Shown: positions 1 through 64,000 of the stretch, one piece after another
Position numbering within the stretch: position 1 is the first letter of the stretch
Layout: each line of letters begins with the position of its first letter
Origin: a virus
IMG/VR virus record: IMGVR_UViG_3300009285_004753
Location: 28,280 to 92,279 of that record
DNA: 64,000 nucleotides
Reading direction: 5' to 3' (one strand)
The notes under the pieces: model-generated
Databases searched by the model: none
Seen by the model: the letters and a program-made list of their open reading frames with translations, nothing else
Told to the model about the DNA's origin: nothing
Position numbers and translations under genes: made by a program

Positions 1-899
1 AATGATCGGACAGTGTCCCGCCATGCCGGAGAACAGCCTGGAATAGCGGCATGATCCCAAGGGACGAACACGGCCTTACCCGGCCCCCACGACAGCCCGA
101 ACCCGACCATCCGGTCTTCGAGCCCCAGACCAAGACCCTCGATGTCGATCACCACGTACCCTACGGTACCGAACAAAAACTGTTCGCGCAGAGTATCGAC
201 CAACTCCGACAATACCTCCGTTCCCCGGTAACCTGGTTCGATCATCGTGTAGTGCATCTCAGCGGCGCCCCCATCCGCCAACTCTCGGGCACGGATTAGA
301 TCAGCCAGAGCGATTGATGCGTACTGCTGTTTTTTCTTCTCGTCTTGCCCGTACAGCGTTGCTGCCGGGTGATACGTTGCCAGTACGGGTACTGCCGGTA
401 CTTGCGGACCGACCTGCATCAAATACGCGTTACCCGGCTCCAACGACAGTACGTGCTGCCAGTCCAGTGTGAAGTTCCGCTCCCTCGCTGTATGAACAGC
501 CTTCAGCCCCGTGAAGTAATGGATCGCTGTCTCGCCCACGGCGACAATGACTTTCGGCTTAATCCGCACTAGGTCTTCCCACAGTTGCTCGTGGCACCGC
601 AGGATGGCATCTTGCGGCGGCTTAGCAATGTGCTTGATCTGTTGGCCTGGCCGCTGCACATAGCCGGGAAAACACCGGATGACATTAGTAATCCAAGCGC
701 GCTGGTGCAAGCCAGCCTGCTGCAACCACGCATCTAACCGCTCTCCAGCTTTCCCGACGAACACACGGCCGACCCTGTTCTCCGACGGACCAGGCGCCTC
801 ACCGACGATCAACACATCAGCAGCGTCCGGTCCACGGGCAGAGCAAGCCCGCGCTGTCTGAGCCAACGGACACCCGTAACACCTGCAACGATCAGACAT
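1..899 (-). CDS. Family A DNA polymerase with N-terminal family-4 uracil-DNA glycosylase domain (partial, runs off left edge; not in ORF track)
   Basis: Manual translation from ATG at 899: MSDRCRCYGCPL..VLIVGEAPGPSENRVGRVFVGKAGERL..TNVIRCFP..RCHEQL..TYHPAA (UDG family 4 motifs and Fe-S cysteines), then VIDIEGLG..VGFGLSWGPGKAVFVPW (PolA 3'-5' Exo I). No stop before position 1. Confidence 0.88.
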   Translation of the reverse strand, partial: MSDRCRCYGCPLAQTARACSARGPDAADVLIVGEAPGPSENRVGRVFVGKAGERLDAWLQQAGLHQRAWITNVIRCFPGYVQRPGQQIKHIAKPPQDAILRCHEQLWEDLVRIKPKVIVAVGETAIHYFTGLKAVHTARERNFTLDWQHVLSLEPGNAYLMQVGPQVPAVPVLATYHPAATLYGQDEKKKQQYASIALADLIRARELADGGAAEMHYTMIEPGYRGTEVLSELVDTLREQFLFGTVGYVVIDIEGLGLGLEDRMVGFGLSWGPGKAVFVPWDHAAIPGCSPAWRDTVRS

Positions 900-1530
900 C
901 AGTTCTCCACGTCAGCCCGACCAGCTTTCCATTCACGATTTCCACCGTAGCGGGGCGCTCGCACAGAATCACCGTGCCGGGCATGATCCACATGGCGAAG
1001 CACGCACCCGCTATCTCCTGGTGCAGCCGGAGCTTTTCCGCAGCCTCCGGCGCGTACTCCACCAGCCGCGCCCCGTACCCGTAGAATGCCAGCCATCCCG
1101 AGTCCCAGAGCGAGGCCCAGAGCGAGTCACTGAGCGAGGCCCAGAGCGAGGCCCAGAGCGAGTCACTGAGCGAGTCACTGAGCGAGGCCCAGAGCGAGGC
1201 CCTGAGCGAGGCCCTGAGCGAGGCCCAGAGCGAGTCACTGAGCGAGGCCCAGAGCGAGTCACTGAGCGAGGCCCAGAGCGAGTCACTGAGCGAGGCCCTG
1301 AGCGAGTCACTGAGCGAGGCCCTGAGCGAGGCGCATTCCGCCGCCCCCGCCTGCGGCGTCAGCACCCACACCACGCCATCAACTTTGACCCCCGCGATCC
1401 TGGTCAGCTTGCGGACGGTGGCCTCCGCCCGAGGCCGGTCCGCGGGCTCCGTGCTCGTCGCCGCGCGAAATGCCGCGGCGCGGTACTCGATCAGTGCCTG
1501 CTCCTGTTCCGCTGTCAGTTTGTTTATCAT
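892..1530 (-). CDS. Phage protein with central tetrapeptide-repeat tract (DUF6745-like)
   Basis: 212 aa. N-terminal LTAEQE..AD RP.AE, SL(W/R)A / SLSD repeats, then WDSGWLAFYGY and FAMW...VILCERP, an architecture I recall from DUF6745-type phage proteins. Confidence 0.65.
   Translation of the reverse strand: MINKLTAEQEQALIEYRAAAFRAATSTEPADRPRAEATVRKLTRIAGVKVDGVVWVLTPQAGAAECASLRASLSDSLRASLSDSLWASLSDSLWASLSDSLWASLRASLRASLWASLSDSLSDSLWASLWASLSDSLWASLWDSGWLAFYGYGARLVEYAPEAAEKLRLHQEIAGACFAMWIMPGTVILCERPATVEIVNGKLVGLTWRTDV
1108..1335. repeat. 19 x 12-bp in-frame tandem repeat with three variants (gagcgaggccca / gagcgagtcact / gagcgaggccct)
   Basis: Read directly: units start at 1108 with period 12 through 1324; encode SLWA/SLSD/SLRA on the minus strand. 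Confidence 0.92.
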
Positions 1531-1545
1531 CGTACCCCCCGAGTA

Positions 1546-2112
1546 TCACTCCACCACTTCACCGATCTGTCCCTCCACATGCGGACAGACGGCAGCAGCC
1601 AGGTCCAGCCGGACGTTACCTCCGCTATTCTTCAGGGCCAGAAGTGCCCCACGGCCGTCCGCCAACAAGACGATCGCCCCGTCGTCAAGAATGAGCATGT
1701 AGTCTACCGCTACTTTACCAACATAACCCAGTGCCACGAACTGCACGTCACCCGCCGGCGTCAGCGCCCACACCACACCGGGTTTCAGCGTGATGCTGCG
1801 AAGATCCGTAGCAGGAAACACAGACACCCGCGTGGACAACGGCGCACGCAGAACTACCAGAGCGCTGTTGCTGGATATTCTGCCCGGAGGCGTCAAAGAC
1901 ACCAAGTGCGACGGAGTATAAAAAACCGAACATGCCAGTATGCGCCCATCAGTAGTCATTACGTTTTGATGCACCGGCACATACCACGTGAACCCGGCCG
2001 TACCGTCTTTCCGCCCGAGCACTACAGCGAATTTATCACAGTCGGCACACGAAACAACTGTACCGGGCACGCCCGGCTGAACACCCTGTGCGTCAACGGA
2101 CCAAGTCTTCAT
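1546..2112 (-). CDS. Hypothetical protein (beta-rich)
   Basis: 188-aa ORF filling the gap in the operon, overlapping the upstream stop. Confidence 0.6.
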   Translation of the reverse strand: MKTWSVDAQGVQPGVPGTVVSCADCDKFAVVLGRKDGTAGFTWYVPVHQNVMTTDGRILACSVFYTPSHLVSLTPPGRISSNSALVVLRAPLSTRVSVFPATDLRSITLKPGVVWALTPAGDVQFVALGYVGKVAVDYMLILDDGAIVLLADGRGALLALKNSGGNVRLDLAAAVCPHVEGQIGEVVE

Positions 2113-2680
2113 CGCCGCCCTCCTGCACTACATATACCAAAGCGGCGGCAATCTGCCGAAACGCGATATTCACCCTGTACTGCGACACACGCAGCCGACG
2201 AGCCACCAGTGCAGCCGACAGCAATGACGTTCTATGCGCACCAGCGGCACGCTCCTCGTCTGTCACCTCGGGCCGCAAAAGATGAACGTCCAGCACAGCC
2301 AGAGCCAGAGGGTGAGGCTGCAGCCTGCGACGCAGAGCGCGAAACACACGCGCTACCCGCCACCGCCGTTCGGCGGCGTCCCATTCTTCATCCGGCCCCA
2401 TGCCAGATGCCGGGGGACCGCCGCCCTCGTCTGCCGCAAGCGGCGTGTCTACCCGCGGGTCACGGGCAGGCCACAACCGGTACCGCAGTACCCGCGTCAT
2501 CCGCCTGTCTGCCACCGTAGTCTTCAGCCGAGACAAACCGTCACCATCAAGACCGGGGCAACGCTGCAACACCTCCGACACCGCCAGCGCAGCTTCCTGC
2601 TCCAGATCAGCCGGTTCCAGATCGTGCACGGAAGGAAAACGTGCAAGCCTACTCCGCGCCATTGCCGAATACGAATACAT
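2093..2680 (-). CDS. Sigma-70/ECF-like RNA polymerase sigma factor or sigma-like HTH protein
   Basis: Region-2-like DLEPADLEQEAALAV and C-terminal HTH-like SAALVARRLRVSQYRVNIAFRQI. Start moved to ATG 2680 behind a G-rich RBS. Confidence 0.5.
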   Translation of the reverse strand: MYSYSAMARSRLARFPSVHDLEPADLEQEAALAVSEVLQRCPGLDGDGLSRLKTTVADRRMTRVLRYRLWPARDPRVDTPLAADEGGGPPASGMGPDEEWDAAERRWRVARVFRALRRRLQPHPLALAVLDVHLLRPEVTDEERAAGAHRTSLLSAALVARRLRVSQYRVNIAFRQIAAALVYVVQEGGDEDLVR

Positions 2681-2694
2681 GCCGCCCCCCCTGA

Positions 2695-3078
2695 TCAGAG
2701 TTCGATCCCCGCTCGATTGCACACGCGCCGCGCTGCTTCCTCAAACCCGAACCACGCCAGCAGGTTCTGATTCTGCTGGTCCAACGCCAGCGGGTCTTCC
2801 GAGTCCCACTTCTCAGCGAACAACGCTGCTGGACACGACTCTCCGGCGCAAGACAGCAGTTCGGCCAGCATTCGGTTGATCTCCGCCTTGTGCGTCCCGT
2901 AAAACAGCACGGTGTCCTCGTAATAAACCAGAGTGTCCACGATCCCCGACACACAGCCGTCCCGCGCCAAATCGGCAGCAACCGACTGTACGTCGCCGTC
3001 CCGTTCCTCCGCCTCTTTCCGCAGCCACTGAACAACGACATCTTCCAACTTCGTTTCTGCCGTCAATTCGTTCGACAT
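2695..3078 (-). CDS. Small acidic phage protein (GC.SG..L.YY.DT..FY / NLLAWFGFE family), possible DNA mimic
   Basis: 127 aa; 25 D/E versus 11 K/R by manual count; GGAG RBS. Confidence 0.7.
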   Translation of the reverse strand: MSNELTAETKLEDVVVQWLRKEAEERDGDVQSVAADLARDGCVSGIVDTLVYYEDTVLFYGTHKAEINRMLAELLSCAGESCPAALFAEKWDSEDPLALDQQNQNLLAWFGFEEAARRVCNRAGIEL

Positions 3079-3100
3079 CGTCTTCCTCCGATTTCCTGAA

Positions 3101-3310
3101 TTATCCGACCTCGACGACGAGTACCTTAACGATCCGCACTACGCGGTTGGCATCATCCCAGGCCGCCCCACCAGCTTTCCGGTACTTCCGAATCTGCAGG
3201 TTGCAACCCGCCCTGTCCACGTCAAGGGCAGAAACGTCCAGCCAAGTGTGACCATCATCCTCACACTTCCTGATAGGGACATACGCCGTGATTGAATGAA
3301 TGAGCGGCAT
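3101..3310 (-). CDS. Hypothetical protein
   Basis: MPLIHSITAYVPIRK.. 69 aa; start just after the upstream stop at 3316. Confidence 0.55.
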   Translation of the reverse strand: MPLIHSITAYVPIRKCEDDGHTWLDVSALDVDRAGCNLQIRKYRKAGGAAWDDANRVVRIVKVLVVEVG

Positions 3311-3315
3311 TCTTC

Positions 3316-3600
3316 TCACCCCACCTGCGTCAAAAGACGCGTTTTCGGGTTGAACCAGCCGTGGCGACGACCGACACCGGCGGCCCCCAGGGTCACAAAA
3401 TCGAAGTAGCACTGTTCGGTCGGATTCGGATCAGGGTCGAAGAACGGACGGACGATCTCGAACGACTCTCCAAGATAAATGGCGTGAACCGTGTACAGCG
3501 CACCACAGCGCGTACACTTGACTACGCTCCTCGTCTTCGTACCGTTACCGGGATCAGTCGCCAGCTTACATGCACAGGCAGGGCATCCATCCGTCTTCAT
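3316..3600 (-). CDS. Zinc-ribbon protein (CPAC..CTRC)
   Basis: Two CxxC pairs; GGAGG RBS about 8 nt before ATG 3600. Confidence 0.65.
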   Translation of the reverse strand: MKTDGCPACACKLATDPGNGTKTRSVVKCTRCGALYTVHAIYLGESFEIVRPFFDPDPNPTEQCYFDFVTLGAAGVGRRHGWFNPKTRLLTQVG

Positions 3601-3630
3601 CGGCATCGCCTCCGGTTATCACCCAGCCCG

Positions 3631-3658
3631 ATTACCATGCAATCAGCGTGCCAGTCAA
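3631..3658 (-). promoter_or_regulatory. Candidate promoter TTGACT-N15-TGGTAAT upstream of the early gene block
   Basis: Minus-strand TTGACTggcacgctgattgcaTGGTAAT in an intergenic gap just before an RBS; the -10 is non-canonical. Confidence 0.4.
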
Positions 3659-3725
3659 GCCCTATTTTTCGTAACCAGCGAGAACCAAAGCAAACTGATT
3701 ACCCGTAACAGAAGTGAGACAGCAC

Positions 3726-3887
3726 CTATTGTGTAGCACGGTGAAACATGCGCCTCAGAATGAGCGTCGCAGAAAACAACACCTGCTCGACCGGAACCGG
3801 GGGAGTTTCAGTACTGGCACACGCGACTGCAAAACTCTGAGCATCCAATTCCGCACCAACAAACAAGACCCCCGACAACATCGTCAT
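3726..3887 (-). CDS. Possible small protein (53 aa)
   Basis: ATG overlaps the methyltransferase stop (ATGA); no recognisable motif. Confidence 0.3.
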   Translation of the reverse strand: MTMLSGVLFVGAELDAQSFAVACASTETPPVPVEQVLFSATLILRRMFHRATQ

Positions 3888-5488
3888 GGCCGGCACGCCA
3901 TGAACGCACGAATGAACTCCGCAGCGAGCGGCGGCACTATTGCGTTTCCGTACGCGCGCAGTTGCCCCGTGCGACCGGGCCTGACGGGAGCGATCGGGCT
4001 GACCGAGCTTATGCAAAATCGGCCTCCACTACATATACCGCACCCCGCTTTCTCTTCGTCAGAAATGGATTCCCATGCTTTTTGAATCTCTGATAGTGTC
4101 GTGGGCACATCCCCGCCTTGACTGAGGTAACGCTGCAAAAACGACAAGGCGGCTTCGGTTTTGCCGTCTCCCGTCGCAAGCGCCCATGCTCTTTCATGTG
4201 ACACACAAAACACACGGGCGTCAGGTTGTCCGGGGCATTGTTCATTGGGTTGCCGTCCGCGGGATGTACGTTCAAATTGCGCGCAGTCCCGCAGTCCCGG
4301 CAATTCTTCCCGACGTGCTTTGCTGCCTGTCTCCGGTATGCCTTCGGCGACTCTACCTTGATCCTCCCCATCTGCCACGACGCCATGCATCTCCTGTCGC
4401 AGAACAGCCGCTGGTTGAATACCGAAAGATCCTCCAACCTCAGCCCGAACACCTTCCGCATCATACGCACAGCGCATTGCTTGCAATATTTCTCTGGAGT
4501 TTCCTTCTGTTTGCGCCCCATACATCACCCCCGTTTCCCTCTGGCAGGTGCCAATTGAGTCCATTGTATGGGCAACCCCATCAGATAGCAGACGAATTCT
4601 GGGGCGAGTCGGGCGAGACTTTCCGTCCCGGCAGGAAAGCCATTCGATGTCGGACCAGGGGCCTGCGCCGCCTGCCGGGGCAACTGGTCGAGTCGTTCCC
4701 GCCCCGTCCCGTCCGGGTTGATCCCCGTCGTCGCCATACCCGGTGTGTCCTTCCAGTCTCTGCTGCTTGGCGTTGTCCAGCCGACCAGTTGCACCTGGTC
4801 CTCCAGGTTCCGCACATCTCCCGGCTGTACCCGATTCCCGCCCGCGTCGCCCCGTGCCCGCGGCGTCTGCCAGCCGACAAACTTCACAGCGTGCTCCAGG
4901 CTCGCCGTGTGTTTCTTCCCGTCCTGCGTGCGCCCCGTGGCATCCATCTTGTCCACATCCATCGTTCGTCCGCCGCTTGGCGTGTTGGGAGTCGGCCACC
5001 CAGTACAGCCGCTGCCGGATGTGCGGTGCGCCGACGCTACAAGCTGGAAGTACCGTCGCCCCGCAGGTGTAACCTTCTCCTTCCAGGTCGTCGAATACAA
5101 GATCGAGCCAACCCCCTCCAATTGCTGCTCCAACCTGCTCGCCAAACACAGTGTCAGGCTTGCACTCGCGGATGAGACGGTAGAAGTCTGGCCAGAGATG
5201 TCGGTCATCACACACTCCTCTCCGATTGCCTGCAACAGAAAACGGCTGACAAGGAGCCGAGCCGGTCCACACGGGGCGTCCCTCGGGCCAACCAGCGAGA
5301 TGCAGGGCCAGCGGCCAACCAGCGATCCCGGCAAAGAAGTGGCATTGCGTATACCCGTGCAAATCTGCGGGGGAAACCGTCTGTATCGGCCTGTCGTCGA
5401 TGTCGCCCAACGGTATGTGCCCCGCCACCATGAGGTTCCACAGCCACGCGACGCAGTACGGATCAATCTCGTTGTAGTACGCGACCAC
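3884..5488 (-). CDS. DNA (cytosine-5) methyltransferase, large (alpha) subunit
   Basis: HFFAGIAGW (motif I), TGSAPCQPFS (catalytic PC, IV), FGEQV (VI), PHIRQRLYWV (VIII), QLRAYGNAIVPPLA (X). Motif IX is absent from this frame. Confidence 0.92.
   Translation of the reverse strand: MVAYYNEIDPYCVAWLWNLMVAGHIPLGDIDDRPIQTVSPADLHGYTQCHFFAGIAGWPLALHLAGWPEGRPVWTGSAPCQPFSVAGNRRGVCDDRHLWPDFYRLIRECKPDTVFGEQVGAAIGGGWLDLVFDDLEGEGYTCGATVLPACSVGAPHIRQRLYWVADSQHAKRRTNDGCGQDGCHGAHAGREETHGEPGARCEVCRLADAAGTGRRGRESGTAGRCAEPGGPGATGRLDNAKQQRLEGHTGYGDDGDQPGRDGAGTTRPVAPAGGAGPWSDIEWLSCRDGKSRPTRPRIRLLSDGVAHTMDSIGTCQRETGVMYGAQTEGNSREILQAMRCAYDAEGVRAEVGGSFGIQPAAVLRQEMHGVVADGEDQGRVAEGIPETGSKARREELPGLRDCAQFERTSRGRQPNEQCPGQPDARVFCVSHERAWALATGDGKTEAALSFLQRYLSQGGDVPTTLSEIQKAWESISDEEKAGCGICSGGRFCISSVSPIAPVRPGRTGQLRAYGNAIVPPLAAEFIRAFMACRP
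4009..4521 (-). CDS. Nested HNH endonuclease-like protein inside the methyltransferase gene
   Basis: CxxC...FCDRRC, CRDC..VHPADGNPMNNAPDNL..VCFVCHMKEH, C-terminal CRFC..MCPRHYQR. Starts 3 nt after the beta stop, with GGGGGTGA RBS. Confidence 0.8.
   Translation of the reverse strand: MGRKQKETPEKYCKQCAVRMMRKVFGLRLEDLSVFNQRLFCDRRCMASWQMGRIKVESPKAYRRQAAKHVGKNCRDCGTARNLNVHPADGNPMNNAPDNLTPVCFVCHMKEHGRLRRETAKPKPPCRFCSVTSVKAGMCPRHYQRFKKHGNPFLTKRKRGAVYVVEADFA
4525..5208 (-). CDS. Nested alternative-frame methyltransferase beta subunit (TRD plus motif IX)
   Basis: Own RBS (GAGGAG, 6 nt before ATG 5208). 227 aa with WPTP/WQTP/WTTP repeats and RLAPEFVCYLMGLPIQWT (motif IX-like). Confidence 0.8.
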   Translation of the reverse strand: MTDISGQTSTVSSASASLTLCLASRLEQQLEGVGSILYSTTWKEKVTPAGRRYFQLVASAHRTSGSGCTGWPTPNTPSGGRTMDVDKMDATGRTQDGKKHTASLEHAVKFVGWQTPRARGDAGGNRVQPGDVRNLEDQVQLVGWTTPSSRDWKDTPGMATTGINPDGTGRERLDQLPRQAAQAPGPTSNGFPAGTESLARLAPEFVCYLMGLPIQWTQLAPARGKRG

Positions 5489-5491
5489 ACT

Positions 5492-5902
5492 TCACCGATC
5501 GACCGAGTACAATAGCACAGCACAATCGACACATATGCCGGGAGCAAACGTCACCATACCGGAAACAACAACGTCCGGTATGACCGGACCGACGGACGCT
5601 ACCGCAACATCTGAATCAACACCGGCTATCGCGCGTCTGAAACGGATCACACACCCCCACAACCCGCCACCGATATGCGTCAGCCGCTCCCTGCAAACCG
5701 GGAACGGAGCCGGAAACCCCCCAGCGAGCACCAGCGCCTCCTCGGCAACACGCGCATCATTCGCGGCGCCGAGGCTGTCCGCCAGTATCTGAGTTGCCGT
5801 AGCGACAGATAGACGGGGAGACAAGCGCACGCCCTGCAAGAGGAGAGAAAGCGCAATATCCAATTCCGGGAACACAGGCCCGCGCCGAGACCAATCGCTC
5901 AT
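5492..5902 (-). CDS. Hypothetical protein
   Basis: 136-aa coupled ORF. Confidence 0.55.
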   Translation of the reverse strand: MSDWSRRGPVFPELDIALSLLLQGVRLSPRLSVATATQILADSLGAANDARVAEEALVLAGGFPAPFPVCRERLTHIGGGLWGCVIRFRRAIAGVDSDVAVASVGPVIPDVVVSGMVTFAPGICVDCAVLLYSVDR

Positions 5903-6324
5903 ACCCGCACCTTCGAGTAGACGATCACCTGCTCGTAGTCGAACACACCGATCTCACGCGGGCGTACCCGTCCGTCCAGATGCCGCACCTGAAACACGAT
6001 CTCAGGCGCCGCTGTATCGGGCAACCGCTTGATCACCCGGCAAAGTCCACCAGGCCACGACCCCATCGGTACGGTTTCTACCAGCACACCAATCAGTCGG
6101 TGCCTGTAATGGCAGTCGGCGGATCGCGCATCCCAGACCTCGCCGCCAGGAAACCGGAGCTTATGCCTGACACAGAAACGGATGGCGTTACGCTGCGTAC
6201 TACGCCTATAATAGAAGTTCGGTATCTGTGTTGCGCTGTCTATCTTCCAAGAAAGACAGTACGTCCCCGCTTCAAGCAGAACACAATGAAACCCGGATGC
6301 CGTCTTAGATGTGCGCACTGCCAC
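5899..6324 (-). CDS. Hypothetical protein
   Basis: 141-aa ORF; ATGA coupling to the next gene. Confidence 0.55.
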   Translation of the reverse strand: MAVRTSKTASGFHCVLLEAGTYCLSWKIDSATQIPNFYYRRSTQRNAIRFCVRHKLRFPGGEVWDARSADCHYRHRLIGVLVETVPMGSWPGGLCRVIKRLPDTAAPEIVFQVRHLDGRVRPREIGVFDYEQVIVYSKVRV

Positions 6325-6332
6325 TTGCCCCC

Positions 6333-6605
6333 CTACATGCCTAAGCCGCGATAGAAAGCATCGCGCTCCGGCTTTGCTGCAATAGCAGCGGCCTCTGTTT
6401 CAAACACATCATCAACCGAGAATGTTGTCGTCTCGCCGGAAAACGGAGAACGCCGTACCAGGGGGAACCAGACCTTGCAGACCAGCGTCGCGTCAGGTGA
6501 CACCGACGACGGCCACGGCGCTACGACCAGCATCGCGGGCACAATCACCCCGGCAAACAGCGTAGTATCGGATACATACACGAAAACTGTAGCACCATCG
6601 TTCAT
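6333..6605 (-). CDS. Hypothetical protein
   Basis: Start reassigned to ATG 6605 (GGAGG RBS, ATGA overlap); 90 aa. Confidence 0.6.
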   Translation of the reverse strand: MNDGATVFVYVSDTTLFAGVIVPAMLVVAPWPSSVSPDATLVCKVWFPLVRRSPFSGETTTFSVDDVFETEAAAIAAKPERDAFYRGLGM

Positions 6606-6955
6606 CTGATCCTCCGCGACATCCGGTACAACACGCTGTTCGACGTCATTACCGGAGTCAATAGACCGCGACACTTCTTCGGCCGGTGCACCGGCTCCGG
6701 CACAGGATCAGGCACCGACAATACCACGTTAAACCCGACAAACGATTCACTATCGCTGGCGTATGCGCGGTCAACAGAAACCAAGGCGCTGCCCGCCCAC
6801 TTGGCAACAACGAAATCACCAACAAGAGCGAACAGTAAACTGTCGTCACCCCGCGCACAGGCGCGACGAAACGGCAGCGGCAGACCACTCGCATGCGCGT
6901 TCCACGTCAGACGTGAAACGAAGACCTGCTGCTCGTGTCTGCCCTGCACATTCAT
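6602..6955 (-). CDS. Hypothetical protein
   Basis: 117 aa, coupled to the primase stop. Confidence 0.5.
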   Translation of the reverse strand: MNVQGRHEQQVFVSRLTWNAHASGLPLPFRRACARGDDSLLFALVGDFVVAKWAGSALVSVDRAYASDSESFVGFNVVLSVPDPVPEPVHRPKKCRGLLTPVMTSNSVLYRMSRRIR

Positions 6956-7983
6956 TGTAACGACCTCAGTTGCGCCTGTACCTGATCAAGCGTGAACGCC
7001 CGCTTAGTAACCGGTTGACACCGCCGAGAAATCAGTCCGATCGACTGCACCATGAAACTCATGTGCACCAACGGATCATACGGCCGACGAGCGCAGAACA
7101 AGTGCGCCAGTTGGTACGGAGGCACAGACGCCGGATCATCATCGTGACCCGGAAACTCCAACACCGACGTTTCAACGCCGCTGGAACGGAGCATCGCGGC
7201 AATAGCGTATGCCTTACCAACGGCATCGCCATCCAGAGCAACGCAGACCTCACGGAACCCAGCGGCAGCGATCAGAGCCAATTGCCGATCAGTCACGTGC
7301 TTCCCGTAACCAGCGATTATTCGGTCCCCCAGCGCCTGGGACGCTATGACCGCAGAGATTGGTCCCTCAACCAACACCGCAATATCCCGCCGCAACACAC
7401 GCCGCAGTTGGTAGACCTGGTCCCGCCTGGACACGGGTGCGTTCCGATACTTGTTCCGGTGCCCGACGAAAGTCCGCCCGACCCAATACAGCGGAATACC
7501 GTGTTCATCCTCATCAACGAAGACTACGCGTCCACGGAGGTCGTATGCCTCATTTCGCGCACCCTCGAATATCCTGTACCGCCGAATTGACCAGTCGGAG
7601 ATCCCACGGTCACGCAGATAGTTGTACCCGGCGGTCGTAAGCGGTTGCAGCGGCGGAACGGGCAGCACCTTGGCTTCTTCCGCCTTCTCTTCTTCCTCTT
7701 CCAGCAGGCTGACCATGTCGTCCAAGCACCGGCACTCAGGGTGCGTGTACAGATACGCCAGCCCGAGCCGACGATACAGCCCTTCAATCGACCCCCCCTC
7801 TTCGCACCGATGACAGAACCAGCGGCCCTTCTTCGGATTGAGGTAGAGTGGCATTTTATGCGTATGACTGTTCAGTACAGAGTTACAGAACGGACAAGCG
7901 AACCGGACCTCGCTGCCCGACGCCGAGTGAATCGGATCGCCAAGCACACGAACAAGAACCGGATCAGTCCCGACCACTGGCAC
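6952..7983 (-). CDS. DNA primase (CHC2 zinc finger plus TOPRIM)
   Basis: FACPFC..H...WFCHRC zinc finger, RGRVVF, VLVEGPISA, VALDGDAVG (DxD). Confidence 0.9.
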   Translation of the reverse strand: MPVVGTDPVLVRVLGDPIHSASGSEVRFACPFCNSVLNSHTHKMPLYLNPKKGRWFCHRCEEGGSIEGLYRRLGLAYLYTHPECRCLDDMVSLLEEEEEKAEEAKVLPVPPLQPLTTAGYNYLRDRGISDWSIRRYRIFEGARNEAYDLRGRVVFVDEDEHGIPLYWVGRTFVGHRNKYRNAPVSRRDQVYQLRRVLRRDIAVLVEGPISAVIASQALGDRIIAGYGKHVTDRQLALIAAAGFREVCVALDGDAVGKAYAIAAMLRSSGVETSVLEFPGHDDDPASVPPYQLAHLFCARRPYDPLVHMSFMVQSIGLISRRCQPVTKRAFTLDQVQAQLRSLQ

Positions 7984-8270
7984 TATCTCCCGGCAGGTTT
8001 TTCAGCAGCCCCCTTGAGGCCGTCAGCGATGTAGCCGGACGCAAAATCGGGCACAGGCATCACCAGTGCTGTACCGACCACTTCCAGCCGTGCCACGTCA
8101 TACCAACGGCTGTCTTCCACCTTCCCCGACTTCTCTGCCTGCGGTGCCACAACGGCCTGAATACAGCCGTACAGGTCGAACGACACACAGGTAACAACGC
8201 CCTTGAACCCCGTCACCTTGTCTTGAACCCGCCGCCCCAACAGCCGCCGGACATGCTCCTCAATTTTCAT
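7983..8270 (-). CDS. Conserved small phage protein (SH3-like: LG..V.DKVTGFKGVV...YGC)
   Basis: Recurrent phage motif; 95 aa from ATG 8270. Confidence 0.65.
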   Translation of the reverse strand: MKIEEHVRRLLGRRVQDKVTGFKGVVTCVSFDLYGCIQAVVAPQAEKSGKVEDSRWYDVARLEVVGTALVMPVPDFASGYIADGLKGAAEKPAGR

Positions 8271-8526
8271 CTGAGACCCCCATTGTATAGTTAATCGCAG
8301 CATCCACGACTCTCTTGCACTGGTACTTGGAACGAATGTTCGCGCGAAAGAATCGCCAGACTGAAGAGGCCGAGCGCCAGCCCTCGACCACAGCGGCGCG
8401 AATCGTCAGCGGCCCCACATCCAGTACGACGTCGATGTCAGCGTTGGCCGGAAGGTCCGACAACGCCGCCTCACACACCATCCCGCTGTAGCAGACCACA
8501 TCATACATCACCTCTGACTTCTCCAT
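8260..8526 (-). CDS. Hypothetical protein
   Basis: 88 aa from ATG 8526 with AGGT RBS. Confidence 0.55.
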   Translation of the reverse strand: MEKSEVMYDVVCYSGMVCEAALSDLPANADIDVVLDVGPLTIRAAVVEGWRSASSVWRFFRANIRSKYQCKRVVDAAINYTMGVSDEN

Positions 8527-8530
8527 GACC

Positions 8531-8941
8531 TTACCTCCCTGGGATCTTGATCTTGCCGCCGGCAAGCCGCACGAAGTTTTCCGCAGCTACGCGGACTGCC
8601 AGCGACAGGCTCCCGTACAGGTACAGGCTGTCGTTCAAGTACTCCTTCGGAACACGGGCATCGACCACAACAGCAACCGCGTCATCGGGGTCAGTCCCCG
8701 TCCAGACCAGGATCTCGACGTCCGTCATTCGGAGCTTGGAAGCGATATGCTCTAGGTTCTCGGCCCACATGTTCCCACAACGGACATCACCGTCAGCGAA
8801 AGTGAAATAGTTGCCCCACGCAATCGGGCGCTCCCCCGAAACACCGACGGTGGAAACTTCACCGGCGACAGGGCGTACGCGCTTCCGTTCGACAAAACAC
8901 GGGGGAACCGTGATTCCCGCCGCCTTCAAGATCTCATCCAT
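8531..8941 (-). CDS. Hypothetical protein
   Basis: 136 aa from ATG 8941 with GGGGGTG RBS. Confidence 0.6.
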   Translation of the reverse strand: MDEILKAAGITVPPCFVERKRVRPVAGEVSTVGVSGERPIAWGNYFTFADGDVRCGNMWAENLEHIASKLRMTDVEILVWTGTDPDDAVAVVVDARVPKEYLNDSLYLYGSLSLAVRVAAENFVRLAGGKIKIPGR

Positions 8942-8958
8942 AGCACACCCCCACACAC

Positions 8959-8967
8959 ATTATACCA
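8959..8967 (-). promoter_or_regulatory. Extended -10 promoter element TGGTATAAT
   Basis: Perfect TGn-TATAAT in the short intergenic gap after the DnaB-like gene; no -35 seen. Confidence 0.5.
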
Positions 8968-8971
8968 CGGA

Positions 8972-10330
8972 CTACGACACCGAGGCAGGGAGCGCCTGTA
9001 CCGGCAACACTCCCGCAGGCGGAACAATGTACTCAGTCATGTACATGCGGAAGTAATCAACATACATCGGGATCAGTTTGAACTTCCGTCCGCGGCGCAC
9101 CTTATCAACCCACAAGCGCCCCATGCACTTGTCGTACTCCTCGCGCGTCTGATTGATCGATACGACCCCATCAGCGATCTGGACTTTCTTGATCGACTCA
9201 CCGATGCGGTCCATGCGCAACTCTTCATCGCCCTTTGAAGGACGCCAGCGCTGAACCTGCGACCCCGTCCACACCAGGCAATCAAAGTCTCGGGCAAGCT
9301 GCTGCAACTGAGAATAGACGCTCTTCCCCGCCTGATAGGAATTCTCGTTGTTCATCTCCGCCAACTCGTCGGCGTAGTCCACCACGACCAGCGCCGGCGC
9401 TACGCCATCAACGGCCCGCAGTTTAGCCAAGTGCGCCCGCAGCGTTTCGACTGTGGGCCGACCCGACGGGTAGTATTTAACCCGCAAGTAGAAGGGATTG
9501 AGGCCCCACGCTCCGTCGGCGAAGAATGCCCCGAGCGGGCCGTTCGGCTTCACGATCTCAAACGTCGGAATCCCCGTGAAACGGGAACCGAAGCGGAGCA
9601 ACACATCCGACTCCTCTAAATCTCCGATCGTGTAGTACACCACCGGAAACCCCTGCTTTATCGCCGCCGCTGCCATGTTCAGCATCCAGACGGACTTCCC
9701 CCCGCCAGACAGTCCAAGAACGACCCACACCTCACCGCGGCAAGGTCCACCAAACGCGCAATGGTCAAGCGACGGAATGGCGGTCGGTACCCGCCGACGG
9801 CGCTGGTTCTCCGACCGGATGATCTGCGCCAGCGCCGGAAGCTGCTGATGCACGTTTGTCCCGATTCGCGTCACATCAAACCCGGCGAGTGTCGCCTCAG
9901 TCATTATCTTGCGGCAGTCCTCCTCGTCGCCGTTATTCCGCAAGATATCGATGCACTTGTAGATCCCGTCCTTCATCGCCTGCCGTCGGCCGAACTTCAC
10001 GACAGCTTCCTTCACATACTCCGAATCGCGGACCTCGGACTGATACATCGCCCGAATGGACTGCATCAGTGCTTCCGTCTGCTCCGGGGCGTAGGCAGCG
10101 ATCTGTGCGTACTGACGTACCTCTGTCAGCAACGTGGTCTGGTCCGGCATACTCCGCCGCTCGTCGTAATACTTCAGGAGCAGCATCGCAGCTACGGACA
10201 GGTCCGTCGTCTCGAAATATCCGGGTGAAAGTACGTCCCGAAATGACGGCACGAACATCGGGTCACGGAGCATCACCGTGACGATGCGCGCCTGAAAGCC
10301 TATGTCAAAAGTATAGCGGGGAGTTTCCAC
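8972..10330 (-). CDS. Replicative DnaB-like (T4 gp41-type) helicase
   Basis: Walker A GLSGGGKS, VVVDYADEL, SQVQR, IGESIKKVQIADGVVSI, DKVRRG. Confidence 0.92.
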   Translation of the reverse strand: METPRYTFDIGFQARIVTVMLRDPMFVPSFRDVLSPGYFETTDLSVAAMLLLKYYDERRSMPDQTTLLTEVRQYAQIAAYAPEQTEALMQSIRAMYQSEVRDSEYVKEAVVKFGRRQAMKDGIYKCIDILRNNGDEEDCRKIMTEATLAGFDVTRIGTNVHQQLPALAQIIRSENQRRRRVPTAIPSLDHCAFGGPCRGEVWVVLGLSGGGKSVWMLNMAAAAIKQGFPVVYYTIGDLEESDVLLRFGSRFTGIPTFEIVKPNGPLGAFFADGAWGLNPFYLRVKYYPSGRPTVETLRAHLAKLRAVDGVAPALVVVDYADELAEMNNENSYQAGKSVYSQLQQLARDFDCLVWTGSQVQRWRPSKGDEELRMDRIGESIKKVQIADGVVSINQTREEYDKCMGRLWVDKVRRGRKFKLIPMYVDYFRMYMTEYIVPPAGVLPVQALPASVS

Positions 10331-11766
10331 GGATCAGGTTCCTTTATCCAGTCCATCACGGAACAAACGCGGATACGTTCCCGCCGATAAAGCTTCAAAC
10401 GCCGCCGCGAATGGCGCTCGGTCGTCGGGTGCATCGCATCCCAGAAATCGAAGACGAGCAACGTATCTCCGACACCACGACTTCGCATCCCGCGGCCCAT
10501 ACGCTGATAGACCCGCCGCGGTTTCTTCCCCCCGCCGCACAGCATCACACCACCGAAATCGGGAATATCAACTCCCTCGTCCAGAGCGGGCGACGCGATT
10601 ACCACCACCTGATCACGCGACTGCACGTACTCACGCAACCGCTGCAAGTCCCACTCCTCCGGCTTCTCGCCGGGCTTGGTATAGACCTCGCGGTTCCCCG
10701 TCACAAAGATCGTGCCAGGGACATACCGCGAGATCAACTCCAGCAAAGGCAGCCCGTGAGCCTCCACATGCCCGACGAAGATCAGCAACTTGATCCCGCG
10801 GTCAACACACGTCCGGGCGATGTCGGCGGCAATGCCGTTGCGGACCCGGTTGCGCGTAATACACGCTGAGTAAAGCCCGTCCCACGACCGATCTTCGGGA
10901 ATCGGCTCAGACGACGACAGGACACCCGACATGATCACGAACGGCGTCGGCAAAATGCCGCGCTCGACCAGCACATGCAGCGGCACGTAAAGCAGTGGCA
11001 TCCCAATCAGGCCGATCAAAGCGAGATCGCGGGGAGCATACTCGTCAAGGTCTTCAAACAGCGTAGCAGACAGACCGAACCTGTAGGAAGCACCACACCT
11101 CTCCAACACCGCCACGTAACTCGACGCTGGAGAATGGTGAACCTCGTCGGCGATTACAACATCGCATGACTGCAGCAACGACAGTATACTGTCGTCCTGA
11201 TGCCGCAGCCCGTTGTTCAGCGTCTGAATCGTAGCGCACGTGACCGCATGCCCGAACTCCCTTGTGTCCCCCATCACCAGCCCGACATCGTCAATCCCGT
11301 ACTTCCTGTACCTAGCAGCAGCCTGCTCCGTAATGAACAGTGACCCGGAGCAGAACAAAATCTGTTTACCGTACCCGAGCAGGATCTTCGACGCAGCGAC
11401 AGCAGACTCCGTCTTGCCGGAGCCAGTAGGCAGTTCAATCAGCCCACGCCCGCCAGACAGCAGCTTCTGCACAGCGAGACGCTGATAGTCTCGCAGTTCA
11501 ACGCCGGGGAGCAAGCCGGTCAACCAGGCGTCAGAAACCTCAATCGGAACCGCCGTCGATTCTTCTACGACCACGACATCGGGCATCAGCTTGCGCACAA
11601 GTGGGACCAGCCCAGAATACATCTCACCGTCGGGCGATATGAACGCAAAGTCGGGTTCGTTTTCCAGCTTCAGCTTCACCGCCAGGTCTTGAATCTCCCA
11701 GTAGTCGGCATCGACAATTGTCTTGACCGGACCAACTTGGAGCTTCACCGCCCACCCCCACATCAT
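10300..11766 (-). CDS. SF2 helicase, UvsW-like
   Basis: LRDYQ, LPTGSGKT, DEVHH, GLSAT, LDEGVDIP, QRMGRGMR, VFDFWD. Exact start uncertain. Confidence 0.9.
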   Translation of the reverse strand: MMWGWAVKLQVGPVKTIVDADYWEIQDLAVKLKLENEPDFAFISPDGEMYSGLVPLVRKLMPDVVVVEESTAVPIEVSDAWLTGLLPGVELRDYQRLAVQKLLSGGRGLIELPTGSGKTESAVAASKILLGYGKQILFCSGSLFITEQAAARYRKYGIDDVGLVMGDTREFGHAVTCATIQTLNNGLRHQDDSILSLLQSCDVVIADEVHHSPASSYVAVLERCGASYRFGLSATLFEDLDEYAPRDLALIGLIGMPLLYVPLHVLVERGILPTPFVIMSGVLSSSEPIPEDRSWDGLYSACITRNRVRNGIAADIARTCVDRGIKLLIFVGHVEAHGLPLLELISRYVPGTIFVTGNREVYTKPGEKPEEWDLQRLREYVQSRDQVVVIASPALDEGVDIPDFGGVMLCGGGKKPRRVYQRMGRGMRSRGVGDTLLVFDFWDAMHPTTERHSRRRLKLYRRERIRVCSVMDWIKEPDPWKLPAILLT

Positions 11767-11849
11767 GCCTATACCACGAAACACAACTCCGCTTCGCCGT
11801 GACAGCTTAGCGGTGCAAACGCAACGGTATGTCCGCGGACATACGTGTA

Positions 11850-12146
11850 TCACCGCTTCGGGATTGTAGTAGAAACGTGAACAACCCGGTCTGCCGCCCG
11901 GAGGATCGAAGCCGGGACCGGAGCGCCCGCAGACAGCCGCCACTCGACGAACAAAGTCTGCTGCCGGGAATACCGTTCGATCGCCTCGCAGGCATACCGT
12001 TCGTAGTCGCCCTGCTCCGCAGCGCCCTCGTCGTCAGGCGAAATCACGAAAACCAGGGAAGCGGGCGACAAATGCATCCGCCGCTGCATCCCGTCGATGA
12101 ACGCGCTCTTGCCGGCACCCGCCTCTCCTACCACGAGCCAAATCAT
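11850..12146 (-). CDS. Minimal P-loop NTPase-like protein (98 aa)
   Basis: MIWLVVGEAGAGKS Walker A; LFVE Walker-B-like. Confidence 0.6.
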   Translation of the reverse strand: MIWLVVGEAGAGKSAFIDGMQRRMHLSPASLVFVISPDDEGAAEQGDYERYACEAIERYSRQQTLFVEWRLSAGAPVPASILRAADRVVHVSTTIPKR

Positions 12147-12162
12147 TTCGCCCCCCCGAGCA

Positions 12163-12651
12163 TCATGGCCGTCGCCAGTCGAAGATCTCCCACGCCACAC
12201 CATACGGCTGCTCAATCAGCGGTATGAGTACGACAGACACCGTCTGCTGCACCTTGTTTTCCCGCGGACACGCAAACCCGAACTCGCCGCGCTGCATGCC
12301 CGGCCACACCAAACGAAGCTGTTCCCTATCTGCATCCGTCATCATCGCCCGGAGCAGATCGCCATACATGCGGTCTGCCCGCACAAGCCCCGACATGTAA
12401 TCAGCGTAACTGGAGAGGGAAAACACGAGGATGTCTGTCTGCAGCACATGGAAGTTGCCGATCAACCGTCTACGGTAGCAAGGCCCGAGTTCCCGACGAG
12501 CAAGCGACGAAAACCGCCCGCGGACCAGCAAGCAGTCCGCGGGCCAGTGGTCGAACAAGGCAACCAACCCCGCCAGCCGGGAAGACGCGACGGCGACTTC
12601 GCTACGCTGCGTGACCCAAGCAAGCAACTGGTCGCGTAGCGTAGCGTTCAC
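12163..12651 (-). CDS. Hypothetical protein
   Basis: GTG start behind GGGGGTG RBS; 162 aa. Confidence 0.55.
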   Translation of the reverse strand: MNATLRDQLLAWVTQRSEVAVASSRLAGLVALFDHWPADCLLVRGRFSSLARRELGPCYRRRLIGNFHVLQTDILVFSLSSYADYMSGLVRADRMYGDLLRAMMTDADREQLRLVWPGMQRGEFGFACPRENKVQQTVSVVLIPLIEQPYGVAWEIFDWRRP

Positions 12652-12677
12652 GTACAGACACCCCCGTCTGCTAGTAT

Positions 12678-12707
12678 CTATACCACAAACCGGCGTTACA
12701 CCGTCAA
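12678..12707 (-). promoter_or_regulatory. Candidate promoter TTGACG-N16-TGGTATAG at the head of the replication block
   Basis: Same TGGTA(T)A core as at 3631, 8959 and 11769; lies just upstream of an RBS. Confidence 0.4.
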
Positions 12708-12922
12708 CCACCCGCCTGTATGTGCCGCCCCGCTTGAAGTAGCAAATCAGCGAGAACAGGCAGATCTGCGGGCTTCAAGTTGGCCCCACGCCTGAACGAG
12801 CCATTGACTCGCCGGTAGATGACGACGTCCACGAAAGCCCGACCGCCGGCATCCGCGTTCCGATAGACGGCAACCAGGACCGAACCGTACTGAAACCTCG
12901 CCGTCTGACTGACTGCCAGCAT
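12704..12922 (-). CDS. Small protein, PC4-like ssDNA-binding candidate
   Basis: 72 aa; beta strands, then RRGANLKPADLPVLADLL helix as in PC4-like proteins. Confidence 0.45.
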   Translation of the reverse strand: MLAVSQTARFQYGSVLVAVYRNADAGGRAFVDVVIYRRVNGSFRRGANLKPADLPVLADLLLQAGRHIQAGG

Positions 12923-14016
12923 CAGCGGTTGAACGGAGACGGGGGCGTCCGACCGGGAAACAACGGTTTACGCTGCGCACGCGGCTTCTTGGGCAGCAGT
13001 CGCTTTCCAATCTGACGCAAGCCCTTCTTAGCGGCGCGGCGAGCGATACCGACCCACGACCTGTCGCTGTACTGAATACCAAGCAGGTCCGCCATCAACC
13101 GCACCAGCGCAGCACCGCCGGTCTTGCGCTCTATTTCTTCGTACTTGGCAGCAGACACGCGCTCTTGTTTCAGGTAACAATGACAATGCTCCCGACAGAT
13201 CGTGTGCCCCGCCCGCGGGTACGTCGGGAGTGTTGCCTTTGTGTAGGGGCTGTGCTCTTGTATCTTGATACAATCGGGGCATGACTCAATGAATGTCCGC
13301 ACCCAGTGGTAAATCATGTGCTCGACAGCCGCCTCTGGATCTTCCTCCGGTTCTTCCTCGGGTACCTCCTCCGGCTCCGGCTCTTCCTTCGGCTCTTCCG
13401 GGGGTAACTGCGGACCCTTGACCGGCGGCGCTTCCGGCTTCGGCGCTTCCTTCGGTTCTTCCTTGGACACCTTCGGTTCTTCCGGTGGAGGTAACTGCGG
13501 ACCCTTGACCGGCGGCTCGACTTCCTTCTCCGGCTTACCGAACGTGCGGCGTACAACATCGGTCGTCCGGCGCGCGACGTCCTTCACCCAGGACGCCGCC
13601 TTACTACCTGCCCGCTTCAGCGCCGAGCCTACACGCTCAATCGTCTTGCGGAACTCATAAAGCGTCCGCGAGTACCGGATCGCCTCTTCCAGCCATTCCC
13701 GATCCCGCGGCTCTGACAGGTCCAAAGCAACCGCAGTCCGGATAGCATCTTCAAGAAAATCAGCGTCGATGGCTTCATCCAACGGCGCGCCATGCGTCAA
13801 CCCACGGAGATACGCAGCACCAAGCGTATCGGCCGTTCTTTCAGCGAACAAAGCGGAGTCAGTTTCTTCATCCAGCCGAGCCAACGCCCCGACGTGCGCT
13901 TCGATTCGAGCAGACAGTACCGCTTCATCGAGAGATGGACCCGCGACGGAAGAGAAATCCTCAATCCGCTCCAACAGGTAATACAGACCCGGAAACCGCT
14001 GCCTGAACTCAGCCAT
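12922..14016 (-). CDS. MuF-like minor head/portal-associated protein with Pro/Glu linker
   Basis: SCPDCI...PRAGHTICREHCHCYL MuF-type Cys/His signature; adjacent to the portal gene. Confidence 0.65.
   Translation of the reverse strand: MAEFRQRFPGLYYLLERIEDFSSVAGPSLDEAVLSARIEAHVGALARLDEETDSALFAERTADTLGAAYLRGLTHGAPLDEAIDADFLEDAIRTAVALDLSEPRDREWLEEAIRYSRTLYEFRKTIERVGSALKRAGSKAASWVKDVARRTTDVVRRTFGKPEKEVEPPVKGPQLPPPEEPKVSKEEPKEAPKPEAPPVKGPQLPPEEPKEEPEPEEVPEEEPEEDPEAAVEHMIYHWVRTFIESCPDCIKIQEHSPYTKATLPTYPRAGHTICREHCHCYLKQERVSAAKYEEIERKTGGAALVRLMADLLGIQYSDRSWVGIARRAAKKGLRQIGKRLLPKKPRAQRKPLFPGRTPPSPFNR
13403..13516. repeat. 27-bp exact direct repeat (13403-13429 and 13490-13516)
   Basis: ggtaactgcggacccttgaccggcggc twice; encodes PPVKGPQLP. 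Confidence 0.85.
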
Positions 14017-15823
14017 TCAGATCGGATTTCACAGGTACGGCGCCGATTACCGCCCCCTTCGGGGGTAAGCGGTCCAAATGGTCCGAGATCTCGACCGTTG
14101 ATCGACGCAGGCTCTTGCCGCCTCCCTTGAACGACCGCATGAGGCCGTTAAGCAGGTTATCCCGCACGTCATCCCCCTCAACCAACGGAATCTCGTTACG
14201 AAGCGAACGGCGCTGTACCGAAGCTACCTGCGGCTCCGGCAGCGGCGGGGCCTCGGGTTCCGGCTGCGGTAAAGTCGGCGGCTCACCCTCCAACGGTGAC
14301 GTGGCACCGGGAGGCGGACCAAGCGGGACACCGGCACCCAAACCAGGCGGCATGCCTCCGACCGCACCACCAACAGTGCCCGGCTGAATAGGAGCGCAGT
14401 ACCGGTCGATGTCACTATCGGAGAACGACAGAAGCGAGCGCAGAATGTAGGCACGCCACTCTTCCATGTCGAAACCGAGATTCACGCCGAACGCCGTCAT
14501 CCGATCGCCGACATCCAACACGGTCTGCAACACCTCCAGCCGCTGCAAGAGTTCCAGCGGCGACGGCGGTACCATACATATCTTGAAACTCCTGGCAGAC
14601 GTCGGCAGCCCCAACAACGCCAAGTGGATCTGCGCCAGCCGCATCAACCCGGTAATGACAGCCCGCTGCAACCGAATAGCCAAGCGGGCAAACCGGATGG
14701 AACGGAACCCCAGCGCCCGGTTACCGTCGGCCTCTTCCCCGTACCCATACCACGACTTCTTCGCGTTCGCTGAAGCAAACAGTCGGTCCAGCGTCATATC
14801 CACGTCATACGCCGCCCAAATGTCGGGCTTACCCGGCACTACCTCGATCGCCGTCTGCGAGTCCTTCCAGGTCGGCCAGATCAAGTCGTCAGTCAATCCC
14901 AGCGGGTTGTACAACACATCGTATTCACCCGTAGCCGGGTTGCGGTACGACTGCCGCTTCATCTGGTTCTTCCATCGGTTCAGCTTGTTGAAAATCTCCT
15001 GCTCCGCTGAACCCGAACCAACGTCCACCTTGATATTGCGCCGGTCGAGGCTGTTCGTCATACGGTACGCCATCACAGTGTCCAGCGCGCATTTGAACTG
15101 CTTTGCCGGGACTCTGGTAGTCGCTAGGATGCTCTTCCCGTGAACCGCCCGCTCAATGATCGCTGTGCTCCCGGTCCCGGTGAAATACGTCAGATTCGTA
15201 CCCAACAGTCGGTAGTGAATGAAGTCCCACGGCTTGTACGCATCCTTCAAGTCATCCTGCGACCAAGCCTTGCCGCGTTGTGTCCGGTCGTAGTAGTAGC
15301 CGAGCAACGTCCCGTTATCGGATTCTGAGCGCTCCACATAGCCGGGGTCCACTGCCTCAACGGCATCGACCCCTTTACCCGCTGTTGCGTGCACCTTGTG
15401 GTAGAAATCACCCAGTTTCGCCACATCCCGCAGTATGGCGTACACCATCTCTTCCGCTTCAACCCGGAGCAACATGTCTTCCACACAAGACACGACGCCC
15501 TCGTTCGCTGACTCTACCCAGACAGCCCGGCCCCGCTCCATGTCCACCTGCGATGCCTCCTCGGCGTAAGAGTCGAGGATCGCCGACACTTCGGGGTAAG
15601 TGTCAAGCTCCTGGTACAGATCGTACTGAGCAACACGCTGCTGCGGTGTGTTGCCGTACACGGCGCGCATGTACCTGTCGGCGCCAGTTGAAAGCTGCAT
15701 GTCCGGCAGAACGATCGGCTCCTGCGCAGACGGCCTGACCGTCGTTGCCGTAAGCCGCGCCGACCGAGGAAGAAACGCCCTAGCAAGCGCCAGACGCCAC
15801 GCTGGAATCTTGGACTCGTTCAT
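14009..15823 (-). CDS. Portal protein (T4 gp20-like)
   Basis: YQELDTYPEVSAILDSYAEEA, KLGDFY, GKSIL, AYRMTNSLDRRNIKVDVG, DDLIWP, RFARLAIRLQR. Confidence 0.9.
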   Translation of the reverse strand: MNESKIPAWRLALARAFLPRSARLTATTVRPSAQEPIVLPDMQLSTGADRYMRAVYGNTPQQRVAQYDLYQELDTYPEVSAILDSYAEEASQVDMERGRAVWVESANEGVVSCVEDMLLRVEAEEMVYAILRDVAKLGDFYHKVHATAGKGVDAVEAVDPGYVERSESDNGTLLGYYYDRTQRGKAWSQDDLKDAYKPWDFIHYRLLGTNLTYFTGTGSTAIIERAVHGKSILATTRVPAKQFKCALDTVMAYRMTNSLDRRNIKVDVGSGSAEQEIFNKLNRWKNQMKRQSYRNPATGEYDVLYNPLGLTDDLIWPTWKDSQTAIEVVPGKPDIWAAYDVDMTLDRLFASANAKKSWYGYGEEADGNRALGFRSIRFARLAIRLQRAVITGLMRLAQIHLALLGLPTSARSFKICMVPPSPLELLQRLEVLQTVLDVGDRMTAFGVNLGFDMEEWRAYILRSLLSFSDSDIDRYCAPIQPGTVGGAVGGMPPGLGAGVPLGPPPGATSPLEGEPPTLPQPEPEAPPLPEPQVASVQRRSLRNEIPLVEGDDVRDNLLNGLMRSFKGGGKSLRRSTVEISDHLDRLPPKGAVIGAVPVKSDLNG

Positions 15824-18800
15824 GCCCGCACCGTATGCAGCCGGTTGACCGCCCGCACATCCAGCCGACGGTTCGATAGATCAAAGGCCACGCCCCCGGT
15901 AAGACCGAGAGCACGCAGCCCGAATGAATGCACACCAGGAGCGAGGTCGAGAAACACCGGCGGAAACACCAGCCACTGCGGCGCAGTAGCACCGTGCAGG
16001 TTGTGCTGCAACGCGCTGACAGCATGCCGGTGCCCGTCCACGGTCAGTTCCAGCGTCAGTTCTCCATCTGCCGCCGGAGCCGTGAGTGCTGCCCTTACTG
16101 CCGCCACCACCTCGTATGTTCCCGCCTCCGGCACAACGACGGACGTCCACGTATCGAGCACACGCGTCAGCGTAGTGGCGGTAAGCGCCTGTGCCGCTGT
16201 CGAAAACGTTCTGCCGCCGCCTACGGCCGCATGCCCCTGCACCGAACCGTCAGATATAGGGCACCACGTCGTGCCACACCCGGTTACGTCGTTACGATGA
16301 ACGAGTCTATCCGCCAACGGGCGGAATGTGGCACCGGGAGCACGAACATCAATCGCGCTGATTACCGTCGCCACTCCCGCACCGGTCTGCACGATCTTGA
16401 TCGTGTGCCACCCCCAGTTAGAGCGCGCGATAACCGTCTCGAACGCAAACGCGCTTGCCTGCCCGTCGATGTACGTGTCACACGTCCCCTTCGTTCCGCG
16501 GACGACAAAGTCGGTCCCGAAAAACGAGAACGTAACCGTACCCGTAGCGTCCGTCATCTGCAGCGCATGCCCGCCAGGAAGTACTGAAGAACTGATCATC
16601 GAGATGTTCGTGCCCGTCGCTCTGAAGTCGCGATACGGGTAATGCCGGTCCCACCCGCGACCGGGGTCAAGCGCCGTCGCAGCCAGATGCAGCAACTGCT
16701 CACCGGGCCGGTCCATAACACCGGCGATAACCTCGTCGGGCACGGCCGATTGAGCGTCGATCGATCTGACTGTAATGCCGGAAAGCATGAACACAGCATT
16801 GGCGCCGGCGGCGGCAACACTCGGCGAGATCTGAATGACATGGTATCCCATCGGCAAATGCTCACACACGCGCCAAGCACCAGCACCGGTTTCGGCGACC
16901 GAGTGTGACCCGATCGAATGCCCATCAATGTACACAGTAAACTCGAACGTTGCGCTGAACGGAATTGATGTCTCGTAAGGGACGTGCAGATCGAGCCCCG
17001 TACCATACCAACCGAACCGCAGCAACGGGAACGAGAGCACAGGATCATCGTACACCAGCACAACCAATTTCCCGGCAGCGTCCTCGGTCACAGCCGCCTG
17101 CCACCCGACGAAACATGTAGACCCGTCACCTGCCACGTAGAACATGTTGCTTTTGACATTGTTGGGCACGTTATCGACATCGTAAAACACGCCCCCATCC
17201 GCTGCCCCCATTGACAGCGCCGTTACCGGGTAGAACGTCTTGCGCTCGGGCGCCGATGGAACATCCCACAGCGACATCCAGGTCGAGCCGTAGAACCGGA
17301 CAACAGCACCGGCAGAAAGAAATCCGATGTTCTCGTCCGTCGTGATGGTATTCGCAGCGGGGTCGATAGCGATGATGTAGCGCAGAACACGTGAACCCCC
17401 GCTCTCCACCGTGATCATGTCCCCGAACTTGAAGCCCGCAATAACAGGATCGGGATTGACATTACTGATCGTCGGCGAAGCGACTGCCGTGTCTCCCGTC
17501 GCTTGTGTCTTATCCGGAACATCGTAATGATATGCTGTCACCGTGCCCTGCTTGTTGACCGTCCATACCGACGTGCCGCCCTTCCATGTCACCGCAGGTA
17601 ACGCCGCTGAATGCTTGGTGGCTGCGCTCCGCGTGACCTGTTTCCCGTCGATAAACACGTCGCCTTGTCCGACCAGCAGCCCCGAGCTTTGGTAGTCTTG
17701 CACGACCACATCGAAGCCGTACAACAGCACGGTCTCCGATGTATTCGTCCGCAAGATCCGCATCGTATGCACGCCTGTCGCCAACCACGCCGGATCTTCA
17801 TCGCCCACAGATGCCGCCGGGCTCATTACAGCCCGAGTGAACAGGCGGCACCGGAGCGCAGAGTGCGGCTCGACAGCGACATCTGTCGTCAAGTTCGTCT
17901 TCACCAACCGCCCGTCGATCCAGACCTGCCCGGTAACTGTACCGGCAGTAGTTCCTCGAATCAGAGGGACAGCACCGTTCCCGTAGAACGTAAACTCGGC
18001 CCAACACGAAGCCCCGCTGAGCAACTGAACCGTACCATCTGCCGCCGACCAGTCCACACGACCGCCGTAGCGAATGCGCTGATCGCGGGCATCCAACCAG
18101 ATCTGATCACCGCCACGCACATTCGGCGAGGCGTACAAATCCTGCGGCCCGTATTCGTTCACTCGATACGGCTCACTCAGCAGCACACGACTGATTCCTG
18201 TCTGGCAGAACACGTCGGCCAACGGCAGACTACGCGGGTTATTGTCGATGGTGAGCTTGCCGTGCGACGAACTGCTCGGTGCCGACGTGTCCAGCGTAAC
18301 ATTGTAGTCGAACGTAAGCATGTCACCAGCGGTCTTGCCGAGGATACGATGCGCTGTTCCGGCCGTGTCCCAGAACAGGTACTGTGTCGTGACACCGTCC
18401 GCTATCGGGAGATTGACGGCAACCCCGAAAGCCGCCTCCGACCACCGCAGCGTAAACGTCAACGCCGCGAGACCACCAACGGCGAACACCCGGTCTACCT
18501 GAACCTGCGTATCACCCGGTACGGCGATCACACGGTACACGCCGTTGTCACCGGGCGTACCTGCATCATTGACGATCAGTGTCGCCCCAACACGGACCAC
18601 GCCTGTGAAACCGCCGGCGCCCGACGTAAAGATATCTGTCGGCCCGACACCGGTTGCACCATCGTTCCGCGTGATCGGCGTCGGCCGCGTGTGTGTGAAT
18701 GCCGTCAACCCCGTGTTGCTGAAGTGCAGCGGACCAGAAACGACAGCGCCGTGCCACTGTGACAGGACGGGCACCGTCGTCACGTTCGCCGCGCCGTGCA

Positions 18801-21800
18801 AGTAGACCCGGTTCAACGCGTCATCGACGCCCATGACACGATGCCGGACACCAGCAGCGTCGATGAACGAACTGTCGGCCATAACACCGCTGAGATCCAC
18901 AGCGCCGACAAACTGAACGGTACCGATTACATCGCCGCCGGCGCCGGGCATACCGGCCCAGTTGAAGCCGACCATCGTCTCGTTACGAAACTGCGCCTGC
19001 TCCGTCTCGACCACGGCCACAGGATCAGCGGCGTAGTCACCGAGAGCGTCTACCGAGTACGCCTTAGCGCTATCGGCCAGTTTCTCGTAGGTCACACTGC
19101 CGTCGGGGGGCGGTGTCTGCCCCAGCTTGACCGTCTGCCCTGTCTCAAGCACGGTCCCGTCACACAAGTAGACAGATGTCCCAAACCGCAGCGCCACGAT
19201 CACTGTGTTATTCCCGTCAGCCAGCGGCGCGGTCTTGTGCACCACTGACGGCGCGACATCCACGGCACCCGCGCTTGTACGCTGCAACGTTACAACCATC
19301 CTATCGCCATCGGTCCCGAGCGTCTGGGGGGAGGAAGCAAGGGAGATATCATTCCAGCCTGCGGCCGCAAAAGGCAGGTCGAACCGGAGCGGGGCAGTCC
19401 AGGAAAGAGCACCCGTCGTAGCATTCCACGAAATATTTGCTGTCGAAACCAAGCGCAAGTTTCGGTCCTGGTTCGTCCGGCTGTCGTGCTCGTGCGCCAG
19501 CAGTACAGCGCCCGTAGTGCTGTTCGTCAGCGTACCTGTTACCCGGTACGAAGACACGATGACCTGTGAGCATCCAGCGACCAGCGTGAGCGTCTTACAA
19601 TCGACACGAGATACCGTCAGTCCGACGACAGCCGCTTCAACCGAGAGCAGGCAATCGTCAAGCTCAGCATGCCCGACATAGACACGACTTCCAGTCACAC
19701 TGACACTCGGCGTTACAGCAGCGGGATCAAACCCGAGGATCTGAAGCCGATTGACCGACATTCCGGTCCCGCCGAGACTGATAACGCCGGCAACGGTCGT
19801 GTCAAACACGATCCGATCAAACACGGAAAGCGAATCATTGCGCCCGATCGTCTGGCTGGCATTGCTGCGGATCTGGATGTCATATCTGTTATTGGCGCCG
19901 AACCCGAAGTCGCTGTCGAACCCGGCAAAAACGTCCCAATTGGCGACACTGTCGAGCACGGTAAACCCGAGGTCGCACTTCCGGTTCTGCTTCACGTACA
20001 CCCGGTTTGCCTGAACGAAATCAAGGCTTACGTCTTCACCGTGCCGCACCTCTACATAGTTGGCGACGGATGCATCACGAACGCGGACAGTCTTCTTCAG
20101 CACCCGCACACTGCCGGTATTGTTCGCCACCACGTATGTGTTCGGCAGGATCACGGACATCGACCAGTTACCCAGCACCGCGTACAGCCACCCCCTGAAC
20201 ATCGTTGCTGTTGCGGGATCGTACAGATCGACCGGGTCGTACTTCTTGAGCCTTGAGTAGGGCAGGCCGTTACCGATCTGCAACGCAGCGGCGATGTCGA
20301 TCTGGTAAAGCGTGTGCCCCGCCGGCAGATCAGGGGGTGCGGGAAGTGCAGCGGCAACCCAGGACGCAGCGGCGTGATCGCCGACGAATGAACGGCCGCT
20401 GCACACCAGGTTGTACGTCCCGTACAGGCTCACAGGGCCGCGGAGTTCTACACCCGACGGAAGGACCAAGTCCTCGCGCAACACAAAGTGCCCATTGGCT
20501 TCAACCGTGATCGGCGCCGTCGTACTGTCGTTGGTGAACACGTCTCGGATTGACAAGTACTCCGCATCAACGTAATCCATCGCTTCGTCAAGCGCCAAAG
20601 CGCCGGAGAACGTACCGCGGACGGCGCCGCGGCGGTCGAGCACCTTCACTGTCGGTTCGTGATCAGCATCCAGCTTGTGCCGCGTATGACAAACAATCGC
20701 GGCGTCGGTCACGTGCAGATGCCCGAGATCCACCACATCGCGGATATCGCGGTACTTCATGTCCAGGGACTGCAACGCTGTAATCACCGCACCGTCTGTC
20801 GGCACGACGGGAACGGTCGCAGCCAGTACTGCCGCCCCTGTGACGCTGACGATCTGGTACGGCTGCAACGGAAGCCGCCCGTCGTCCATCTGCGCCAACA
20901 CGACACGGTCGAACCTGTGATTACCAGCAGCACACAGCGCCGCCGAAATGAGGTTCGTCTGGTCTGCCTCAACCCTGATGTAGACGCCATCGCCGGTGAC
21001 TGCAACACCGTGCTGCACAGACACATCGGTAACCGCAGTACCATTTGCGAGCGACAGGCCCTCCAGTACGCCGCCCGCATCAGCGGCGACTGTCCTGGTG
21101 GGGGCGGCGAGCGCCCCGAGGTAATCGGGCTTGCGTACCAGGCACTGCGAGAATGTCACAGCGCCGGCCGGGACTTCGACGTAAGCGATGACGGTGTCTT
21201 TCACCGTCAGCGGCGGCAACCGGTACACCGTAAACGTCAACGCCGTCTGCCCGCCGGCCTTCCATGTGGTGTTGACGAGCAGCGTCGTATCATTCACCAC
21301 CTCTTCGACGGTGTACTCCCCGTTATCGCCGGGGGTACCCGTGTCATTGATGCGCAGAATATCGCCCCGCGCCACATTGACGAGGAACCCGCCCGCCAGA
21401 GACGTAAGCGTCCGCGTACCGACTGCCGATGTAGCGCCGTCTGCGGCCCCGGCCCACATCGTCGCCGCTAACCGAAAATACGAAGCGCTCGGCGGCGGCA
21501 CGGTAAGAGCGTAGGTGTAACTGGCAAAGAGCACGTCGATCCGGTACGTCCCACCGCCAACAGGCAAGTTGAACAGATTGTCCTGACAGGCATTCTCGCC
21601 GATCCATGCATGATCCGGGGGAAGGAAAACACCGAGTGCCTTGTACGCCACGAAGTTCAATGCAGCCAGTGAACCGACAGGCCAGTCACGGTTCACCGTG
21701 ATCTGCGTGTCCAGAGGAACGCCCGTCACGATATAGGCGCCGTTGTCTCCGTTCGATTGGTAGTCTTCGATGACGAGGATGTCGCCGACTGCAACAGCGG

Positions 21801-22047
21801 CACTGAACCCGCCGGCGACAGACGTAAGCGTGCGCGCCGCAGGCAGACCTGTTGCACCATCGGTGCCCGGCTTATTGGCTCTAGCGAGATCGGGATCGTG
21901 CTGAAACGCGCACCACATGCCTCCGGTAGAACCGGGCACGACGTTGAAGCCGCGCTGTACGCCGAGACGGAAAAGCCCCTTACGCGCTTCGTTCAGAAAC
22001 AGCGTCTGGTCATCTGCCTCGAAGTCGAAGTATCTCACCTGCGCCAT
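15820..22047 (-). CDS. Large tail fibre / receptor-binding protein (2075 aa)
   Basis: Modular G/T/V-rich protein with three ~65-aa beta-barrel modules, three F.GT..IDG..G.H.I.I carbohydrate-binding-like modules and DGSVTYEKLA; located after the baseplate genes. Confidence 0.75.
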   Translation of the reverse strand: MAQVRYFDFEADDQTLFLNEARKGLFRLGVQRGFNVVPGSTGGMWCAFQHDPDLARANKPGTDGATGLPAARTLTSVAGGFSAAVAVGDILVIEDYQSNGDNGAYIVTGVPLDTQITVNRDWPVGSLAALNFVAYKALGVFLPPDHAWIGENACQDNLFNLPVGGGTYRIDVLFASYTYALTVPPPSASYFRLAATMWAGAADGATSAVGTRTLTSLAGGFLVNVARGDILRINDTGTPGDNGEYTVEEVVNDTTLLVNTTWKAGGQTALTFTVYRLPPLTVKDTVIAYVEVPAGAVTFSQCLVRKPDYLGALAAPTRTVAADAGGVLEGLSLANGTAVTDVSVQHGVAVTGDGVYIRVEADQTNLISAALCAAGNHRFDRVVLAQMDDGRLPLQPYQIVSVTGAAVLAATVPVVPTDGAVITALQSLDMKYRDIRDVVDLGHLHVTDAAIVCHTRHKLDADHEPTVKVLDRRGAVRGTFSGALALDEAMDYVDAEYLSIRDVFTNDSTTAPITVEANGHFVLREDLVLPSGVELRGPVSLYGTYNLVCSGRSFVGDHAAASWVAAALPAPPDLPAGHTLYQIDIAAALQIGNGLPYSRLKKYDPVDLYDPATATMFRGWLYAVLGNWSMSVILPNTYVVANNTGSVRVLKKTVRVRDASVANYVEVRHGEDVSLDFVQANRVYVKQNRKCDLGFTVLDSVANWDVFAGFDSDFGFGANNRYDIQIRSNASQTIGRNDSLSVFDRIVFDTTVAGVISLGGTGMSVNRLQILGFDPAAVTPSVSVTGSRVYVGHAELDDCLLSVEAAVVGLTVSRVDCKTLTLVAGCSQVIVSSYRVTGTLTNSTTGAVLLAHEHDSRTNQDRNLRLVSTANISWNATTGALSWTAPLRFDLPFAAAGWNDISLASSPQTLGTDGDRMVVTLQRTSAGAVDVAPSVVHKTAPLADGNNTVIVALRFGTSVYLCDGTVLETGQTVKLGQTPPPDGSVTYEKLADSAKAYSVDALGDYAADPVAVVETEQAQFRNETMVGFNWAGMPGAGGDVIGTVQFVGAVDLSGVMADSSFIDAAGVRHRVMGVDDALNRVYLHGAANVTTVPVLSQWHGAVVSGPLHFSNTGLTAFTHTRPTPITRNDGATGVGPTDIFTSGAGGFTGVVRVGATLIVNDAGTPGDNGVYRVIAVPGDTQVQVDRVFAVGGLAALTFTLRWSEAAFGVAVNLPIADGVTTQYLFWDTAGTAHRILGKTAGDMLTFDYNVTLDTSAPSSSSHGKLTIDNNPRSLPLADVFCQTGISRVLLSEPYRVNEYGPQDLYASPNVRGGDQIWLDARDQRIRYGGRVDWSAADGTVQLLSGASCWAEFTFYGNGAVPLIRGTTAGTVTGQVWIDGRLVKTNLTTDVAVEPHSALRCRLFTRAVMSPAASVGDEDPAWLATGVHTMRILRTNTSETVLLYGFDVVVQDYQSSGLLVGQGDVFIDGKQVTRSAATKHSAALPAVTWKGGTSVWTVNKQGTVTAYHYDVPDKTQATGDTAVASPTISNVNPDPVIAGFKFGDMITVESGGSRVLRYIIAIDPAANTITTDENIGFLSAGAVVRFYGSTWMSLWDVPSAPERKTFYPVTALSMGAADGGVFYDVDNVPNNVKSNMFYVAGDGSTCFVGWQAAVTEDAAGKLVVLVYDDPVLSFPLLRFGWYGTGLDLHVPYETSIPFSATFEFTVYIDGHSIGSHSVAETGAGAWRVCEHLPMGYHVIQISPSVAAAGANAVFMLSGITVRSIDAQSAVPDEVIAGVMDRPGEQLLHLAATALDPGRGWDRHYPYRDFRATGTNISMISSSVLPGGHALQMTDATGTVTFSFFGTDFVVRGTKGTCDTYIDGQASAFAFETVIARSNWGWHTIKIVQTGAGVATVISAIDVRAPGATFRPLADRLVHRNDVTGCGTTWCPISDGSVQGHAAVGGGRTFSTAAQALTATTLTRVLDTWTSVVVPEAGTYEVVAAVRAALTAPAADGELTLELTVDGHRHAVSALQHNLHGATAPQWLVFPPVFLDLAPGVHSFGLRALGLTGGVAFDLSNRRLDVRAVNRLHTVRA

Positions 22048-22089
22048 ATCACACCCCTAAACGGCACTCACCGTAGTCCATCGGCGCGC

Positions 22090-22430
22090 CATTGTCCACG
22101 AAAAAAGACCGTAGAAAAAATCGGACGAAAAATGACAGAAAATCCGAGCGATTTCTAGTCTGTATAAGACTAGAAATACCTGCGCGAGCGTGCACCCGTC
22201 CGCGTTTTATGGGGTTAGAATACCTGAAAGAATGTATGGTAGAATACTTACAGTCTGTCCTTTTAGTCCTTCGGACACAGTCTTTATAGACAGATACTGT
22301 CTGTATACCTGTAGGATTACCGCGGTTTAACCGCGTCTTATCCGTGGTTAAACCGCGGTGAGAAAGCCTCTCTTTCTTAATTCTTTCCCTACCCTTCCCT
22401 TGATACCATCCCCCCGTTTTCGACATTATC
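22090..22430. other. AT-rich non-coding island with perfect inverted repeats (origin/packaging-site candidate)
   Basis: IR 22151-22160/22168-22177 (ATTTCTAGTC); IR 22319-22332/22346-22359 (ACCGCGGTTTAACC); repeated TAGAATAC and ACAGTCT; A-rich left flank, pyrimidine-rich right flank. Confidence 0.6.
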
Positions 22431-22431
22431 A

Positions 22432-25014
22432 TCATACAATTTTGATGTTACTTGCTGCGAAGCGGAAAACCTCACGGTACACGTATCCAGCCATCGGATC
22501 AGCCGTCGGAACGGACGGAATTATTCTGTAGCTGATCCCAACATTGCCCGACACGGGCCATGTGGTCGTGACATCAATCGTGTGTGCATCAACGACTTGG
22601 AGCACGGCGTAGTCCCCGAGATCCGTGCTGTCCATCAGACGGAGCATGTCGCCTACTCGAATGCCCGCTGTGGTGAAGTTTCCTGCTGCAGACGTGAATC
22701 TGAATGTGCCGGGGACCGGGATGTTCGTCACTCCGTCCGTCTGCGAGAGCAGCAGGTTGTCGTTGTCGTACAGGTCGAGGTTCAGGTTGATCGAGCATGC
22801 GATCGGGTGACTGGAGTCGAAGGGCATTCCAGAGTCAAGATGAATGCCGGAATCCCAGTGGTACCTCGGGTGAGTTACAGTGTACTTGGTTCTGAATCCG
22901 TAGTAGTGACACAACGCTACCAGCGCCGAGATGATCCCGATACGCGGGTTAATCCACGGCAGCAAACCCAGGTATACACGCTGCTTGTCGAGCGGGTACT
23001 GCTCAGTTGATCTCGGGTTCTGGATTTCTGCCAGAGAAGCAATGTCCAAGAGGGGAATGAGTGCCTCGACAACAGCGGGTGTGCAGGTCTTCACGTCTGC
23101 CGGCAGTAGATAGTCCCGGCTGTCTCCCGCCCTGTCTACTGTCGCTCCAATCAGGCGCAGCAGTCGAGCCAGGTGTCCCATTTCCGTCGTCGGCCAGCCC
23201 CGGCGTACTGTTTCGTTCGTGGACGGGAGAATCAGGTCGGGGCCGCTGATCGACCGGTCCGTGTCTTCAGTCAGTGATCGCTCTGCGACGAAGCGGGCCG
23301 TAGGCAGTTGCGACCTGTACTGGAATCCCGTTGTCCTGTCCCCGCCTGCCCGGCAATAACTGTCGCCTGCCCGGCGCCAGAGGTCGTAATTCGTGTATGC
23401 TGTGCGGGCAGCACTGGAAATTCGTAGTTGGTCGATGTACTGCTGCCAATGCAGCGCCCCCATGGCACTACACCCCCACAGACAGCTACTCATCGCCGGG
23501 ATAGCGACAACACCCGCCTGTGCGACTCCAGCAACACCGTCCAGGTATACCCGGTGCAAGCCTGTACCCGTGTTCCACTCGTAGTACACATGGTGCCAGG
23601 CCGTATCGGCTATGACGGCCGCCGATGTACACGTTACCGTTGCGCCACCTTGGGTGCGTCGCCCTTGCACCGTTCCGTTCGTGATCCAAACCTGGATGCG
23701 GTTCAATCCGCCACCGTCAGTAGCGCCGACGATGTACCTTCCTACCAATGCCGCCAGGTCTGTTGTTCGTATCCACATGTCCATCGAACCGACGGCGGTA
23801 TTGATGTCGGCGGCTACGGTGTTGCAGTTGACGTATCCTGTCGCTCCGCACAATACGCCATTACCGAACTTTCCACCGGCGTTCAATGCCGCCGGAGCAA
23901 CCAGCGTACCTGTGTTGGCGTGTCCCGAGGAATCGGGGATAACGCTTGCCGGCGCCGTCTCGCAGTGGAGCAATGTCAACACGCTGCTGTCGGAATCAAC
24001 AGCTTCCGTCAGGTTGATGTCTGCGACCGGCTCGGTGTACTTGTGCAGCGTGCTGGTATTCTCAGGGTCGTAGATGAAGAGTCGGAGCGTGCCGCCGCCT
24101 TCGTCAATCTCACAGAACCTGGTGGGTACGGTACGTGTAGGCGAGTACGCCTCCAGGTCTCCGCCGATAGGATCGAACCGCATGATGCGGCGGTTGTCGG
24201 CTGTGTGCCACGCCAGCCCGTCTGCTGACAGCGACAGGCCGTTGAATGCGTCGTGGTAGTAACTCTGTATCGCCGCCGGCAGCGTTGTTGACCCGGTCAG
24301 TGCTCCTGTTGTCGGGTTGATCGTTCGGACGACTGTTGCTGTGTCCAGCAAATTGATGCCGGTCATAATACCGGCAGCCCAGACGATGAAGCCGGCCGAG
24401 ATGTGCTGCTTGTACATCCCGGTGTAATCGACCGAGTACACAAGCCCTGTGGCGGCATACCCTCGGACACCTGAATCGGTAGAGATGAAGACAACGATCT
24501 GCCCGCTGGCTGCCGGGTATTCGTGGACGTCAAGGCTGCAGCGTGTTCCTTCCGGGGGCGTGAACGCAATCTCGCTCTCGACGTAGCCGCGGGTTGTGTC
24601 GAACACCAGAGCAGAGTACCCGGACGCGGACCGGCCGACCAGCCACACTCGACCGGCGGCCGTATGGGCGTGTACACCAAGCGCGACATCATGCAGACGT
24701 TTGACGCTGTGCTGCGTGCCGGAGAGCACGCTGGACGCCGGGCCTTCGTACAAAGCGAATGCTGAGTAGTAGTACACCGTATCCGCTGAGACGACGATGT
24801 CTGCCTGTTGCGCTGGGACGGGAGGCGTGTAGTCGGCAACCAGGGTACCGTCAGTCTCTGAAGACGGGTGACGAAGTGTATGCTTGCGGACCCGCAGCGT
24901 CTTCAGCGCTACCGTTTCTGCTGCGTTGACGACCGAAACGACCAGCGTCTGCGGCGTATCCAGTGCCGTTGTCGCATCAAAGGACGACAGGAACTCAGGA
25001 TTGGGGTGCGGCAT
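22432..25014 (-). CDS. Baseplate/tail protein with LamG (concanavalin-like) domain and P2 gpI-like C-terminal region
   Basis: DSSGHANTGT..GKFGNG..GSMDMW..WHHVYY..YLDG..YIDQLRIS (LamG); C-terminal LLPWINPRIGIISALVALCHYYG (gpI/gp7-like). Confidence 0.7.
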   Translation of the reverse strand: MPHPNPEFLSSFDATTALDTPQTLVVSVVNAAETVALKTLRVRKHTLRHPSSETDGTLVADYTPPVPAQQADIVVSADTVYYYSAFALYEGPASSVLSGTQHSVKRLHDVALGVHAHTAAGRVWLVGRSASGYSALVFDTTRGYVESEIAFTPPEGTRCSLDVHEYPAASGQIVVFISTDSGVRGYAATGLVYSVDYTGMYKQHISAGFIVWAAGIMTGINLLDTATVVRTINPTTGALTGSTTLPAAIQSYYHDAFNGLSLSADGLAWHTADNRRIMRFDPIGGDLEAYSPTRTVPTRFCEIDEGGGTLRLFIYDPENTSTLHKYTEPVADINLTEAVDSDSSVLTLLHCETAPASVIPDSSGHANTGTLVAPAALNAGGKFGNGVLCGATGYVNCNTVAADINTAVGSMDMWIRTTDLAALVGRYIVGATDGGGLNRIQVWITNGTVQGRRTQGGATVTCTSAAVIADTAWHHVYYEWNTGTGLHRVYLDGVAGVAQAGVVAIPAMSSCLWGCSAMGALHWQQYIDQLRISSAARTAYTNYDLWRRAGDSYCRAGGDRTTGFQYRSQLPTARFVAERSLTEDTDRSISGPDLILPSTNETVRRGWPTTEMGHLARLLRLIGATVDRAGDSRDYLLPADVKTCTPAVVEALIPLLDIASLAEIQNPRSTEQYPLDKQRVYLGLLPWINPRIGIISALVALCHYYGFRTKYTVTHPRYHWDSGIHLDSGMPFDSSHPIACSINLNLDLYDNDNLLLSQTDGVTNIPVPGTFRFTSAAGNFTTAGIRVGDMLRLMDSTDLGDYAVLQVVDAHTIDVTTTWPVSGNVGISYRIIPSVPTADPMAGYVYREVFRFAASNIKIV

Positions 25015-25102
25015 CTATCTGTCCTCGGGGGGGAGGTAGGGTATCATTCGATCCGACCCATTCGTGGCGGGAAGGGTCGTTTCCGTTCGTTGCAGGGGTG
25101 AG

Positions 25103-26794
25103 TTATACATCCTCTTCAGCATACACTACGTCGATCTCGAAGTCCGAGTCCTGCCGGTAGTACATGTACTCGTCGGGCTGGAGTGTGATGTTGCCGAGGT
25201 AGCGGGAGGTGTAAATCGTGTAGGTGTCGCCCAGGGTGAATGTGTCGCCCGGCTCACCAACGATGAACGAGAGCCCGCCTGACGCGTAGACTGCGCCGAT
25301 TGTACCGATATCGGGAAGGAGCACGCCGTTCTGGGTCACGAAGTATGTGGTAGCGTCAAACATGATAACGTTCCAGGTGTCTGACGAGGTAAGCGTTGAA
25401 GCAAGCGTGAAAGAGTGGACTTCGGGTGCTGCAGGGTTTGACTGCACGACCCGTGGTTCTCTGGTGAATTTGCTGATATCCACGTAGTCGGTAGTCTGTC
25501 CGTTGCTCAGGTTTTCGATCAGAGCGGAGAAGTCGGACACCTTGTACCCGCGGCCGATCTCGGCGAGAGTGTAACCTAGTGCCGTCGCCAGTTCAGCACG
25601 GACCTGCTTGGATATTGTGCTGCGAGACATACGGTGTGCCTGCTGTTGAACGACAACACGGCAGGAAGCGACAAGCGGTACTTGTACCAGCGGGTATGCC
25701 TCGATTACCAGGCCCTCGACACACAGGTTCTGGAGATAGCTTTGCAGGTTGGTAAGCAAAGCAGGAGAAGCGGTGCCTCCGCCGTCCGGCATGACGTAGA
25801 CTCTGAGCACGGACCCGCCTGGACGTGTAACGCGTACCCTGTAGACACCAGAGAAGTCGTTTGCCAGTCCTTCGGCATCTTCAGCGCGGCGGATGTAGTT
25901 GCCCGAGGCCCAGAGGCGCGGCGCCGTTCGTTTCACCGTGGCGACGTCCGGCCCGTTGGACCCGCCGGTTGCGGCTGTTGTCTGCTGCGCCGACAGCGTC
26001 TGTCCCAGCACTCCTGTAAGGACGGAGAAGCCGTTGGTTGCCAGCGTGAAGTTGCCCGTTGTTCCGGAGCAGACGATCCAGTCGGCCGTAATGGCATCGC
26101 CGATCAACGGGCACTTGCCGAACGTACCGTCTCCGAATGTGATCCACAGGTAGCCGTCCACGTCGTAGACCGCTTGGTAGCACAGGGTCGTATCGTCGGC
26201 GTCGTACAGCGAATCAACTCGGGGAACAGTAACGGCGTTCGCGTAGACGGTTAGGTATTCCCGCGGGATGTAGCGGGTCGAGACCTTGTACGCTTGGTAC
26301 GCTCCACCGAGTGCGGCGGCGACGGCCTGCCCCGTGAACCGCTGCCCCTGAATGACGGCAGCATCGACATAGGACGATCCGACCGGGATGGATAAGGACG
26401 ATGTCGTGAGACCGAATAGCGCGGGGGATGCGAATGTCTTCAACACGGTGTACTGCGGAATGGGGATTGGTGCACCGACGACGGCCCCTGTTTGGTTGGT
26501 TAGGCGCACGGTACACCCCGATGCCGCGGGGCCGGGGGATTTGTAGTCGAGGATCGAGAAGACCTTGAACGCCTGTGTCAACCGGTCTACATCGGTAGCG
26601 TTCGACTGACGGAATCTGAAGTCCAGCGCGAAGTGCTCGGTGCGCAACAGCGAGGCGATCAGGTTGAAGAGTTTACGCCCGTCTCCCACGGTATCGACGT
26701 TCGTGATCGACGGAAGATAGGACGGGATGTAGGTTTCCAGCAGGGTGCGCAGGTCTTCGGCGCTTTGTACGCCGTCTTTCAGCAGGTCTACCAT
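25103..26794 (-). CDS. Baseplate wedge protein (T4 gp6 / P2 gpJ-like)
   Basis: LDYKSPGPAAS, ITFGDGTFGKCP, GTTGN, ATGGSNGPD..VKRTAP..EDAE. Confidence 0.88.
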   Translation of the reverse strand: MVDLLKDGVQSAEDLRTLLETYIPSYLPSITNVDTVGDGRKLFNLIASLLRTEHFALDFRFRQSNATDVDRLTQAFKVFSILDYKSPGPAASGCTVRLTNQTGAVVGAPIPIPQYTVLKTFASPALFGLTTSSLSIPVGSSYVDAAVIQGQRFTGQAVAAALGGAYQAYKVSTRYIPREYLTVYANAVTVPRVDSLYDADDTTLCYQAVYDVDGYLWITFGDGTFGKCPLIGDAITADWIVCSGTTGNFTLATNGFSVLTGVLGQTLSAQQTTAATGGSNGPDVATVKRTAPRLWASGNYIRRAEDAEGLANDFSGVYRVRVTRPGGSVLRVYVMPDGGGTASPALLTNLQSYLQNLCVEGLVIEAYPLVQVPLVASCRVVVQQQAHRMSRSTISKQVRAELATALGYTLAEIGRGYKVSDFSALIENLSNGQTTDYVDISKFTREPRVVQSNPAAPEVHSFTLASTLTSSDTWNVIMFDATTYFVTQNGVLLPDIGTIGAVYASGGLSFIVGEPGDTFTLGDTYTIYTSRYLGNITLQPDEYMYYRQDSDFEIDVVYAEEDV

Positions 26795-27177
26795 GTTGGA
26801 CTCCTGAACGTCTCCGTTACTGCTTCTCCCGTCCGTCTGATCCGGTAGAAGACGCGGATCTCGGTATCACCGGCGGCTGTGAGCGCGCCTTCACATCTCA
26901 GGTACTGCACGTATGTATTGAGGACGGCGAATACTGCGGGTAGCTGTTCAGAGCAGGCCGATAGCACCTCGTCCTTGGTGTACTCGAACAACATCTCGTC
27001 CAGACCGGCCCACTCCAGGTACGAACCGAACCACGCTTGTCCACCCTCCTGCACTAACCGGCGGACATACTGCTTCAGCAGTGTTTCGTCGGATGCGTAG
27101 GCAGGTGAACCATCGGGAGATAACGACAGGGGGGAGGCGAGTCCGGTGAGTGCACCGAGTGTTGTGGGGCCGGCCAT
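26788..27177 (-). CDS. Baseplate wedge gp25/gpW-like protein
   Basis: 129 aa, position between spike and gp6-like gene, terminal IRVFYRIRRT. Confidence 0.6.
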   Translation of the reverse strand: MAGPTTLGALTGLASPLSLSPDGSPAYASDETLLKQYVRRLVQEGGQAWFGSYLEWAGLDEMLFEYTKDEVLSACSEQLPAVFAVLNTYVQYLRCEGALTAAGDTEIRVFYRIRRTGEAVTETFRSPTW

Positions 27178-27178
27178 G

Positions 27179-27667
27179 TTACGCCTGCTTCTCCAAGAGC
27201 GCCGCGACCTCGTCTATCACCCACCACTGAGAGGGGGACAGGGCGTCAAACCGCTTCCGCTGTTTCGCCATCGACGAAGACCAGGATTCGCCGGCTTCCG
27301 CCGTTTTCTCTCCTGAGTACACTTTCCATGCCGCGTGCCAGTCGCACACCATTTCGATGATGTCGAACAACGACATCTCTTGTGGCTGGTCCCAATGTTC
27401 GGGATGATGCGGGTTTCCGTCGTAATGCCGGTCGATGGTCCCGCGTTCCTGATTGAGCGCCGCTTTGTATGCGTCCGATCCGTAGGCGTGATCCCGAGCG
27501 GCCTTATTGATCCGCACGAAGCCGTCAAACTCGGCAGGTGAGAGCTTTGAGATGTCGTGCATCTTGGCTCGGCGTCGCAGTACGTCGCAGACAAGATCTA
27601 TCCCGTCCTGCACCAGCGTGATATGCGCCGTGATGGTACGAAGGGTAGTGGTGGCTTCGTCAGACAT
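27179..27667 (-). CDS. DUF5662-like HD-type protein
   Basis: HDISK..EFD, RHYDGNPHHPEHW, MSLFDIIEMVCDW; start at ATG 27667 with GAGG RBS. Confidence 0.75.
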   Translation of the reverse strand: MSDEATTTLRTITAHITLVQDGIDLVCDVLRRRAKMHDISKLSPAEFDGFVRINKAARDHAYGSDAYKAALNQERGTIDRHYDGNPHHPEHWDQPQEMSLFDIIEMVCDWHAAWKVYSGEKTAEAGESWSSSMAKQRKRFDALSPSQWWVIDEVAALLEKQA

Positions 27668-27675
27668 TACAGACC

Positions 27676-28668
27676 TCACGATGATGTCTTTTTGGCGTTC
27701 GACCACAAGCGGCTGAACGCGTAGACGTTGGGGCCGGCGGCAGCGGAAGCAAAGCCGGTAATGAACATGTCGTCGGTGAAATCGCCGGGCCTCGGGATCT
27801 GGTTCAACTGCTGGCGGATGACGTCCACGCCGGCGCCGGTGTCCAGATACAGGAAATACCCGCCCAACGCCATCACCTGCTTCAGGTTCTTTATGTAATT
27901 GGCGATGTTCTCCAGAGCGTGTACCAGTGCCTGCGCCTTGGCAAGCAACATCAGTCCCGCCTCTTTCAGCGTGTCTTCCAGATAGGAGTTCTGTACCAGG
28001 TATTCTGCGATCCGGTCGAACTCTCGATCCAACACGGCGGCCATGTCAGGGAACACGTCACGTAACGCCGCGCCTTTCCAGTCCGGCGGACGGGAATGGG
28101 TGACGGCTGGATTGAGTCCGCCTTTGGCAAAGAACGCCATCCGGTCGTACAGTTTCCGCAGGTCGTCTGTGCGGATCAGATCCATCGCAGCGTGAACCAG
28201 GTTCATTATTTCAACGAACGTCGGCGCCGCCGCCATGTAGACACATACGGCAATCGGACCGGTCGTGATCGGACGGCGCGTATCCCCGAGGTCTGTCAAC
28301 GTCCCGGCGATTCGCGACATGAAGTGTGAGTATGTGTGGGGAAACCCCTCTTCGTACAGCCGGTGTCCTGTTCGCAGGTGATACAGGTAGTCGTCGAGAG
28401 CGTAGTCCCACAGCGGCAACAGGTACAGCCCCGTCATCAGGTATTCGTTCTTGATCTGCTGAATCAGCGCCGCAATCGCCGACATGTAGTTGATGCCGCT
28501 TTCAGCCAGGATCACGTTTTGTATTGCGGCCAGCCCGTTTGCTGCGGCTTCAAGCCCGGTGATAATCGGGGACATCGTTTCATCCAGCGCGGTATACGCC
28601 GTGTCCATATCGGCGCCGGCCGCTGTCAGCACGTCGGCAAGTGTACATTTGTTCCAGATTACGGTCAT
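27676..28668 (-). CDS. Hypothetical baseplate-region protein
   Basis: 330 aa, ATGA coupled. Confidence 0.65.
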   Translation of the reverse strand: MTVIWNKCTLADVLTAAGADMDTAYTALDETMSPIITGLEAAANGLAAIQNVILAESGINYMSAIAALIQQIKNEYLMTGLYLLPLWDYALDDYLYHLRTGHRLYEEGFPHTYSHFMSRIAGTLTDLGDTRRPITTGPIAVCVYMAAAPTFVEIMNLVHAAMDLIRTDDLRKLYDRMAFFAKGGLNPAVTHSRPPDWKGAALRDVFPDMAAVLDREFDRIAEYLVQNSYLEDTLKEAGLMLLAKAQALVHALENIANYIKNLKQVMALGGYFLYLDTGAGVDVIRQQLNQIPRPGDFTDDMFITGFASAAAGPNVYAFSRLWSNAKKTSS

Positions 28669-29252
28669 ATCACCGCCATGAGTGCTGCTGTTCCAGCCAA
28701 CGAAGACTGTGCAACCCAGACAGCGATCGCCTCGGACAGCGCGGCAGCCCACGCATTGAGCGTTGCCTGCACCGCAATTGTGGGCGGGATCAATGGCATC
28801 GGCAAGGCGTCTTTACAGCGCGTGTACAGCGTATCACCGGCGTAAGCGGCGGGATTGACAGCAAGCAGAGATAGCATTCCAGAGGGTACACCGCCCGGCG
28901 CCGGTACCGTGCCGGCGAGACCGAAAATGATCTCCTCAAACGTCGTGTACAACCCCACCCCGACGCCGTCTACCAGTGCCTTGACGCCGGGTGTGTAGGT
29001 TGGAAACGGCGGGATGAACACCGAGGACAGCGAACCGAACATGTTCGTTCCGGTAGCGGTACCAAGTGTGACGATGCATCCGGTTATCGGGCCGGGCGGA
29101 CCGACCGGAACGCCGGGAATCGTGATTGATGACTCCAGCATAGACCAGGTGGACGTGATCGCCGAAGCGAGCGAAGAGACAAGTGCCTGCGCTCCGACAG
29201 TAGGGTAGGGCGTCGCTGCTTGTAGCCGGGCGGTGATGTCGGGAGGGATCAT
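28665..29252 (-). CDS. Hypothetical baseplate-region protein
   Basis: 195 aa hydrophobic, Pro/Gly-rich; coupled to the spike gene. Confidence 0.6.
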   Translation of the reverse strand: MIPPDITARLQAATPYPTVGAQALVSSLASAITSTWSMLESSITIPGVPVGPPGPITGCIVTLGTATGTNMFGSLSSVFIPPFPTYTPGVKALVDGVGVGLYTTFEEIIFGLAGTVPAPGGVPSGMLSLLAVNPAAYAGDTLYTRCKDALPMPLIPPTIAVQATLNAWAAALSEAIAVWVAQSSLAGTAALMAVI

Positions 29253-30679
29253 GCCAGCGTATTCGGGTTGGTTCCGTGCACGGCTCCCGTGAACAGGCAG
29301 AACGGGAGGTTGTTGCACGGGACGGTACCGCTATTGAGAATGACCTGTCCAGTCGTCGTGATCTGGACGCTGCCGGCCGGTGTCTGAAGCGTAATGTTGC
29401 CGAGCACGTCTACTTCTACTTTCGACAATAGATTGGCGAGCGTGACGGCACCGGCCATTGTCTTCAGCAACGCGTTACCTGAGAGTAATTGGACGTACCA
29501 TGCATCCGCTACAGTACCGTCGAGCGACAGGTTGCCGACTACCATCCTGTAGGCACCAGCGACAACGGTCGATGCTGCAGCGCCGATCGCCTGAATCAGT
29601 GAACCACCGACGTTCATCGTGCGCGTCGCCAGTACCGTTTCCTTCAACGACCCCTGGTATTCCTGTGTCTCCGCACGTTTGTGCGTCCCCGTGATCTTGC
29701 CGTCCACATCCAGGGCGAAGTCACCGGCCACGCTGAGCGTCACATTACCACCGCGTGACATCGTCAGCGCTGAGCCTGACTGGCTCTGTACCTTGATTGA
29801 ATCATCCCGCCAGGCAGCCAGTTCTACCGTGTTGCCGACAACGTCTTGGATGGTGATCGCGTCGTCGCCCTGCTTGGACGACATCGTGATCGTCTGCTGC
29901 CGGTGCCCGTTGCGGCACTGCGACGTAAGCGTGACGCTTTCGTTCCCCTCGCGGCCGTCGAGCACGACCTCCTGCCCCGAGATGTCTTTCAGACGGATGA
30001 ACGCCCGACCCTCGACCAGCTTGTCATGCCCGACCTGGTCACCCTTGACTGTGTCACGCACGCCGCGTTGCTGAGCGTTGTTCTTGTTCGCTTCGACCGT
30101 CACCGGGCACGACATCTCGATCATCTGCCCCGCACGATCGATGATCCTCAAGAACTCGGCGCCGTCCTTGTCTTCAACGACGATCGTGTGCCCCTTGTAC
30201 GACTTCTTCCAGACCTTCCGCGTCGGGTGTTTGTCATCCGCTGCTTTGCCGTCAAACACGTCCTTGGGTACCGTGCTGCCCTTGGGCGCTTTCCAGGTCT
30301 GCTCCGCCGCCGGTGTGCCGCTGCGGGTCAGCATCTCGATTTCTTCACCCGCAGCGCCGTGCATGCTTCCCAGGACGATAGGGTACCGCATGTCTCCGTC
30401 CCGGCACTCGATCCAGACGTCCTGACCAACGATGTACTCGTGTGACGGTCCATGGTCGTACCCGGCCCCTCCCGGCAAGACGACCTGACACCATGGAAGT
30501 GCGGCGGGGGACGTGTCATTCGGACCACCGTGCAGCACCCATATCCGGATTTGCACGCGGCCAAGCCGCGCCGGGTCATCGACGCTCTCAATCCGCCCTT
30601 CCTGTGGTCCGTACAGCCGTCCCGACTGCCGACGGGCGGCGTTGCGAAGCACCCGATCAATCTGCAGATCGCCCCGCAT
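29249..30679 (-). CDS. Baseplate central spike (T4 gp5 / VgrG OB-fold plus beta-helix)
   Basis: VDDPARLGRVQIRI..LPWCQV..VGQDVWI..GD.RYPIVLG, KSYKGHTIVVED, beta-helix repeats, C-terminal CNNLPFC..H. Confidence 0.88.
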   Translation of the reverse strand: MRGDLQIDRVLRNAARRQSGRLYGPQEGRIESVDDPARLGRVQIRIWVLHGGPNDTSPAALPWCQVVLPGGAGYDHGPSHEYIVGQDVWIECRDGDMRYPIVLGSMHGAAGEEIEMLTRSGTPAAEQTWKAPKGSTVPKDVFDGKAADDKHPTRKVWKKSYKGHTIVVEDKDGAEFLRIIDRAGQMIEMSCPVTVEANKNNAQQRGVRDTVKGDQVGHDKLVEGRAFIRLKDISGQEVVLDGREGNESVTLTSQCRNGHRQQTITMSSKQGDDAITIQDVVGNTVELAAWRDDSIKVQSQSGSALTMSRGGNVTLSVAGDFALDVDGKITGTHKRAETQEYQGSLKETVLATRTMNVGGSLIQAIGAAASTVVAGAYRMVVGNLSLDGTVADAWYVQLLSGNALLKTMAGAVTLANLLSKVEVDVLGNITLQTPAGSVQITTTGQVILNSGTVPCNNLPFCLFTGAVHGTNPNTLA

Positions 30680-31963
30680 CTACTGCCCCTCGATGTCGAT
30701 GGCGCGCTGGTAGTCTACAGAGATACCGTAGTCGCTGGAGAGTGTGTGCGCCGCCTGCATGACGCGGTACAGGCCCGAAGACCAGTGGATGTTGCCGGAC
30801 GGCAGTATAACCTGGACATTGTGCACGTCACCGGCACGGATCGCCAATGTCTCGGGATCGCCGATGAACTCGGCCGTCGCGTTGCCCGTTGCCTCGTAAA
30901 TCTTCAGCCAGGAATAATGCGCTTCCAACTCAGCGACAGCGTCGTTGTTAGTCGGTCCCGATATCATCCAGCGTGTGTGCTTCTCGATCCATGCTAAGCG
31001 GTCTTCGACACTCTCGATGGTCTTCAAGAACGCCAATGAACCGATGTACCCATCCTTTTCTAACTGCGACAAGATCGCCGACGGGAGTATAGCGCCCGCC
31101 CCTCGTTGCCCCCAAGAACCCTTCACTACCGGGTCCACCACCCACTTGCGGTAGGTCTTGGTGTCAGGGTTGAACGTGATCGACACGGCCCCGTTCTGCG
31201 CCAGGTCGGCAAGCGTTTCGGCGGAGAAGCCGGGACGGAAGGACTTCAGCGACGGGTCTTGTCCCGTGAATACGCGGATTGTTCGGGTCGGCGGCAACGT
31301 TTCCCGCGGTCCGAAGTAGACCTCCTTGTCGGACACCGAGATCGACAGAATGTACGGACCGTTGCCCAACTCCGATACTGCCAGCGGGCACATGTACTCG
31401 CGGACGAACGCATGCCACTGCGTGAACACTGGAATCACCCACGCGTCACCGCCCGTTGATAGCGCAGCCGGAATGGGCATTGTCGGAACTACCGTGGCTC
31501 TCTCACACAGCGGATCTCGTTTCGCCAGTTCGGCGACAATGTCAGACAGCCGCGTGTCAAGCGGGAACGAGACGCCCTGTGTGTCTAGCCGCGGTGTAAA
31601 CACGGTGCAGGCGCCGACCAGGTGGATTTTCAGGCCGGCGGGTACGAACTCCGGTAGATACTTCGTGAGGAAGCCTCGCCGCCAGCCTTTCGGCGGGTTC
31701 CACGCGTCCTGATCGGGATACCCGAACCGAAACTGAATCGAGTCCTGATTCCCGTCGGACTTCAACAGGAGCAGGCGGAACAGCAGCAGTTCCAGCTTCT
31801 CGAATTCCGGGTCGATCAGGTCAATCTCGAACGAGTCGGACCCATCGCCCGTCGAGTTGTAGCGAAACATCTGAAGGTACTTCGGCGGTACCGACAATAT
31901 CGGCGTGTCACCGATCTTCAGTTGGACCCAGGGAATGCGAGCGGTATTGTCGTGCGTCGTCAT
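30680..31963 (-). CDS. Baseplate hub protein (gp27 / phage late control D-like)
   Basis: DSFEIDLIDP..IQFRFGY; C-terminal IGDP..IRAGD...WSSGLYRVMQAAHTLS. Confidence 0.75.
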   Translation of the reverse strand: MTTHDNTARIPWVQLKIGDTPILSVPPKYLQMFRYNSTGDGSDSFEIDLIDPEFEKLELLLFRLLLLKSDGNQDSIQFRFGYPDQDAWNPPKGWRRGFLTKYLPEFVPAGLKIHLVGACTVFTPRLDTQGVSFPLDTRLSDIVAELAKRDPLCERATVVPTMPIPAALSTGGDAWVIPVFTQWHAFVREYMCPLAVSELGNGPYILSISVSDKEVYFGPRETLPPTRTIRVFTGQDPSLKSFRPGFSAETLADLAQNGAVSITFNPDTKTYRKWVVDPVVKGSWGQRGAGAILPSAILSQLEKDGYIGSLAFLKTIESVEDRLAWIEKHTRWMISGPTNNDAVAELEAHYSWLKIYEATGNATAEFIGDPETLAIRAGDVHNVQVILPSGNIHWSSGLYRVMQAAHTLSSDYGISVDYQRAIDIEGQ

Positions 31964-32268
31964 GCGATCGCGTTGAGCGCGTTGAGTACTCGGACCTTGG
32001 ACGGAACCAAAACAACCGTATCCGCTGCGGATTCGGCGATCATGTCTTCCATCCCGTTGACCATCGGAATAACCCACTCCAGGAGCGGAGTGCCGTAGAA
32101 AAATGCGGAGATCAAGTCGGGTCGGTGCGCATACCCGTCGGTGATCTTCCACAGTGTATCGGTTGGATCGGCGGTCAGCAGAACCGCAACGGGCCAGTAC
32201 GTGTAGCCTCCGGTAGCGGCGTCATAGTATTTCTCGCGGTGTTGTTCGAGTGACAGGGTTGATGACAT
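31960..32268 (-). CDS. Baseplate wedge gp53 / LysM-like protein
   Basis: HRPDLISAFFYGTPLLEWVIPMVNG signature. Confidence 0.8.
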   Translation of the reverse strand: MSSTLSLEQHREKYYDAATGGYTYWPVAVLLTADPTDTLWKITDGYAHRPDLISAFFYGTPLLEWVIPMVNGMEDMIAESAADTVVLVPSKVRVLNALNAIA

Positions 32269-32786
32269 CAGCCTATCCACCTGATACCGGCAAGGCGCGG
32301 ACCAACAACGCGCATCGTGATTGTCGCTTTGGCGTGGAATGGAGAACCCGTAACCAGGTCATACCCGCCGGTCTCGGCGATCTGGACGTCCACCAGGTAG
32401 CCGGTCCATGACCGTTTCGGCGTACCGGCGTCGAGGGGCGGGCCTTCGATCGCCATCGGCAACATCGAGATCGTGACTTTGTGCGGCGGTGTCGCTATTC
32501 CGCCGTCTGCCGTGGTTTGGTAGTCCGGGTAACACAGTGACTGCAACCAGGCAATGTCTTCAATCACGTTCTGCGGCGTTCTGGTATCCCCCACTTCAAG
32601 CGACGAACAGATCATCGTTTGGAAAGAAACAGTCTGCCCCTCGGTGTGCGAGTATCCGATGTGCGGATCGGATGTACCGCGGACTGCCTCCTCGGGATAT
32701 GTCGCACGGGCGCCGTATGCGGGCTGCTCTTGCATGAGTACGGTAATCGACGCTGCGGTCACCGTATCGAGAACAGTTAATTTCAT
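32268..32786 (-). CDS. Tail tube initiator-like (gp48/gp54/CIS tube) protein
   Basis: WLQSLCYPDY..PPHKVTI; position after the tape measure gene. Confidence 0.6.
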   Translation of the reverse strand: MKLTVLDTVTAASITVLMQEQPAYGARATYPEEAVRGTSDPHIGYSHTEGQTVSFQTMICSSLEVGDTRTPQNVIEDIAWLQSLCYPDYQTTADGGIATPPHKVTISMLPMAIEGPPLDAGTPKRSWTGYLVDVQIAETGGYDLVTGSPFHAKATITMRVVGPRLAGIRWIG

Positions 32787-35641
32787 TCAAGCGCACCCAC
32801 ATACAGGGGAGTTATCCCACCCACGCCGGCGGTTTCAAGCGGTCCGGTGGGATTGGCGGGTTCGCGCCCTTTACCGGGGGGACGCGTTCTGCCGCGGCCG
32901 GCAACCAGTTCTTGCCGGATTGATTCCAGCGCAAGCAGCAGCCTCCGGTCGTCGATGGCGACAACACCGTTGATGGAAGTGGCAAGGCTGGTTGCGCCCA
33001 GGGCGCTCGCTGTAGCGAGGATGCCAGAGGCATAGCCCGAAGGATCGGTACGTGACTTTTCGCTTCCTCCTCCCCACCGGAACCGGCCTAGCGCGGCCCC
33101 GAGGTCTTGGCTTGTCCGGTCCAAATGCCCACGGAGAATAGCGCCACCCGCCATGATGTTCTTTTCTGGGTCCAGCCGGTTCCAGTCGGATGCCCATCCG
33201 AGTTGCTTCGCTGTGGTAGTAGCTTCCTCGGGACTGATCTGGAGCAGGCCCCAGTGCTTACCATTTTTGGCGTTCGGGTTGAACCCGGACTCACGGGCGA
33301 TCCACGCCTTGAATACCTCCGGTTGGATGTTGAACTGTTTGCTGGCAGCGGCGATGAATGGGTCGAACTCGGGGTGCGCTTTGGCGAAACCGGACTGATC
33401 TTTTCCCGCAGCACCAGCCAGTTGTGTACCGACCGTCCACAGGGCAGACAGTCCCGTGCCGAGCGAACTGGTCTTAAAGCCCTCGGCGATCTCATGCGTC
33501 ATGTCGCTAAACGTGCGGGGAATGGTGTCGGTCGCTTTCTTCGTTTCATCGAGCATCGACTGCAGAATCGACTTCCACTTGAAGCCGATCTTTTCCAAGA
33601 ATCCACCGGGCGAAGCTCCTGCCATCTCGACTTTCGCGTCTAACGCAGTACGCGTGATTTTAGCAAATGCGGCATCCGCATCTTTCGTCATCGACAACAT
33701 TGTGGCCTGCCACTTAGCGCCTATCTTATCGGTTAAAGCAGCGGTGTTCCCTTCTGCACTGGTGAACAATCCCCCCATCCAGTCCAGAACAGCGTCCATG
33801 GCGTCCATGTCTTGTGCCAATGGGTTCCCGATCCCCATCACGTTACCCATGACTGGGTTGTCTTTGACCGCCTCTTGCCGGTCTAAGCCGGGTCCGCCGA
33901 AAGCCTTCCTCCAAGCATGCCGTATTTCATTCGGGGACTCGGTCGCCCACCACTCCAGTGCTTGTATGAACTCGTCTATCATAGCAGTGTGCATCCCCTC
34001 GAAAAACCGGAGAAACTTCTCGCCGCCGCGTCCGGATACCCAGTCGGTGAACTGCGTCCAACCCGACTGCAGCCCTTTCCAGACAAGCGCGCCGATGGCG
34101 GTGGATATGTCGAGCCCCGTCTTTAACAGAGCGAGCCAGTCAACTGCTTTCAGTTTCTCGATACCCCACCGGAATGCTGTTGCAATCCACTCGCTCAGCG
34201 GTTCGGCAATCATCTTGAACCGTGTCTCCCAGTCAGCGTCCCAGAAATCTTGGCCCCAAACAACTGCCTGTTCGATCGCCGTGATAACATCGTCGATGAA
34301 CTGAGTAAACATCCCGGCGTTATCATTCAGCCACACGCCGAATGCGCTCATCAACGGGAGTAAATGCCGTTCTATAACAGGAATCAGCTTTTCACCCATG
34401 GAGATCCAGATCAACTTTATCTGCTTCTCCAGAGAGGCGAATGCCTGTGTGATAGCGTCCACGGTCTTACGCGCCGCCCTGCCGTGATCGTCCATCCCCT
34501 TGCCGCCGTGCTTCAGCGACTCACGAACGAACGCCTCGGTTTCTGCCACACCCTTGCGCCCGTACTTCGCCAGTTCAGCGGCGTCAATCCCAAGGGACTC
34601 CGACAGTCGGCTGTACTGCATCTGCCCGCGGGCAGAACTGTAGCTCTCAAACCCGCGGACAGCTTGTCCGATCAAAGACGGAAGTTTCTCCGGGTGCGAC
34701 TGAATCAGGTCTCGAATATCACGTGCCGTCATACCAACCGCCTGCCCCAACTGTGTGACAGCCACCCCTCCCTCGCCGATCTTCATCATCTTTGCCAGCG
34801 CCGGATACACACGGGAGAATGTGATCCCGAAGTTGCTGAGGTGCCCTTCGACCGCCTTGAACTGTATGCCGTAGTTCATTAGGCTATTGTCTGTCTTACC
34901 CGACAACATCAACAGGCTGTCCAACGACTCGTTGAACCCGAGCAATTCTTCATGCGAGATTGCCGTCTTGTCGCCGACGTACTTCATCGCGCTGCCGAAT
35001 CGCTGCAGCCGCTCGTACCCGAGTTGGTAGACCTCGGCGAGTTGGAAGTGGAACTTACCGACTGCTGCGGTGGACGTCCCGGTTGCGCGGGCGAAGATCA
35101 TCGTCTGATCCGTCCACAGCCGCATGTTCTTCGCGGCGTCTGTGTTCCGCTTGGCAAGGATACCGTACTCCAGCCCGAGGCGTGCGACAGCCAACGCCTC
35201 TTCCCTGGTGTACCCGAGGTTCGCCCACCACTTATCGGTGAGCCCGGCAACAACCCCTAACTGCTTGCCCGTCATGTTGAGCGCCTGGTTCAGCAGGAGC
35301 AGTCCTTTGTGGTGCTCCACCGCCGCCTTCACCATCGACACGCCGAACGCTACCGCCGCTACGGCCGCGGCAACCAGCAACCCGCCGACGGACTTCAGCA
35401 GGCCCGCCAAGTTCTTGAACGACTCAATGACTTTGTCGAGGATACCCTTGAAGACGCCTGTCTTCTTCGTCGCGTCCTCGGTGTCCTTGAACCAGCCGGT
35501 CCACATGTCGTGGCCGAGCTTTTTCAACTTGCTGACGCCGTCCATGAACTTGTTCTGGAGTACGTGCAAAGACTGCAAGGGCCGGGAGACCTTGTCCTCC
35601 AATGTCAGCAGCCACTGCAACGGTACTATCTCAGGCTCCAC
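32783..35641 (-). CDS. Tape measure protein with C-terminal lytic transglycosylase (SLT) domain
   Basis: 952 aa helical; ARESGFNPNA..WGLLQI..NIMAGGAIL..ALGRF SLT motifs. Confidence 0.88.
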   Translation of the reverse strand: MEPEIVPLQWLLTLEDKVSRPLQSLHVLQNKFMDGVSKLKKLGHDMWTGWFKDTEDATKKTGVFKGILDKVIESFKNLAGLLKSVGGLLVAAAVAAVAFGVSMVKAAVEHHKGLLLLNQALNMTGKQLGVVAGLTDKWWANLGYTREEALAVARLGLEYGILAKRNTDAAKNMRLWTDQTMIFARATGTSTAAVGKFHFQLAEVYQLGYERLQRFGSAMKYVGDKTAISHEELLGFNESLDSLLMLSGKTDNSLMNYGIQFKAVEGHLSNFGITFSRVYPALAKMMKIGEGGVAVTQLGQAVGMTARDIRDLIQSHPEKLPSLIGQAVRGFESYSSARGQMQYSRLSESLGIDAAELAKYGRKGVAETEAFVRESLKHGGKGMDDHGRAARKTVDAITQAFASLEKQIKLIWISMGEKLIPVIERHLLPLMSAFGVWLNDNAGMFTQFIDDVITAIEQAVVWGQDFWDADWETRFKMIAEPLSEWIATAFRWGIEKLKAVDWLALLKTGLDISTAIGALVWKGLQSGWTQFTDWVSGRGGEKFLRFFEGMHTAMIDEFIQALEWWATESPNEIRHAWRKAFGGPGLDRQEAVKDNPVMGNVMGIGNPLAQDMDAMDAVLDWMGGLFTSAEGNTAALTDKIGAKWQATMLSMTKDADAAFAKITRTALDAKVEMAGASPGGFLEKIGFKWKSILQSMLDETKKATDTIPRTFSDMTHEIAEGFKTSSLGTGLSALWTVGTQLAGAAGKDQSGFAKAHPEFDPFIAAASKQFNIQPEVFKAWIARESGFNPNAKNGKHWGLLQISPEEATTTAKQLGWASDWNRLDPEKNIMAGGAILRGHLDRTSQDLGAALGRFRWGGGSEKSRTDPSGYASGILATASALGATSLATSINGVVAIDDRRLLLALESIRQELVAGRGRTRPPGKGREPANPTGPLETAGVGGITPLYVGALE

Positions 35642-35990
35642 GCCGCATCCTCTTCCGCTTGGCCTGCCGCTCCGCGTCCTTGGCTTCCGCTGCTGCTTTT
35701 TCCGTTGCAGCGCTGGTCTTCTTGGCTTCCGCTGCTACTTTCTGTTCTGCTTGGAACTCTTTCATCGCTTCCCGGTAGAGAAGGGTTGAACTCGGTTCGC
35801 CCGCGGGCGTGTCGCCCTTGGCTTCCGCCCGTTTGAGGAGCACACCGATGATGTGCTTGCGCTCCCATGGCGGCATCTGCATGACGTCACCCCACGGGAT
35901 CTGGCCCTGTCGCTGGAGGTACAGGATTTCAACCAGCAACTCCTCCGGCGGCGGAATCTGTCCCTTGATCAGGTCGTCGAAGAAAGAAGT
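35631..35990 (-). CDS. Tail chaperone frameshift extension (GT-like), no own start codon
   Basis: +1 frame FFDDLIK..ILYLQRQGQIPWGDVMQMPPWERKHII; overlaps the chaperone end. Confidence 0.65.
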   Translation of the reverse strand, partial: TSFFDDLIKGQIPPPEELLVEILYLQRQGQIPWGDVMQMPPWERKHIIGVLLKRAEAKGDTPAGEPSSTLLYREAMKEFQAEQKVAAEAKKTSAATEKAAAEAKDAERQAKRKRMRRGA

Positions 35991-36783
35991 CGCGGCTGAC
36001 CGGCAACGGCATCGGGCCGTTGGGGTAGCCGCACACCTGACACTCGAATTCCTGCTCCAGTTGCACTCCGACGCGAATAGACTCGACGGCGCCACGGTAT
36101 GCCAACAGATCCTGTCCGCGAAGCGCCTGGACGTAGTGCAGTTTGTCGCTGAACGTCGGCTCCGCTTCGTTGATCGTCTTCAGCCGCAGCGCCAACCTGT
36201 ACTCATACTCGGGGTCGCCGATGATCTCCGGCTTCAGTTTCCGCCGCATCTGTTCGGCGTATTTGGCGATCTTCAGTTCGTCGTGCCCCGTCAACAGGCG
36301 CCACGTGAGTACGTCGCCCGCCTTGACCGGAGCGTTCGAGTGCTCTCCGGGAATTGTAACCGTGAGTTTGTCTGCGTCTTCCGGTGTGAGCAGAAGAACG
36401 GGAAACCCGATCGGCTCGCTGCCGTCATCGGGCACAGCATCCGGGTCCGGCGGTTTCATCGAGACTGTGTTGTTCGACTTCTCGCCGCACTCCGTACACT
36501 TGAACGAGAACCTGTACGCCGGCCCCCAGGACAAGATGCGCAGTACCCACATGAACCAGAACCGCTCGGGGATCGTGAACCCGAGGGGGTCGAACCCCTT
36601 GGGGAGATTCGTGCAGCATCCCTGGATCAGCCTGTTGGTCTTGACGTCCTGCCTGAGACTTTCGGCAGAGAAGAACTTCTCTTCGGTGGTGCCCATCGGC
36701 ACCAGGTTGACAGTACCGTCGGGGAATGCATCAGGATACAGAATCCCGCACGGCAGTTTTTCAGTGGTTCCATAGCCGGCCAT
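35929..36783 (-). CDS. Tail assembly chaperone / T4 gp26-like baseplate hub assembly protein
   Basis: LPCGILYP..PMGTTEEK..LRILSWG..FKCTEC..RLLTG.DE..ECQVC; lies between tube and tape measure. Confidence 0.82.
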   Translation of the reverse strand: MAGYGTTEKLPCGILYPDAFPDGTVNLVPMGTTEEKFFSAESLRQDVKTNRLIQGCCTNLPKGFDPLGFTIPERFWFMWVLRILSWGPAYRFSFKCTECGEKSNNTVSMKPPDPDAVPDDGSEPIGFPVLLLTPEDADKLTVTIPGEHSNAPVKAGDVLTWRLLTGHDELKIAKYAEQMRRKLKPEIIGDPEYEYRLALRLKTINEAEPTFSDKLHYVQALRGQDLLAYRGAVESIRVGVQLEQEFECQVCGYPNGPMPLPVSRDFFLRRPDQGTDSAAGGVAG

Positions 36784-36856
36784 TCTTGACTCCTCGTCTC
36801 AAAGAGACTGTTGACGTGAAACTATCGACCGGAGCGGGAGATCCCCGCTCAAATGA

Positions 36857-37369
36857 CTAGGTGAGATCCCACAGCGCCTTGTCCACGCACAGCGAGATAT
36901 CCATGTCCAGCGGGTTCTGCGAGTCCATGGTGAGCGCCGTCGGCGGTTCGCCGGTAGGCCAGATACCCTGCAGCCCGCAGACACGTTCGTTTGAACTTCC
37001 GTCGGGGGCAAACAGCAGGATTTCTCCGACTTTCTTGTAATCGGAACACAGCCCCTTCTTTCCGGTGTACGGGTCGTATACCTTCCAGTACCACTTCAGG
37101 AGGCATTTGCGGACATCCTTGTCCACCATATCACGACATTTCAGCGGCATATCTTCCAGCGTTACACCGCCGGAGACCTTCCTGAAAGAGTTCCCCCAGT
37201 TGATCACGACGCCTTCCGTCTTGTGTCCCGGAATCGTAATGTTGCGGAGAGCGAGCATGACGAAGTCGAAGTCGGGGGACAGGCCCGTGATGCTCAGGTA
37301 GAAGTTGTTCTCGCGCTGCGGCTCGTACCCGTTGCCGGATGCCAGGTGATCTGCGTCTACTTTCGCCAT
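36857..37369 (-). CDS. Tail tube protein (gp19-like)
   Basis: EPQRENNF, NSFRKVSG, WYWKVYDPYTG..YKKVG..APDG, GIWPT. Confidence 0.9.
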   Translation of the reverse strand: MAKVDADHLASGNGYEPQRENNFYLSITGLSPDFDFVMLALRNITIPGHKTEGVVINWGNSFRKVSGGVTLEDMPLKCRDMVDKDVRKCLLKWYWKVYDPYTGKKGLCSDYKKVGEILLFAPDGSSNERVCGLQGIWPTGEPPTALTMDSQNPLDMDISLCVDKALWDLT

Positions 37370-37401
37370 GTGATTCTCCTATTGACGTGTTGCGGGTTGG
37401 C

Positions 37402-39765
37402 TTACAGCTTGAAGTTGCCGACGTATTCCTCGAACGTGACTCCGGCCGGTGTGACGATCCATTTGATGTAGATACGCTCTGCCGTCTCGGGGAATTCGAC
37501 CCAGCAGTAACCCTGCGCTGAGTTGGCCTGCGGGAGCACGGCCGGATCGTTGGTGATGGCGTTGCACTTCGACTCGAAGTTCTTGATCCCGCCGCCGGAC
37601 TTGACGTACCCGCACGCCTTATCTATGACGGATTTGATGTTGCCCCACAGGGTCGAGTCTGAAGTGTCAAACTCCAGTTCGGAAATGTACGAAGCGCCGG
37701 TGACTTCCAGCAGGGTCAGCGTCATGCGGTTGTTGATGCGATTCAGGCGGGAAGTGGACCGGAGACCCGTGTGCTGCCCCTTCAGCATGATCCCCTTGCC
37801 CGCGACAGAGACGAGGGGGTTGACGCACTGGTTCTCAGCCTGCATCATGTCGCGCTGGTCGAATTCGATGGAGTAGGCCACACCGAGTGCGTGAGGAACG
37901 ATGCCGCGCTTCGGGCCGGCGGGCGCTTTCCAGGGTCCGCCCTGTTCGGCGGCGCGGCACATGCAATAGACTATGATACCGGACGGCGGGCAGTTGACGT
38001 TCTTGTCGTTGTACTCGTCATACACGCTGACCTCGGGCCAGGCCATGCAGGAACCGGACGCGCTGATCGGCGATGTACGGATGTTGGTGCCGTTCGACCA
38101 GCGCAAGATATCCGTCGGGTTGGTGACGGTAGCGATGGGCGGTCCGTCGAGGACGACTTGACAGTCCTTGCGGACCTCGCGGATGGCCTCCATCTCGTTC
38201 TGCACCGCCTGCTCGTCTTCACCACCGGCAGCCAGCACGTCGATCAGCACCTGTTCGCTGTTCTTGAACAGGCGCAGTGCCGCTATCTTGTCGGATGTCG
38301 CGATTGTTGCATCTCCGTCGTACCCTCCGTTGAACACGTAACCGGAAGCGAACAGCGGCTCTGCCAGGTCAGCACGTGCCGTGGTCTGAATCGGCTCAGT
38401 CGTTGCAGCGACAACAGCGCCGGACGGCAACGAGAAGTAGATGCTGCCCGCCGCGTCGGTCGCGAAGGCGGTGCGGTTCGTGTTGGCCCACGACTCCAAC
38501 AGCACGCCGGACTCGTACAGATCCACGGTCCAGTTCGCCGGCGCCCCGTTAAAGACCTTGACTTCAGCAGTGAAGTTGTTACCGCGCGTGCCTTTGTAAT
38601 AGCCCTGAAGCCGGACGGACGCGGGCAGGATGTAGAAGTCAAGATTCGCCAGTGTAGCAGCGAAAGCCCGATTCACCGTCAACTGTGTGTCGCTGTCAGT
38701 GGAGGTGACAACGTACACGCCGTTGTCTGTGGTCGGCGATCCCTCGTTCACGATCAGGATATCACCGGCGACAACGCCCCACTTGCTGAAGTAGGAGAAC
38801 GCCGACGTGAAGGTCTTCAGACCGATCGCGGCTGATCCGTCACCGCTTGCCGGAACGGCTCCGCCGGGACCGCCGCTGGTCGCGTCGGGATTGATGATCG
38901 TCCGCGGCTTGTAGATGTAAAAGTCCAAGTTGCTTTTGTTGCCGACAGGCAGGTCGCGGTCCAAGACAACTTGTTCTGCCGACGCGACAGAATCGACCAG
39001 GTACACGCCGTCGTCTTCGGTGCTGCCGGGCGCGGCTTCGTAGATGTGGACAATGTCGCCTGCTGCCACACCGGATGTCGTGAAGTTTTCGCCATTGACT
39101 GCAACGGACGTCAGTGTACGTGCCGACACGGTTCCGGTCGCGCCGTTCGTCTTGGCGTTGCACCGGGTCGTGTGTACCTCGAAGTTGATGATGGCGCCGG
39201 AGGCCGACAGATCAGCGGGCCAGTCCCGGTTGACGGTCAGTACACCAGCAGCTACGGCCGTGATGATGTATGTCCCATTGCACGTATTCGCCGGGGCATC
39301 TTCGTTGATGTACAGGAAGTGCCCAACCTTCACTCCGCTGGCGATGAACCCCGGAACAGCAGCGGATGTCAGCGTGCGGACTCCGACGGCCGACAGCAGT
39401 CCGTCCGTCCCCGTTTTGAATGCCGGTGACCGCCCCCCGCGGAGAGTGCCCAGCGCCTTCACGGCCGGGTCAAGCGCCGCGTCGCACCGTACCAACTGCC
39501 CGAACCGCCCTTTGCGGAAGTACTCGCGGACAGTGTACCAGCCGTACTGGATCGAGCCCGCTGCCCAGGTCGCCTTCGGTTTGCCGAATGTCGCCAGGAA
39601 GCTGTCATGCGACGTACACAGCGTCGGAGCCGTGAGCGTGTCGGACATTGCCGGCCCCCACGTCGCGGCGAGAATGGCGCCGAGGCGCAGGTTGACGTTC
39701 AGGTTGACGGAGTACGAACGGTCGTCTTCCTGATTGTATGTGCCGGATGCGTTGTATGTCGTCAT
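37402..39765 (-). CDS. Tail sheath protein (gp18-like) with three inserted beta-barrel modules
   Basis: GAILAATWGP..FLATFGKP, AMAWPEV..PPSG, WKAPAGPKRG, NPL..GQHT..RINNR, EFDTSDSTLW. Confidence 0.93.
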   Translation of the reverse strand: MTTYNASGTYNQEDDRSYSVNLNVNLRLGAILAATWGPAMSDTLTAPTLCTSHDSFLATFGKPKATWAAGSIQYGWYTVREYFRKGRFGQLVRCDAALDPAVKALGTLRGGRSPAFKTGTDGLLSAVGVRTLTSAAVPGFIASGVKVGHFLYINEDAPANTCNGTYIITAVAAGVLTVNRDWPADLSASGAIINFEVHTTRCNAKTNGATGTVSARTLTSVAVNGENFTTSGVAAGDIVHIYEAAPGSTEDDGVYLVDSVASAEQVVLDRDLPVGNKSNLDFYIYKPRTIINPDATSGGPGGAVPASGDGSAAIGLKTFTSAFSYFSKWGVVAGDILIVNEGSPTTDNGVYVVTSTDSDTQLTVNRAFAATLANLDFYILPASVRLQGYYKGTRGNNFTAEVKVFNGAPANWTVDLYESGVLLESWANTNRTAFATDAAGSIYFSLPSGAVVAATTEPIQTTARADLAEPLFASGYVFNGGYDGDATIATSDKIAALRLFKNSEQVLIDVLAAGGEDEQAVQNEMEAIREVRKDCQVVLDGPPIATVTNPTDILRWSNGTNIRTSPISASGSCMAWPEVSVYDEYNDKNVNCPPSGIIVYCMCRAAEQGGPWKAPAGPKRGIVPHALGVAYSIEFDQRDMMQAENQCVNPLVSVAGKGIMLKGQHTGLRSTSRLNRINNRMTLTLLEVTGASYISELEFDTSDSTLWGNIKSVIDKACGYVKSGGGIKNFESKCNAITNDPAVLPQANSAQGYCWVEFPETAERIYIKWIVTPAGVTFEEYVGNFKL

Positions 39766-39780
39766 TGATTCCTCCGCGTC

Positions 39781-40095
39781 TTAGTCGTTGAGAGTCTTGA
39801 TCTCGTCGTCTTCGTCGGGCCTGTCTTCGACTGGCATCGGCAACGGAGGCGGCAGTTCTACCTTCACTTCCACTGTGATTGCTGCGGGCTGCGGTTCTTC
39901 GATCGGCAGAATCCGCAGCTTACCGCTGCGAACAAGGGACTGCAGCGCCGGTTCTTCGATGGCGTAGTCCCCCTCGGCGAACAAGTCGCCGCCGGGTCCG
40001 ATCACGCTGGTACACGCGTGCCGTTTTGCCGGTCCCAGGAAGACCCGCACGGTCAGCGCCTGTTCGGTCAGATTCTGAATCCTGTACTTCGCCAT
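39781..40095 (-). CDS. Small virion-associated protein preceding the sheath gene
   Basis: MAKYRIQNLTEQ.. 104 aa; GGAGG RBS. Confidence 0.65.
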   Translation of the reverse strand: MAKYRIQNLTEQALTVRVFLGPAKRHACTSVIGPGGDLFAEGDYAIEEPALQSLVRSGKLRILPIEEPQPAAITVEVKVELPPPLPMPVEDRPDEDDEIKTLND

Positions 40096-40096
40096 C

Positions 40097-41032
40097 TCAT
40101 GCCTCCGTAAAGAACCCGGCCTCGACCGGCGTATCTGCGTCAGGCGCCGTCGTGAACGTAACGGCAACCGCTCCAGTTGTGTAATTCACAGTACCGGTAA
40201 TCCCGGTTCCCGAGATCACGCCTGCACCGTCGTCGAACCCCGTTACCGTTAATCCGCCGACCGTACCCGTCACCAGCACCGAGTATGTCTGCAAATGCAT
40301 CCCGAACGTATCGCTGAAGTTCTTGTTCGCTCCATCGCCGGTACCGAGCGGGTGTCTACGTGGGCTGTAGATACGTTCGATCTCGTTCTGTGTGCCCCAA
40401 TCGAAGAATTTGATGATGATGTTGCGGGCGACTTGTTTCTCGACCAGCGTGTTGTCGAAGATCCACCCCTCCAGATAGTACGGAAGTGTGAAGCGCACCA
40501 ACCGCTCACCGAAGCGCTCAGCCGACTCTAGGTTCGTCGTGTTGACCACGGCGTTCCCAAAGAGCAGCGTTGCCTTCTTCCAACCCCACGGATCACCGGC
40601 GTGGACAGAAAGCCACGCGTATCCGCGACCGGTCAAAAACACGAGCTTCTGAATGAGTAGGTGTGCCTCGCGCGCCGTCTCGGTCCAGATGTCGGCGGTA
40701 TAGGGTATCCGGGCAAGCATCGGCATTCTGGCGGTCCGCCGCAGGAGCTTTGTTTGCTGCTGCGCCTTGGAGTAGCCCAGATTGCGGATCACGGCTGTTG
40801 ATTGCCGGTCGCCGGGAAACTCAATGTTCTCGCCAGCGTACAAGGAGACCAGCGGCAGGTTGGGACGCGACTGTCCAGACTGCAATACCGTTTTCGCTTC
40901 GATCATGGCGCGGTCTACTGGTGACGTGATCACGTTGACGGTGTGTTCTAGTACGCCGCTGCACAGACCAACGAAAGTCTGCCGCATCGCGAGGTCATAC
41001 GCCTCGAATATATCTACTGGCCTGGCGCTCAC
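40097..41032 (-). CDS. Tail terminator/completion protein (gp15-like) with C-terminal beta module
   Basis: YDLAM..RPNLPLVSL..IPYTADIWT..EGW; position before the sheath gene. Confidence 0.7.
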   Translation of the reverse strand: MSARPVDIFEAYDLAMRQTFVGLCSGVLEHTVNVITSPVDRAMIEAKTVLQSGQSRPNLPLVSLYAGENIEFPGDRQSTAVIRNLGYSKAQQQTKLLRRTARMPMLARIPYTADIWTETAREAHLLIQKLVFLTGRGYAWLSVHAGDPWGWKKATLLFGNAVVNTTNLESAERFGERLVRFTLPYYLEGWIFDNTLVEKQVARNIIIKFFDWGTQNEIERIYSPRRHPLGTGDGANKNFSDTFGMHLQTYSVLVTGTVGGLTVTGFDDGAGVISGTGITGTVNYTTGAVAVTFTTAPDADTPVEAGFFTEA

Positions 41033-41427
41033 CTATCCCCCGTATCAGGCGCGCGCCCGCCTTCCATGACAGTAAGCAGCGTGCGGTTCAACTTGTTGAA
41101 CGCCGCTGTCATTTCACCGACGCGGGCCTCTAATTCAGAAAACCGCTCCATCGCGTTTGTGTTGGACTGCTTGACAAGCGCAATGTCCTGCTGTGCTGTC
41201 GAGAATGAACCGAGGTACGCCTTTTGCTGGAGCAGGCAGTGATTCTGAATCAGCAAGGCGGCGTCATCTTTCTTGACGACCTTACGTTCGAGATCCACTA
41301 CCATCTCGTATGCCGTTGTAGTCCGTTTTACCAAGTACAGAAACAGCGGGATTCCGATACCAGCGATAATCGCTGTGATGACACTCAGGATTGGAAAGAC
41401 TGCGCCTACAGCACTAGTTTCTTCCAC
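41029..41427 (-). CDS. Membrane-anchored coiled-coil protein
   Basis: N-terminal hydrophobic segment (ILSVITAIIAGIGIPLFLYLV) followed by heptad repeats. Confidence 0.6.
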   Translation of the reverse strand: MEETSAVGAVFPILSVITAIIAGIGIPLFLYLVKRTTTAYEMVVDLERKVVKKDDAALLIQNHCLLQQKAYLGSFSTAQQDIALVKQSNTNAMERFSELEARVGEMTAAFNKLNRTLLTVMEGGRAPDTGDR

Positions 41428-41459
41428 AGTAGACCTCGGCGGTACGGGACGGAACCATA

Positions 41460-42227
41460 CTACTGCTTCGGGGGTTCTGCCGGCGGCGGCGTCCCGCCAT
41501 CAGGCGGGGACACCGCGTCTTCGGGTGGGAAGATGTCTTCATCGTCTTCATCTTCCTCATCCGGCTCTTCTTCGGACTCCGGGTCGAAGTAGAGATCCAG
41601 TTCATCCTCGGGGAGTGTGAGTTTCGCCGTCAGGAAATCGGGCGTCTTCTTCCCTCCGCCCTCTGCCGGCTTGTCGCCGTCGGGCTTCGGCGGGTCCACC
41701 GGCGGCACGGGCGGGTCGGGCGGGTCGGTGTCGGCCCCCTCTTCCTTCTTGCCGGGCTCAGCCGGCTTCTTCTCACCGTCAGGCGCCGTATCGTCTTCGC
41801 TCCGCGGTAGGATCTTCTCGACCGAACGGAGCGCCAGCGTCAACTGCTCGTCCTCCTCCGACTTCTCGACGATTTCGATCTTGACCCTGGTTCCGGCAGG
41901 GATCGTCTCTACCGGCTGAAGCAGGACGTAAGAGAAGCCCTCCTGCACCGCTTCGGTAATTGCTTTCACGTTGACCAGCATCTTGACCGCTATGTCGATG
42001 CGGAGTTGGTTCAGGTGCGGGAAGTTCACCGCCAGGAACTCGGCGACGTCCTTCGCGTTCGGCTTCAGTCTGCCCGCAGCGATCTCTGCTTTCGCCGTAT
42101 CGACCAGCGGGCCGACACGCAGGTCTTCCAGCATTGAGACGAACGCCTCGACAACAGCGCCGGGCTGTGCCCCGCGCATCACATGCTCAGTCCAGTGCCG
42201 AACCGTTGCCCGTGTCTTCTTGCTCAT
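41460..42227 (-). CDS. Hypothetical head/neck-region protein with acidic Pro-rich tail
   Basis: 255 aa; GGAG RBS. Confidence 0.65.
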   Translation of the reverse strand: MSKKTRATVRHWTEHVMRGAQPGAVVEAFVSMLEDLRVGPLVDTAKAEIAAGRLKPNAKDVAEFLAVNFPHLNQLRIDIAVKMLVNVKAITEAVQEGFSYVLLQPVETIPAGTRVKIEIVEKSEEDEQLTLALRSVEKILPRSEDDTAPDGEKKPAEPGKKEEGADTDPPDPPVPPVDPPKPDGDKPAEGGGKKTPDFLTAKLTLPEDELDLYFDPESEEEPDEEDEDDEDIFPPEDAVSPPDGGTPPPAEPPKQ

Positions 42228-42793
42228 GTTCTCTCCTTACGGCCGGCGTCGATTGAGCGCGCCAGCGCAGTCATCTGATCGAAATCCCGCCAGTTGATAT
42301 GGTCCCACGCCTCACTTTCGACCTGCGACAGCAACTGCCGCAGCTTGTCCTGAAGGTGAGTCTTTGCCGTGTCTACTGTCATCGTGCCGACACCGCCGAC
42401 ACGAACCGGCGGATCATCGCCGATGTCGTCTTTCAGCCCGAGATCCGCACCGGGCGCTTCGTTCAACGCCGCCCGGAGCGAGGAAACTTCAACCGCCTCG
42501 GACTGTGCGTGCGGAGCGAGAGCGCCCTTGGCGTGCGCTGCACGGCGGAAAGTAGTATAGGCATGAACACGCGCGGCTTGGTCGATGTCGGCGTATTCTG
42601 TCGGAGCGCCGAAGTACGCCTGTACGGCACTCTCTGCCGCTTCTTTCGCCGTCCGATACTCGTCGGAGTTGACGCCGTTCTGCCGCTTCACCCACAACAA
42701 ACGGCGAAACGCCGTGAGTGCCGAACGAATCTGTTCGTCCGACACGTCTTCATGCAGTATGCGGAGAAAGCTCTGTTTTGCCGTGTCTGTCAT
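42224..42793 (-). CDS. Putative internal head protein
   Basis: MTDTAKQSFLRILHE leader resembling the shared targeting motif; internal ALNEA. Confidence 0.55.
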   Translation of the reverse strand: MTDTAKQSFLRILHEDVSDEQIRSALTAFRRLLWVKRQNGVNSDEYRTAKEAAESAVQAYFGAPTEYADIDQAARVHAYTTFRRAAHAKGALAPHAQSEAVEVSSLRAALNEAPGADLGLKDDIGDDPPVRVGGVGTMTVDTAKTHLQDKLRQLLSQVESEAWDHINWRDFDQMTALARSIDAGRKERT

Positions 42794-43173
42794 ATCTGTG
42801 CCATCGCCTTCTTGATCTGGTGGATGACGCCGCGCCACGCCTGATGCGGTCGGATACCAAGTGAGACGGACCCGTACTCGTAAAGCCGCAAGCGACGCCA
42901 CATCTCAGGGTCTATTCTCACAGCATACGCTCCGGGGGTTTCGATGATGGTCACGCTGTCAACAACGGCAGAATAGGTGATCTTGTACTCGGCAGGGACA
43001 GTGACATCGGTTCCAACGGCCGACAGTTGCGACTCAATGCGCTTCAGCACCTCGGCGCGGACTGCATACGCCCTTGCTGCCATCTTGCTCTGCTGCGCCT
43101 GCACGACTTCAGGCCGGCGACGAAGGATAACGTCGGTGATCTTCTTTCCCTTGGTTCCGCTATCGAATGTCAC
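42790..43173 (-). CDS. Virion morphogenesis (HK97 gp10-like) protein
   Basis: LYEYGSVSLGIRPHQAWR resembles EYG..IPPRP.WR; GTG start overlapping the upstream stop. Confidence 0.55.
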   Translation of the reverse strand: MTFDSGTKGKKITDVILRRRPEVVQAQQSKMAARAYAVRAEVLKRIESQLSAVGTDVTVPAEYKITYSAVVDSVTIIETPGAYAVRIDPEMWRRLRLYEYGSVSLGIRPHQAWRGVIHQIKKAMAQI

Positions 43174-43523
43174 GGTGTGAAGATCTCCCCCGTGGCTTTG
43201 TTCACATACAGCGTCTTGAAGCACCAGATCCGGTCTAGCTGCAGACTCACGGCAACGTCATCCAGCGGTAACTCCGCCAATCGAGACCGTACCTGGACTT
43301 CTGTGGCGTCCAAGTCCTTGCCGCTTTCGGTGATTACGAATTTCTCGTCGTCAGTCAACTGGATACGGAATATGTCCTGCGGTTGCATCCGACTTGCGGC
43401 GTGTGCTGCCGCTGATCTGTGCACACGGTCTGCTACCGCCTCGATGTCGGCAACCATCTCGCTCTGCAACTCGATGCGCCGGCGGATCACTTCACTCGGC
43501 GTCAGTGGTTCGTATACCCGCAC
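43170..43523 (-). CDS. Hypothetical protein
   Basis: 117 aa, coupled. Confidence 0.6.
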   Translation of the reverse strand: MRVYEPLTPSEVIRRRIELQSEMVADIEAVADRVHRSAAAHAASRMQPQDIFRIQLTDDEKFVITESGKDLDATEVQVRSRLAELPLDDVAVSLQLDRIWCFKTLYVNKATGEIFTP

Positions 43524-44275
43524 TACGCCCCCTGCACAGGTGTGACTTTCTGCTGATTCGGCGGCAGGTCTCCGCCGGTTGGAGCGGCGTCTGCGAGCAG
43601 CGCCTTACGAATGGAGTTTGCTACATCCTGCGGCGTCGCCAATCCGTCGAACTTCAGGCTCCGGTTTACCGACCCCAGAATCGGGTGACGGTAGTCCAGG
43701 TTGACATGCCCGACTGAGTTGCGGCGCTCTGCATCGTGCCCGTCGCTTACACCGATACTGAATGGAGCAGTGCAGCAGCAATACCCGTCGTTATTCGATG
43801 CGACAGCAACGGGATCGAGCCGCACGCTGAGAGAGACATCGGCCGGCTGCCCGGCGATTGACGCCGTAAGCGTGAGATGGCGGGATACGTCGCCGCTTGC
43901 CGGCCAGCACGGCGTCGGTTCCTCTTTCCCTGCGTGCTCCAAGGGTCCGATCTTGCCGAGTCCATCCAGTCCGGCAATCACGGCGTCAAGGAATGCCCGA
44001 GTCTGTCCGTACAACACCGCCGCCAAGCAACCGGGCACTTGGCGGTAATCCTGTGTCTTCACGACTTCGGGCTTGTGGATCGGGTACGCATCACCGACCC
44101 ATTCGACCAGTGTGCGTCGCCCATCCGACGGACGGATTTCATGCAGGTTCTTCGGCTGCTGGCCCTCGTCGAGTGTACGGTGACCGGGAGAGCGCTGTAC
44201 CAGCGAAAGCGCAGGATCGTCGGACGCAGACGAAAGCTGTGTCAGTTCACGAAATCTGTCAGAAGCATCCGTCAT
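43523..44275 (-). CDS. Putative internal head protein
   Basis: Leader MTDASDRFRELTQ and TLDEG site. Confidence 0.55.
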   Translation of the reverse strand: MTDASDRFRELTQLSSASDDPALSLVQRSPGHRTLDEGQQPKNLHEIRPSDGRRTLVEWVGDAYPIHKPEVVKTQDYRQVPGCLAAVLYGQTRAFLDAVIAGLDGLGKIGPLEHAGKEEPTPCWPASGDVSRHLTLTASIAGQPADVSLSVRLDPVAVASNNDGYCCCTAPFSIGVSDGHDAERRNSVGHVNLDYRHPILGSVNRSLKFDGLATPQDVANSIRKALLADAAPTGGDLPPNQQKVTPVQGA

Positions 44276-44958
44276 GTCGAAATCCTCCGCTTGTGCGTGA
44301 CTTCACTTGAACCGAGCCACCGCACATGAACGCCACTACCTGTGAAGAGATCGTCGGGTCTGATGTCGGTGATCTCCTGTTCCCGCCCTTCGTCGTCCAC
44401 GAACCTGTCGCCGACTTTGGGTGTGATGGAGTTATCCTCCAGCGTCTTTGCTGCGAATACCAGGATACCGTTTCGCGGACGGTCGTAACCGTATTTTGTG
44501 CAGACAACGGGGGACGGGTCCATGATCAACAGGAACGGGATCGCCGCTGTCGCGGTCCATGCAACCGAACCCGAAGCCGGATCACCGTACACGTCGTGGT
44601 AAATGACCTCGTAGGGCAACCCCGTCTTACCGCCGTAAGGCCAGTCACTGTCTACTTTTAGCGTAGTGACATTGACGATCTGCACCACCTTGTAATCGCC
44701 GTTGTCGAAATCATCTGTAACCCCGGCAATCCGGAGCAGAGAGTTCACCAGTACGGTTGTCGAGAAATCCTTTGTTGTGTCGGTGAACAGCCGGTTAGTC
44801 ACGACGGCACTGGTAGCGCCGACGGTTCCGCTGATAGCGGCGATCTGCGATTGCCGATACAAGACGCGGTTCGGCCGGTAAAGCTCACCGTATTCTCCGG
44901 CGCGTGCCTTCAGGTACGCTGCATCTTGCGCTGACTGGAATAGGTTCGACTGTGTCAT
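44272..44958 (-). CDS. Head closure/neck protein (gp14-like) with inserted beta-barrel module
   Basis: KYGYDRPRNGILVFAAKTLEDNSITPKVGDRF..EITD. Confidence 0.72.
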   Translation of the reverse strand: MTQSNLFQSAQDAAYLKARAGEYGELYRPNRVLYRQSQIAAISGTVGATSAVVTNRLFTDTTKDFSTTVLVNSLLRIAGVTDDFDNGDYKVVQIVNVTTLKVDSDWPYGGKTGLPYEVIYHDVYGDPASGSVAWTATAAIPFLLIMDPSPVVCTKYGYDRPRNGILVFAAKTLEDNSITPKVGDRFVDDEGREQEITDIRPDDLFTGSGVHVRWLGSSEVTHKRRIST

Positions 44959-45047
44959 GCGGCGGGGTTCTCGGCGCGCTTCGGGCTCTTGAACTTTGAG
45001 TCCCGAGTTTCAGTCAACTCTAGGAACCGGGAGAGCGCAGCATCCAT
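44955..45047 (-). CDS. Unannotated 30-aa micro-protein MDAALSRFLELTETRDSKFKSPKRAENPAA (targeting leader plus short peptide)
   Basis: GGGAG RBS 7 nt upstream, stop overlaps the next ATG (ATGA), leader matches the shared motif. Confidence 0.72.
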   Translation of the reverse strand: MDAALSRFLELTETRDSKFKSPKRAENPAA

Positions 45048-45069
45048 CAGTTCACTCCCTTCGTGCTTG

Positions 45070-46500
45070 TCATGCCCCCGCCCGCGGCGTAGCGCCGGCT
45101 TTCTTCAGTGCCAGCCTGAGTGCCTGTGCCGCCCGCTTCCGGTTGGTCTCCGTGCTGATAGCGTCGGTCGCCGGCCGGTCAAGCAGCCACAAGGCAAACT
45201 CCATTGTCTTGCGGTCACTGACCGCGTCGGTCGTCGCGGGGTCGGTTGCTTCGTGCAGCCGAGTGAGCAGGCGGCTTTTCGGTCCCGTAGTCTTCGCTTC
45301 ACCGATAGAACTCACGGTAGACTCGTCCCCCCCTGTTTCCGCTATGCGATCGGTACCGATCCGTGCTGCTTTCTGGTAGTGAAGCTCGTCAGGATCGCCG
45401 TCGTCGTCCAGGCCGACTTCGTCATCGCCTACGAATACGGTCTGCTTGCTGAACTTGTCCTGGAGTTCAGGATCTTCGACGTAACCCTTCAGGTACGTGT
45501 ACTCGCTCACGTTGAACCCGTCGAAGCCGCGCTCGACCACGGTTCCGTACTCGCTGTCCTTGCCGCCCGGACCGTACCACGTTGCCGTATCTCTGACAAA
45601 CTCGTCAGGCTGCCGGAACGTGTCCTGCTTCGCTGCTTCGGCAAGGAACTGCCGATAGAGCGGGAGCAGGCCCTTGACCGATTCCGACATCATGTCGTCC
45701 ACGGCGGCGTCGGTGAACGATTCGTTCGTCCGCTTCCTGGACTCTGAAATCTTCATCGACTTGATCGCCTCGGGGACGGCCCCCTTCAAACCGAAATCGG
45801 ACGGGTTGATCCCGCCGACCTGCACTTCCCGCAGGAATGTGTCCGCCATCTGCTTTGCCGCAGCTTGCCGCGTCGGCTTGGGGAACTGAGCGGACCACGA
45901 GTGCCCCGGTGTTCCGTGGATGCTGGCGTACTTCTTGGCCCCGGCGTCTGCCAGGTAGAGCCACAAAAGCGGCGCCTTCGTGTGGTCATACTCACCCTTC
46001 ACGATCTTGCGGAGCAGGTTCTGGTGTATCGGTGTCGTCCGCTGCCGGTACAGGTCGCCGTCGTTGTCGATGAAGAGAACGAGTTCATTCGCGCTGACCG
46101 TGTCCTGACCGGAACCCGGAGCATCCCGATCGAAGCGACCCTCGTTCTTCTGCCCCAGCCCCGCGGCGCGTTCCAGTCGGGTCGCCAGCCGCTGAGCGGA
46201 CGACTCAGAATTCTTCCGCAGGTTCGCTATTGCTGCGATCAGCGTGTCCCGGTTTACCGCATGCCCGCCGTACAGGAACGATCCTGCGGCGTAGATCGGA
46301 TCACTGGCACTGGAGTGCCAGTCCATCATCGCCAGCCCGAGCCGTTTCGCTTCAGCCGGTTCGATGGTGATCAGCGGTTCGTCGCCAGTGTCTTCATTGA
46401 CTACGCCGGGACCGGCAGCGGGCTTACTCGTGCTCGGCCTCGACCCGGTCAGGATGGACTTGAACGCGTTGCCTGCGTCAATCTGTTCGTGCACTTTCAT
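45070..46500 (-). CDS. Putative multi-domain internal head polyprotein
   Basis: Domains separated by VNE/KNE/ISE/TNE/IGE/LHE sites; includes an ELVLFIDNDGDLYRQ..YD...GAKKY domain and an acidic C-terminal domain. Confidence 0.6.
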   Translation of the reverse strand: MKVHEQIDAGNAFKSILTGSRPSTSKPAAGPGVVNEDTGDEPLITIEPAEAKRLGLAMMDWHSSASDPIYAAGSFLYGGHAVNRDTLIAAIANLRKNSESSAQRLATRLERAAGLGQKNEGRFDRDAPGSGQDTVSANELVLFIDNDGDLYRQRTTPIHQNLLRKIVKGEYDHTKAPLLWLYLADAGAKKYASIHGTPGHSWSAQFPKPTRQAAAKQMADTFLREVQVGGINPSDFGLKGAVPEAIKSMKISESRKRTNESFTDAAVDDMMSESVKGLLPLYRQFLAEAAKQDTFRQPDEFVRDTATWYGPGGKDSEYGTVVERGFDGFNVSEYTYLKGYVEDPELQDKFSKQTVFVGDDEVGLDDDGDPDELHYQKAARIGTDRIAETGGDESTVSSIGEAKTTGPKSRLLTRLHEATDPATTDAVSDRKTMEFALWLLDRPATDAISTETNRKRAAQALRLALKKAGATPRAGA

Positions 46501-46793
46501 CTCTTGCCTCCAACTCTCACAACATACTCAATAAGGTAGTCCAGTCCTTCAAGCACTTCGGGTCTGGTGTAGAATCGTACATCTTCCTGAAGATGCCCAC
46601 GTGCAGCGAGTAGGGCCGCCGCAACATCGCTGGTTGATGCAAGCGGTCGGCGGAACAACGACTTCGACGCCAGCACCCCCTCGGCAATATCCGCATCGAA
46701 TGTATCAGTGAGCGCTTCGTGTAGTACCTGTTCCGGTCGGCCCCCGTCAACCACCGCCTGTACCAGGTCTCGAACGAGGTCTTCATCCATCAT
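46497..46793 (-). CDS. Small head-associated protein
   Basis: 98 aa; LVQAVVDGGRPEQVLHE leader. Confidence 0.6.
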   Translation of the reverse strand: MMDEDLVRDLVQAVVDGGRPEQVLHEALTDTFDADIAEGVLASKSLFRRPLASTSDVAAALLAARGHLQEDVRFYTRPEVLEGLDYLIEYVVRVGGKR

Positions 46794-47494
46794 GCCCTCA
46801 GCGGCACGCCGATCTCGCCGATCCTGTTACGCAGTTCCTGCTCCAACAGCGGCAACTCGTCCTTTGCTTCCTGAAGCAGGGCGGGACCGTCCATTTGAAA
46901 CTCGTGCTCGGCCCCGCGGACGACGGCGTACTTCGACCGCTGTCGCCCGAGCGGCATCTTCGCCGTCGCCAGCGTGTACCGCAGAAACCAGTCCTCGTCA
47001 TCAGGCAGTATATCCGTCACAGCCCGATCTTCCAGATACGTGTAGACGCCGGTCGTACTCTCAGTAACGTTGGATGCGATCCACAGCGTGTGTGTGTCAC
47101 GCTCCCAATCCCACTCCAGATTTGCCGACAGTACCTGTGCCGCTAGAGCCAAGTGCGCTCGGTCCGTAATGAACTCGTCGAGTCTGAGCGGCTGTCGAAC
47201 CATCTGATACGGGTTGAAGATGTCAACCGACGCAAGAACCGGACGCGCACGCGGCTTCAGTTGGAAGTCTACCAGACCTTTACCGTATGTCGTCAACACG
47301 TATTTCTGTACTCCGGCTGTCACGGCGATCTGTGCTTCCTTACGAAACGGGCGATACCGATTGTACAGCCGCAATGCTTGATTCTGGCACTCAGTGATCA
47401 TGTTCGGTGTGAGTTCGACCACGACACCGGACGTGGTGTCCTGGCCGAGCATCCGCTTGACGTAATCACTTACGATAGTTGCTGAGAGTGCCAT
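46790..47494 (-). CDS. Neck/adaptor protein (gp13-like)
   Basis: YVKRMLG..VVVELT, WFLRYTLATAK..LGRQRSKY, DGPALLQEAKDEL. Confidence 0.85.
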   Translation of the reverse strand: MALSATIVSDYVKRMLGQDTTSGVVVELTPNMITECQNQALRLYNRYRPFRKEAQIAVTAGVQKYVLTTYGKGLVDFQLKPRARPVLASVDIFNPYQMVRQPLRLDEFITDRAHLALAAQVLSANLEWDWERDTHTLWIASNVTESTTGVYTYLEDRAVTDILPDDEDWFLRYTLATAKMPLGRQRSKYAVVRGAEHEFQMDGPALLQEAKDELPLLEQELRNRIGEIGVPLRA

Positions 47495-47513
47495 GTATTA
47501 GTGAGTGCTGCGA

Positions 47514-47560
47514 CTTGGGCCGGGAGACCCGGCGTCAGGGGGGAGGCCCCCCAGCCCAAG
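47514..47560 (-). terminator. Structured GC-rich element after the capsid gene (nested hairpins; attenuator or stability element)
   Basis: Outer stem CTTGGGC/GCCCAAG enclosing a G6-N3-C6 hairpin and a CGGG-N3-CCCG hairpin; no U-tract. Confidence 0.45.
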
Positions 47561-47578
47561 CGCGGGGACTGACGAACG

Positions 47579-48994
47579 TTACACCGGGAGCGAAGTACAG
47601 GTGCCAGTGCAGTAGAACCCGCCGTCCACGACCTTCTTGCCATACCTGCTCCAGATGCCGAAGCGGGTGAGGAAGTCGGTCAGGGTGACGGGCGGCACGT
47701 GCTCGAACATCTGGTACGGGGAGAAGATGTACCCGGTATCCCACATTTCCTCGCCCTTGTGCCCCATGCAGTACGTCGCGCGGGCCATGTACGAGTTGAT
47801 GTAGACTTCCCAGGTTCCGTTCAGCGTTCCGATGTGCTGGATGCCGCGGCCGGAGATCTTCTTGCCGTTGCCCTTGAAACCAGGCAAGGTCTCGATGACG
47901 TTGCAGACACCGACGCCGGCGACAATCCAGTCACCGCGTGCACGCTGCGTGGTCTCGTAAATCTTGTTGCTAGCACCGACCAGCGTGTCCACGATCGACA
48001 GCTTGTGCTCGGTGTACGACACTCCGGCGGGGGGGGTGGCACTCCACGCCACCTGCTGGTTGGTAGCAATCCTGATGCAGTCGTTGATGACCTTCTGGTC
48101 GATCTCGAACTTGGCCTGGCTCACCTGCGCTGACATCAGTTCGACATCGGCCGACTTGCCGTGCACAACCCTGAAGTCCATCGCCGATTCAAGCGACAAC
48201 TTGCTGATCAGCTTGTCAGTGACTGCGGTCACCGGCGAACCGGTGATCACGAAGTCAAGCTCGGCCTGAAGGCTATTGCCTTCGTTGTCATAGTCGTATG
48301 TCACGACGACGGCAGCGCCCGCGGTGGGAGCGGCAGTCCAGGTGATCGAGTACGCCCCGGTCGAGTAGTTGATCGTGCCCGTGCCGGAACCGGAGAGCAC
48401 ACCAGCGCCGTTGTCGGTCACGATCTGCGTATCGCCGTCGGAGAACAGCATGGTACCGGAGTGAACCGGAACCCATGACAGCGTACCGGCGAATACCTGC
48501 GTGGCACCGTCACCGGTACCGATCGACTCGCCTTCGATGGTCTTCGACCCGAAGTTCGTGCTCGGGTTGGTCAGGATGTCCTGCCCCGCCTTCGCTGCGC
48601 CCTTCGTGACGCCGTACAGGAACTTCATAAAGAAGACCATCGACGTCGGGCCGTTCATCGCCTGGATGGAGACCAGGTCGTGAGCGATCAGGTTCGGGAA
48701 CACCGCAGCGATGACCGGGTAGGACCAGCGGTCGAACGAGCCGACGTAGGAGAGACGGGTCGTCTCTTCCAGACTCCGGTAGTACACGTTCTGGTTGTGG
48801 AGGAGGAGGGCGGTCTGCTGCCGCTTCTTCTCGTCTTTGATCCCCTCCAGCAACTCGCCCATCGTCCACTTCATCGTGTTGCCGTCGGGCATCTTGCCCT
48901 CGTACAGGCAACGGTCCTTGCGGCTGACCAGCGACTCGCAGAGATTCTGGTTCTCCGTTACGCCGCGTTTGTACTCTTCGGAAAGGATGATCAT
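47579..48994 (-). CDS. Major capsid protein (T4 gp23-like)
   Basis: LIAHDLVSIQAMNGPTSMVFFMKFLY, ESAMDFRVVHG..ELM..FEIDQKVI, RGDWIV, GYIFSPY, RYG. Confidence 0.95.
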   Translation of the reverse strand: MIILSEEYKRGVTENQNLCESLVSRKDRCLYEGKMPDGNTMKWTMGELLEGIKDEKKRQQTALLLHNQNVYYRSLEETTRLSYVGSFDRWSYPVIAAVFPNLIAHDLVSIQAMNGPTSMVFFMKFLYGVTKGAAKAGQDILTNPSTNFGSKTIEGESIGTGDGATQVFAGTLSWVPVHSGTMLFSDGDTQIVTDNGAGVLSGSGTGTINYSTGAYSITWTAAPTAGAAVVVTYDYDNEGNSLQAELDFVITGSPVTAVTDKLISKLSLESAMDFRVVHGKSADVELMSAQVSQAKFEIDQKVINDCIRIATNQQVAWSATPPAGVSYTEHKLSIVDTLVGASNKIYETTQRARGDWIVAGVGVCNVIETLPGFKGNGKKISGRGIQHIGTLNGTWEVYINSYMARATYCMGHKGEEMWDTGYIFSPYQMFEHVPPVTLTDFLTRFGIWSRYGKKVVDGGFYCTGTCTSLPV

Positions 48995-49022
48995 CGTATA
49001 CTCCTTGGGTTTGAAGTCGTTG

Positions 49023-51380
49023 TCACCGCTGGACCTTGCTCCGGAAGATCGACATGATGTCTGCTGTTGCGGACACAGGCGAATTCAGGACGGGAAGTCC
49101 AGTATCCACACCCCGGTTCTGTCCGGGGAGAGGTTCACGTGAAGTAGAGTCGGCGGCTTCGTTCACATTCCGCCTGTTCCGCTTGATCTGCTGCATCGCC
49201 CGCTGCTTGGCTCCGCCGACACGGCGCGTCCGCTTGGCTTCGTCCTTCGACGACTCGTCGTCGGTTCCCCAGAAGCCGTAATCACTGCCGTCGCCCTCGG
49301 AGGCGCCGAAGTAGTGACCGGCGGGGGCGTGCTCGTCCAGGGCATCGAAGAGTTCAGCGAGGATGTCGGACGCAAGGTCCGACTGCCACCAGTCATCGTC
49401 TGCGCCCAGGTCGGACAGCGGTGTCTTCGCTGCATCCTTGATTTCCTGCTGGACCTGTTTCGCTTTGTCGGCGTCGAGATCCTCCAGTTCGTCCAGGAAG
49501 CGGGGAAGCAGATCCTGAAGCCGCATGGTGCCCCAGGAGATCGAACCGGGCGTCCCTGTCTTCTTTCCCGTGTCAGCAGCGGGAGGCGTGCTGGATTCCG
49601 GCGGCGGTGTCTCTTCGGCCTCGTTGATCTTCGCCTTCACGGCGGAACGTGCCGCTTCGTTGGTTGTGACGGACGCGAGCAAGCTGTCCAGGTCCGACTG
49701 CGGTACCGTCTTGGCCTGCGCACCGCCGAGCCAGCGGTTGATGTGCCGCGTAGTCGTGCTCGACCATGCCTTGTCGGTACGGAAGTTTTCGCCGCCCTTT
49801 GAATACGCTACGGGCGTCCTGTACGAGAACAGGATACGCGTGCCTCCGACGACGACCTCGTTCACATTCGGTCCGATCGGCGTCAGGCCCACACCCTCAG
49901 CGATCTGCTGCGGTTTGCGGTCTTCCTTCAACATGGAGTACGCCGGCGGTTTGCCCTTGGCATAAGCAGCACGAGCGATCAGCTTTCCGGTGCCATCCTT
50001 GTACTCCAGGACCGCCGTGTCGGGGTCAGTCGTATTCGGCTCGCCCTTCAGTCCTGCGACAGCACGAGAGAATTCCTCCTGTGTCGTCGCTTTCAGCGCG
50101 GGTACCTGTTCGTGAATCGGCTTCGCTGCGGAAACGGCAGCACCGCCCGTCTCACTCAGCGTCTTCCACACGCGGCGGACGTCCGACTTCGTCTTGCACT
50201 CACCGAGCAGGCGGCGCGCCATCGGGGCGAACGCGGGCTTCGTGTGCCGCAGCACAGCACCGGCAACACGCGCCGTTTCTCTCTGGTTGAGCGTGTCAAG
50301 CAGCGCTTCGAGAATGCGGCCCTCGGCCTTGGCGCGAGATTCGTACAGTTTGTACCGCTGAAGCATCTGAAGAGAACTGCCCAGCAGCCGTTCTGCCGAT
50401 TCAAGCCGCTTCGCCAGCATGACATTATCCTGTGCCGATTCTGCAACAGGGCGAATTGCTGTTCCAGTTGCATTGCAATGCGGGCACGTCAACGGCCCGC
50501 CTTCAGGCAGCGATCTGCCGTCGCGCACGAACTCTTTGTGACACGATTCACACTTGTACTTCTTCGACGCCGCCTGTGACATCACAAAAGCGATGTCCTT
50601 TTTCATGCTGTCCGTGGCTTCGGTAAGTGCGGTGATCGCTGTCATTACTCGTTCGATTTCTGCGTGCGGCATAGCGGCCCCTTCCCCATTGGCTCTCTGC
50701 GAGAGCTTGGCGAGAGCATGTTCTACCAATACGGAGTCTCGGATCTCCGCCCCTAACGACGCACATTTTTCAATCACCTTAGTGTCAGTGGCCTCGTTTA
50801 TCAGTTTCAGCAGCGGTTCGCGCACACGCGTTCGTTCCTCGGCCTCTTTCGCTTCGGAGAGCACACGTGGGTACGCTCCGGGGGTGGACGGCTCCAAAAC
50901 GAAGTCCCAGGTAGACAGCGCGTAGTCTGCTTCGTTCACGACTTCAAGCCCGTTCTCGACAATAGTCGATCCTTTACCTCGGGATGACGTTCCGAGACCG
51001 GCCTTCGCGCGGTGCAGCGTAGCGGCAACGTGCCCGTGCGGTGTGTCGAGAATGTCATACTGGCAGTACACCGACCCGTCAGGTTCCAGCCGCGCTTCGG
51101 TAACGATATGCGACACGTCTTCGGGTTTCGACGCGTCTTCATCTTTCGGGTGTCCCAACTTCCCGAACATCCGACGTTCGGCGATCTTTGTCTTAATCGC
51201 GGGATCGTTCAGCGTTTTCTCCCACAGGGACCGCTTGTACACCCTGTTGTTCTCGTTCTTCGTATCGGACGTCTGCGAGCGCCCACCGACGCGCATGATG
51301 ATGCCGGGCGGCAGTGATCTGCGGTCTTCGGTCATCACCGTGTAGCTCGGATAGTAAGTATCGACGATAGGCTGTAGCAT
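49023..51380 (-). CDS. Prohead protease (T4 gp21-like) fused to scaffold and extra cargo domains
   Basis: QTSDTKNENNRVY, FGKLGHP, VSHIV, ILDTPHG, GTSSRGKGS, WDFVLEPSTPGAYP, followed by ~600 further residues. Confidence 0.9.
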   Translation of the reverse strand: MLQPIVDTYYPSYTVMTEDRRSLPPGIIMRVGGRSQTSDTKNENNRVYKRSLWEKTLNDPAIKTKIAERRMFGKLGHPKDEDASKPEDVSHIVTEARLEPDGSVYCQYDILDTPHGHVAATLHRAKAGLGTSSRGKGSTIVENGLEVVNEADYALSTWDFVLEPSTPGAYPRVLSEAKEAEERTRVREPLLKLINEATDTKVIEKCASLGAEIRDSVLVEHALAKLSQRANGEGAAMPHAEIERVMTAITALTEATDSMKKDIAFVMSQAASKKYKCESCHKEFVRDGRSLPEGGPLTCPHCNATGTAIRPVAESAQDNVMLAKRLESAERLLGSSLQMLQRYKLYESRAKAEGRILEALLDTLNQRETARVAGAVLRHTKPAFAPMARRLLGECKTKSDVRRVWKTLSETGGAAVSAAKPIHEQVPALKATTQEEFSRAVAGLKGEPNTTDPDTAVLEYKDGTGKLIARAAYAKGKPPAYSMLKEDRKPQQIAEGVGLTPIGPNVNEVVVGGTRILFSYRTPVAYSKGGENFRTDKAWSSTTTRHINRWLGGAQAKTVPQSDLDSLLASVTTNEAARSAVKAKINEAEETPPPESSTPPAADTGKKTGTPGSISWGTMRLQDLLPRFLDELEDLDADKAKQVQQEIKDAAKTPLSDLGADDDWWQSDLASDILAELFDALDEHAPAGHYFGASEGDGSDYGFWGTDDESSKDEAKRTRRVGGAKQRAMQQIKRNRRNVNEAADSTSREPLPGQNRGVDTGLPVLNSPVSATADIMSIFRSKVQR

Positions 51381-51389
51381 ATCTGCCTC

Positions 51390-52793
51390 CTAGTTTTCCG
51401 GTAGGTCCAACTGTGTAGCCAGCAACGCCGCGTATTCACGGGTCCACCAGCCGACATTTGCAATTTCAAACAGGGTTGTACGCGTCCCCCGCAGTACGCT
51501 GTGGATCTGATTGTCTGCGGTAACCATGGCCCGCGCTTTCTGCACGAACTGCGTGAACCATGATGTCAGGCTTTTCGTTGTAATTGCTTTGACCTCCGGC
51601 GAAACAACGAGATCGGCGACTGCGCGTAAGAAACTTTCCAGCAGATTCCGCGACGATGTGCTGCCCCCGCCCTTCAAGACGTCTGACGGGATGTAGCCTT
51701 GGATCACGTCCACTGTCAGGCCGAGCGTTGTTTGCACTTCTTTCGTTGTCGTATTACCGACAATAGACCGGAGCACGACGGCGAAAACCCGGCCGATGCC
51801 CGGCTGTAATGCGCGCTGCACTGTAGCGCGGAACAGGCCGGATAATAGGCTCTTGCGGAATGCTGGATCAAACTCACCCCCCAACTGCTGACGGAGCACC
51901 GACACAAAATGCAGGATACCCTCCATCGGACCGGGATGCGCCATACTCTGCATCCACGGAGCGAATACCTGCATGAGGAGATGCCGTACCGTTGCTTCCA
52001 TTTCCGCTATCCCAGCCGATGCCAGCTTTGCGGCCAGATCAGACGCATCGGTGTAGCCGGGAGTACCGAACAGGCGTAACCGCTTCAACCACGCGTGTGT
52101 CTGCGGTGTAACGTAGGCGGCAGCGCCGGATTCGTATTCCTTGTTATCGAGCACTTCCAACACATGCAACGGGCGCATCGAGAAGAACACCGCTTGCGTC
52201 GGTTCGTTACCGTGTATGACTGCCAGCCCCGGATCAAGAACACCGTCGAACCCAAGAATTGAGCGAAAAACAGAGTTCCACTTGTTCGGGTTGTTGGCTA
52301 CCAGCAAGCGGGTCACGTTCCAGAGTTTACCGGCAGGTGTACCCACTCGGGCACAGCGTTCCCAAGCGGGAAAATCGGAATCCATTCGCTCTTGCGCCTC
52401 AGCCGCTGACGCCGTAGATCCGTCTGCTTTGTACCGCGCTAATGTAGGCTTCATCGCGGCGTACTGTGCTGGTGTCAGGGACTCCAGGTTCAAGAAGTTT
52501 GTATCCGGCTTCACCTGTAACACGTACACCAGTGGGCGGGATTGACCGTAGGGCACGCGCATCTGACCGTGTTGAATGGCGTAGTCGATGGGATACGCGT
52601 AGATGCCGTTCGGCGTGTTGAATGTAGATTTCGGGTTGATGCCGATCTTCGGAGCACCACCAACAGGATCACGGAACGACACGAACACGTCAGCACGCCC
52701 TCTGTACTTCGCTAGCCGATCAGAAACAGGCTCACGCGGCAGATCAACAGCACGCCGTTCGACCAGTGACTGGAATGTAGACAGCGCAGTCAT
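51390..52793 (-). CDS. Putative internal protein with divergent ART-PolyVal-like domain (paralog A)
   Basis: Leader STFQSLVE; FVSF..GINPKSTFNTPNGIYAYP..GFDGV..IHGNEPTQAVFF. Confidence 0.55.
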   Translation of the reverse strand: MTALSTFQSLVERRAVDLPREPVSDRLAKYRGRADVFVSFRDPVGGAPKIGINPKSTFNTPNGIYAYPIDYAIQHGQMRVPYGQSRPLVYVLQVKPDTNFLNLESLTPAQYAAMKPTLARYKADGSTASAAEAQERMDSDFPAWERCARVGTPAGKLWNVTRLLVANNPNKWNSVFRSILGFDGVLDPGLAVIHGNEPTQAVFFSMRPLHVLEVLDNKEYESGAAAYVTPQTHAWLKRLRLFGTPGYTDASDLAAKLASAGIAEMEATVRHLLMQVFAPWMQSMAHPGPMEGILHFVSVLRQQLGGEFDPAFRKSLLSGLFRATVQRALQPGIGRVFAVVLRSIVGNTTTKEVQTTLGLTVDVIQGYIPSDVLKGGGSTSSRNLLESFLRAVADLVVSPEVKAITTKSLTSWFTQFVQKARAMVTADNQIHSVLRGTRTTLFEIANVGWWTREYAALLATQLDLPEN

Positions 52794-54664
52794 GCTGCCG
52801 CCTGGTTCAGTTCCTGCTGCCGGTCATGCGCTACGTCTACCAATCGATCGAACAGCGGCCCCACGAGGCGGGCACGGGACGCCAACGACACGACCGCCTC
52901 CAAGTCAGTGGCCGATGTAAGCCGTCGCGTAGCAGCGAAGATCGGAGGGAGTGCGTCGCTCAGGACGCCCGCGTAGTACCGCATCGGCGAAACCAACGGA
53001 AGTGGCGACAGTAGCAATTGCAGCGCTGCAACGGGCGGCAAACCACGCGACACTGCTGAAATTGCTGCCGGAGCATCTGGCACACGGAACCCAGCGCCAA
53101 TCATGCGAACCAGAAGCGCGACGGCGCGGTATTGCTTCGCTGTCTCGGATGATTCAAGCGCGGTGATCGCTTCAGCCTCGGCGCGCTGAATCAGTGTAGC
53201 GAACCCGGATTGCATTGATGCGACAAGATCGTCCGCAACCGACCGATCCGATGCATCAGCCGGGATTGAAGTAGAACGGCCCTGCTGCAACCAAGTGGCA
53301 ATAACAGACAGCACCCGGTCCTCGATGTCCTGGTCCAGATCCTTTTCTAGTAGACCAAGCGCCCGGTACAACTGACGGGCAGTAGTGATATAGCGTAATC
53401 GTGGGAACACGGTACCGCCGGGGTGTAACAACAAAGAGGGAGCGTCAAGCGCCGCTGCTTGACGGAGTCGATCGAACAGAGCGCTGGACGCCTTCCACAC
53501 TGTCACAGCGTCAGCAAGAGCAGAAGGGAGGGACTGACTAGCCAGCGCCCCGGCGATAATACGAGACGCGAGTGAACCAGCTTGCGCGTCCGACAGTACC
53601 CGCGACCATGCCAGCACACCTAGTTCGACAAGAGAGACGAACTCGGTGTGGGTAGCGTAACGCCACAGCACAGCGGCGAGTTCAGGATTATGGTTCCCTT
53701 CAAGCACAAGGCGACGTGCAATATTCAACCTCTCTGCCGTAACTGCCGCACCCCCGGATTTCGGGTCTATACCGATCCAGTCCAGCGCCGATCTAGCGGC
53801 AGTCCCGGTCATTTCCGGCAGTTCCTGTATCAGCGCTTCAATATTCAAGTACGTCTTACGCCGGAGGACGTTCGGTTCAAGCGTGACGACGTCAAATGCT
53901 TTGACGGAGAAGAATACGGCCTGCGTCGGCTCACTCGGATGGATGATACCAGCACCAAGGTCCACGACGCCTTCAACCCCGAGCAAAGTGCGAAAGATCC
54001 AGTTCCATTTGTTCGGGTTCCGCTTCGCCGCCATGCGGGTGATATTCCAGAGTCGTCCGCCGTAGCTCTTCTGCCGAGCTTGATTCGACCACTGATTGAC
54101 GGCTGACTCCGGCGATAGGCTGCGATCGTCGGAGCTATCGTCGTCTTCACCTGCTAATTCGTCTGCTGCGAAATTCTGCTGCACGTAATCAAGCAGTACG
54201 GCACGGTACCTGTCGAAGTCGGTAGACGCTAGGGCCTGGATATCCGGGATAAAAGAAACACCGTGCTTCCGCCGCAGCACGGCAACGACCGGCCTGTCAC
54301 TACCGTATGGTGTGTTAAGCCGCACTTGTCCGCCATATTCATCCCACACTTCGCGCAGCGGATAGGTATAGACGCCGTTGGGTGTGCCGAAAGTTGACTT
54401 CGGGTTGATACCGATACGGGTAGCCAGCGGCAGACTCGACTTCCGTTTCTGCATGAGGTCGGCCTGTGCTTTGATCAATTCGCGTTTAGTCGGTATGAAT
54501 CCGGGACGCATTACAGGCGGCGGAACAGGCGTCAGATCGCGGAACGAGACGAAGATGTCCGGGTCGTCCTTGTACTGTCGAAGTGCATCGTAAATCGTAG
54601 CGCGGGGACCGCTGTCGATTGAACGGCGTTCAGCCAGGGAACGGAACGTATTCCGCTCGTTCAT
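52790..54664 (-). CDS. Putative internal protein with divergent ART-PolyVal-like domain (paralog B)
   Basis: Leader NTFRSLAE; FVSF..GINPKSTFGTPNGVYTYP..GVEGV..IHPSEPTQAVFF. Confidence 0.55.
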   Translation of the reverse strand: MNERNTFRSLAERRSIDSGPRATIYDALRQYKDDPDIFVSFRDLTPVPPPVMRPGFIPTKRELIKAQADLMQKRKSSLPLATRIGINPKSTFGTPNGVYTYPLREVWDEYGGQVRLNTPYGSDRPVVAVLRRKHGVSFIPDIQALASTDFDRYRAVLLDYVQQNFAADELAGEDDDSSDDRSLSPESAVNQWSNQARQKSYGGRLWNITRMAAKRNPNKWNWIFRTLLGVEGVVDLGAGIIHPSEPTQAVFFSVKAFDVVTLEPNVLRRKTYLNIEALIQELPEMTGTAARSALDWIGIDPKSGGAAVTAERLNIARRLVLEGNHNPELAAVLWRYATHTEFVSLVELGVLAWSRVLSDAQAGSLASRIIAGALASQSLPSALADAVTVWKASSALFDRLRQAAALDAPSLLLHPGGTVFPRLRYITTARQLYRALGLLEKDLDQDIEDRVLSVIATWLQQGRSTSIPADASDRSVADDLVASMQSGFATLIQRAEAEAITALESSETAKQYRAVALLVRMIGAGFRVPDAPAAISAVSRGLPPVAALQLLLSPLPLVSPMRYYAGVLSDALPPIFAATRRLTSATDLEAVVSLASRARLVGPLFDRLVDVAHDRQQELNQAAA

Positions 54665-55458
54665 TTCTGCGATTTCCGCAACAAGTCCATCATCGACGGC
54701 TCTTGCTCTTTTCCGTTGCGCTGTTTATCCAATACGTCCGTCACACCCTGTGCCGGGTCGTCCGCCCCCCCATGTTGCGCGTTCCAACGGGCGAGCCTGC
54801 GGTAGAACGCCTTACCCGCGGCCGACTTCGTCCACTTCTCTACACCGGACCTGTACTGCTCCCGCTTCAGCCTGTGCGCTTTCTTAGCAGCGGCGGACAG
54901 TGTCGGATCAGGTAATCCCTTTCGATCGCGGTCGCGTTGTACCAGCCCAACACTTTCAGCGACGGGGTCTAGGTCGATCTCCGGACCTTGGATGCCCTGC
55001 GATATTTCGACGATGTACATCCGCATCGCCCTGCTGGCAACACCAGGGTTCGTGGGGCCTGCGATGGAGAGTACCAGTCCGGGGCCAGTATACTCGGGTA
55101 GTCTGTCGGGGGCCTGTGCCAACCACATCTTCGCCCCCTGCGCCACCTGCACGTAAGCCAGTCCGTCCTTGTGCTTCACCTGCAACGTGCACTCTCCCTC
55201 AGCCGGCAGTACACCGGTCAGGACACCAGAGAGAAAAACCTTGTACAGGTTTCGCACACCGGTGATCTTCGGCAGCTTCCTTTCGGACGCGCCTTCACAC
55301 AACATGCGGTTGATGTCACAGTGCTCCACGATGTTCTGCCGCTTTACCCGTTGCCGATGCCCGAGCGGGCAGACGATGTCGTACTCTGACCCGTCTTGCT
55401 TCCAGTTGATCCTGCGAGCAGCAGTACCGCAGGTCGAGCATGTCAGTGGGCCGGTCAT
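54661..55458 (-). CDS. Hypothetical protein with N-terminal Zn ribbon and basic core-like C-terminus
   Basis: CSTC..CPLGH; KAHRLKREQYR..GKAFYRRLARWN. Confidence 0.6.
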   Translation of the reverse strand: MTGPLTCSTCGTAARRINWKQDGSEYDIVCPLGHRQRVKRQNIVEHCDINRMLCEGASERKLPKITGVRNLYKVFLSGVLTGVLPAEGECTLQVKHKDGLAYVQVAQGAKMWLAQAPDRLPEYTGPGLVLSIAGPTNPGVASRAMRMYIVEISQGIQGPEIDLDPVAESVGLVQRDRDRKGLPDPTLSAAAKKAHRLKREQYRSGVEKWTKSAAGKAFYRRLARWNAQHGGADDPAQGVTDVLDKQRNGKEQEPSMMDLLRKSQK

Positions 55459-56168
55459 GCTTGCGGCGCCACAGGGGCTATGACAGGGGCGTTTACCGCC
55501 GGCGGCAGAGCAGTAGGAGCGCCGGCGGAATCAGACGGGACCGGCTTACGCTGCTCTGCGTTACTGAGTTCAGCTTCTACTTCGCTCCAAGCGCGCTCAT
55601 AGTCGGAAGGCATCACCGCCCCCCCCCTACCAAGTCGATACTCCGTTGCACGGCGGAACATGTCACCGATTTCACTCACATCCAAACCGTATTGCCTTTT
55701 CGCCGCTGCAATCCGCGTTTTGAACTTCGCCCGCTGAATTCTGTCATTGATCCAGAGCAAACCCGCCCCGAGTCCGACACCGGTACCCAACGCAACGAGC
55801 GGTGCCGCCGTCAGCCCGGTAGCGAGTGCAACAGCACCGGCAGCACCCAAGCCCCCGGCGACACCTGCTGCGGTTACCTCATTGAGACCAGCTACCAGCG
55901 CGTCAGCGTCTGCTCCCTGCAACACGCGTTCAATCAGTCCCTGCGCCGTCCGCTGGTACCGCGTTTCCGCCGACTCTTCTTTCTTCAGCCCAAGCCGCTG
56001 CTGGACGATACCAGTCACGTAACTCCATGCCTGGTCGTCGAACTCGCTCTCTTTCTTGCCGAACTTCTCGGCAGCAGCCATCTTGGCTTCCTTCCAGTAC
56101 TGTTCGACGTTCTTGACCGGCTGCCCGGACTTGCGTGCGAGCGCGTACGACATTCCTGTAGGCATCAT
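55455..56168 (-). CDS. Putative head core protein with hydrophobic Gly/Ala segment
   Basis: MP..LARKSG..VEQYWKEAK..WSYVTGIV N-terminus recurrent in large phages; KEES and LNE sites. Confidence 0.55.
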   Translation of the reverse strand: MMPTGMSYALARKSGQPVKNVEQYWKEAKMAAAEKFGKKESEFDDQAWSYVTGIVQQRLGLKKEESAETRYQRTAQGLIERVLQGADADALVAGLNEVTAAGVAGGLGAAGAVALATGLTAAPLVALGTGVGLGAGLLWINDRIQRAKFKTRIAAAKRQYGLDVSEIGDMFRRATEYRLGRGGAVMPSDYERAWSEVEAELSNAEQRKPVPSDSAGAPTALPPAVNAPVIAPVAPQA

Positions 56169-56338
56169 CCACCTCCTGATTTTTTCACGATCCGGTCAAC
56201 GAACGACTGTCCGCTGAAATACACCGACACAATCCCGCCGAGCGTGTAGAGCGCAGCATCGGAAGCGTCAAACATCGACATCCCGGCAACAGCGGTGATC
56301 GCTACAACAGCGACGAGGAATTTGCGGAGTCCGATCAT
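56165..56338 (-). CDS. Unannotated 57-aa two-TM holin-like protein
   Basis: MIGLRKFLVAVVAITAVAGMSMFDASDAALYTLGGIVSVYFSGQSFVDRIVKKSGGG; ATGA overlaps at both ends. Confidence 0.7.
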   Translation of the reverse strand: MIGLRKFLVAVVAITAVAGMSMFDASDAALYTLGGIVSVYFSGQSFVDRIVKKSGGG

Positions 56339-57054
56339 ACCGTACCTCGATCCGCGGGCTTCCAGTCTACCCGCTGCGCTATCTCGAAGAAATTGGACCC
56401 ATCGCGCTTGAACTGCGGCGCCTTTGACCAGTCAACCAACCACACTTCAGTTGGGCGCACCGTACCCTCGTTAGCAACGTGCATACCGAGGTCCAACAGT
56501 TCACGCTTCTGTGTCTGCGACATCTTGCGAAGCATCTGTTTACCCGCCACTGCAAAATACGAGTACTCCCCGTCCTCTGCTTTCTCCCATGCGCGCGGTG
56601 AAACCACCTTCCGGCCCCAGTTGTAGACCCAGTCAGGTACTTGGGTCTGATCCATCTTATACCCGAACTGCGCTTTCATTTCAGGCGTAACCGTCCGGGT
56701 GTGGATCAGTTCGCCGACTTGGTCTTCGTCAGGCTGGATGTCAGTGAGTTCGGTACCGGGCACCACGAACACGTAACCTCGCCCGGTGTAAGCAGTGTTC
56801 GGCACACCGGCATAGTTACCGCCTAACGCGTATATCAGAGCGTACCCGATATCGGGCGTCAAGTACGTCCGACCGACAACAGGGTCCAGTCGGCCGCGCC
56901 CCTGTACCGCTGCTCCGGGACGAATCTCTCCCGCCTGCATGATGGCAGCGCCCCGCTCCTTCGTCGTACCGTGGTAATAGGAACGAGAGAGTTCAGACGT
57001 CGTCGCAGCAGCAAACTCTACCAACGACCGGAAGCGGGTAAGCGCCGTATCCAT
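56335..57054 (-). CDS. ADP-ribosyltransferase-fold protein (H-Y type) with targeting leader
   Basis: MDTALTRFRSLVE leader; YYHGT..AAIMQAGEIRP..TYLTPDIGYALIYA..GYVFVV; true start ATG 57054 (TGATG overlap). Confidence 0.75.
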   Translation of the reverse strand: MDTALTRFRSLVEFAAATTSELSRSYYHGTTKERGAAIMQAGEIRPGAAVQGRGRLDPVVGRTYLTPDIGYALIYALGGNYAGVPNTAYTGRGYVFVVPGTELTDIQPDEDQVGELIHTRTVTPEMKAQFGYKMDQTQVPDWVYNWGRKVVSPRAWEKAEDGEYSYFAVAGKQMLRKMSQTQKRELLDLGMHVANEGTVRPTEVWLVDWSKAPQFKRDGSNFFEIAQRVDWKPADRGTV

Positions 57055-58532
57055 CAGTACAACCGCCCCAAGCCCCGGTACTTTACGCCGCCGGGCTGCC
57101 GGTTCCCGACCTGTTTCCGGTACTGCGCGTAGTTGGCTTCGACCCAAGACATGACCTTCTTCAGATCCCCCCGGACAAACTCCTTGTTCGTCCCCGGCTG
57201 TGCGACGTAGAACTCCAGCCCGTCGTTAGACTGAAGGTACACAAGATCGCGGGCTGTCTCGCCCCACACGATCACTTGGTTTTCTTCATCCCCCCAGTGA
57301 TGAACTTGTGCTCCGGAAGCGCGGAACATGATCGCTTCCTTCCCATACTGCGCTTTGCCGCTACGAACCCGCCCGAATCGAAGCGCATCGCCCGGCGTAA
57401 ACGCGAAATTGTATCCCCCGTGCTTTAGTTCCCGGTCCGAAAAGTACGTCGTCAGTCCGAGCCGAGCAAGGTCGCCCATTCCACGCGTAAATCCCTCACC
57501 GGCGATATTGCCTGCCGCGTCTGAGAAATGAACGAGCCACTGATTCTTGACGATCTGCTCGAAAGACATGTGCGCCCAGGTAGGGACATTTGCAGGGTCA
57601 GAGCCGGACAAGAGGCGAGAAGCGAAATCCTCCAGGTTCACGCCTGGCCAGTCATCGGGAGTGAACGGGAGCATCCTTTCAGCGTACTGCTCCATCTCAC
57701 TGCCGTCACCGATCCCCTTCTCCGCCAGGGCGTCCGGGTTCACTCCCTCAATGTAGTCGAACGCTTCATATGGGAACCGCTCCATCAGTTCTGTCATCTT
57801 CTCTTTGTCCGACATCGTGAGGTACTTGCGGAGATACACGATATCGTTCGCCACAAACTCGTCGAGTGTCTGTCCGGCCAAACGGCGGAACTCGGTTTGT
57901 TCGTCAGCCTCAATCTTCTGGTGGTCGAAGTAGTCGTCACCTGTTCCCGGCTTATGCTCCTTTGACCAGACGTCCCAGTGCTTGTCGCAGAACCGAACGA
58001 ATGCAGCGCCCTCGGCCCACTTCGCCTTGTGTGTTGCCGGTGCCGTGCACCCGCGCTTCATACACTTCCCGCCCGCGGTGTCAAATTCCTGTTTTGGTTT
58101 CGGCGCTTCACTCACGGTGGGCGTCCCGTAGGCCCGCGTCCGTTCTCGCGGTTCCTCGATGTGTCGCAGTACCAGAGCGACCACGGCATCCGCGAGCTTG
58201 CCTGTCGCCAGCGAGTGTACTGTCACGGTGTCTACTGTCGATGTCTTCCGCCCCGATGTTACGAAATCCAGTTCCGCCGAGTCCTGATACGGGTACAGCA
58301 TCACAACGGTTCCGTGCTTGTCCGTTTCGGCCGGGCGCACAATGCGGATCTCTGCAACAGCAGGTACGCCCGCCTGGTAGATCTGTAACCGCGGTCGGAT
58401 CTCGAAACGCAACCACACCGGAGCACGAGCATTGAGCTGCTGTTGCAGGTCATCGAAATACGCCCGTTCCTCGTTCCCCAACTGGACAGCCTCGGCGAGA
58501 CCCGTGAACCGAGTAACGGCTTCGTCTGTCAT
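57054..58532 (-). CDS. Multi-domain putative internal protein with C-terminal ART-like domain
   Basis: Leader TRFTGLAE; CxxxxC..FCxxH zinc finger; second leader-like TEFRRLAG..LDE; WLVHFS..GYNFAF..YGKEAIMF..GDEENQVIVW. Confidence 0.6.
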   Translation of the reverse strand: MTDEAVTRFTGLAEAVQLGNEERAYFDDLQQQLNARAPVWLRFEIRPRLQIYQAGVPAVAEIRIVRPAETDKHGTVVMLYPYQDSAELDFVTSGRKTSTVDTVTVHSLATGKLADAVVALVLRHIEEPRERTRAYGTPTVSEAPKPKQEFDTAGGKCMKRGCTAPATHKAKWAEGAAFVRFCDKHWDVWSKEHKPGTGDDYFDHQKIEADEQTEFRRLAGQTLDEFVANDIVYLRKYLTMSDKEKMTELMERFPYEAFDYIEGVNPDALAEKGIGDGSEMEQYAERMLPFTPDDWPGVNLEDFASRLLSGSDPANVPTWAHMSFEQIVKNQWLVHFSDAAGNIAGEGFTRGMGDLARLGLTTYFSDRELKHGGYNFAFTPGDALRFGRVRSGKAQYGKEAIMFRASGAQVHHWGDEENQVIVWGETARDLVYLQSNDGLEFYVAQPGTNKEFVRGDLKKVMSWVEANYAQYRKQVGNRQPGGVKYRGLGRLY

Positions 58533-58936
58533 GCAACTACCTTGATCCTTGCCGCCGGAATGGTATCACGGACAACAGGATGCACGTACTCACCACCCAC
58601 ACCAACCGTCGTGAGTCCGGCGACGTCCAGTTCCAGTACATCGCCGTTCGGTGCGTAATCACGTTTGTACTCCAGCGCCGCTGACAGCGTGGCGTGACAG
58701 TGAATCTCCCTGCCATCGGTACCCAGCAGAATGTTCCACGCCCGGTCAGAGTAGTATTCAGCATACCGCTCTTCCCACGCCGCTTTCGCGTCTTCGCTGG
58801 TAATCTCTCCGGATTGCACCCGGTCCAGCAGCGGACGCAGATCCTTACCGTCCCACGGCCCCGCCGTCACGTGATACACTGTTGTTGCCTCCTCCATCTC
58901 TACAAGTCGCATGAATATGCGGGTAGCAGAGTCCAT
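58529..58936 (-). CDS. Small ART-fold (Tpt1/KptA-like) protein with targeting leader
   Basis: MDSATRIFMRLVE leader; VYHVT..IHCHATLSAALEY..VLELDV..EY..VV..IPAARI; start ATG 58936 with GAGGT RBS. Confidence 0.68.
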   Translation of the reverse strand: MDSATRIFMRLVEMEEATTVYHVTAGPWDGKDLRPLLDRVQSGEITSEDAKAAWEERYAEYYSDRAWNILLGTDGREIHCHATLSAALEYKRDYAPNGDVLELDVAGLTTVGVGGEYVHPVVRDTIPAARIKVVA

Positions 58937-58940
58937 GCAC

Positions 58941-61900
58941 CTACCTCGGTTTAGCGGGAGCGCCGATCGAAAAGTAGTAGGGAGATTCCTGATCCCAGTA
59001 CTGACTCTCGACTTCGTATTCCTTCCCACCGATCACGATTACTGCCCGAAGCGAGCCGCCCCGCTGTTCAAGCCCGAGGCGTGACGCTTCTGCCGACGGG
59101 ATGAAGTACGTCAGACCGTCATGGTGCGTCGCGTTGGTCTGCCCTTTGTCGGTAATGAACAGTGCAGCTTTCGGCGGAGTTGCCGGCAGACCGCCCGCCG
59201 CCTTCCGGATCGCTTCCGTCAACGCGTCTTTCGGCGACATACCGGACGCCATGAGTCTGCGGACTGTGCTGTCTACGCCAGCCTGCTCGGTAATGGGAGC
59301 GGGCTGCTCCACCAGACGGACAGTACACTTCGTCGGAGACCTGCGCGTCCATTCACGCACAGCCGCCTGCTCCGTGAACGCTCTTGTGTACAGTGTTGTT
59401 TCGGTGCCTTCAGAGATCGAGTAACCCGTCGTCTGGTACTGCTTCGACTCAGCAGCCGGCAGCGGTTCCGACGGCTGTTCCGCTGTTGTTGCGGGTACCT
59501 GTACAGGGTCAGCAGCAGCATCCCGTTCGCCGACAACAAGCCAGTCCCCCCGCGCCGAAGTGAAATGGAAATACGCCCTGTAACCGTCAGTGCCCGCCTG
59601 CACACCTGTGACAGCCCCCTGTGCCAGTACGTCCCGCAAGTTGGTGGTATTAATGTGCTGGCTTATCCCAGTACAGTCGCCGACTTCAGCGAGGAAGTTA
59701 CCCTTGTATGCGGTGGAGTGGATGGACAATCCACCGTTCGACCAAACGGTGACAGTATCGCCGCCATACCGCGCCCACACGGGAATCTGAGCGTTCGCTT
59801 CGGCAGGCCACAGCTTCCAGGTCTCCCACGCCGGCATTGACACGCCGACCTTTGTCGCTGCCGCAAGAACGTCCGTCGGGTGCCATATCTTGTGCCCGTC
59901 GGTATACCCGCCGTCCATCTCCTGCGCCTTGTCTACCAGCGTGTCTTCGCGGTTTCCGCCGGTTTCAGCCTTCATCATGGCGTACACACCAGGCCCCGCT
60001 GCTTTTGCCGCCCTCAGCAGACTGTCCCACTTACGGACGGTATCAACTTCACCTATTCTAGCAGCCGGCAGCAATTCCTGCACGGTACCGTGTGTCGCAT
60101 ATTCCTGCAACCACGCCCGCAACTGCGTCTCGTCGGCGGCATCGAGCTTGTCCCGTTCAAGCGACGAGTATTCGTGTGTAGTCGGATTGAAGACGGTCAG
60201 CCCGAGTTTCAGTGTCGCCTTCAGCCCGTTGCGCATGAACATGACGGGATCTGTGGTAAGCGGGAGCTTACCGGCGAGGAAGTCCTTCGCTGTCTTGCGG
60301 GAAAGCCGCGTTTCGTTGATGCTCCGAAGTTTGAGCGGGCACTTGTGCTGCCGTCCAGCAGGTGGGATTGCCGTCAGTTGCACGGGCACGCCCTCGACCA
60401 ACTGCTTGAATCTTGTCTTCACGTCCGTCGCATCCATGGCACTCTCCTGTCGAATGTTATCCCGCAGCCCTTCTTCCAGCCCGACCCACCGCTGCCTCAT
60501 CGCGACCGCTGCCGTGTCTACCTGATCACGGACGTCCCGCTCGAATGCCTCGGCGTCTTTCTCCGACTTGAAGTGAAACACCGTCTCGGGCCTGTCGATG
60601 TTGTACTGCCCACGGACGATCTTGTAGGCCCGCTGCGCCTGCCCGCCGTGTGCTACCGCAACTTTGTCGATGATCCCGCTGTACTGATCGTCAGCGTTTA
60701 CACTGACGTTCCAGTGTTCGTCAGATTGACGGACGCCCTCAGACGCCGCGGGCTGCTGCAGGCTATCAGTAGCGCGACGGCCATACTTCGGCGGCTGCAC
60801 GTCAAGGCGGTCACGAATCGCCCGTCGAATCGCCGTTCCGCCCGTCCCGCCGATCGTGACGTACAGGTGCAACTCAGGTATCAAGCCGGTCTGGTTCCGC
60901 CAGTCCTTCGGCGACAGCCATGCACGCACACCGCTGACACGACCCTCCGGCGTAGACAGACCCCGCAACTTGTACCACAGGTCAAGCTCTGTCTGCTCCA
61001 CACGAAGAGGGAGGCCCCGCACGGCATCGTCGTCCTGATCATCGCTTCGACGGAGAGAAGCCACCGAAGACCGCACGAACACCCCGAGACCGGCGGACAC
61101 CAGGTCACGCGATATCAGAGAGTCCAGCACGGTAAACCCCCGTTCCTGCAGCTTCTCGGAAACAACAGGAGCGAACGTGCTGATCCAGTGCTTCAGCCGG
61201 GGATCAGCATCGGTAACCCCGCGACCGAGATGGCTGTTCAGCACGTCGCCGACAACAGCCTCATTCAGCCGCAAACGACGGACAACCCGCTGAGCGAACG
61301 TAGCTTCCCGGAGCACTACACCCCGGCTCTGAATGTAACTGCGAGCGGCGTCGGCAAGCGCTGCGTTCATCTTGCCCGCCCCGACATTAGCCCATTCTTC
61401 CAATTCACTTTTCAGGAACCGCTCTAACGGCTTCAGGTCTTTCGTGTCGGCGAAGAATCTATCCCACCGCCCGTCCCAGATACCAGCACCCTCCCCGTTC
61501 AGTGTCAGCAGCACGTCCACCGGCGCGTCTTCGCGCATCATAACGTCTACGTCGAAGCCGTCTGCGAACTTGTGCCCCTGCTGCACCCAGGCGTTCAATG
61601 CCGTCTTGACCGCCAGCTTGAACTGCTTCCACACAGCGATCGCGTCTGGTGTTGCGACCGGCGGATTGTTGCGTGTAACCGCCGCGGTACCACGTTCCGG
61701 GTACGGGTATTCCTGTAACTCGCTTTCAACATCACTGACCATAAACCACGACACGGCATCTTCGTCTGTGACTTCCTCGTTGATGGAGCGCCCACGGGCC
61801 AACGTCGCACTCTCGTAGTACCCACCGGTATCCAGGTTCACCCACGATACGTTGCCGCGCTCATTGACGAACGCTACGTCGGGATAGAAGTTCTCCTTCT

Positions 61901-63644
61901 TCATCCACGCCTTAATCCCGGCAATTGTTTCGTCCCACTCGTCCCACTGCCCGAACGATTTACCAGCGTAACCAGCGATGTACGCCGACTTGCCGCGACC
62001 GATGTCGCTGATGATGATGTCAGTTTCCTGGTCGGGTTCACGGTTCTCGTTGCTGCCGAAACCTGCGGTAGGGTCAGCACCGGTATCCGTTGCCCCATCA
62101 ACCGGGTCCATCGGTGGAGGAGCGGCTTCGCTGGTAGCTGCCGAAGCTGGCCGCAGGTTCACCTCGTTATGGTACTTGCTCTCGGTTTTCCCGCCCGGCC
62201 ATTTCTCCCGCACCTTGTATTTCCAGCCGCCGTACTTCTCCCCCTCATAGCCGCCGATCGAGACAATCGATCCGGACATGACACTGTGTGACGACGTACC
62301 GAATGTCCCGATGTCCCACTCTACAGCGTCCCCATACTTGAACTTGGGTTCCGGGTCGTTGGTACCCTGGTATCCCTCGCCCAACGCTGCACCATTCTTG
62401 CTCCCTGCCCACTTACCCGTACCGACGCCACTCCGCATTGTAGCGACAACGTACAGGCCCGGAACACGACGAAGATCCCGGACTACAGCATCGGCCTTAT
62501 CGTCAGCCACAGCGATAATCGTCGGTTCACCGTCAAGTGAAGACAATCCCCATTTCTCCGGCTGCGTGACAAACTGGAATTCGGTGCCCGGCGCGAGCGA
62601 AGCAACGGCCTGCGACGCACCACGATACGCCCTCTCCACCCTGCTATAATCGGCGTGTCGCGCCAGATAAGCGATTACCGTCATTCCGGGATACGCGATC
62701 TCTGCGTTCTCGTTCTTGATCTCCCCCGACCGGATCTGCGCCAGGGTGTCCTGCACATACTCCTCGTCAGCTTCGCGGACGTCCACATACGGTTGACCGT
62801 TGAAGACGTAAAGGTCAGCGTACAGACTGCCGGTCCACCTGCTCGGGTCGGTATGCACATCGTGGTCGAACAAGTACTCGGTTCCCTTGTAGCGGTAGAA
62901 ATACGTATCACCGTCAAGATGCAGTGCCGCCTTGTCGAACGGAACCAGCGCGACAAACTGCTGCTCCGGACTAACGGTGGGGGCCTCCATCAGACGGCGA
63001 AGAACGTGCTTCGGATCGACAGACTCGTTCGCCCGCCCGAACGGTAACTCTCCTTGTCCGGGAGCTTCACCCGCGGCGTTGCTGACGCGCGCCTGATCGA
63101 GTACGGCCTGCACGGCGGAACGCAGAGAGTTGAACTCCTGTTGCAACAATACCTCTTGCTGTTCACCGGGCTTCCACACCCACTCGATCTTGACCTGGCG
63201 TTGTTTGTCTTTCGGCTGAAGCGTCACAGGATCTGCGGCAGTAATCGGCCCACCGAATCCGATCGTGAACGTCAACACCGCCGGACCGCGGGTAAACTGA
63301 ATCCAGCCCGTGCCCTTATCGGCGCTCACACTATTCTGGTGAAAGCCCGCAGCGCGCAAGTCTGCCCCGATCTGGATAGCGACGCTATTGAGTGTGCGTA
63401 ACGCCAGTGCCTGCTCTTCGTCATCCCACCTGTGACTCGGGACCATCTGCCGCAGCCGTTCCAGTTCGATGTACTTCTCCGTACCCGTCGTTACTTCATT
63501 GACCACTCCAGTTTCCGCAGTACGCGCCGCCAGACAACGGATAGCATCGATCTCCCGGTCCGACCGGGTACTGCCGTCTCCGCCTTCAGTATCGGACCCA
63601 TGAAGCAACTGCATCAACTTGGTCTTGATGTCGAACATGAACAT
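58941..63644 (-). CDS. 1567-aa polyvalent-type polyprotein of concatenated small domains
   Basis: About a dozen or more NE/xE linker sites, an internal RBS plus ATG at 60437 with a repeated leader; RBS spacing favours a start at 63638. Confidence 0.7.
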   Translation of the reverse strand: MFMFDIKTKLMQLLHGSDTEGGDGSTRSDREIDAIRCLAARTAETGVVNEVTTGTEKYIELERLRQMVPSHRWDDEEQALALRTLNSVAIQIGADLRAAGFHQNSVSADKGTGWIQFTRGPAVLTFTIGFGGPITAADPVTLQPKDKQRQVKIEWVWKPGEQQEVLLQQEFNSLRSAVQAVLDQARVSNAAGEAPGQGELPFGRANESVDPKHVLRRLMEAPTVSPEQQFVALVPFDKAALHLDGDTYFYRYKGTEYLFDHDVHTDPSRWTGSLYADLYVFNGQPYVDVREADEEYVQDTLAQIRSGEIKNENAEIAYPGMTVIAYLARHADYSRVERAYRGASQAVASLAPGTEFQFVTQPEKWGLSSLDGEPTIIAVADDKADAVVRDLRRVPGLYVVATMRSGVGTGKWAGSKNGAALGEGYQGTNDPEPKFKYGDAVEWDIGTFGTSSHSVMSGSIVSIGGYEGEKYGGWKYKVREKWPGGKTESKYHNEVNLRPASAATSEAAPPPMDPVDGATDTGADPTAGFGSNENREPDQETDIIISDIGRGKSAYIAGYAGKSFGQWDEWDETIAGIKAWMKKENFYPDVAFVNERGNVSWVNLDTGGYYESATLARGRSINEEVTDEDAVSWFMVSDVESELQEYPYPERGTAAVTRNNPPVATPDAIAVWKQFKLAVKTALNAWVQQGHKFADGFDVDVMMREDAPVDVLLTLNGEGAGIWDGRWDRFFADTKDLKPLERFLKSELEEWANVGAGKMNAALADAARSYIQSRGVVLREATFAQRVVRRLRLNEAVVGDVLNSHLGRGVTDADPRLKHWISTFAPVVSEKLQERGFTVLDSLISRDLVSAGLGVFVRSSVASLRRSDDQDDDAVRGLPLRVEQTELDLWYKLRGLSTPEGRVSGVRAWLSPKDWRNQTGLIPELHLYVTIGGTGGTAIRRAIRDRLDVQPPKYGRRATDSLQQPAASEGVRQSDEHWNVSVNADDQYSGIIDKVAVAHGGQAQRAYKIVRGQYNIDRPETVFHFKSEKDAEAFERDVRDQVDTAAVAMRQRWVGLEEGLRDNIRQESAMDATDVKTRFKQLVEGVPVQLTAIPPAGRQHKCPLKLRSINETRLSRKTAKDFLAGKLPLTTDPVMFMRNGLKATLKLGLTVFNPTTHEYSSLERDKLDAADETQLRAWLQEYATHGTVQELLPAARIGEVDTVRKWDSLLRAAKAAGPGVYAMMKAETGGNREDTLVDKAQEMDGGYTDGHKIWHPTDVLAAATKVGVSMPAWETWKLWPAEANAQIPVWARYGGDTVTVWSNGGLSIHSTAYKGNFLAEVGDCTGISQHINTTNLRDVLAQGAVTGVQAGTDGYRAYFHFTSARGDWLVVGERDAAADPVQVPATTAEQPSEPLPAAESKQYQTTGYSISEGTETTLYTRAFTEQAAVREWTRRSPTKCTVRLVEQPAPITEQAGVDSTVRRLMASGMSPKDALTEAIRKAAGGLPATPPKAALFITDKGQTNATHHDGLTYFIPSAEASRLGLEQRGGSLRAVIVIGGKEYEVESQYWDQESPYYFSIGAPAKPR

Positions 63645-63703
63645 ACTCCCGCGGCACTGGCCGCTGTGGTACGGGGTCTAATACTACAGTGCAGGGCGAA
63701 AGA

Positions 63704-64000
63704 CTACTTCGGCTCGCTCTGCCCCTTGCCTTTTTTCTCGTCCGCCGCATCTTCTGACTCGGGTTCCGGCTCACCGTACTGCAACTGCACCGCCCGAACC
63801 GCTGCCTGTCCCGGCGTTGTCACGCTATTCGTGTCTCCGCCGTAAGGAACGAAAACGTCGTCACATCTGTCATCTACGAAACAGCAGCAGAACCTGTTGT
63901 CGGCGTGCAGCGACACTTCGACGGTGTAATCCTCGCCGTCCCGTTCCACGCCGAACACGAACACTTCACGCGCCTTGATTCTCGACCACAGTACATCAGT
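63704..64000 (-). CDS. Hypothetical protein (partial, starts beyond right edge)
   Basis: The frame of 63704..63964 stays open to position 64000. Confidence 0.55.
   Translation of the reverse strand, partial: TDVLWSRIKAREVFVFGVERDGEDYTVEVSLHADNRFCCCFVDDRCDDVFVPYGGDTNSVTTPGQAAVRAVQLQYGEPEPESEDAADEKKGKGQSEPK

Follow-up and report, generated by a model that had tools for sequence, protein, structure and literature searches.

We propose, with considerable confidence, that the stretch of viral DNA analysed here (64,000 nucleotides, hereafter the window) carries a C5 cytosine DNA methyltransferase encoded as two polypeptides in two overlapping frames, and that a selfish HNH endonuclease cassette lies within this gene and is read through in the host frame. 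This reading brings together the anatomy of the locus, its conservation among relatives, selection on the openness of the host frame, the disjunct distribution of the cassette, and a predicted docking of the two methylase subunits. The locus provides a natural, statistically supported case of three genes on two frames.

Organization of the locus

The three overlapping open reading frames that an earlier note had reported were all recovered, on the minus strand and with the same ends. The longest, alpha (3884..5488, minus strand), is the 534 aa C5-methyltransferase frame; it runs from a GTG start to a TGA stop and spans both of the nested genes. Beta (4525..5208, minus strand) is a 227-aa subunit ORF with an ATG start in the +1 frame relative to alpha, and the 170 aa HNH endonuclease ORF (4009..4521, minus strand), also with an ATG start, lies in beta's frame. 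Only two frames are used, with beta and HNH arranged in tandem in alpha's +1 frame and a TGA plus one codon between them, and the dual-coded DNA amounts to 684 + 513 = 1197 nt, in agreement with the earlier estimate of about 1.2 kb. The alpha frame has no stops across either beta or HNH. As had also been claimed, beta is preceded by a ribosome-binding site, the Shine-Dalgarno (SD) sequence GGAGAGGAG (5215..5223, minus strand; read from the sequence), with a 6-nt spacer to the ATG. The junction ahead of the HNH ATG (CGG GGG TGA TGT; 4522..4533, minus strand) comprises a G-rich SD-like run, the beta TGA, and one spacer codon, and the HNH ATG, 4 nt past the beta stop, is placed for the coupling to beta that had been suggested. 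Both the methylase and HNH are single-copy in their own viral record (104 kb). The methylase gene lies in a phage replication module and is an orphan, no gene for a restriction enzyme being found beside it.

The alpha subunit

Alpha matches the Pfam family DNA_methylase (PF00145; 63.9 bits against a cutoff of 22) and, in two stretches, phrog_363 (E=3.8e-71); an NCBIfam search returned only the dcm superfamily and weak YajD/ZorE HNH matches, every one below its cutoff. The motifs previously assigned to alpha were right in substance, and I, IV, VI, VIII and X are all found in it, as FFAGIAG (residues 51-57), PCQPFS (79-84), GEQV (116-119), IRQRLYW (157-163) and GNAIV (514-518). Among 59 homologues these C5-methyltransferase motifs are invariant or nearly so, with P79, C80, E117, R158, R160, D288, R292 and G514 invariant, and N515, A516 and I517 present in at least 90%. 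Judged by its sequence, alpha is a member of the C5 cytosine DNA methyltransferase family. Its motif I lies unusually near motif IV and is preceded by an N-terminal YYNExD...GDxD segment.

The predicted alpha fold (AF2) is confident for residues 1-175 and 510-534, and has pLDDT values below 50 at residues 178-273 and 299-440. Residues 1-175 (4964..5488, minus strand) constitute the catalytic large domain, with FFAGIAG, PCQPFS, GEQV and IRQRLYW and a pLDDT of about 90 or more. They are followed by a low-complexity spacer, residues 176-275 (4664..4963, minus strand), with pLDDT <50 and a length that varies widely among homologues; this spacer overlaps the WxTP repeats and RDWKDTPGM of beta and is constrained mainly to remain open. 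Residues 276-306 (4571..4663, minus strand), GPWSDIEWLSCRDGKSRP...LLSDGVA, form a small beta-hairpin and are dual-coded with the motif IX region of beta, and residues 506-534 (3887..3973, minus strand; pLDDT 76-96) hold RTGQLRAYGNAIVPPLAAEFIRAFMACRP, motif X, and a C-terminal helix.

The beta subunit

Beta matches phrog_1008, 'DNA methyltransferase' (E = 3e-20), and was found by tblastn in 213 phage records. It contains an N-terminal helix, WxTP repeats, RDWKDTPGM, DQLPRQ and, at residues 200-217, RLAPEFVCYLMGLPIQWT, which bears out the earlier description of WxTP repeats together with a motif IX-like stretch. The beta alignment has 14 invariant columns, RDWKDTPGM among them, and LNPxxxxWLMGxPxxW is conserved in the family; the window beta deviates within motif IX, where two nearly invariant residues are replaced (N202 by A and W208 by Y). 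Because alpha residues 178-273 are disordered and variable in length, and beta contains the conserved WxTP repeats and RDWKDTPGM, the target-recognition part appears to sit in beta and not in alpha. In Klebsiella phage ST101-KPC2phi6.1 and Rhodobacter phage RcBigEagle the beta frame differs from the annotated methylase CDS.

The true start of beta is uncertain, because the ATG at 5208 is not conserved and a further candidate lies upstream, a beta-frame GTG at 5490, 2 nt upstream of the alpha GTG (5488). Among 62 loci of the family, the site is ATG in 19 and ACG in 36, and the ATG overlaps alpha's D-D/E codons. The upstream extension of the beta frame, with its GTG 2 nt before that of alpha, is open in the window (p = 0.03). 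A family-wide start of beta at the start of alpha was considered and found no support, as upstream stops in the beta frame are about as frequent as expected (1.4 against an expected 1.6).

Association of alpha and beta

Alpha and beta occupy frames 1 and 2 across 80 viral loci, in about 73 of which no stop interrupts alpha before motif X, and the same layout is present in cultured phages. With motifs I-VIII and X in alpha and IX in a beta nested in the other frame, these observations support the earlier suggestion of an M.EcoHK31I-type methylase made as two polypeptides from two frames. Phage genomes often have this layout, and their annotation routinely gets it wrong, usually by calling only one frame; alpha is unannotated in phiKX1, and in Cr-LKS3 the beta frame is labelled 'methyltransferase'. 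A literature search for a widespread two-frame layout of phage methylases found nothing beyond M.EcoHK31I.

Prediction of the alpha and beta complex gave an ipSAE of 0.88, compared with 0.00 for the best of three controls; 58 of 80 solved complexes attain that mark, as do 2 of 110 mismatched pairs, a calibration that is only rough for this score because the analysis used its own alignments. Contact agreement between the runs is 73% or higher, and the partner has a pLDDT of 58 or more. Beta is predicted to dock onto alpha through an interface of alpha residues 11-166, 277-295 and 496-533, with the inserted residues 307-495 unused. In the model, alpha residues 506-534 touch beta residues 198-224, and the motif IX stretch of beta touches the motif X helix of alpha; presumably it is the heterodimer that is active. 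The score may reflect likeness to solved single-chain structures, of whose fold alpha and beta are a natural split, and not binding.

The insertion site

Alignment of alpha proteins with and without HNH delimits an inserted segment of 597 nt, a multiple of 3 (alpha residues 307-505; 3974..4570, minus strand), which contains a new tail and stop for beta, the HNH gene, and a short 3' linker. In HNH-free homologues ...PLAHGxP-ARVGRLRAYGNAIV is uninterrupted, such that the insertion is precise and sits exactly before motif X; most relatives are without it. The claim that HNH is an insertion read through by alpha is upheld, as the segment is absent from the HNH-free homologues and the alpha frame is open across it. 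Its position had been misplaced, however: the insert is not in the variable spacer of alpha (residues ~176-275) but at the 3' hand-over point, the place at which the end of beta ordinarily overlaps the part of alpha leading into motif X. The motif X that follows the insert is intact and fits the family consensus RxGxLRxYGNAIV.

The overlapped flank is duplicated, with the upstream copy keeping the beta tail and the downstream copy keeping the alpha RxGxLRxYGNAIV, and it is because of this duplication that the insert is tolerated. The duplication is plain in locus L047 (47 nt) and in phiKX1, and in the window is barely recognisable at the nucleotide level. A cmscan (Rfam) search of positions 3500-5900 for group I or II introns gave no match with an E of 1 or better, and no Hint/intein Pfam domain was found in alpha. 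The notion of an intron-free, intein-free niche is sound in that no intron or intein signature is present, but it is not new, having been published in 2025 as the ShiLan domain (PMC11855218).

Selection on the host frame

Selection keeps the host frame open. When the synonymous codons of HNH were shuffled, the alpha frame was stop-free in 0.06-0.07% of cases (p ~0.0007), with 5.8-5.9 stops expected, and shuffles of beta left it stop-free in 0.6%, with 4.2 stops expected; the third frame has 9 stops across HNH and 5 across beta. Preservation of the alpha frame in other loci with the insert, which the earlier note had predicted, is also seen. All 17 cassettes, in three host contexts, lack an internal stop in the host frame (3.1-11.1 stops expected), including the AT-rich Staphylococcus phage cassette, for which 11.1 stops are expected, and the other frame of these cassettes has stops about as expected. 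The HNH frame shows a pairwise identity of 0.42 over the cassette, compared with 0.27 for the host frame and 0.29 for the unused one, and the read-through peptide is mostly predicted to be disordered; by these measures the peptide is a mere passenger.

The HNH gene

The HNH ORF matches several HNH PHROGs (best E = 5e-7), and its match to Pfam HNH is below the cutoff. It has an N-terminal CxxC...CxxxC, a core with CxxC/CxxCH, and a C-terminal CxxC...CxxH-YxRFKKHG module, and the family invariants are CxxC, H86, N99, CxxCH and H112. A PDB profile search with the HNH alignment gave weak matches only (DotN, IscB), and a homologue search for close copies of the window HNH protein found none besides its own. 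At the second-His site of the HH dyad the window has a CCC codon for Pro87 (4261..4263, minus strand), giving VHPADGN compared with VHHxDGN in 16 relatives (16/16 HH). H87 is present in 9 of the 10 rows of the HNH alignment, and the Pro87 site is identical in contigs from three further sequencing runs. The second residue of the D/H-H pair is presumably the general-base histidine for the first strand (cf. colicin E9 H103 and Cas9 H840). Because proline replaces the second His of the HH dyad, active homing by the window HNH is doubtful, and the protein may be inactive or cut poorly.

In all five alpha/beta hosts that have the beta stop, the HNH ATG lies 0-2 codons past it with an SD-like run before, and this layout recurs in L019, L024, L047 and L099. 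In a further locus, L025, HNH is fused in frame to beta.

Distribution of the cassette

Of the 80 related loci, about 5 carry HNH, and these are dispersed over the methylase tree; the HNH-containing alleles correspond to 5 changes on this tree, and their monophyly is rejected (AU p = 0.0009). The HNH lineage was recovered within C5-methylase genes only (17 of 17 loci), and the only two full-length HNH matches in cultured phages are both within methylase genes. Komagataeibacter phages phiKX1 and phiKX2 are cultured carriers of the full arrangement, and Staphylococcus CUB-EPI_14 represents the single-chain host type. There is no sign of frequent jumps between the two host methylase families, the HNH tree dividing cleanly by host type (support 94/93). 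In contigs from four groundwater runs the locus is unaltered, and none of them joins across the cassette; empty alleles could still exist, and because these contigs show no HNH-free allele, the argument for mobility rests on comparing distant relatives. The disjunct distribution points to homing.

Discussion

In the arrangement that we propose, the N-terminal part of alpha would supply motifs I, IV, VI and VIII and its C-terminal end motif X, with a spacer that need only be stop-free joining the two, and beta, starting internally in the +1 frame, would bring the WxTP repeats and RDWKDTPGM for DNA recognition together with the motif IX equivalent, and dock on alpha. A selfish homing-type HNH cassette of about 600 bp would have entered where the beta tail overlaps alpha's lead-in to motif X, its length a multiple of three, stop-free in the host frame and flanked by the duplicated, re-coded overlap target, with beta terminating on the upstream flank copy. 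HNH would be translated from its own SD-like run, 4 nt past the beta stop, either by internal initiation or by termination-reinitiation, and alpha would be translated straight through HNH, gaining a largely disordered loop of about 200 residues, and would recover motif X from the downstream copy, such that no RNA or protein splicing would be required. The HNH copy in the window would be a fixed element, probably not cutting or cutting poorly. A 200-residue loop beside motif X could still impair the methylase.

HNH could instead be a domesticated partner of the methylase, in a compact restriction-modification-like or addiction module in which the nuclease cuts the unmethylated target, methylation gives protection, and the gene-in-gene arrangement ensures co-inheritance. 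The occurrence of the HNH lineage inside C5-methylase genes in all 17 loci, and in both full-length matches in cultured phages, agrees with this, as does the L025 fusion, which, if beta is the DNA-recognition subunit, could direct the nuclease to the very site that the methylase recognises. We nonetheless regard it as unlikely: presence in about 5 of 80 scattered loci is a better fit to a parasite, the window HNH lacks the conserved second His, duplication of the flanking target is typical of homing by repair, and ShiLan elements with the same pattern are read as homing elements (PMC11855218). A similarly improbable idea is that the cassette is adapted to dual-coded targets, with a re-coded overlap duplicate for each frame and beta's ribosomes borrowed; the fusion to beta in L025 would then target the nuclease to the site recognised by the methylase, and the three genes on two frames would form a minimal self-contained restriction-modification-like selfish module.

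The methylase could also be dead, with HNH having disrupted the gene and the open alpha frame being a property of the cassette or a leftover. It is probably dispensable to the phage, as argued for ShiLan-type hosts (PMC11855218), and the substitutions at two nearly invariant beta positions, the degenerate appearance of the window HNH, and the mostly disordered read-through would all be compatible with decay. What makes this very unlikely is that motif X past the insert remains intact and fits RxGxLRxYGNAIV, that the catalytic invariants PCQ, E117, R158 and R160 are all retained, and that 534 codons are stop-free, with shuffles showing a codon choice that avoids stops; moreover, in each independent HNH-containing locus the methylase parts on both sides of the insert are still in frame, and the modelled beta docks on the N- and C-terminal parts of alpha with the insert unused. 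Production of a single chain by programmed frameshifting, from alpha into the +1 frame of beta and back to the alpha motif X, or by way of an unrecognised intron, seems to us extremely unlikely, even though the motifs, read across the frames (alpha for I-VIII, beta for the recognition part and IX, alpha again for X), follow the canonical single-chain order and the beta ATG varies across the family. Two opposite shifts would be required, the second of which would have to skip 500 nt where the cassette is present, there is no conserved slippery site, and there would be no point in holding the alpha spacer open for hundreds of codons, as about 73 loci do, were ribosomes to leave that frame. The window beta also has a strong SD and an ATG, and M.EcoHK31I is known to work as two separate chains (PMC2836561). 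An intron is further disfavoured by the Rfam result above and by the insert itself, which has only about 50 nt beyond the HNH ORF and hence no room for a group I core.

A two-frame methylase with a read-through HNH cassette is thus our preferred reading, and it suggests that dual-coded DNA can accept a mobile element with both genes left unbroken, the overlap being duplicated and each copy decaying in the frame that it does not serve. It extends the hidden-HNH strategy from actinophages to Proteobacteria and Staphylococcus phages and to uncultivated groundwater viruses. It also suggests an answer to a question left by PMC11855218, how the hidden nuclease is translated, namely from an SD-like run and a start right past a same-frame upstream stop.

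Comparison with known systems

The E. coli HK31 enzyme M.EcoHK31I, a heterodimeric C5 methyltransferase (Lee, Kam and Shaw 1995, per PMC2836561), works as two separate polypeptides, both of which are needed. As described in PMC2836561, its beta lies wholly inside alpha in another frame, as it does in the window. The same paper states that M.EcoHK31I alpha holds the target-recognition domain too, whereas the middle of the window alpha is a disordered spacer, and in contrast to the system as presented there, the window gene is a phage orphan without a neighbouring restriction enzyme gene.

Hidden, out-of-frame HNH insertions in mycobacteriophage DNA methylases have been described as the ShiLan domain (Arsenault, Gosselin and Gogarten 2025, PMC11855218; earlier PMC9957025), and these are read as homing elements with a likewise patchy distribution (PMC11855218). 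ShiLan and the window share a stop-free host frame, the absence of an intron or intein signature, a disjunct occurrence among close relatives, an in-frame product that is mostly disordered with a small helical element, an insertion start resembling the sequence past the insertion site, and an HNH with flanking zinc fingers. They differ in their hosts (Gram-negative-type and Staphylococcus phages and groundwater viruses here, actinophages for ShiLan), in the HNH frame (+1 of the host here, the third frame in ShiLan), and in the HNH start, an ATG behind an SD-like run here and a GTG at insertion bases 18-20 in ShiLan (PMC11855218). Leaderless initiation need not be invoked here, because the HNH ATG follows an SD-like run. 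A tblastn search of Mycobacterium phages gave weak matches to the HNH core only (E of 0.01 or worse), and the window cassette works like a ShiLan element and, on sequence grounds, belongs to a separate lineage. The host gene here, unlike that of ShiLan, is dual-coded in its own right, so that three genes share two frames.

Phage homing endonucleases are either free-standing or borne by introns or inteins, as with I-HmuI and I-TevIII. As in these types, the HNH described here lies in a conserved gene by a conserved motif, is patchily distributed, and has re-coded flanks; unlike them, it has no self-splicing carrier, and the host protein retains the insert translated in another frame. Because the two-frame methylase and the hidden HNH have each already been published, the locus is a combined variant of published designs and not a new kind of system, with new details in the different cassette lineage and relative frame, the duplicated flank with its divided work, the HNH start placed for coupling to the beta stop, and the proline at the second His.

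Anatomy of the methyltransferase locus

ORF listing and translation of the minus strand confirmed the three overlapping ORFs of the earlier note: a C5-methyltransferase frame of 534 aa (alpha, 3884-5488), a nested subunit frame of 227 aa (beta, from an ATG at 5208 to 4525), and a nested HNH endonuclease frame of 170 aa (4009-4521). A TGA and one further codon lie between beta and HNH, which are both read in the frame +1 to alpha, so there are three genes on two frames; the dual-coded length is 1197 nt. The neighbors, all on the minus strand, are a DNA polymerase fragment (3-899), a primase (6952-7983), a DnaB-like helicase (8972-10330) and a helicase (10300-11943), and the locus therefore lies within the phage replication module. 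Of the methylase neighbors checked, none was recognisable as a restriction enzyme gene. A 499-aa ORF lies on the plus strand (1021-2520) in a stretch reaching 71% G+C. The source IMG/VR virus record is 104 kb, with an estimated completeness of ~51%.

A conserved two-frame methylase

Alpha matches Pfam DNA_methylase (63.9 bits, residues 75-169) and, in two stretches, most of the 327-position methylase profile phrog_363; FFAGIAG, PCQPFS, GEQV and IRQRLYW lie within residues 51-163, and GNAIV at 514-518. Beta matches phrog_1008, likewise labeled DNA methyltransferase, and contains three WxTP repeats, RDWKDTPGM, DQLPRQ and RLAPEFVCYLMGLPIQWT. As a tblastn query, beta has matches in 213 cultured-phage records; those in Klebsiella phage ST101-KPC2phi6.1 and Rhodobacter phage RcBigEagle fall inside an annotated methylase CDS, in another frame. 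All 80 viral contigs recovered with beta have alpha in frame 1 and beta in frame 2, and alpha is open from the N-terminal domain to motif X in about 73 of these. By these comparisons the two-frame layout of the methylase is a conserved one. Public annotation misses it in two phages: in Cylindrospermopsis phage Cr-LKS3 the beta frame, not alpha, is annotated as methyltransferase, and in Komagataeibacter phage phiKX1 (LC644975.1, ~12238-13884) the 549-aa alpha frame is unannotated, with fragments alone called 'hypothetical protein'.

An alignment of 54 beta sequences has 14 invariant columns, and this beta deviates at two nearly invariant motif IX positions. Alpha's catalytic residues and motif X G514 are invariant among aligned homologues, and residues ~176-275 vary widely in length and sequence; AlphaFold2 predicts 1-175 and 510-534 confidently and 178-273 as disordered. 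In the overlap, most of alpha's apparent conservation only mirrors that of beta, as with GLEGHAGDG opposite RDWKDTPGM. Selection seems to act in both frames on the short CRDGKxR hairpin of alpha, because D288 and R292 are invariant opposite a less conserved beta stretch.

The predicted alpha-beta complex scored 0.88 (best of three controls, 0.00), passing a mark that 58 of 80 solved complexes attained, as did 2 of 110 mismatched pairs; the prediction used our own alignments, which makes this calibration no more than approximate. Contact agreement between runs was at least 73% and partner pLDDT at least 58, with the beta N-terminal helix and motif IX region placed against the alpha N-terminal domain, hairpin and motif X helix. 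Many single-chain structures of this fold have been solved, and the pair is a natural split of it, so the pass may reflect likeness to those structures.

Overlapping GTG codons (GTGTG, within 5486-5496) provide a beta-frame GTG at 5490 and an alpha-frame GTG at 5488, sharing one upstream GGTGA in which the preceding gene (5492-5902) also has its stop; a long beta form of 321 aa from GTG 5490 is conceivable. In alpha 1-57 (5338-5488), the SAM-loop motif FxGxGG of this family lies just ~25 residues before PCQ and is preceded by YYNExD...GDxDxR, and because this segment, resembling motifs II and III, is ahead of motif I, the family's N-terminal motifs may be permuted. In the groundwater runs, the motif VIII region (4968-5038; PHIRQRLYW) has an 8- to 20-fold higher contig depth and is flanked on either side by loose ends; this stretch is short, conserved, and common to many other organisms in those samples.

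The HNH cassette is inserted where the two frames hand over

HNH-free alphas are continuous through ...FPLAHGxP-ARVGRLRAYGNAIV, whereas the window alpha has 199 extra residues (307-505; 3974-4570) between LLSDGVA and RTGQLRAYGNAIV. This is a single clean difference in the alignment of HNH-bearing and HNH-free alphas, and it marks the HNH segment as an insertion. At HNH-free loci beta continues past the site (...WLMGxPxEWDxCAxTAxxSSRK), overlapping alpha's motif X, and at HNH-bearing loci this stretch is doubled, the upstream copy giving the beta reading then a stop, and the downstream copy the alpha reading. The repeat is clear in the viral locus L047 (47 nt, ~75% identical) and in phiKX1 (AWDQCA... 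and AWDDCAVTAMPSSRKS); in the window it is largely decayed, with a CARTETQ trace left downstream in beta's frame. The insertion therefore lies where one frame hands over to the other, and not in the alpha spacer as formerly proposed. It is through the duplication that both methylase genes stay whole. No intron model matched at the locus, the insert portion outside the HNH ORF is only ~50 nt, and neither domain search nor predicted fold revealed anything resembling an intein in alpha, in agreement with the proposed insertion without either.

The host frame is kept open across the cassette

We shuffled synonymous codons of each nested gene and counted the stops gained by the alpha frame. With the HNH gene alpha gained 5.8-5.9 stops on average and was open in 0.06-0.07% of trials; with beta, 4.2 stops were expected, and it was open in 0.6%. 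The remaining frame has 9 stops across HNH and 5 across beta, near expectation. The open alpha frame is thus not a by-product of composition. The host methylase frame is stop-free inside 17 of 17 cassettes, versus 3.1-11.1 stops expected, with HNH +1 to it in every one, and the other frame has about as many stops as expected; selection keeps the host frame open. Mean pairwise identity across cassettes is 0.27 for the host frame, 0.29 for the unused frame and 0.42 for the HNH frame; the read-through peptide itself is unconserved. AlphaFold2 predicts it to be largely disordered apart from one short helical hairpin, and it is absent from the predicted alpha-beta interface. It therefore behaves like a loop that the enzyme tolerates and not like a domain.

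Mobility, translation and state of the HNH gene

Relatives of the HNH protein (33-45% identity) are found in alpha/beta methylase hosts (viral loci L019, L024, L025 and L047), Komagataeibacter phages phiKX1 and phiKX2, Staphylococcus phage CUB-EPI_14, and ten viral contigs. The methylases of these ten belong to another type, made as a single chain, in which RRLTxxECxxLQGFP and motif X follow the insert. A tree of 59 alpha N-terminal domain sequences requires five changes for the five HNH-bearing alleles, at least three forced by well-supported branches alone, and grouping these alleles together is rejected (AU p = 0.0009). In the HNH tree the cassettes split cleanly by host methylase type (support 94/93), so one switch between host families suffices for the data.

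Single-chain hosts L007-L014 (e.g. L007:1624-2175) and L006 (2056-2655) have a further conserved alternative-frame ORF of ~170-215 aa, containing ...SLSDVLETGxxPxxYxLSxxACxGILRRAERRGKxLP... and overlapping the motif IV-VIII region; the L006 methylase has motifs I-V in one frame and VI-X in another. These methylases may be another two-frame family.

The window HNH ATG (4521) is one codon after beta's TGA, behind a G-rich run (CGGGGGTGATGT-ATG). This arrangement of a stop, 0-2 codons and an ATG with an SD-like run recurs in L019, L024, L047 and phiKX1, and an SD-like run likewise precedes the ATG in the single-chain-host cassettes. The simplest reading is that HNH would be made by internal initiation, aided in the window by termination-reinitiation after beta. 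In L025 (2279-3871) the beta frame enters HNH without a stop or separate ATG, a predicted fusion that would join the DNA-recognition subunit to the nuclease.

The motif VHHxDGN is present in 16 of 16 relatives, whereas the window HNH has VHPADGN, with CCC at 4261-4263. The second residue of the pair is presumably the general base, by analogy with beta-beta-alpha-Me nucleases (colicin E9 H103, Cas9 H840), and because Pro replaces it, the window HNH is on that basis probably catalytically impaired, a state to be expected of an element late in its homing cycle. An assembly error is unlikely, since three further groundwater runs, drawn from two studies, have Logan contigs identical across this site. 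The HNH protein proposed earlier is upheld by matches to several HNH PHROGs, but is likely inactive.

Comparison with known systems

The earlier note's interpretation is largely right apart from the insertion site, the likely inactive nuclease and prior publication: its intron-free, intein-free HNH niche was described in 2025 as the ShiLan domain, a hidden out-of-frame HNH within a phage methylase with stop-free read-through, a disordered in-frame product, patchy distribution, and an insert start resembling the sequence after the insertion site (PMC11855218). The present element shares this way of working but belongs to a lineage of its own, with different hosts, a different relative frame, only generic HNH-core similarity to Mycobacterium phage sequences and a plausible ribosome-binding site. 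Our literature search found no paper joining a hidden HNH to a nested beta subunit, nor one on how common the two-frame methylase layout is in phages. The proposed likeness to M.EcoHK31I is borne out by the nested-beta layout, which matches the window alpha and beta, although the recognition part is seemingly in beta here, unlike in M.EcoHK31I (PMC2836561).

Follow-up and report, generated by a model that had tools for sequence, protein, structure and literature searches.

A leader-bearing 30-codon open reading frame that may couple to a neck-position gene in an uncultured T4-like phage

In the head module of an uncultured T4-like phage, a 30-codon open reading frame (hereafter, the mini-ORF) opens with the N-terminal leader family of its genome, and its stop codon overlaps the start codon of the 228-aa structural gene downstream (the neck gene). 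Our preferred reading, to which we give about an even chance, is that the mini-ORF belongs to the leader-bearing cargo family as a stump or minimal member specific to this lineage, is probably translated, and now couples to the neck gene. Here, we describe the mini-ORF and its leader, and then focus on the supply of ribosomes to the neck gene and on the alternatives that the evidence leaves in play.

Source record and head module

The window (the whole stretch of DNA analyzed, 64,000 nucleotides) comprises bases 28280-92279 of a 104-kb IMG/VR record with an estimated completeness of 51%. The record derives from groundwater and soil metagenomes. All genes of the mini-ORF region lie on the minus strand, and downstream of the gp13-like adaptor the order is 98-aa gene, 476-aa gene, mini-ORF, and 228-aa gene (Table 1). 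The preliminary description had presumed a T4-type setting for head cargo; indeed, the phage encodes both components of the setting in which T4-type CTS cargo occurs, a gp23-type major capsid protein and an S77 protease. The latter is the N-terminal domain of a 785-aa protein, which scores 45.6 bits against PF03420 Peptidase_S77 (cut-off 27) and matches T4 gp21 (PDB 5JBL) with an E value of 3e-7. This protein is presumed to be the enzyme that removes the leaders.

Table 1. Features of the mini-ORF region and of the leader family, in window coordinates unless another contig is named.
Feature	Position	Strand	Leader	Remarks
613-aa gene	G000:C1 about 94141	-	MSPPVETSAFRSLIERRS...	1.9 kb past window end
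Internal start in 1567-aa gene	start 60437		MDATDVKTRFKQLVE	
135-aa gene	start 58936		MDSATRIFMRLVE	
492-aa gene	start 58532		MTDEAVTRFTGLAE	
239-aa gene	56335..57054	-	MDTALTRFRSLVE	"ART gene" of the preliminary description
624-aa gene	start 54664		MNERNTFRSLAE	
467-aa gene	start 52793		MTALSTFQSLVE	
785-aa protein	49023..51380	-		N-terminal domain, T4 gp21-family prohead protease (phrog_207, 6e-30)
Major capsid protein	47579-48994	-		T4 gp23-like (PF07068, E 8e-50)
gp13-like adaptor	46790-47494	-		profile matches including PF26809
476-aa mosaic protein	45070..46500	-		upstream of mini-ORF; stop 9 nt before Shine-Dalgarno
Shine-Dalgarno AGGGAG of mini-ORF	45055..45060	-		7 nt before ATG
Mini-ORF	44955-45047 (start 45047)	-	MDAALSRFLELTE	
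Leader of mini-ORF, codons 1-13	45009..45047	-	MDAALSRFLELTE	genome's N-terminal leader family; predicted protease site after E13
Tail of mini-ORF, codons 14-30	44958..45008	-		TRDSKFKSPKRAENPAA; net charge +3; without known homologue
ATGA overlap	44958..44955	-		mini-ORF TGA 44957-44955 and 228-aa gene ATG 44958-44956
228-aa structural gene (neck gene)	44272-44958	-		gp14 position; conserved position in relatives
250-aa gene	43523..44275	-	MTDASDRFRELTQ	

Anatomy and coding signal of the mini-ORF

The mini-ORF begins with ATG 45047-45045, ends with TGA 44957-44955, and has a product of 30 aa, the leader MDAALSRFLELTE followed by the tail TRDSKFKSPKRAENPAA. Reading 5' to 3', the TGA of the 476-aa gene (45072-45070) is followed by 9 nt, the Shine-Dalgarno sequence (SD) AGGGAG, 7 nt, the ATG at 45047, 29 codons, and the TGA. 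The duplex of this SD with the anti-SD is worth -7.9 kcal/mol, similar to that of the capsid gene (-8.0). Upstream of the ATG, the frame is open for 19 codons only and offers no earlier start, and several metagenome gene callers also predict the same 30-aa gene. The start, the ribosome binding site, and the stop overlapping the neck-gene ATG, all of which had been picked out in the preliminary description, are thus borne out on reading the sequence. Because the SD, the ATG, and the full leader are intact, the mini-ORF is probably translated. In the gap region, no promoter-like sites were seen on either strand, no terminator-like sites were seen on the coding strand, and the promoter motif GYGGTATA is not present; the predicted RNA fold of the gap is not significant (z 0.25).

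We scored the mini-ORF by log-likelihood with codon frequencies taken from 27 long genes. Its score falls between the 23rd and 44th percentile of true in-frame windows, the range reflecting the background model; among stop-free windows, only 0.9% of those out of frame and 10% of those in antisense score as high. The 17-codon tail alone shows the same coding-like behavior. The GC content of codon positions 1, 2, and 3 is 0.57, 0.50, and 0.73, compared with 0.62, 0.46, and 0.71 in the genes. This coding-like usage suggests that the DNA is coding in this frame, now or recently, and it is compatible with both a living gene and a young stump.

The leader family

Every candidate start of the 104-kb record was scored for leader likeness. 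The leader occurs on the coding strand at at least nine starts, the mini-ORF included, and at least eight other head-module genes carry it (Table 1). The mini-ORF thereby shares a propeptide-type stretch of about 10-19 residues with otherwise unrelated proteins of one phage. The 613-aa gene with this leader lies past the window end, and the cargo set therefore continues beyond the window. A leader motif defined post hoc gave five matches in the six frames of the 104 kb (codon shuffles, n = 20: 0-1), and all five are on the coding strand and at most 6 residues from a start Met.

Against a leave-one-out profile of six other leaders, with the mini-ORF excluded, the mini-ORF scores 17.3 (background -0.6, sd 3.6; z about 5) and ranks about 10th among 6,162 starts. 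The starts that outscore it belong to leader genes only, except for one inside the 624-aa gene that is a probable internal false match. Together with the leader scans, this score supports the premise shared by the earlier interpretations, that the start and its copy of a targeting-type leader are both genuine. The comparison drawn in the preliminary description was with the 239-aa gene, whose start is 12,007 nt away and which has no Pfam or PHROG match at E<=0.01. Eight of the 13 leader residues are identical (M, D, A, L, R, F, L, and E; BLOSUM62 cross-score 33), so the match is beyond chance and keeps the key positions, but "nearly identical" was too strong a term for it. At the DNA level, the two leaders are about 70% identical by our own count, with many of the differences synonymous. 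That the mini-ORF leader differs from its paralogues mostly synonymously points to an old copy and no fresh duplication.

In T4, gp21 cleaves after L/I-x-E (PMC9026906). The leaders of this genome end in L-x-E, in keeping with that rule; that of the 250-aa gene, MTDASDRFRELTQ, ends in Q in place of E. In the mini-ORF, residues 11-13 are L-T-E and so conform to the L/I-x-E propeptide end. In both this phage and its relatives, the N-terminal region of the capsid protein likewise contains conserved L-x-E sites. Given the gp23-like capsid protein and the gp21-family (S77) protease, an L-x-E leader is plausible as a capsid-targeting and cleavage tag, and we infer that the mini-ORF product would be cleaved after E13.

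Two further observations concern the distribution of the leader. The 250-aa gene has orthologues in two relatives (L003:6603-7073 and L008:6724-7461), and its leader is closer to the family of its own genome than to the longer leaders of these orthologues, MRKDEGFLDDFRKFARQTRVE and MKTFDVRKFASDYRKTLSEVTE, which suggests that leaders are homogenized within one genome. In viral contigs, the exact leader core of the mini-ORF has 0 matches, while a general degenerate DNA pattern for the leader has three, against about three expected by chance on our own estimate. Two of these are 14-codon junk; the third belongs to a 294-aa ORF at L013:8317-8355 (+) (IMGVR_UViG_3300047447_000208, 70% GC) that starts with MDPALTSFTKLTE and fits the leader pattern. 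It may represent distant use of the same tag, or the match may be fortuitous.

Might the mini-ORF itself be a chance frame, i.e., 30 open codons in GC-rich intergenic DNA with a fortuitous likeness to the leader? By our own calculation on base composition (59% GC), about one frame in three would remain open over 30 codons, so that the length of the mini-ORF is unremarkable. Against this, a leave-one-out z of about 5 and a rank of about 10 in 6,162, the confinement of the motif to coding-strand starts, and the coding-like codon usage make a chance origin hardly credible.

Ribosome supply to the neck gene

The 228-aa gene sits after the gp13-like gene and upstream of a gp15-like gene, the latter seen in the relative L008. 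Profile searches gave it no family match, so the label "neck" is a positional one. Residues about 40-130 of its product match repeated domains in very large proteins (1,000-2,075 aa), and one such match, P0015, has the same length as the phage's own 2075-aa ORF at 15820-22047 and may be the same protein. The middle of the 228-aa protein looks like a shared module of beta-sandwich type.

The neck gene lacks its own SD: the region upstream of its ATG is worth -3.0 kcal/mol, compared with -7.9 for the mini-ORF and with -7.3, -5.5, -8.4, and -10.2 for the neck-gene SDs of four relatives. Neck-protein identity and the distance from the upstream stop to the neck start are 57% and 9 nt in L003, 47% and 3 nt in L008, 44% and 9 nt in L009/L014, and 37% and 1 nt in L010. 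The mini-ORF is absent from all four of these relatives, which are those with a readable context, and there is no room for one; instead, each has a recognizable SD directly before the neck start. The stop-SD-start layout of the relatives is retained in our phage, where it opens the mini-ORF, and the neck ATG comes 89 nt further on.

The junction between the two frames has the features of translational coupling: an upstream stop that overlaps the downstream start (ATGA), a downstream gene without an SD, and an upstream ORF with one. Elsewhere in the operon, genes that overlap their predecessor generally have weak SDs. A 57-aa hydrophobic ORF (MIGLRKFLVAVVAITAVAG..., 56165-56338, minus strand) lies between the 239-aa leader gene and a 237-aa gene and is probably a small membrane protein within the cargo array; with ATGA overlaps at both ends, it bridges its two neighbors. 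The weak SDs at overlaps and this doubly overlapping ORF suggest that chained termination-reinitiation is the normal grammar of the operon. Since the neck gene lacks an SD and starts within the mini-ORF stop, the role of the mini-ORF is most likely ribosome delivery. This coupling role, which we consider likely, did not figure in the preliminary description and is added here. Two qualifications apply: ATGA reinitiation has no strict need for such an upstream ORF, and the neck gene might be initiated weakly without the help of an SD.

A mini-ORF that delivers ribosomes differs from inert recent debris, i.e., the 5' remnant of a cargo gene that has no useful translation, next to a neck gene that initiates alone. 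The mini-ORF is lineage-specific and borders a mosaic region, and a single clonal population holds all known copies, so it could be very young. We nonetheless regard inert debris as unlikely, as the mini-ORF SD matches that of the capsid gene in strength and the neck gene lacks one, an essential and conserved structural gene requires a source of ribosomes, and the frame is open precisely to the ATGA overlap.

The same junction invites a different suggestion, that the leader and the 17 residues form an N-terminal extension of the neck protein, joined to it by a programmed frameshift or separated from it by an assembly error. The two frames are one base apart and overlap at the ATGA, and the 17 codons before the neck ATG are open in the neck frame. 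An assembly error sits poorly with the identical sequence in independent assemblies and runs from six studies. A programmed frameshift finds no slippery heptamer at the junction and no significant RNA structure (z 0.25), and the neck proteins of the relatives start at the aligned ATG and are leaderless. We therefore consider an extended neck protein very improbable.

Relatives and population copies

The 228-aa protein is found as an exact copy on many contigs, as one 57% homologue, and as further distant full-length homologues. The preliminary description had proposed conservation of the open frame in related phages as a check, and none of the four relatives has it; as the relatives are distant, this absence speaks to lineage specificity only. 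Additional searches did not extend the set: protein and DNA searches of the "phages" database with the neck gene and the 4-kb region gave no match, scans of viral contigs, whether with the neck protein or with an alignment of two sequences, yielded no relatives, and a metagenome scan with a four-sequence alignment returned an already-known contig only.

Within the population, the exact-sequence cluster of the 30-mer consists of one sequence on 13 contigs, and zero differences were seen among near-identical contigs and contigs of four DNA runs (80% likeness). With all copies identical and no intermediate relatives, selection on the open frame is not measurable from them.

The relative L014, the only one with more upstream sequence, allows a comparison of the cargo region. 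In the stretch read (L014:1-5403), the protease is 841 aa long, and it directly neighbors the homologue of the 237-aa gene; the window has three genes at this place (265, 624, and 467 aa), two of which bear leaders (624 and 467 aa).

Mosaic junction and origin of the mini-ORF

The gene that precedes the mini-ORF encodes a mosaic protein. A conserved module of about 120 aa (motif ELxLFIDNDGDLYRQ...KIVKGxYDHTKAPLLW...) occupies residues 133-251 of the 476-aa protein, residues 350-464 of its counterpart in L003 (L003:4502-5914), and residues about 30-160 of that in L008 (L008:4687-5997); it thus lies mid-protein in our phage, C-terminally in L003, and close to the N-terminus in L008. The stretch at residues about 97-130 of the 476-aa protein can be aligned with the N-terminal leader region of its L008 counterpart, and a former N-terminus is thus apparently now internal. 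The C-terminal 225 residues (252-476) have no counterpart. As this C-terminal stretch is lineage-specific, the mini-ORF lies at the edge of a mosaic region, at what we take to be a recombination-prone junction.

The best fit to these observations is the proposal, raised as one of two options in the preliminary description, that the mini-ORF is what remains of a lost cargo gene: 4/4 relatives with readable context lack the ORF, which stands at a mosaic junction. A parent gene with the same N-terminus was not found, though, so the origin as a stump is a scenario only. Under this scenario, a leader-bearing cargo gene would formerly have stood between the 476-aa and neck genes, or would have been inserted there already truncated, and most of it would have been lost, whether by an in-frame deletion or through the truncated insertion. 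The remaining 30 codons would be held in frame to the ATGA, with the SD-less neck gene dependent on their ribosomes, which would pass from the mini-ORF to the neck gene by termination-reinitiation. The need for ribosome delivery would then keep the short frame open, irrespective of any function of the peptide. If made, the peptide should be directed by its leader to the prohead core and cut there by the S77 protease after L-T-E, which would yield a basic 17-mer.

The 17-residue tail

The other option in the preliminary description was a basic 17-mer released inside the head, for which it had drawn on analogy; this proposal gained no further support from the analysis. We searched for the 17-mer in the genome and its relatives and found no paralogue in the former and no homologue in the latter, and the tail segment KFKSPKRAE is encoded by no viral contig. 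Local blastn of the gap against the genome for paralogous DNA returned only matches of at most 17 nt. A conserved mature protein, as is characteristic of T4-type cargo, is not seen here: the mature part would be 17 residues that have no homologue and are absent in relatives. Small cleavage fragments mostly leave the T4 head, and it is thus doubtful that a 1.9-kDa peptide would stay behind unless its +3 charge kept it bound to DNA.

Could the mini-ORF nevertheless be a functional micro-cargo gene, whose leader loads the prohead and whose product is cut at LTE|T to give a 17-mer that acts as a DNA counter-ion or condenser, or that is injected? The SD, the ATG, and the full-consensus leader are intact, codon usage is coding-like in the 17-codon tail too, and the +3 net charge could retain the 17-mer on DNA; T4 has internal proteins that are basic and DNA-binding (PMC9026906). 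A perfect leader and a good SD are, moreover, also to be expected under selection for the peptide itself. Weighing on the other side, the ORF is missing from 4/4 relatives, the 17-mer lacks a homologue, small cleavage fragments mostly exit the T4 head (PMC9026906), and there is no population variation that could reveal constraint. We see functional micro-cargo as a minority possibility, and it is improbable that the mini-ORF is a true minimal cargo gene in the strict sense, with a 17-residue peptide that is loaded, cut by the S77 protease, and either kept on the packaged DNA or injected. If it were, no smaller dedicated head-cargo gene would be known, and nature would have supplied proof that the leader by itself is the address.

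Significance and comparison with known systems

If the preferred reading, a translated stump that couples to the neck gene, is right, it shows turnover in a cargo family whose members can shrink to near the address tag alone, with shrunken members surviving because the chained translation of the operon needs an open frame. The mini-ORF would, in addition, offer a handy minimal substrate, ready-made in nature, for asking whether the leader signals cleavage and targeting. On its own, it adds little to the leader-cargo systems of this genome and of T4.

The resemblance to T4 CTS cargo lies in a short N-terminal propeptide common to unrelated proteins, its L-x-E end, a gp23-like capsid, and an S77 protease. 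The leader here is, however, unrelated in sequence to that of T4, which is MKTYQEFIAE. T4 internal proteins are about 8-20 kDa, whereas the putative cargo of the mini-ORF is only 17 residues, and the mini-ORF is located between gp13-like and neck-position genes. In T4, 10 leader residues are enough to load foreign proteins (PMC3012670, PMC9026906).

As in the ip loci of T-even phages, the leader here marks a family with members that are gained, lost, and exchanged. The ip loci reportedly hold variable genes that share only the leader. In families of this type, in which conservation is limited to the leader, truncated or minimal members are to be expected as by-products. The differences are that no exchange partner or parent gene was found in our case and that the locus lies outside the main cargo arrays. 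Published work describes the T-even ip loci as polymorphic, with the leader alone conserved (PMC3012670, PMC12373910).

The junction with the neck gene also has the look of a coupled operon, with an SD upstream, an SD-less gene downstream, and a 4-nt overlap, and many junctions of this operon are alike in that respect. Overlapping stop and start codons (ATGA, TGATG) give translational coupling in phage and bacterial operons. What sets the present case apart is that the upstream partner is a 30-codon ORF with a targeting leader, on which the neck gene is predicted to depend.

Finally, internal peptides II and VII of T4 are acidic fragments of prohead core proteins that are retained in the head. 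Like them, the 17-mer would be a short peptide made in the head by the prohead protease, as predicted here from the L-T-E site. The T4 peptides are acidic and come from larger core proteins, whereas the peptide of the mini-ORF would be basic and would have a 30-aa precursor of its own.

Follow-up and report, generated by a model that had tools for sequence, protein, structure and literature searches.

A 1567-residue open reading frame in the head-gene cluster of an uncultured phage carries the leader of its neighbours twice

To our knowledge, T4-type phages have only one means of packing arbitrary proteins into the head so that they are delivered together with the DNA, the capsid targeting sequence (CTS). 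Capsid targeting sequences also serve as an engineering tool, and in T4 an Asp at position P1 prevents processing. Of the 10 residues of the T4 CTS, residues 4 and 7 are used for targeting and residues 8 and 10 for processing; as a short leader ending in hydrophobic-x-Glu, the CTS stands on the unrelated proteins IPI-III and Alt and is served by the protease gp21 (PMC9026906). The gp21-like proteases of T4, phiKZ, 201phi2-1 and SPN3US all cut after Glu (PMC5694885, PMC10052503). In SPN3US and phiKZ, the paralogous head proteins of the gp53/gp54 and gp93 family have near-identical N termini of about 15 residues with one or two x-E sites: the first 15 residues are common to SPN3US gp53 and gp54 and contain sites at 12 and 15, and cleavage of phiKZ gp93 occurs at SLE-13 (PMC5694885, PMC10052503). 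The propeptides of these phages are cut at several sites, and their protease has a cleaved C-terminal extension (PMC5694885, PMC10052503). Polyvalent proteins form another group for comparison; these large multidomain proteins are encoded beside virion and packaging genes and consist of recombining modules (Iyer, Burroughs, Anand, de Souza, Aravind 2017; PMC5512222).

We analysed a very large open reading frame (ORF) in a viral DNA stretch of 64,000 nucleotides, called the window below. The ORF and the head genes near it are as follows.

58941-63644, minus strand: the whole ORF (P0001), 1567 aa and ~170 kDa, a single open frame
51390-58936, minus strand: leader-bearing genes of 135, 492, 239, 624 and 467 aa, directly downstream of the ORF
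49023-51380, minus strand: 785-aa protein, its first ~200 aa a T4 gp21-family prohead protease, followed by a C-terminal extension with five x-N-E sites
47579-48994, minus strand: major capsid protein, Gp23 family (Pfam Gp23, 8e-50)

A plus-strand reading of 58941-63644 was rejected, as it contains stops throughout; the gene lies on the minus strand. Public gene callers put its start at the second ATG (63638), two codons in, which gives 1565 aa. A GGAG lies 7 nt upstream of this ATG, which is probably the true start. At least 24 contigs, which come from several metagenomes of groundwater and soil, encode the same protein without a single differing letter. Therefore, the ORF is real and not an assembly artefact. 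Contigs of four runs compared along the ORF had zero differing letters, a comparison in which contigs cannot reveal rare variants. Among the runs listed as containing this stretch, none was an RNA run. The carrier is an uncultured groundwater phage lineage of high GC. Neither promoter-like sites nor minus-strand terminator-like sites were found in or near the ORF.

Homologues of the ORF were sought by several routes. In Pfam, the whole protein matched no family at E<=1 and none of eight segments gave a significant match. Nothing usable was obtained with the whole protein against PHROGs and PDB sequences, with the ORF in megablast and tblastn against phage records (50,697 records for tblastn) or in ESM Atlas feature searches. 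A word-based search returned only the ORF protein itself, the N-terminal 425 aa searched alone gave no match, and neither the ORF nor the protease had relatives in scans of IMG/VR. An exhaustive HMMER search with residues 368-1567 as the query against 1.84 billion representative proteins gave 150 listed matches; among these, only two modules of the ORF (A and B, see below) were matched, and the junction described below was not. With residues 568-616, BLAST gave a weak match to a 157-aa membrane protein (E=0.007), which we attribute to chance.

The original prediction had invoked a prohead protease, and the ORF indeed lies in a head-morphogenesis cluster with a protease of the gp21 family, of the Glu-specific type. 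Its N-terminal domain matched PHROG 207 at 6e-30 and the T4 gp21 structure 5JBL at 3e-7, with the His region and the Ser region of the SRG.GS motif aligned. As in the T4 CTS system, the same phage thus encodes a prohead protease of the gp21 family (S77) and a capsid protein of the gp23 family. The portal, sheath, adaptor and baseplate genes are on the same strand as the ORF, and 51390-58936 also contains, in between the leader-bearing genes, genes of 57, 236 and 265 aa that have no leader.

About 10 otherwise unrelated genes around the protease and capsid genes start with a common leader, and an additional copy is found inside the ORF. The leader has 13-15 aa and the consensus M-x3-5-T-[RK]-F-x-x-L-[VA]-E, typically M-x(3-5)-T-R-F-x-x-L-V-E. 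The arrangement is like that of T4 IPI-III and Alt, whereas the leader itself, T-R-F-x-x-L-V-E, differs from the T4 CTS. Over the 945 ATGs that the 104-kb contig has in its six frames, a regular expression for the leader hit six cluster gene starts, the two alternative starts of the ORF and M1070, and nothing else. Further members were recognized by eye or with a PSSM at genes of 613, 135 and 225 aa and at a micro-ORF at 45047. The conserved residues of the leaders use differing synonymous codons, so conservation is at the peptide level and not at the nucleotide level. Therefore, selection acts on the peptide, and for the same reason we discarded the ideas that the leader is an element at the nucleotide level or a patch left by recent recombination. 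The protease consensus, hydrophobic-x-Glu, ends the internal leader (LVE1084) and 9 of the 11 cluster leaders. The elements of the ORF are listed here from its N terminus to its C terminus.

63597-63638, minus strand: N-terminal leader MFDIKTKLMQLLHG, diverged from the other cluster leaders, with His in place of Glu
63495-63509, minus strand: GVVNE, residues 46-50, candidate maturation cleavage site after the leader
62046-62057, minus strand: GSNE, residues 530-533, candidate cleavage site, within the low-complexity linker that leads into module A
61806-62045, minus strand: module A, residues 534-613, with a beta3-alpha-beta3 core at 543-613
61776-61787, minus strand: SINE, residues 620-623, candidate cleavage site between modules A and B
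61323-61757, minus strand: module B, residues 630-774, with an N-terminal helix and an EYPYP linker, then a five-helix core
61260-61271, minus strand: RLNE, residues 792-795, candidate cleavage site 21 residues past the end of module B
60444-60449, minus strand: putative fusion junction, CAG codon 60449-60447 overlapping the Shine-Dalgarno (SD) sequence AGGAG 60448-60444
60393-60437, minus strand: internal leader MDATDVKTRFKQLVE, residues 1070-1084, with an in-frame ATG start and ending in L-V-E, the T4 gp21-type cleavage consensus
60312-60323, minus strand: SINE, residues 1108-1111, a further candidate site, 27 residues beyond the end of the internal leader
58941-60437, minus strand: C-terminal 498-aa segment, the presumed former downstream gene and a possible separate product

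The N-terminal leader of the ORF has LLH where others have LVE, and the next candidate site is GVVNE50. Because Glu is missing at the homologous position, the cleavage site behind this leader is a guess. The leader of the 476-aa head-cluster protein is also without Glu, and the same GVVNE occurs about 36 aa from its start. We also examined the paralogue family of the 624-, 467- and 613-aa proteins. All 21 distant homologues (14 distinct N termini) begin with a short leader that ends in hydrophobic-x-E at residue 6-18, for example MKFSEYITE and MKFLEFYRLNE; the control rate at internal windows of these homologues was 37% (p about 1e-9). These leaders look like the T4 CTS. In a phage of 30% GC that has T4 neck genes (L011), seven genes start with MKF.[EQ]Y..E or MSNYQEFLADLLE. 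The locus would represent a diverged but recognizable leader system that extends T4-style capsid targeting, with the genes listed giving about 10 predicted cargo proteins.

It had also been predicted that an internal ATG with an upstream SD sequence opens a second copy of the N terminus, and this was confirmed by the SD sequence and by the scan of the 945 ATGs. The ATG at 60437-60435 is preceded by AGGAG (60448-60444) with a 6-nt spacer, starts the peptide MDATDVKTRFKQLVEG and leaves exactly 498 aa to the stop. It is the sole internal ATG of the ORF with an SD-like core at proper spacing, and the sole in-frame start candidate (ATG, GTG or TTG) with a 5-nt SD core. No other SD in the ORF is as good, and several leader genes nearby have weaker ones. 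The T4 CTS system differs in having no such complete second leader, with an SD and an ATG of its own, inside an ORF. As far as we know, a fused two-leader architecture is undescribed in giant-phage head proteins.

The proposed origin of the ORF by fusion of two leader-bearing genes is well supported because the cluster leader is present twice, at the N terminus and at residue 1070. Moreover, the junction CAG GAG AGT GCC ATG has the geometry of TAG GAG GCA GAT ATG, which lies between the 467-aa gene and the protease gene. Since a true intergenic junction nearby has this geometry, a single TAG-to-CAG change would explain the fusion. The ORF thus looks like two adjacent leader-bearing genes joined in frame by stop loss, and the event looks recent. 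A pattern scan for TAG or TGA variants of the junction gave no match in metagenome and viral contigs, among which records close to the phage's own genome may have been masked, and the C-terminal 498 aa had no homologue in any search, including the exhaustive HMMER search (among the matches listed). The 1567-aa frame has kept the second leader together with its start codon and ribosome-binding site, and a putative separate 498-aa product starting at 60437 is plausible.

Small domains of the ORF had been predicted to be joined by 14 E-ending linkers. All 14 strings are present, although AAES does not end in E (a cut would fall between AAE and S). Counted over the ORF, [LIV]xE occurred 27 times against 20.0 expected (p=0.05) and [SAG]xE 24 times against 26.9 expected (p=0.78). 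NE occurred 9 times against 2.9 expected (p=0.002), [LIVSAG]NE occurred 7 times against 1.3 expected, which was reached in 0 of 2000 shuffles, and [VI]NE was found 11 times in 7112 head-cluster residues versus 3 times in 26042 residues elsewhere (p=8e-6, about 13-fold); the p-values for NE are optimistic because this motif was chosen after the data had been inspected. Generic x-E linkers are thus not above chance in the ORF, and the enrichment is limited to the NE subset. NE was counted seven times in the protease protein and four times in the 476-aa protein, and the rest of the genome was at expectation. SPN3US and phiKZ prefer A/S/G-x-E, whereas the motif here looks like [LIV]-x-E, often with N at P2. 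Some NE occurrences clearly read as structural and not as sites: FVNE595 is inside the conserved core motif of module A and is therefore no linker, and the VVNE of the protease domain has IVNE as its aligned counterpart in T4 gp21. Of the 14 putative linkers, only 5 are in segments of low hydrophobicity, and the other 9 have an ordinary sequence context.

The embedded domains had been likened to stand-alone phage proteins. This was borne out for two of three, AWMKKENFY..VNERGN and LLTLNGEGAGIWDGRW, which have many homologues; for the third, described as KOW/SH3-like, neither Pfam nor the exhaustive HMMER search gave support. Module A (AWMKKENFY..VNERGN) belongs to an uncharacterised family with stand-alone homologues of 92-112 aa, and it contains the conserved core motif [YF]VNERGN. 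Module B has the signature TLxGEGxGIWDGRWD and belongs to a widespread uncharacterised family. Elsewhere, the two modules occur as stand-alone proteins, in the order A-B, in the order B-A and inside larger proteins. Fold searches gave generic weak matches only, both for module A (Foldseek against PDB; VIA-align wide; best Z, 4.8) and for module B (Foldseek against PDB, AFDB clusters and Atlas; VIA-align wide; best Z, 6.6). Two widespread modules are thereby defined, with hundreds of homologues and confident models, and without a Pfam or PHROG family or a known fold match. Module B carries a leader-like helix, TLDQLVEMAAES, as an integral part. This helix was rejected as an N-terminal leader, as it accompanies the module at internal positions too. 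Where module A or B is a stand-alone gene, the genomic context was mixed or uninformative; one B gene was found among replication-type genes.

With respect to boundaries, GSNE533 and SINE623 sit in the low-pLDDT flanks of module A, and SINE623 is in a low-pLDDT segment about 7 residues ahead of the first helix of module B. NE sites were found at all three module boundaries that could be delimited. Together with the NE enrichment, the position of these candidate sites beside modules A and B is circumstantial evidence for the predicted cleavage at domain boundaries.

We propose, with a probability of about 0.6, that the product of the ORF is a capsid-targeted internal head protein that is cut after Glu by the prohead protease. 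It would be a very large protein of the core or cargo of an uncultured myovirus from groundwater whose head assembly is of the T4 type, and it would have arisen when two neighbouring leader-bearing genes were joined in frame, most simply by TAG-to-CAG at 12 nt before the second ATG. Like the T4 CTS and the N-terminal propeptides of phiKZ and SPN3US head proteins, the leader would bring the protein into the prohead core, where the gp21-type protease would then cleave behind the Glu of hydrophobic-x-Glu motifs. The minimal cuts would be at or near VVNE50 and LVE1084, possibly also at LEE1058 and SINE1111, and these cuts would re-separate both ancestral proteins within the capsid. Should the protease indeed cut at these positions, joining or splitting cargo genes would be almost neutral for such phages, which would help to explain the origin of large multidomain virion proteins. 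More speculatively, cuts at the exposed [VILS]-N-E sites 533, 623 and 795 may free modules A and B, and initiation at the internal ATG may also produce the 498-aa segment as a separate protein. Multi-site processing of the polyprotein type is plausible. The complete scheme, in which cargo genes are fused serially, the protease re-separates their products in the prohead at leader-type and [VI]-N-E sites, and the internal SD and ATG also make the downstream part, is tentative; if true, serial fusion would be a route for T4-type phages to assemble and diversify sets of injected effectors.

Compared with the known systems, the cargo of 1567 aa stands against T4 internal proteins of 8-76 kDa, to which the ORF has no sequence similarity. 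No homology to proteins of the gp53/gp54/gp93 type was found as a PHROG match or as a tblastn match in 50,697 phage records. The parallel with polyvalent proteins in the original prediction is loose. The ORF shares with them its large multidomain build, the head-gene context and recombining modules, and module B elsewhere co-occurs with DUF2958, DUF5661, DUF7447 and a sub-threshold ART-PolyVal match. However, the catalogued polyvalent domains (ART, MPTase, ParB-like, SNF2, methylase and others) and an embedded peptidase were absent from the ORF when Pfam was searched with the whole protein and eight segments. Unlike in polyvalent proteins, any processing here would occur in trans, by the prohead protease at leader-type sites.

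Other explanations for these data can be considered. The relevant proteins may still be made separately, the 498-aa protein by initiation at 60437, with the fused frame mostly a by-product and the full-length protein minor or additional. The strength of the SD at this site, the complete leader directly behind the ATG and the functional internal start of T4 gene 21 (PMC9026906) are in favour of this, but there is no upstream stop, so ribosomes coming from the first 1069 codons would read through, and initiation inside a translated frame is often weak; we consider this possible but would not expect it. A true capsid-delivered polyprotein, as in the original prediction, cut at many inter-domain Glu sites into modules (A, B, the C-terminal protein and others) that are retained in the head and injected as separate effectors, would account for the enrichment of NE and [LIVSAG]NE, for the NE sites at the three testable boundaries and for modules that stand alone elsewhere and occur in both orders. 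It would also fit the multiple cleavages documented for giant-phage head proteins (PMC10052503) and an analogous 1560-aa ORF on another IMG/VR contig (locus L025), which has module B and recurring L-x-E-type linkers and lies between terminase and portal. However, most documented cuts in T4, SPN3US and phiKZ remove N-terminal propeptides that exit the head and do not release retained domains (PMC10052503, PMC9958956). With only two delimitable domains and an ordinary context for most of the listed sites, such a polyprotein seems rather unlikely.

The product could instead be an expendable scaffold or core protein like T4 gp22, gp67 and gp68, degraded at Glu sites into peptides that exit the capsid, with nothing functional delivered. 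T4 gp21 breaks core proteins into small peptides (PMC9958956), and the C-terminal extension of the protease gene, the usual scaffold place, has the same NE enrichment. The compact globular modules of the ORF are, however, independent proteins in many phages, long coiled-coil character is not obvious, and 1567 aa of unrelated domains would be odd for a scaffold, all of which makes this improbable. Equally hard to favour is a shared N-terminal motif that serves as a common interaction helix for a chaperone, a membrane or a partner, on a multidomain protein that is not packaged. The similar integral helix of module B (TLDQLVEMAAES), present even internally, and the module B genes outside virion modules would agree with this. 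But only genes close to those for the protease, capsid and neck carry the motif, it ends in the consensus of the protease, and distant homologues have in its place a peptide resembling the T4 CTS.

The 1560-aa ORF at locus L025 was compared further with the ORF of the window. The two are similar in size and have module B at the same relative position, and module B alone is homologous (BLASTP, 7e-9), with the other segments unrelated. The L025 ORF hints that the serial-fusion route may be widespread. An internal leader with SD and ATG was not seen in it. Like the ORF here, it has a head and packaging neighbourhood, and NE and [LIV]xE are mildly enriched in it. Genes next to it have a common short motif ending in L-R-E, which recurs inside the giant ORF.

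The ORF, 1567 codons without interruption, runs on the minus strand (63644 to 58941) of a 104-kb IMG/VR virus contig, which is about 51% complete according to CheckV and has a G+C content of 59%. A plus-strand reading of the same coordinates was rejected because it is full of stops. Public gene callers chose the second ATG (63638, giving 1565 aa), with GGAG 7 nt upstream. An identical protein, with constant neighbors, is encoded on no fewer than 24 contigs drawn from several metagenome studies of groundwater and soil, and comparison with the contigs of four runs gave zero differing letters. Therefore, the long frame exists in the DNA itself and did not arise through assembly or sequencing errors. 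Among 5.8 billion clustered or 1.84 billion representative proteins, no relatives of the ORF were detectable outside two internal modules (see below).

The genes surrounding the ORF are all on the minus strand and together form a virion module. Many genes of this head cluster start with a leader peptide, with a consensus of about M-x(3-5)-[TSD]-[RK]-F-x-x-L-[VAI]-E.

Features of the head cluster (window coordinates)
Farther upstream of the ORF: 225-aa gene, probable leader carrier
Immediately upstream of the ORF: 613-aa gene, leader carrier
58941-63644, minus strand: ORF, N-terminal leader diverged, LLH where others have LVE
Downstream of the ORF, minus strand, in order: genes of 135, 492, 239, 57, 236, 265, 624, and 467 aa; leader on the 135-, 492-, 239-, 624-, and 467-aa genes
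51390-54664 and just past the window (window-equivalent 64021-65862), minus strand: three paralogues (467, 624, and 613 aa)
49023-51380, minus strand: 785-aa gene after the 467-aa gene, T4 gp21-family prohead protease in the first ~200 residues
47579-48994, minus strand: Gp23-family major capsid protein (Pfam, 8e-50), following the protease gene
Past the capsid gene: 250-aa gene and a 30-codon micro-ORF, leader carriers
45070-46500, minus strand: 476-aa protein, leader-like N terminus without Glu, four NE versus 0.8 expected
44955-45047, minus strand: the micro-ORF, near-perfect leader at its start, MDAALSRFLELTE
Beyond the capsid gene: head-tail adaptor, sheath, lytic tail protein, baseplate hub and wedge, portal

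The protease domain matched PHROG 207 at 6e-30 and the T4 gp21 structure 5JBL at 3e-7; the latter alignment paired the regions of the catalytic His and Ser. The gp21-family protease, the Gp23 capsid protein, and the sheath, baseplate, and portal genes indicate a myovirus whose head matures by a T4-type system. Proteases of this family (T4, phiKZ, 201phi2-1, and SPN3US) all cut after Glu, at short x-x-E motifs (PMC5694885, PMC10052503). Past its protease domain, the 785-aa protein has a zinc-ribbon-like motif (weak match to Pfam Zn_ribbon_8), matches to two uncharacterized PHROG families, and five x-N-E sites (LINE, NVNE, TTNE, KINE, and NVNE); this extension looks like a fused, self-processed scaffold or cargo part.

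The original prediction had pointed out that the peptide following an internal in-frame ATG at 60437 (M1070) echoes the N terminus of the ORF. This was correct, and both peptides belong to the leader family of the head cluster. A leader regular expression was applied to the 945 ATG codons that lie within long open stretches of the contig, all six frames included; it picked out solely leader-bearing gene starts and, among internal positions, M1070. The micro-ORF was the best nontraining match of a leader PSSM trained without it. Synonymous codons for the conserved leader residues differ between genes, so the leader is conserved as a peptide, which ruled out a conserved DNA element and recent copying.

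Apart from M1070, no internal ATG has even a partial Shine-Dalgarno-like core at a suitable distance, and among in-frame start candidates of any type (ATG, GTG, or TTG), none but M1070 has a core of 5 nt (AGGAG, 6-nt spacer). The sequence leading to it, CAG GAG AGT GCC ATG, is identical in geometry to TAG GAG GCA GAT ATG, where the 467-aa gene truly ends and the protease gene begins. Given this match, one T-to-C change in a TAG overlapping the ribosome-binding site would suffice to turn a leader-bearing gene of 1069 codons and a second one of 498 codons into a single frame. Such a fusion, which had been proposed, is well supported by the leader at M1070, the lone Shine-Dalgarno sequence, and the junction geometry. 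A cut at LVE1084 (motifs are numbered by their Glu residue), as predicted for every other leader copy, would free the downstream protein in its prefusion mature form, and one at LEE1058 would trim the tail remaining on the upstream part.

The combination of a capsid targeting sequence (CTS) with a prohead protease that cuts after Glu belongs to the textbook biology of T4 and the giant phages. The 467-, 624-, and 613-aa paralogues have the leader and an N-terminal domain of about 230 to 270 aa in common (BLASTP, 1e-42 to 7e-61), and they have distant homologues in other phages, T4-like ones included. A short N-terminal peptide ending in hydrophobic-x-Glu at residue 6 to 18 was found in 21 of 21 homologues (14 distinct N termini, for example, MKFSEYITE, MKFLEFYRLNE, and MRFLEFLKQINE), versus 37% of internal windows of the same proteins (p ~1e-9). 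One locus on another viral contig, L011 (30% G+C), gave Pfam matches to the T4 neck/tail-terminator families gp13, gp14, and gp15, and a near-identical contig (L012) has a Gp23 capsid gene. Seven adjacent genes of L011 begin with MKF.[EQ]Y..E or MSNYQEFLADLLE.

1466-8287 and 13584-13952 of L011, plus strand: leader-bearing genes, near gp13/gp14/gp15-family genes

Judged by sequence, these gene starts are of the kind called CTSs in T4, and the array is a clear CTS-bearing one. The T4 CTS has ten residues, with positions 4 and 7 used for targeting and 8 and 10 for gp21 cleavage (PMC9026906). The giant phages have the same device, an N-terminal peptide with one or more cut sites: SPN3US gp53 and gp54 have a common 15-residue N terminus containing sites at residues 12 and 15, and phiKZ gp93 is cleaved at SLE-13 (PMC5694885). 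From the protease homology, the gene position, and this chain of homologues, the leader is best read as a capsid-targeting propeptide of the window phage, with L-V-E as the predicted cut site.

An exhaustive HMMER search gave 216 proteins, and all 150 of the matches listed fell on one of two ORF segments.

Residues 534-613: module A, beta3-alpha-beta3 unit, pLDDT >85 from 540 to 610
Residues 630-774: module B, N-terminal helix, EYPYP linker, and five-helix core

Homologues of module A are often stand-alone proteins of 92 to 112 aa. The module B core has the signature TLxGEGxGIWDGRWD, and its model (residues 655-775) has a mean pLDDT of 90. Module B is found by itself, in duplicate, combined with A in either order, or within larger proteins, which also hold DUF2958, DUF5661, DUF7447, or a sub-threshold ART-PolyVal match. 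Neither module matched a Pfam or PHROG family or gave a convincing fold match. Of three embedded domains likened earlier to stand-alone proteins, two were confirmed as modules A and B, with their stand-alone homologues, whereas the KOW/SH3-like one was without sequence support. Some module B genes in other phages are located among replication-type genes; the module is therefore not always virion cargo. Throughout the module B family (P0004-P0153), a conserved helix, TLDQLVEMAAES, precedes the core by about 20 residues, in N-terminal and internal copies of the module alike; the helix resembles the window's leader (compare RLVEMEEA of the 135-aa gene) and has two x-x-E motifs. One CTS-bearing gene of L011 gave a weak match to DUF5661, a domain that another protein joins to module B.

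Fourteen E-ending strings had been put forward as linkers. All are present, but as a class they are unremarkable, with 27 [LIV]xE versus 20.0 expected (p=0.05) and 24 [SAG]xE versus 26.9. NE occurs 9 times versus 2.9 expected (p=0.002), [LIVSAG]NE 7 times versus 1.3, and [VI]NE 11 times in 7112 head-cluster residues versus 3 in 26042 elsewhere (p=8e-6), the NE p values being qualified by the choice of this motif after inspection of the data. Over the whole contig, NE outside the head cluster is at expectation; it is concentrated in the ORF, the protease protein (7, five in the C-terminal extension), and the 476-aa protein (4). Both proteins with a Glu-less leader have G-V-V-N-E 30 to 35 residues after it, at residues 46-50 of the ORF and around residue 36 of the 476-aa protein. 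GSNE533, SINE623, and RLNE795 are candidate sites in poorly ordered stretches just outside modules A and B. Two NE occurrences were rejected as linker sites: FVNE595 is part of the conserved core of module A, and the VVNE of the protease domain corresponds in alignment to IVNE of T4 gp21.

As a whole, the original prediction was largely right. We favor, with a probability of about 60%, a capsid-targeted internal head protein clipped after Glu by the gp21-type protease at least near both leaders; it would enter the capsid, and the cuts would set the two ancestral proteins apart again. Processing of a full polyprotein into many injected pieces fits the candidate NE sites found at three of three testable module boundaries, and we consider it rather unlikely. 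Additional internal initiation at M1070 is tentatively possible and not far-fetched, since T4 gene 21 itself uses an internal start (PMC9026906). Degradation of the product as an expendable core protein appears improbable, and there is an equally small chance that the protein is not packaged and the shared N-terminal motif serves as an interaction helix.

An analogue was found at L025, a locus on another viral contig whose portal belongs to the same PHROG family as that of the window phage.

8024-12706 of L025, plus strand: giant ORF of 1560 aa, between the large terminase (TerL) and portal genes

Module B occupies the same relative position there as in our ORF, whereas the rest is unrelated. 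The 1560-aa protein starts ...LIGLNE and has recurring L-x-E-[DG]-[KR]-L-x-E-like linker strings. Three genes upstream of it have TVDDLLREW, a short motif ending in L-R-E, near their N termini, and this motif recurs internally in the giant ORF as NVDDLMREF at about residue 140. This example suggests that large head-module proteins built around modules A/B may be a wider phenomenon.

In the window, a 311-aa protein (40097-41032, minus strand) is 44% identical over 78 residues to residues 158-229 of the capsid protein (BLASTP, 2e-9). A segment of about 75 to 90 aa is repeated in four other proteins (BLASTP, 1e-5 to 3e-11).

15820-22047, minus strand: 2075-aa protein
22432-25014, minus strand: 860-aa protein
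37402-39765, minus strand: sheath
44272-44958, minus strand: 228-aa protein

This recurring segment probably represents a decoration or Ig-like insert common to the four.
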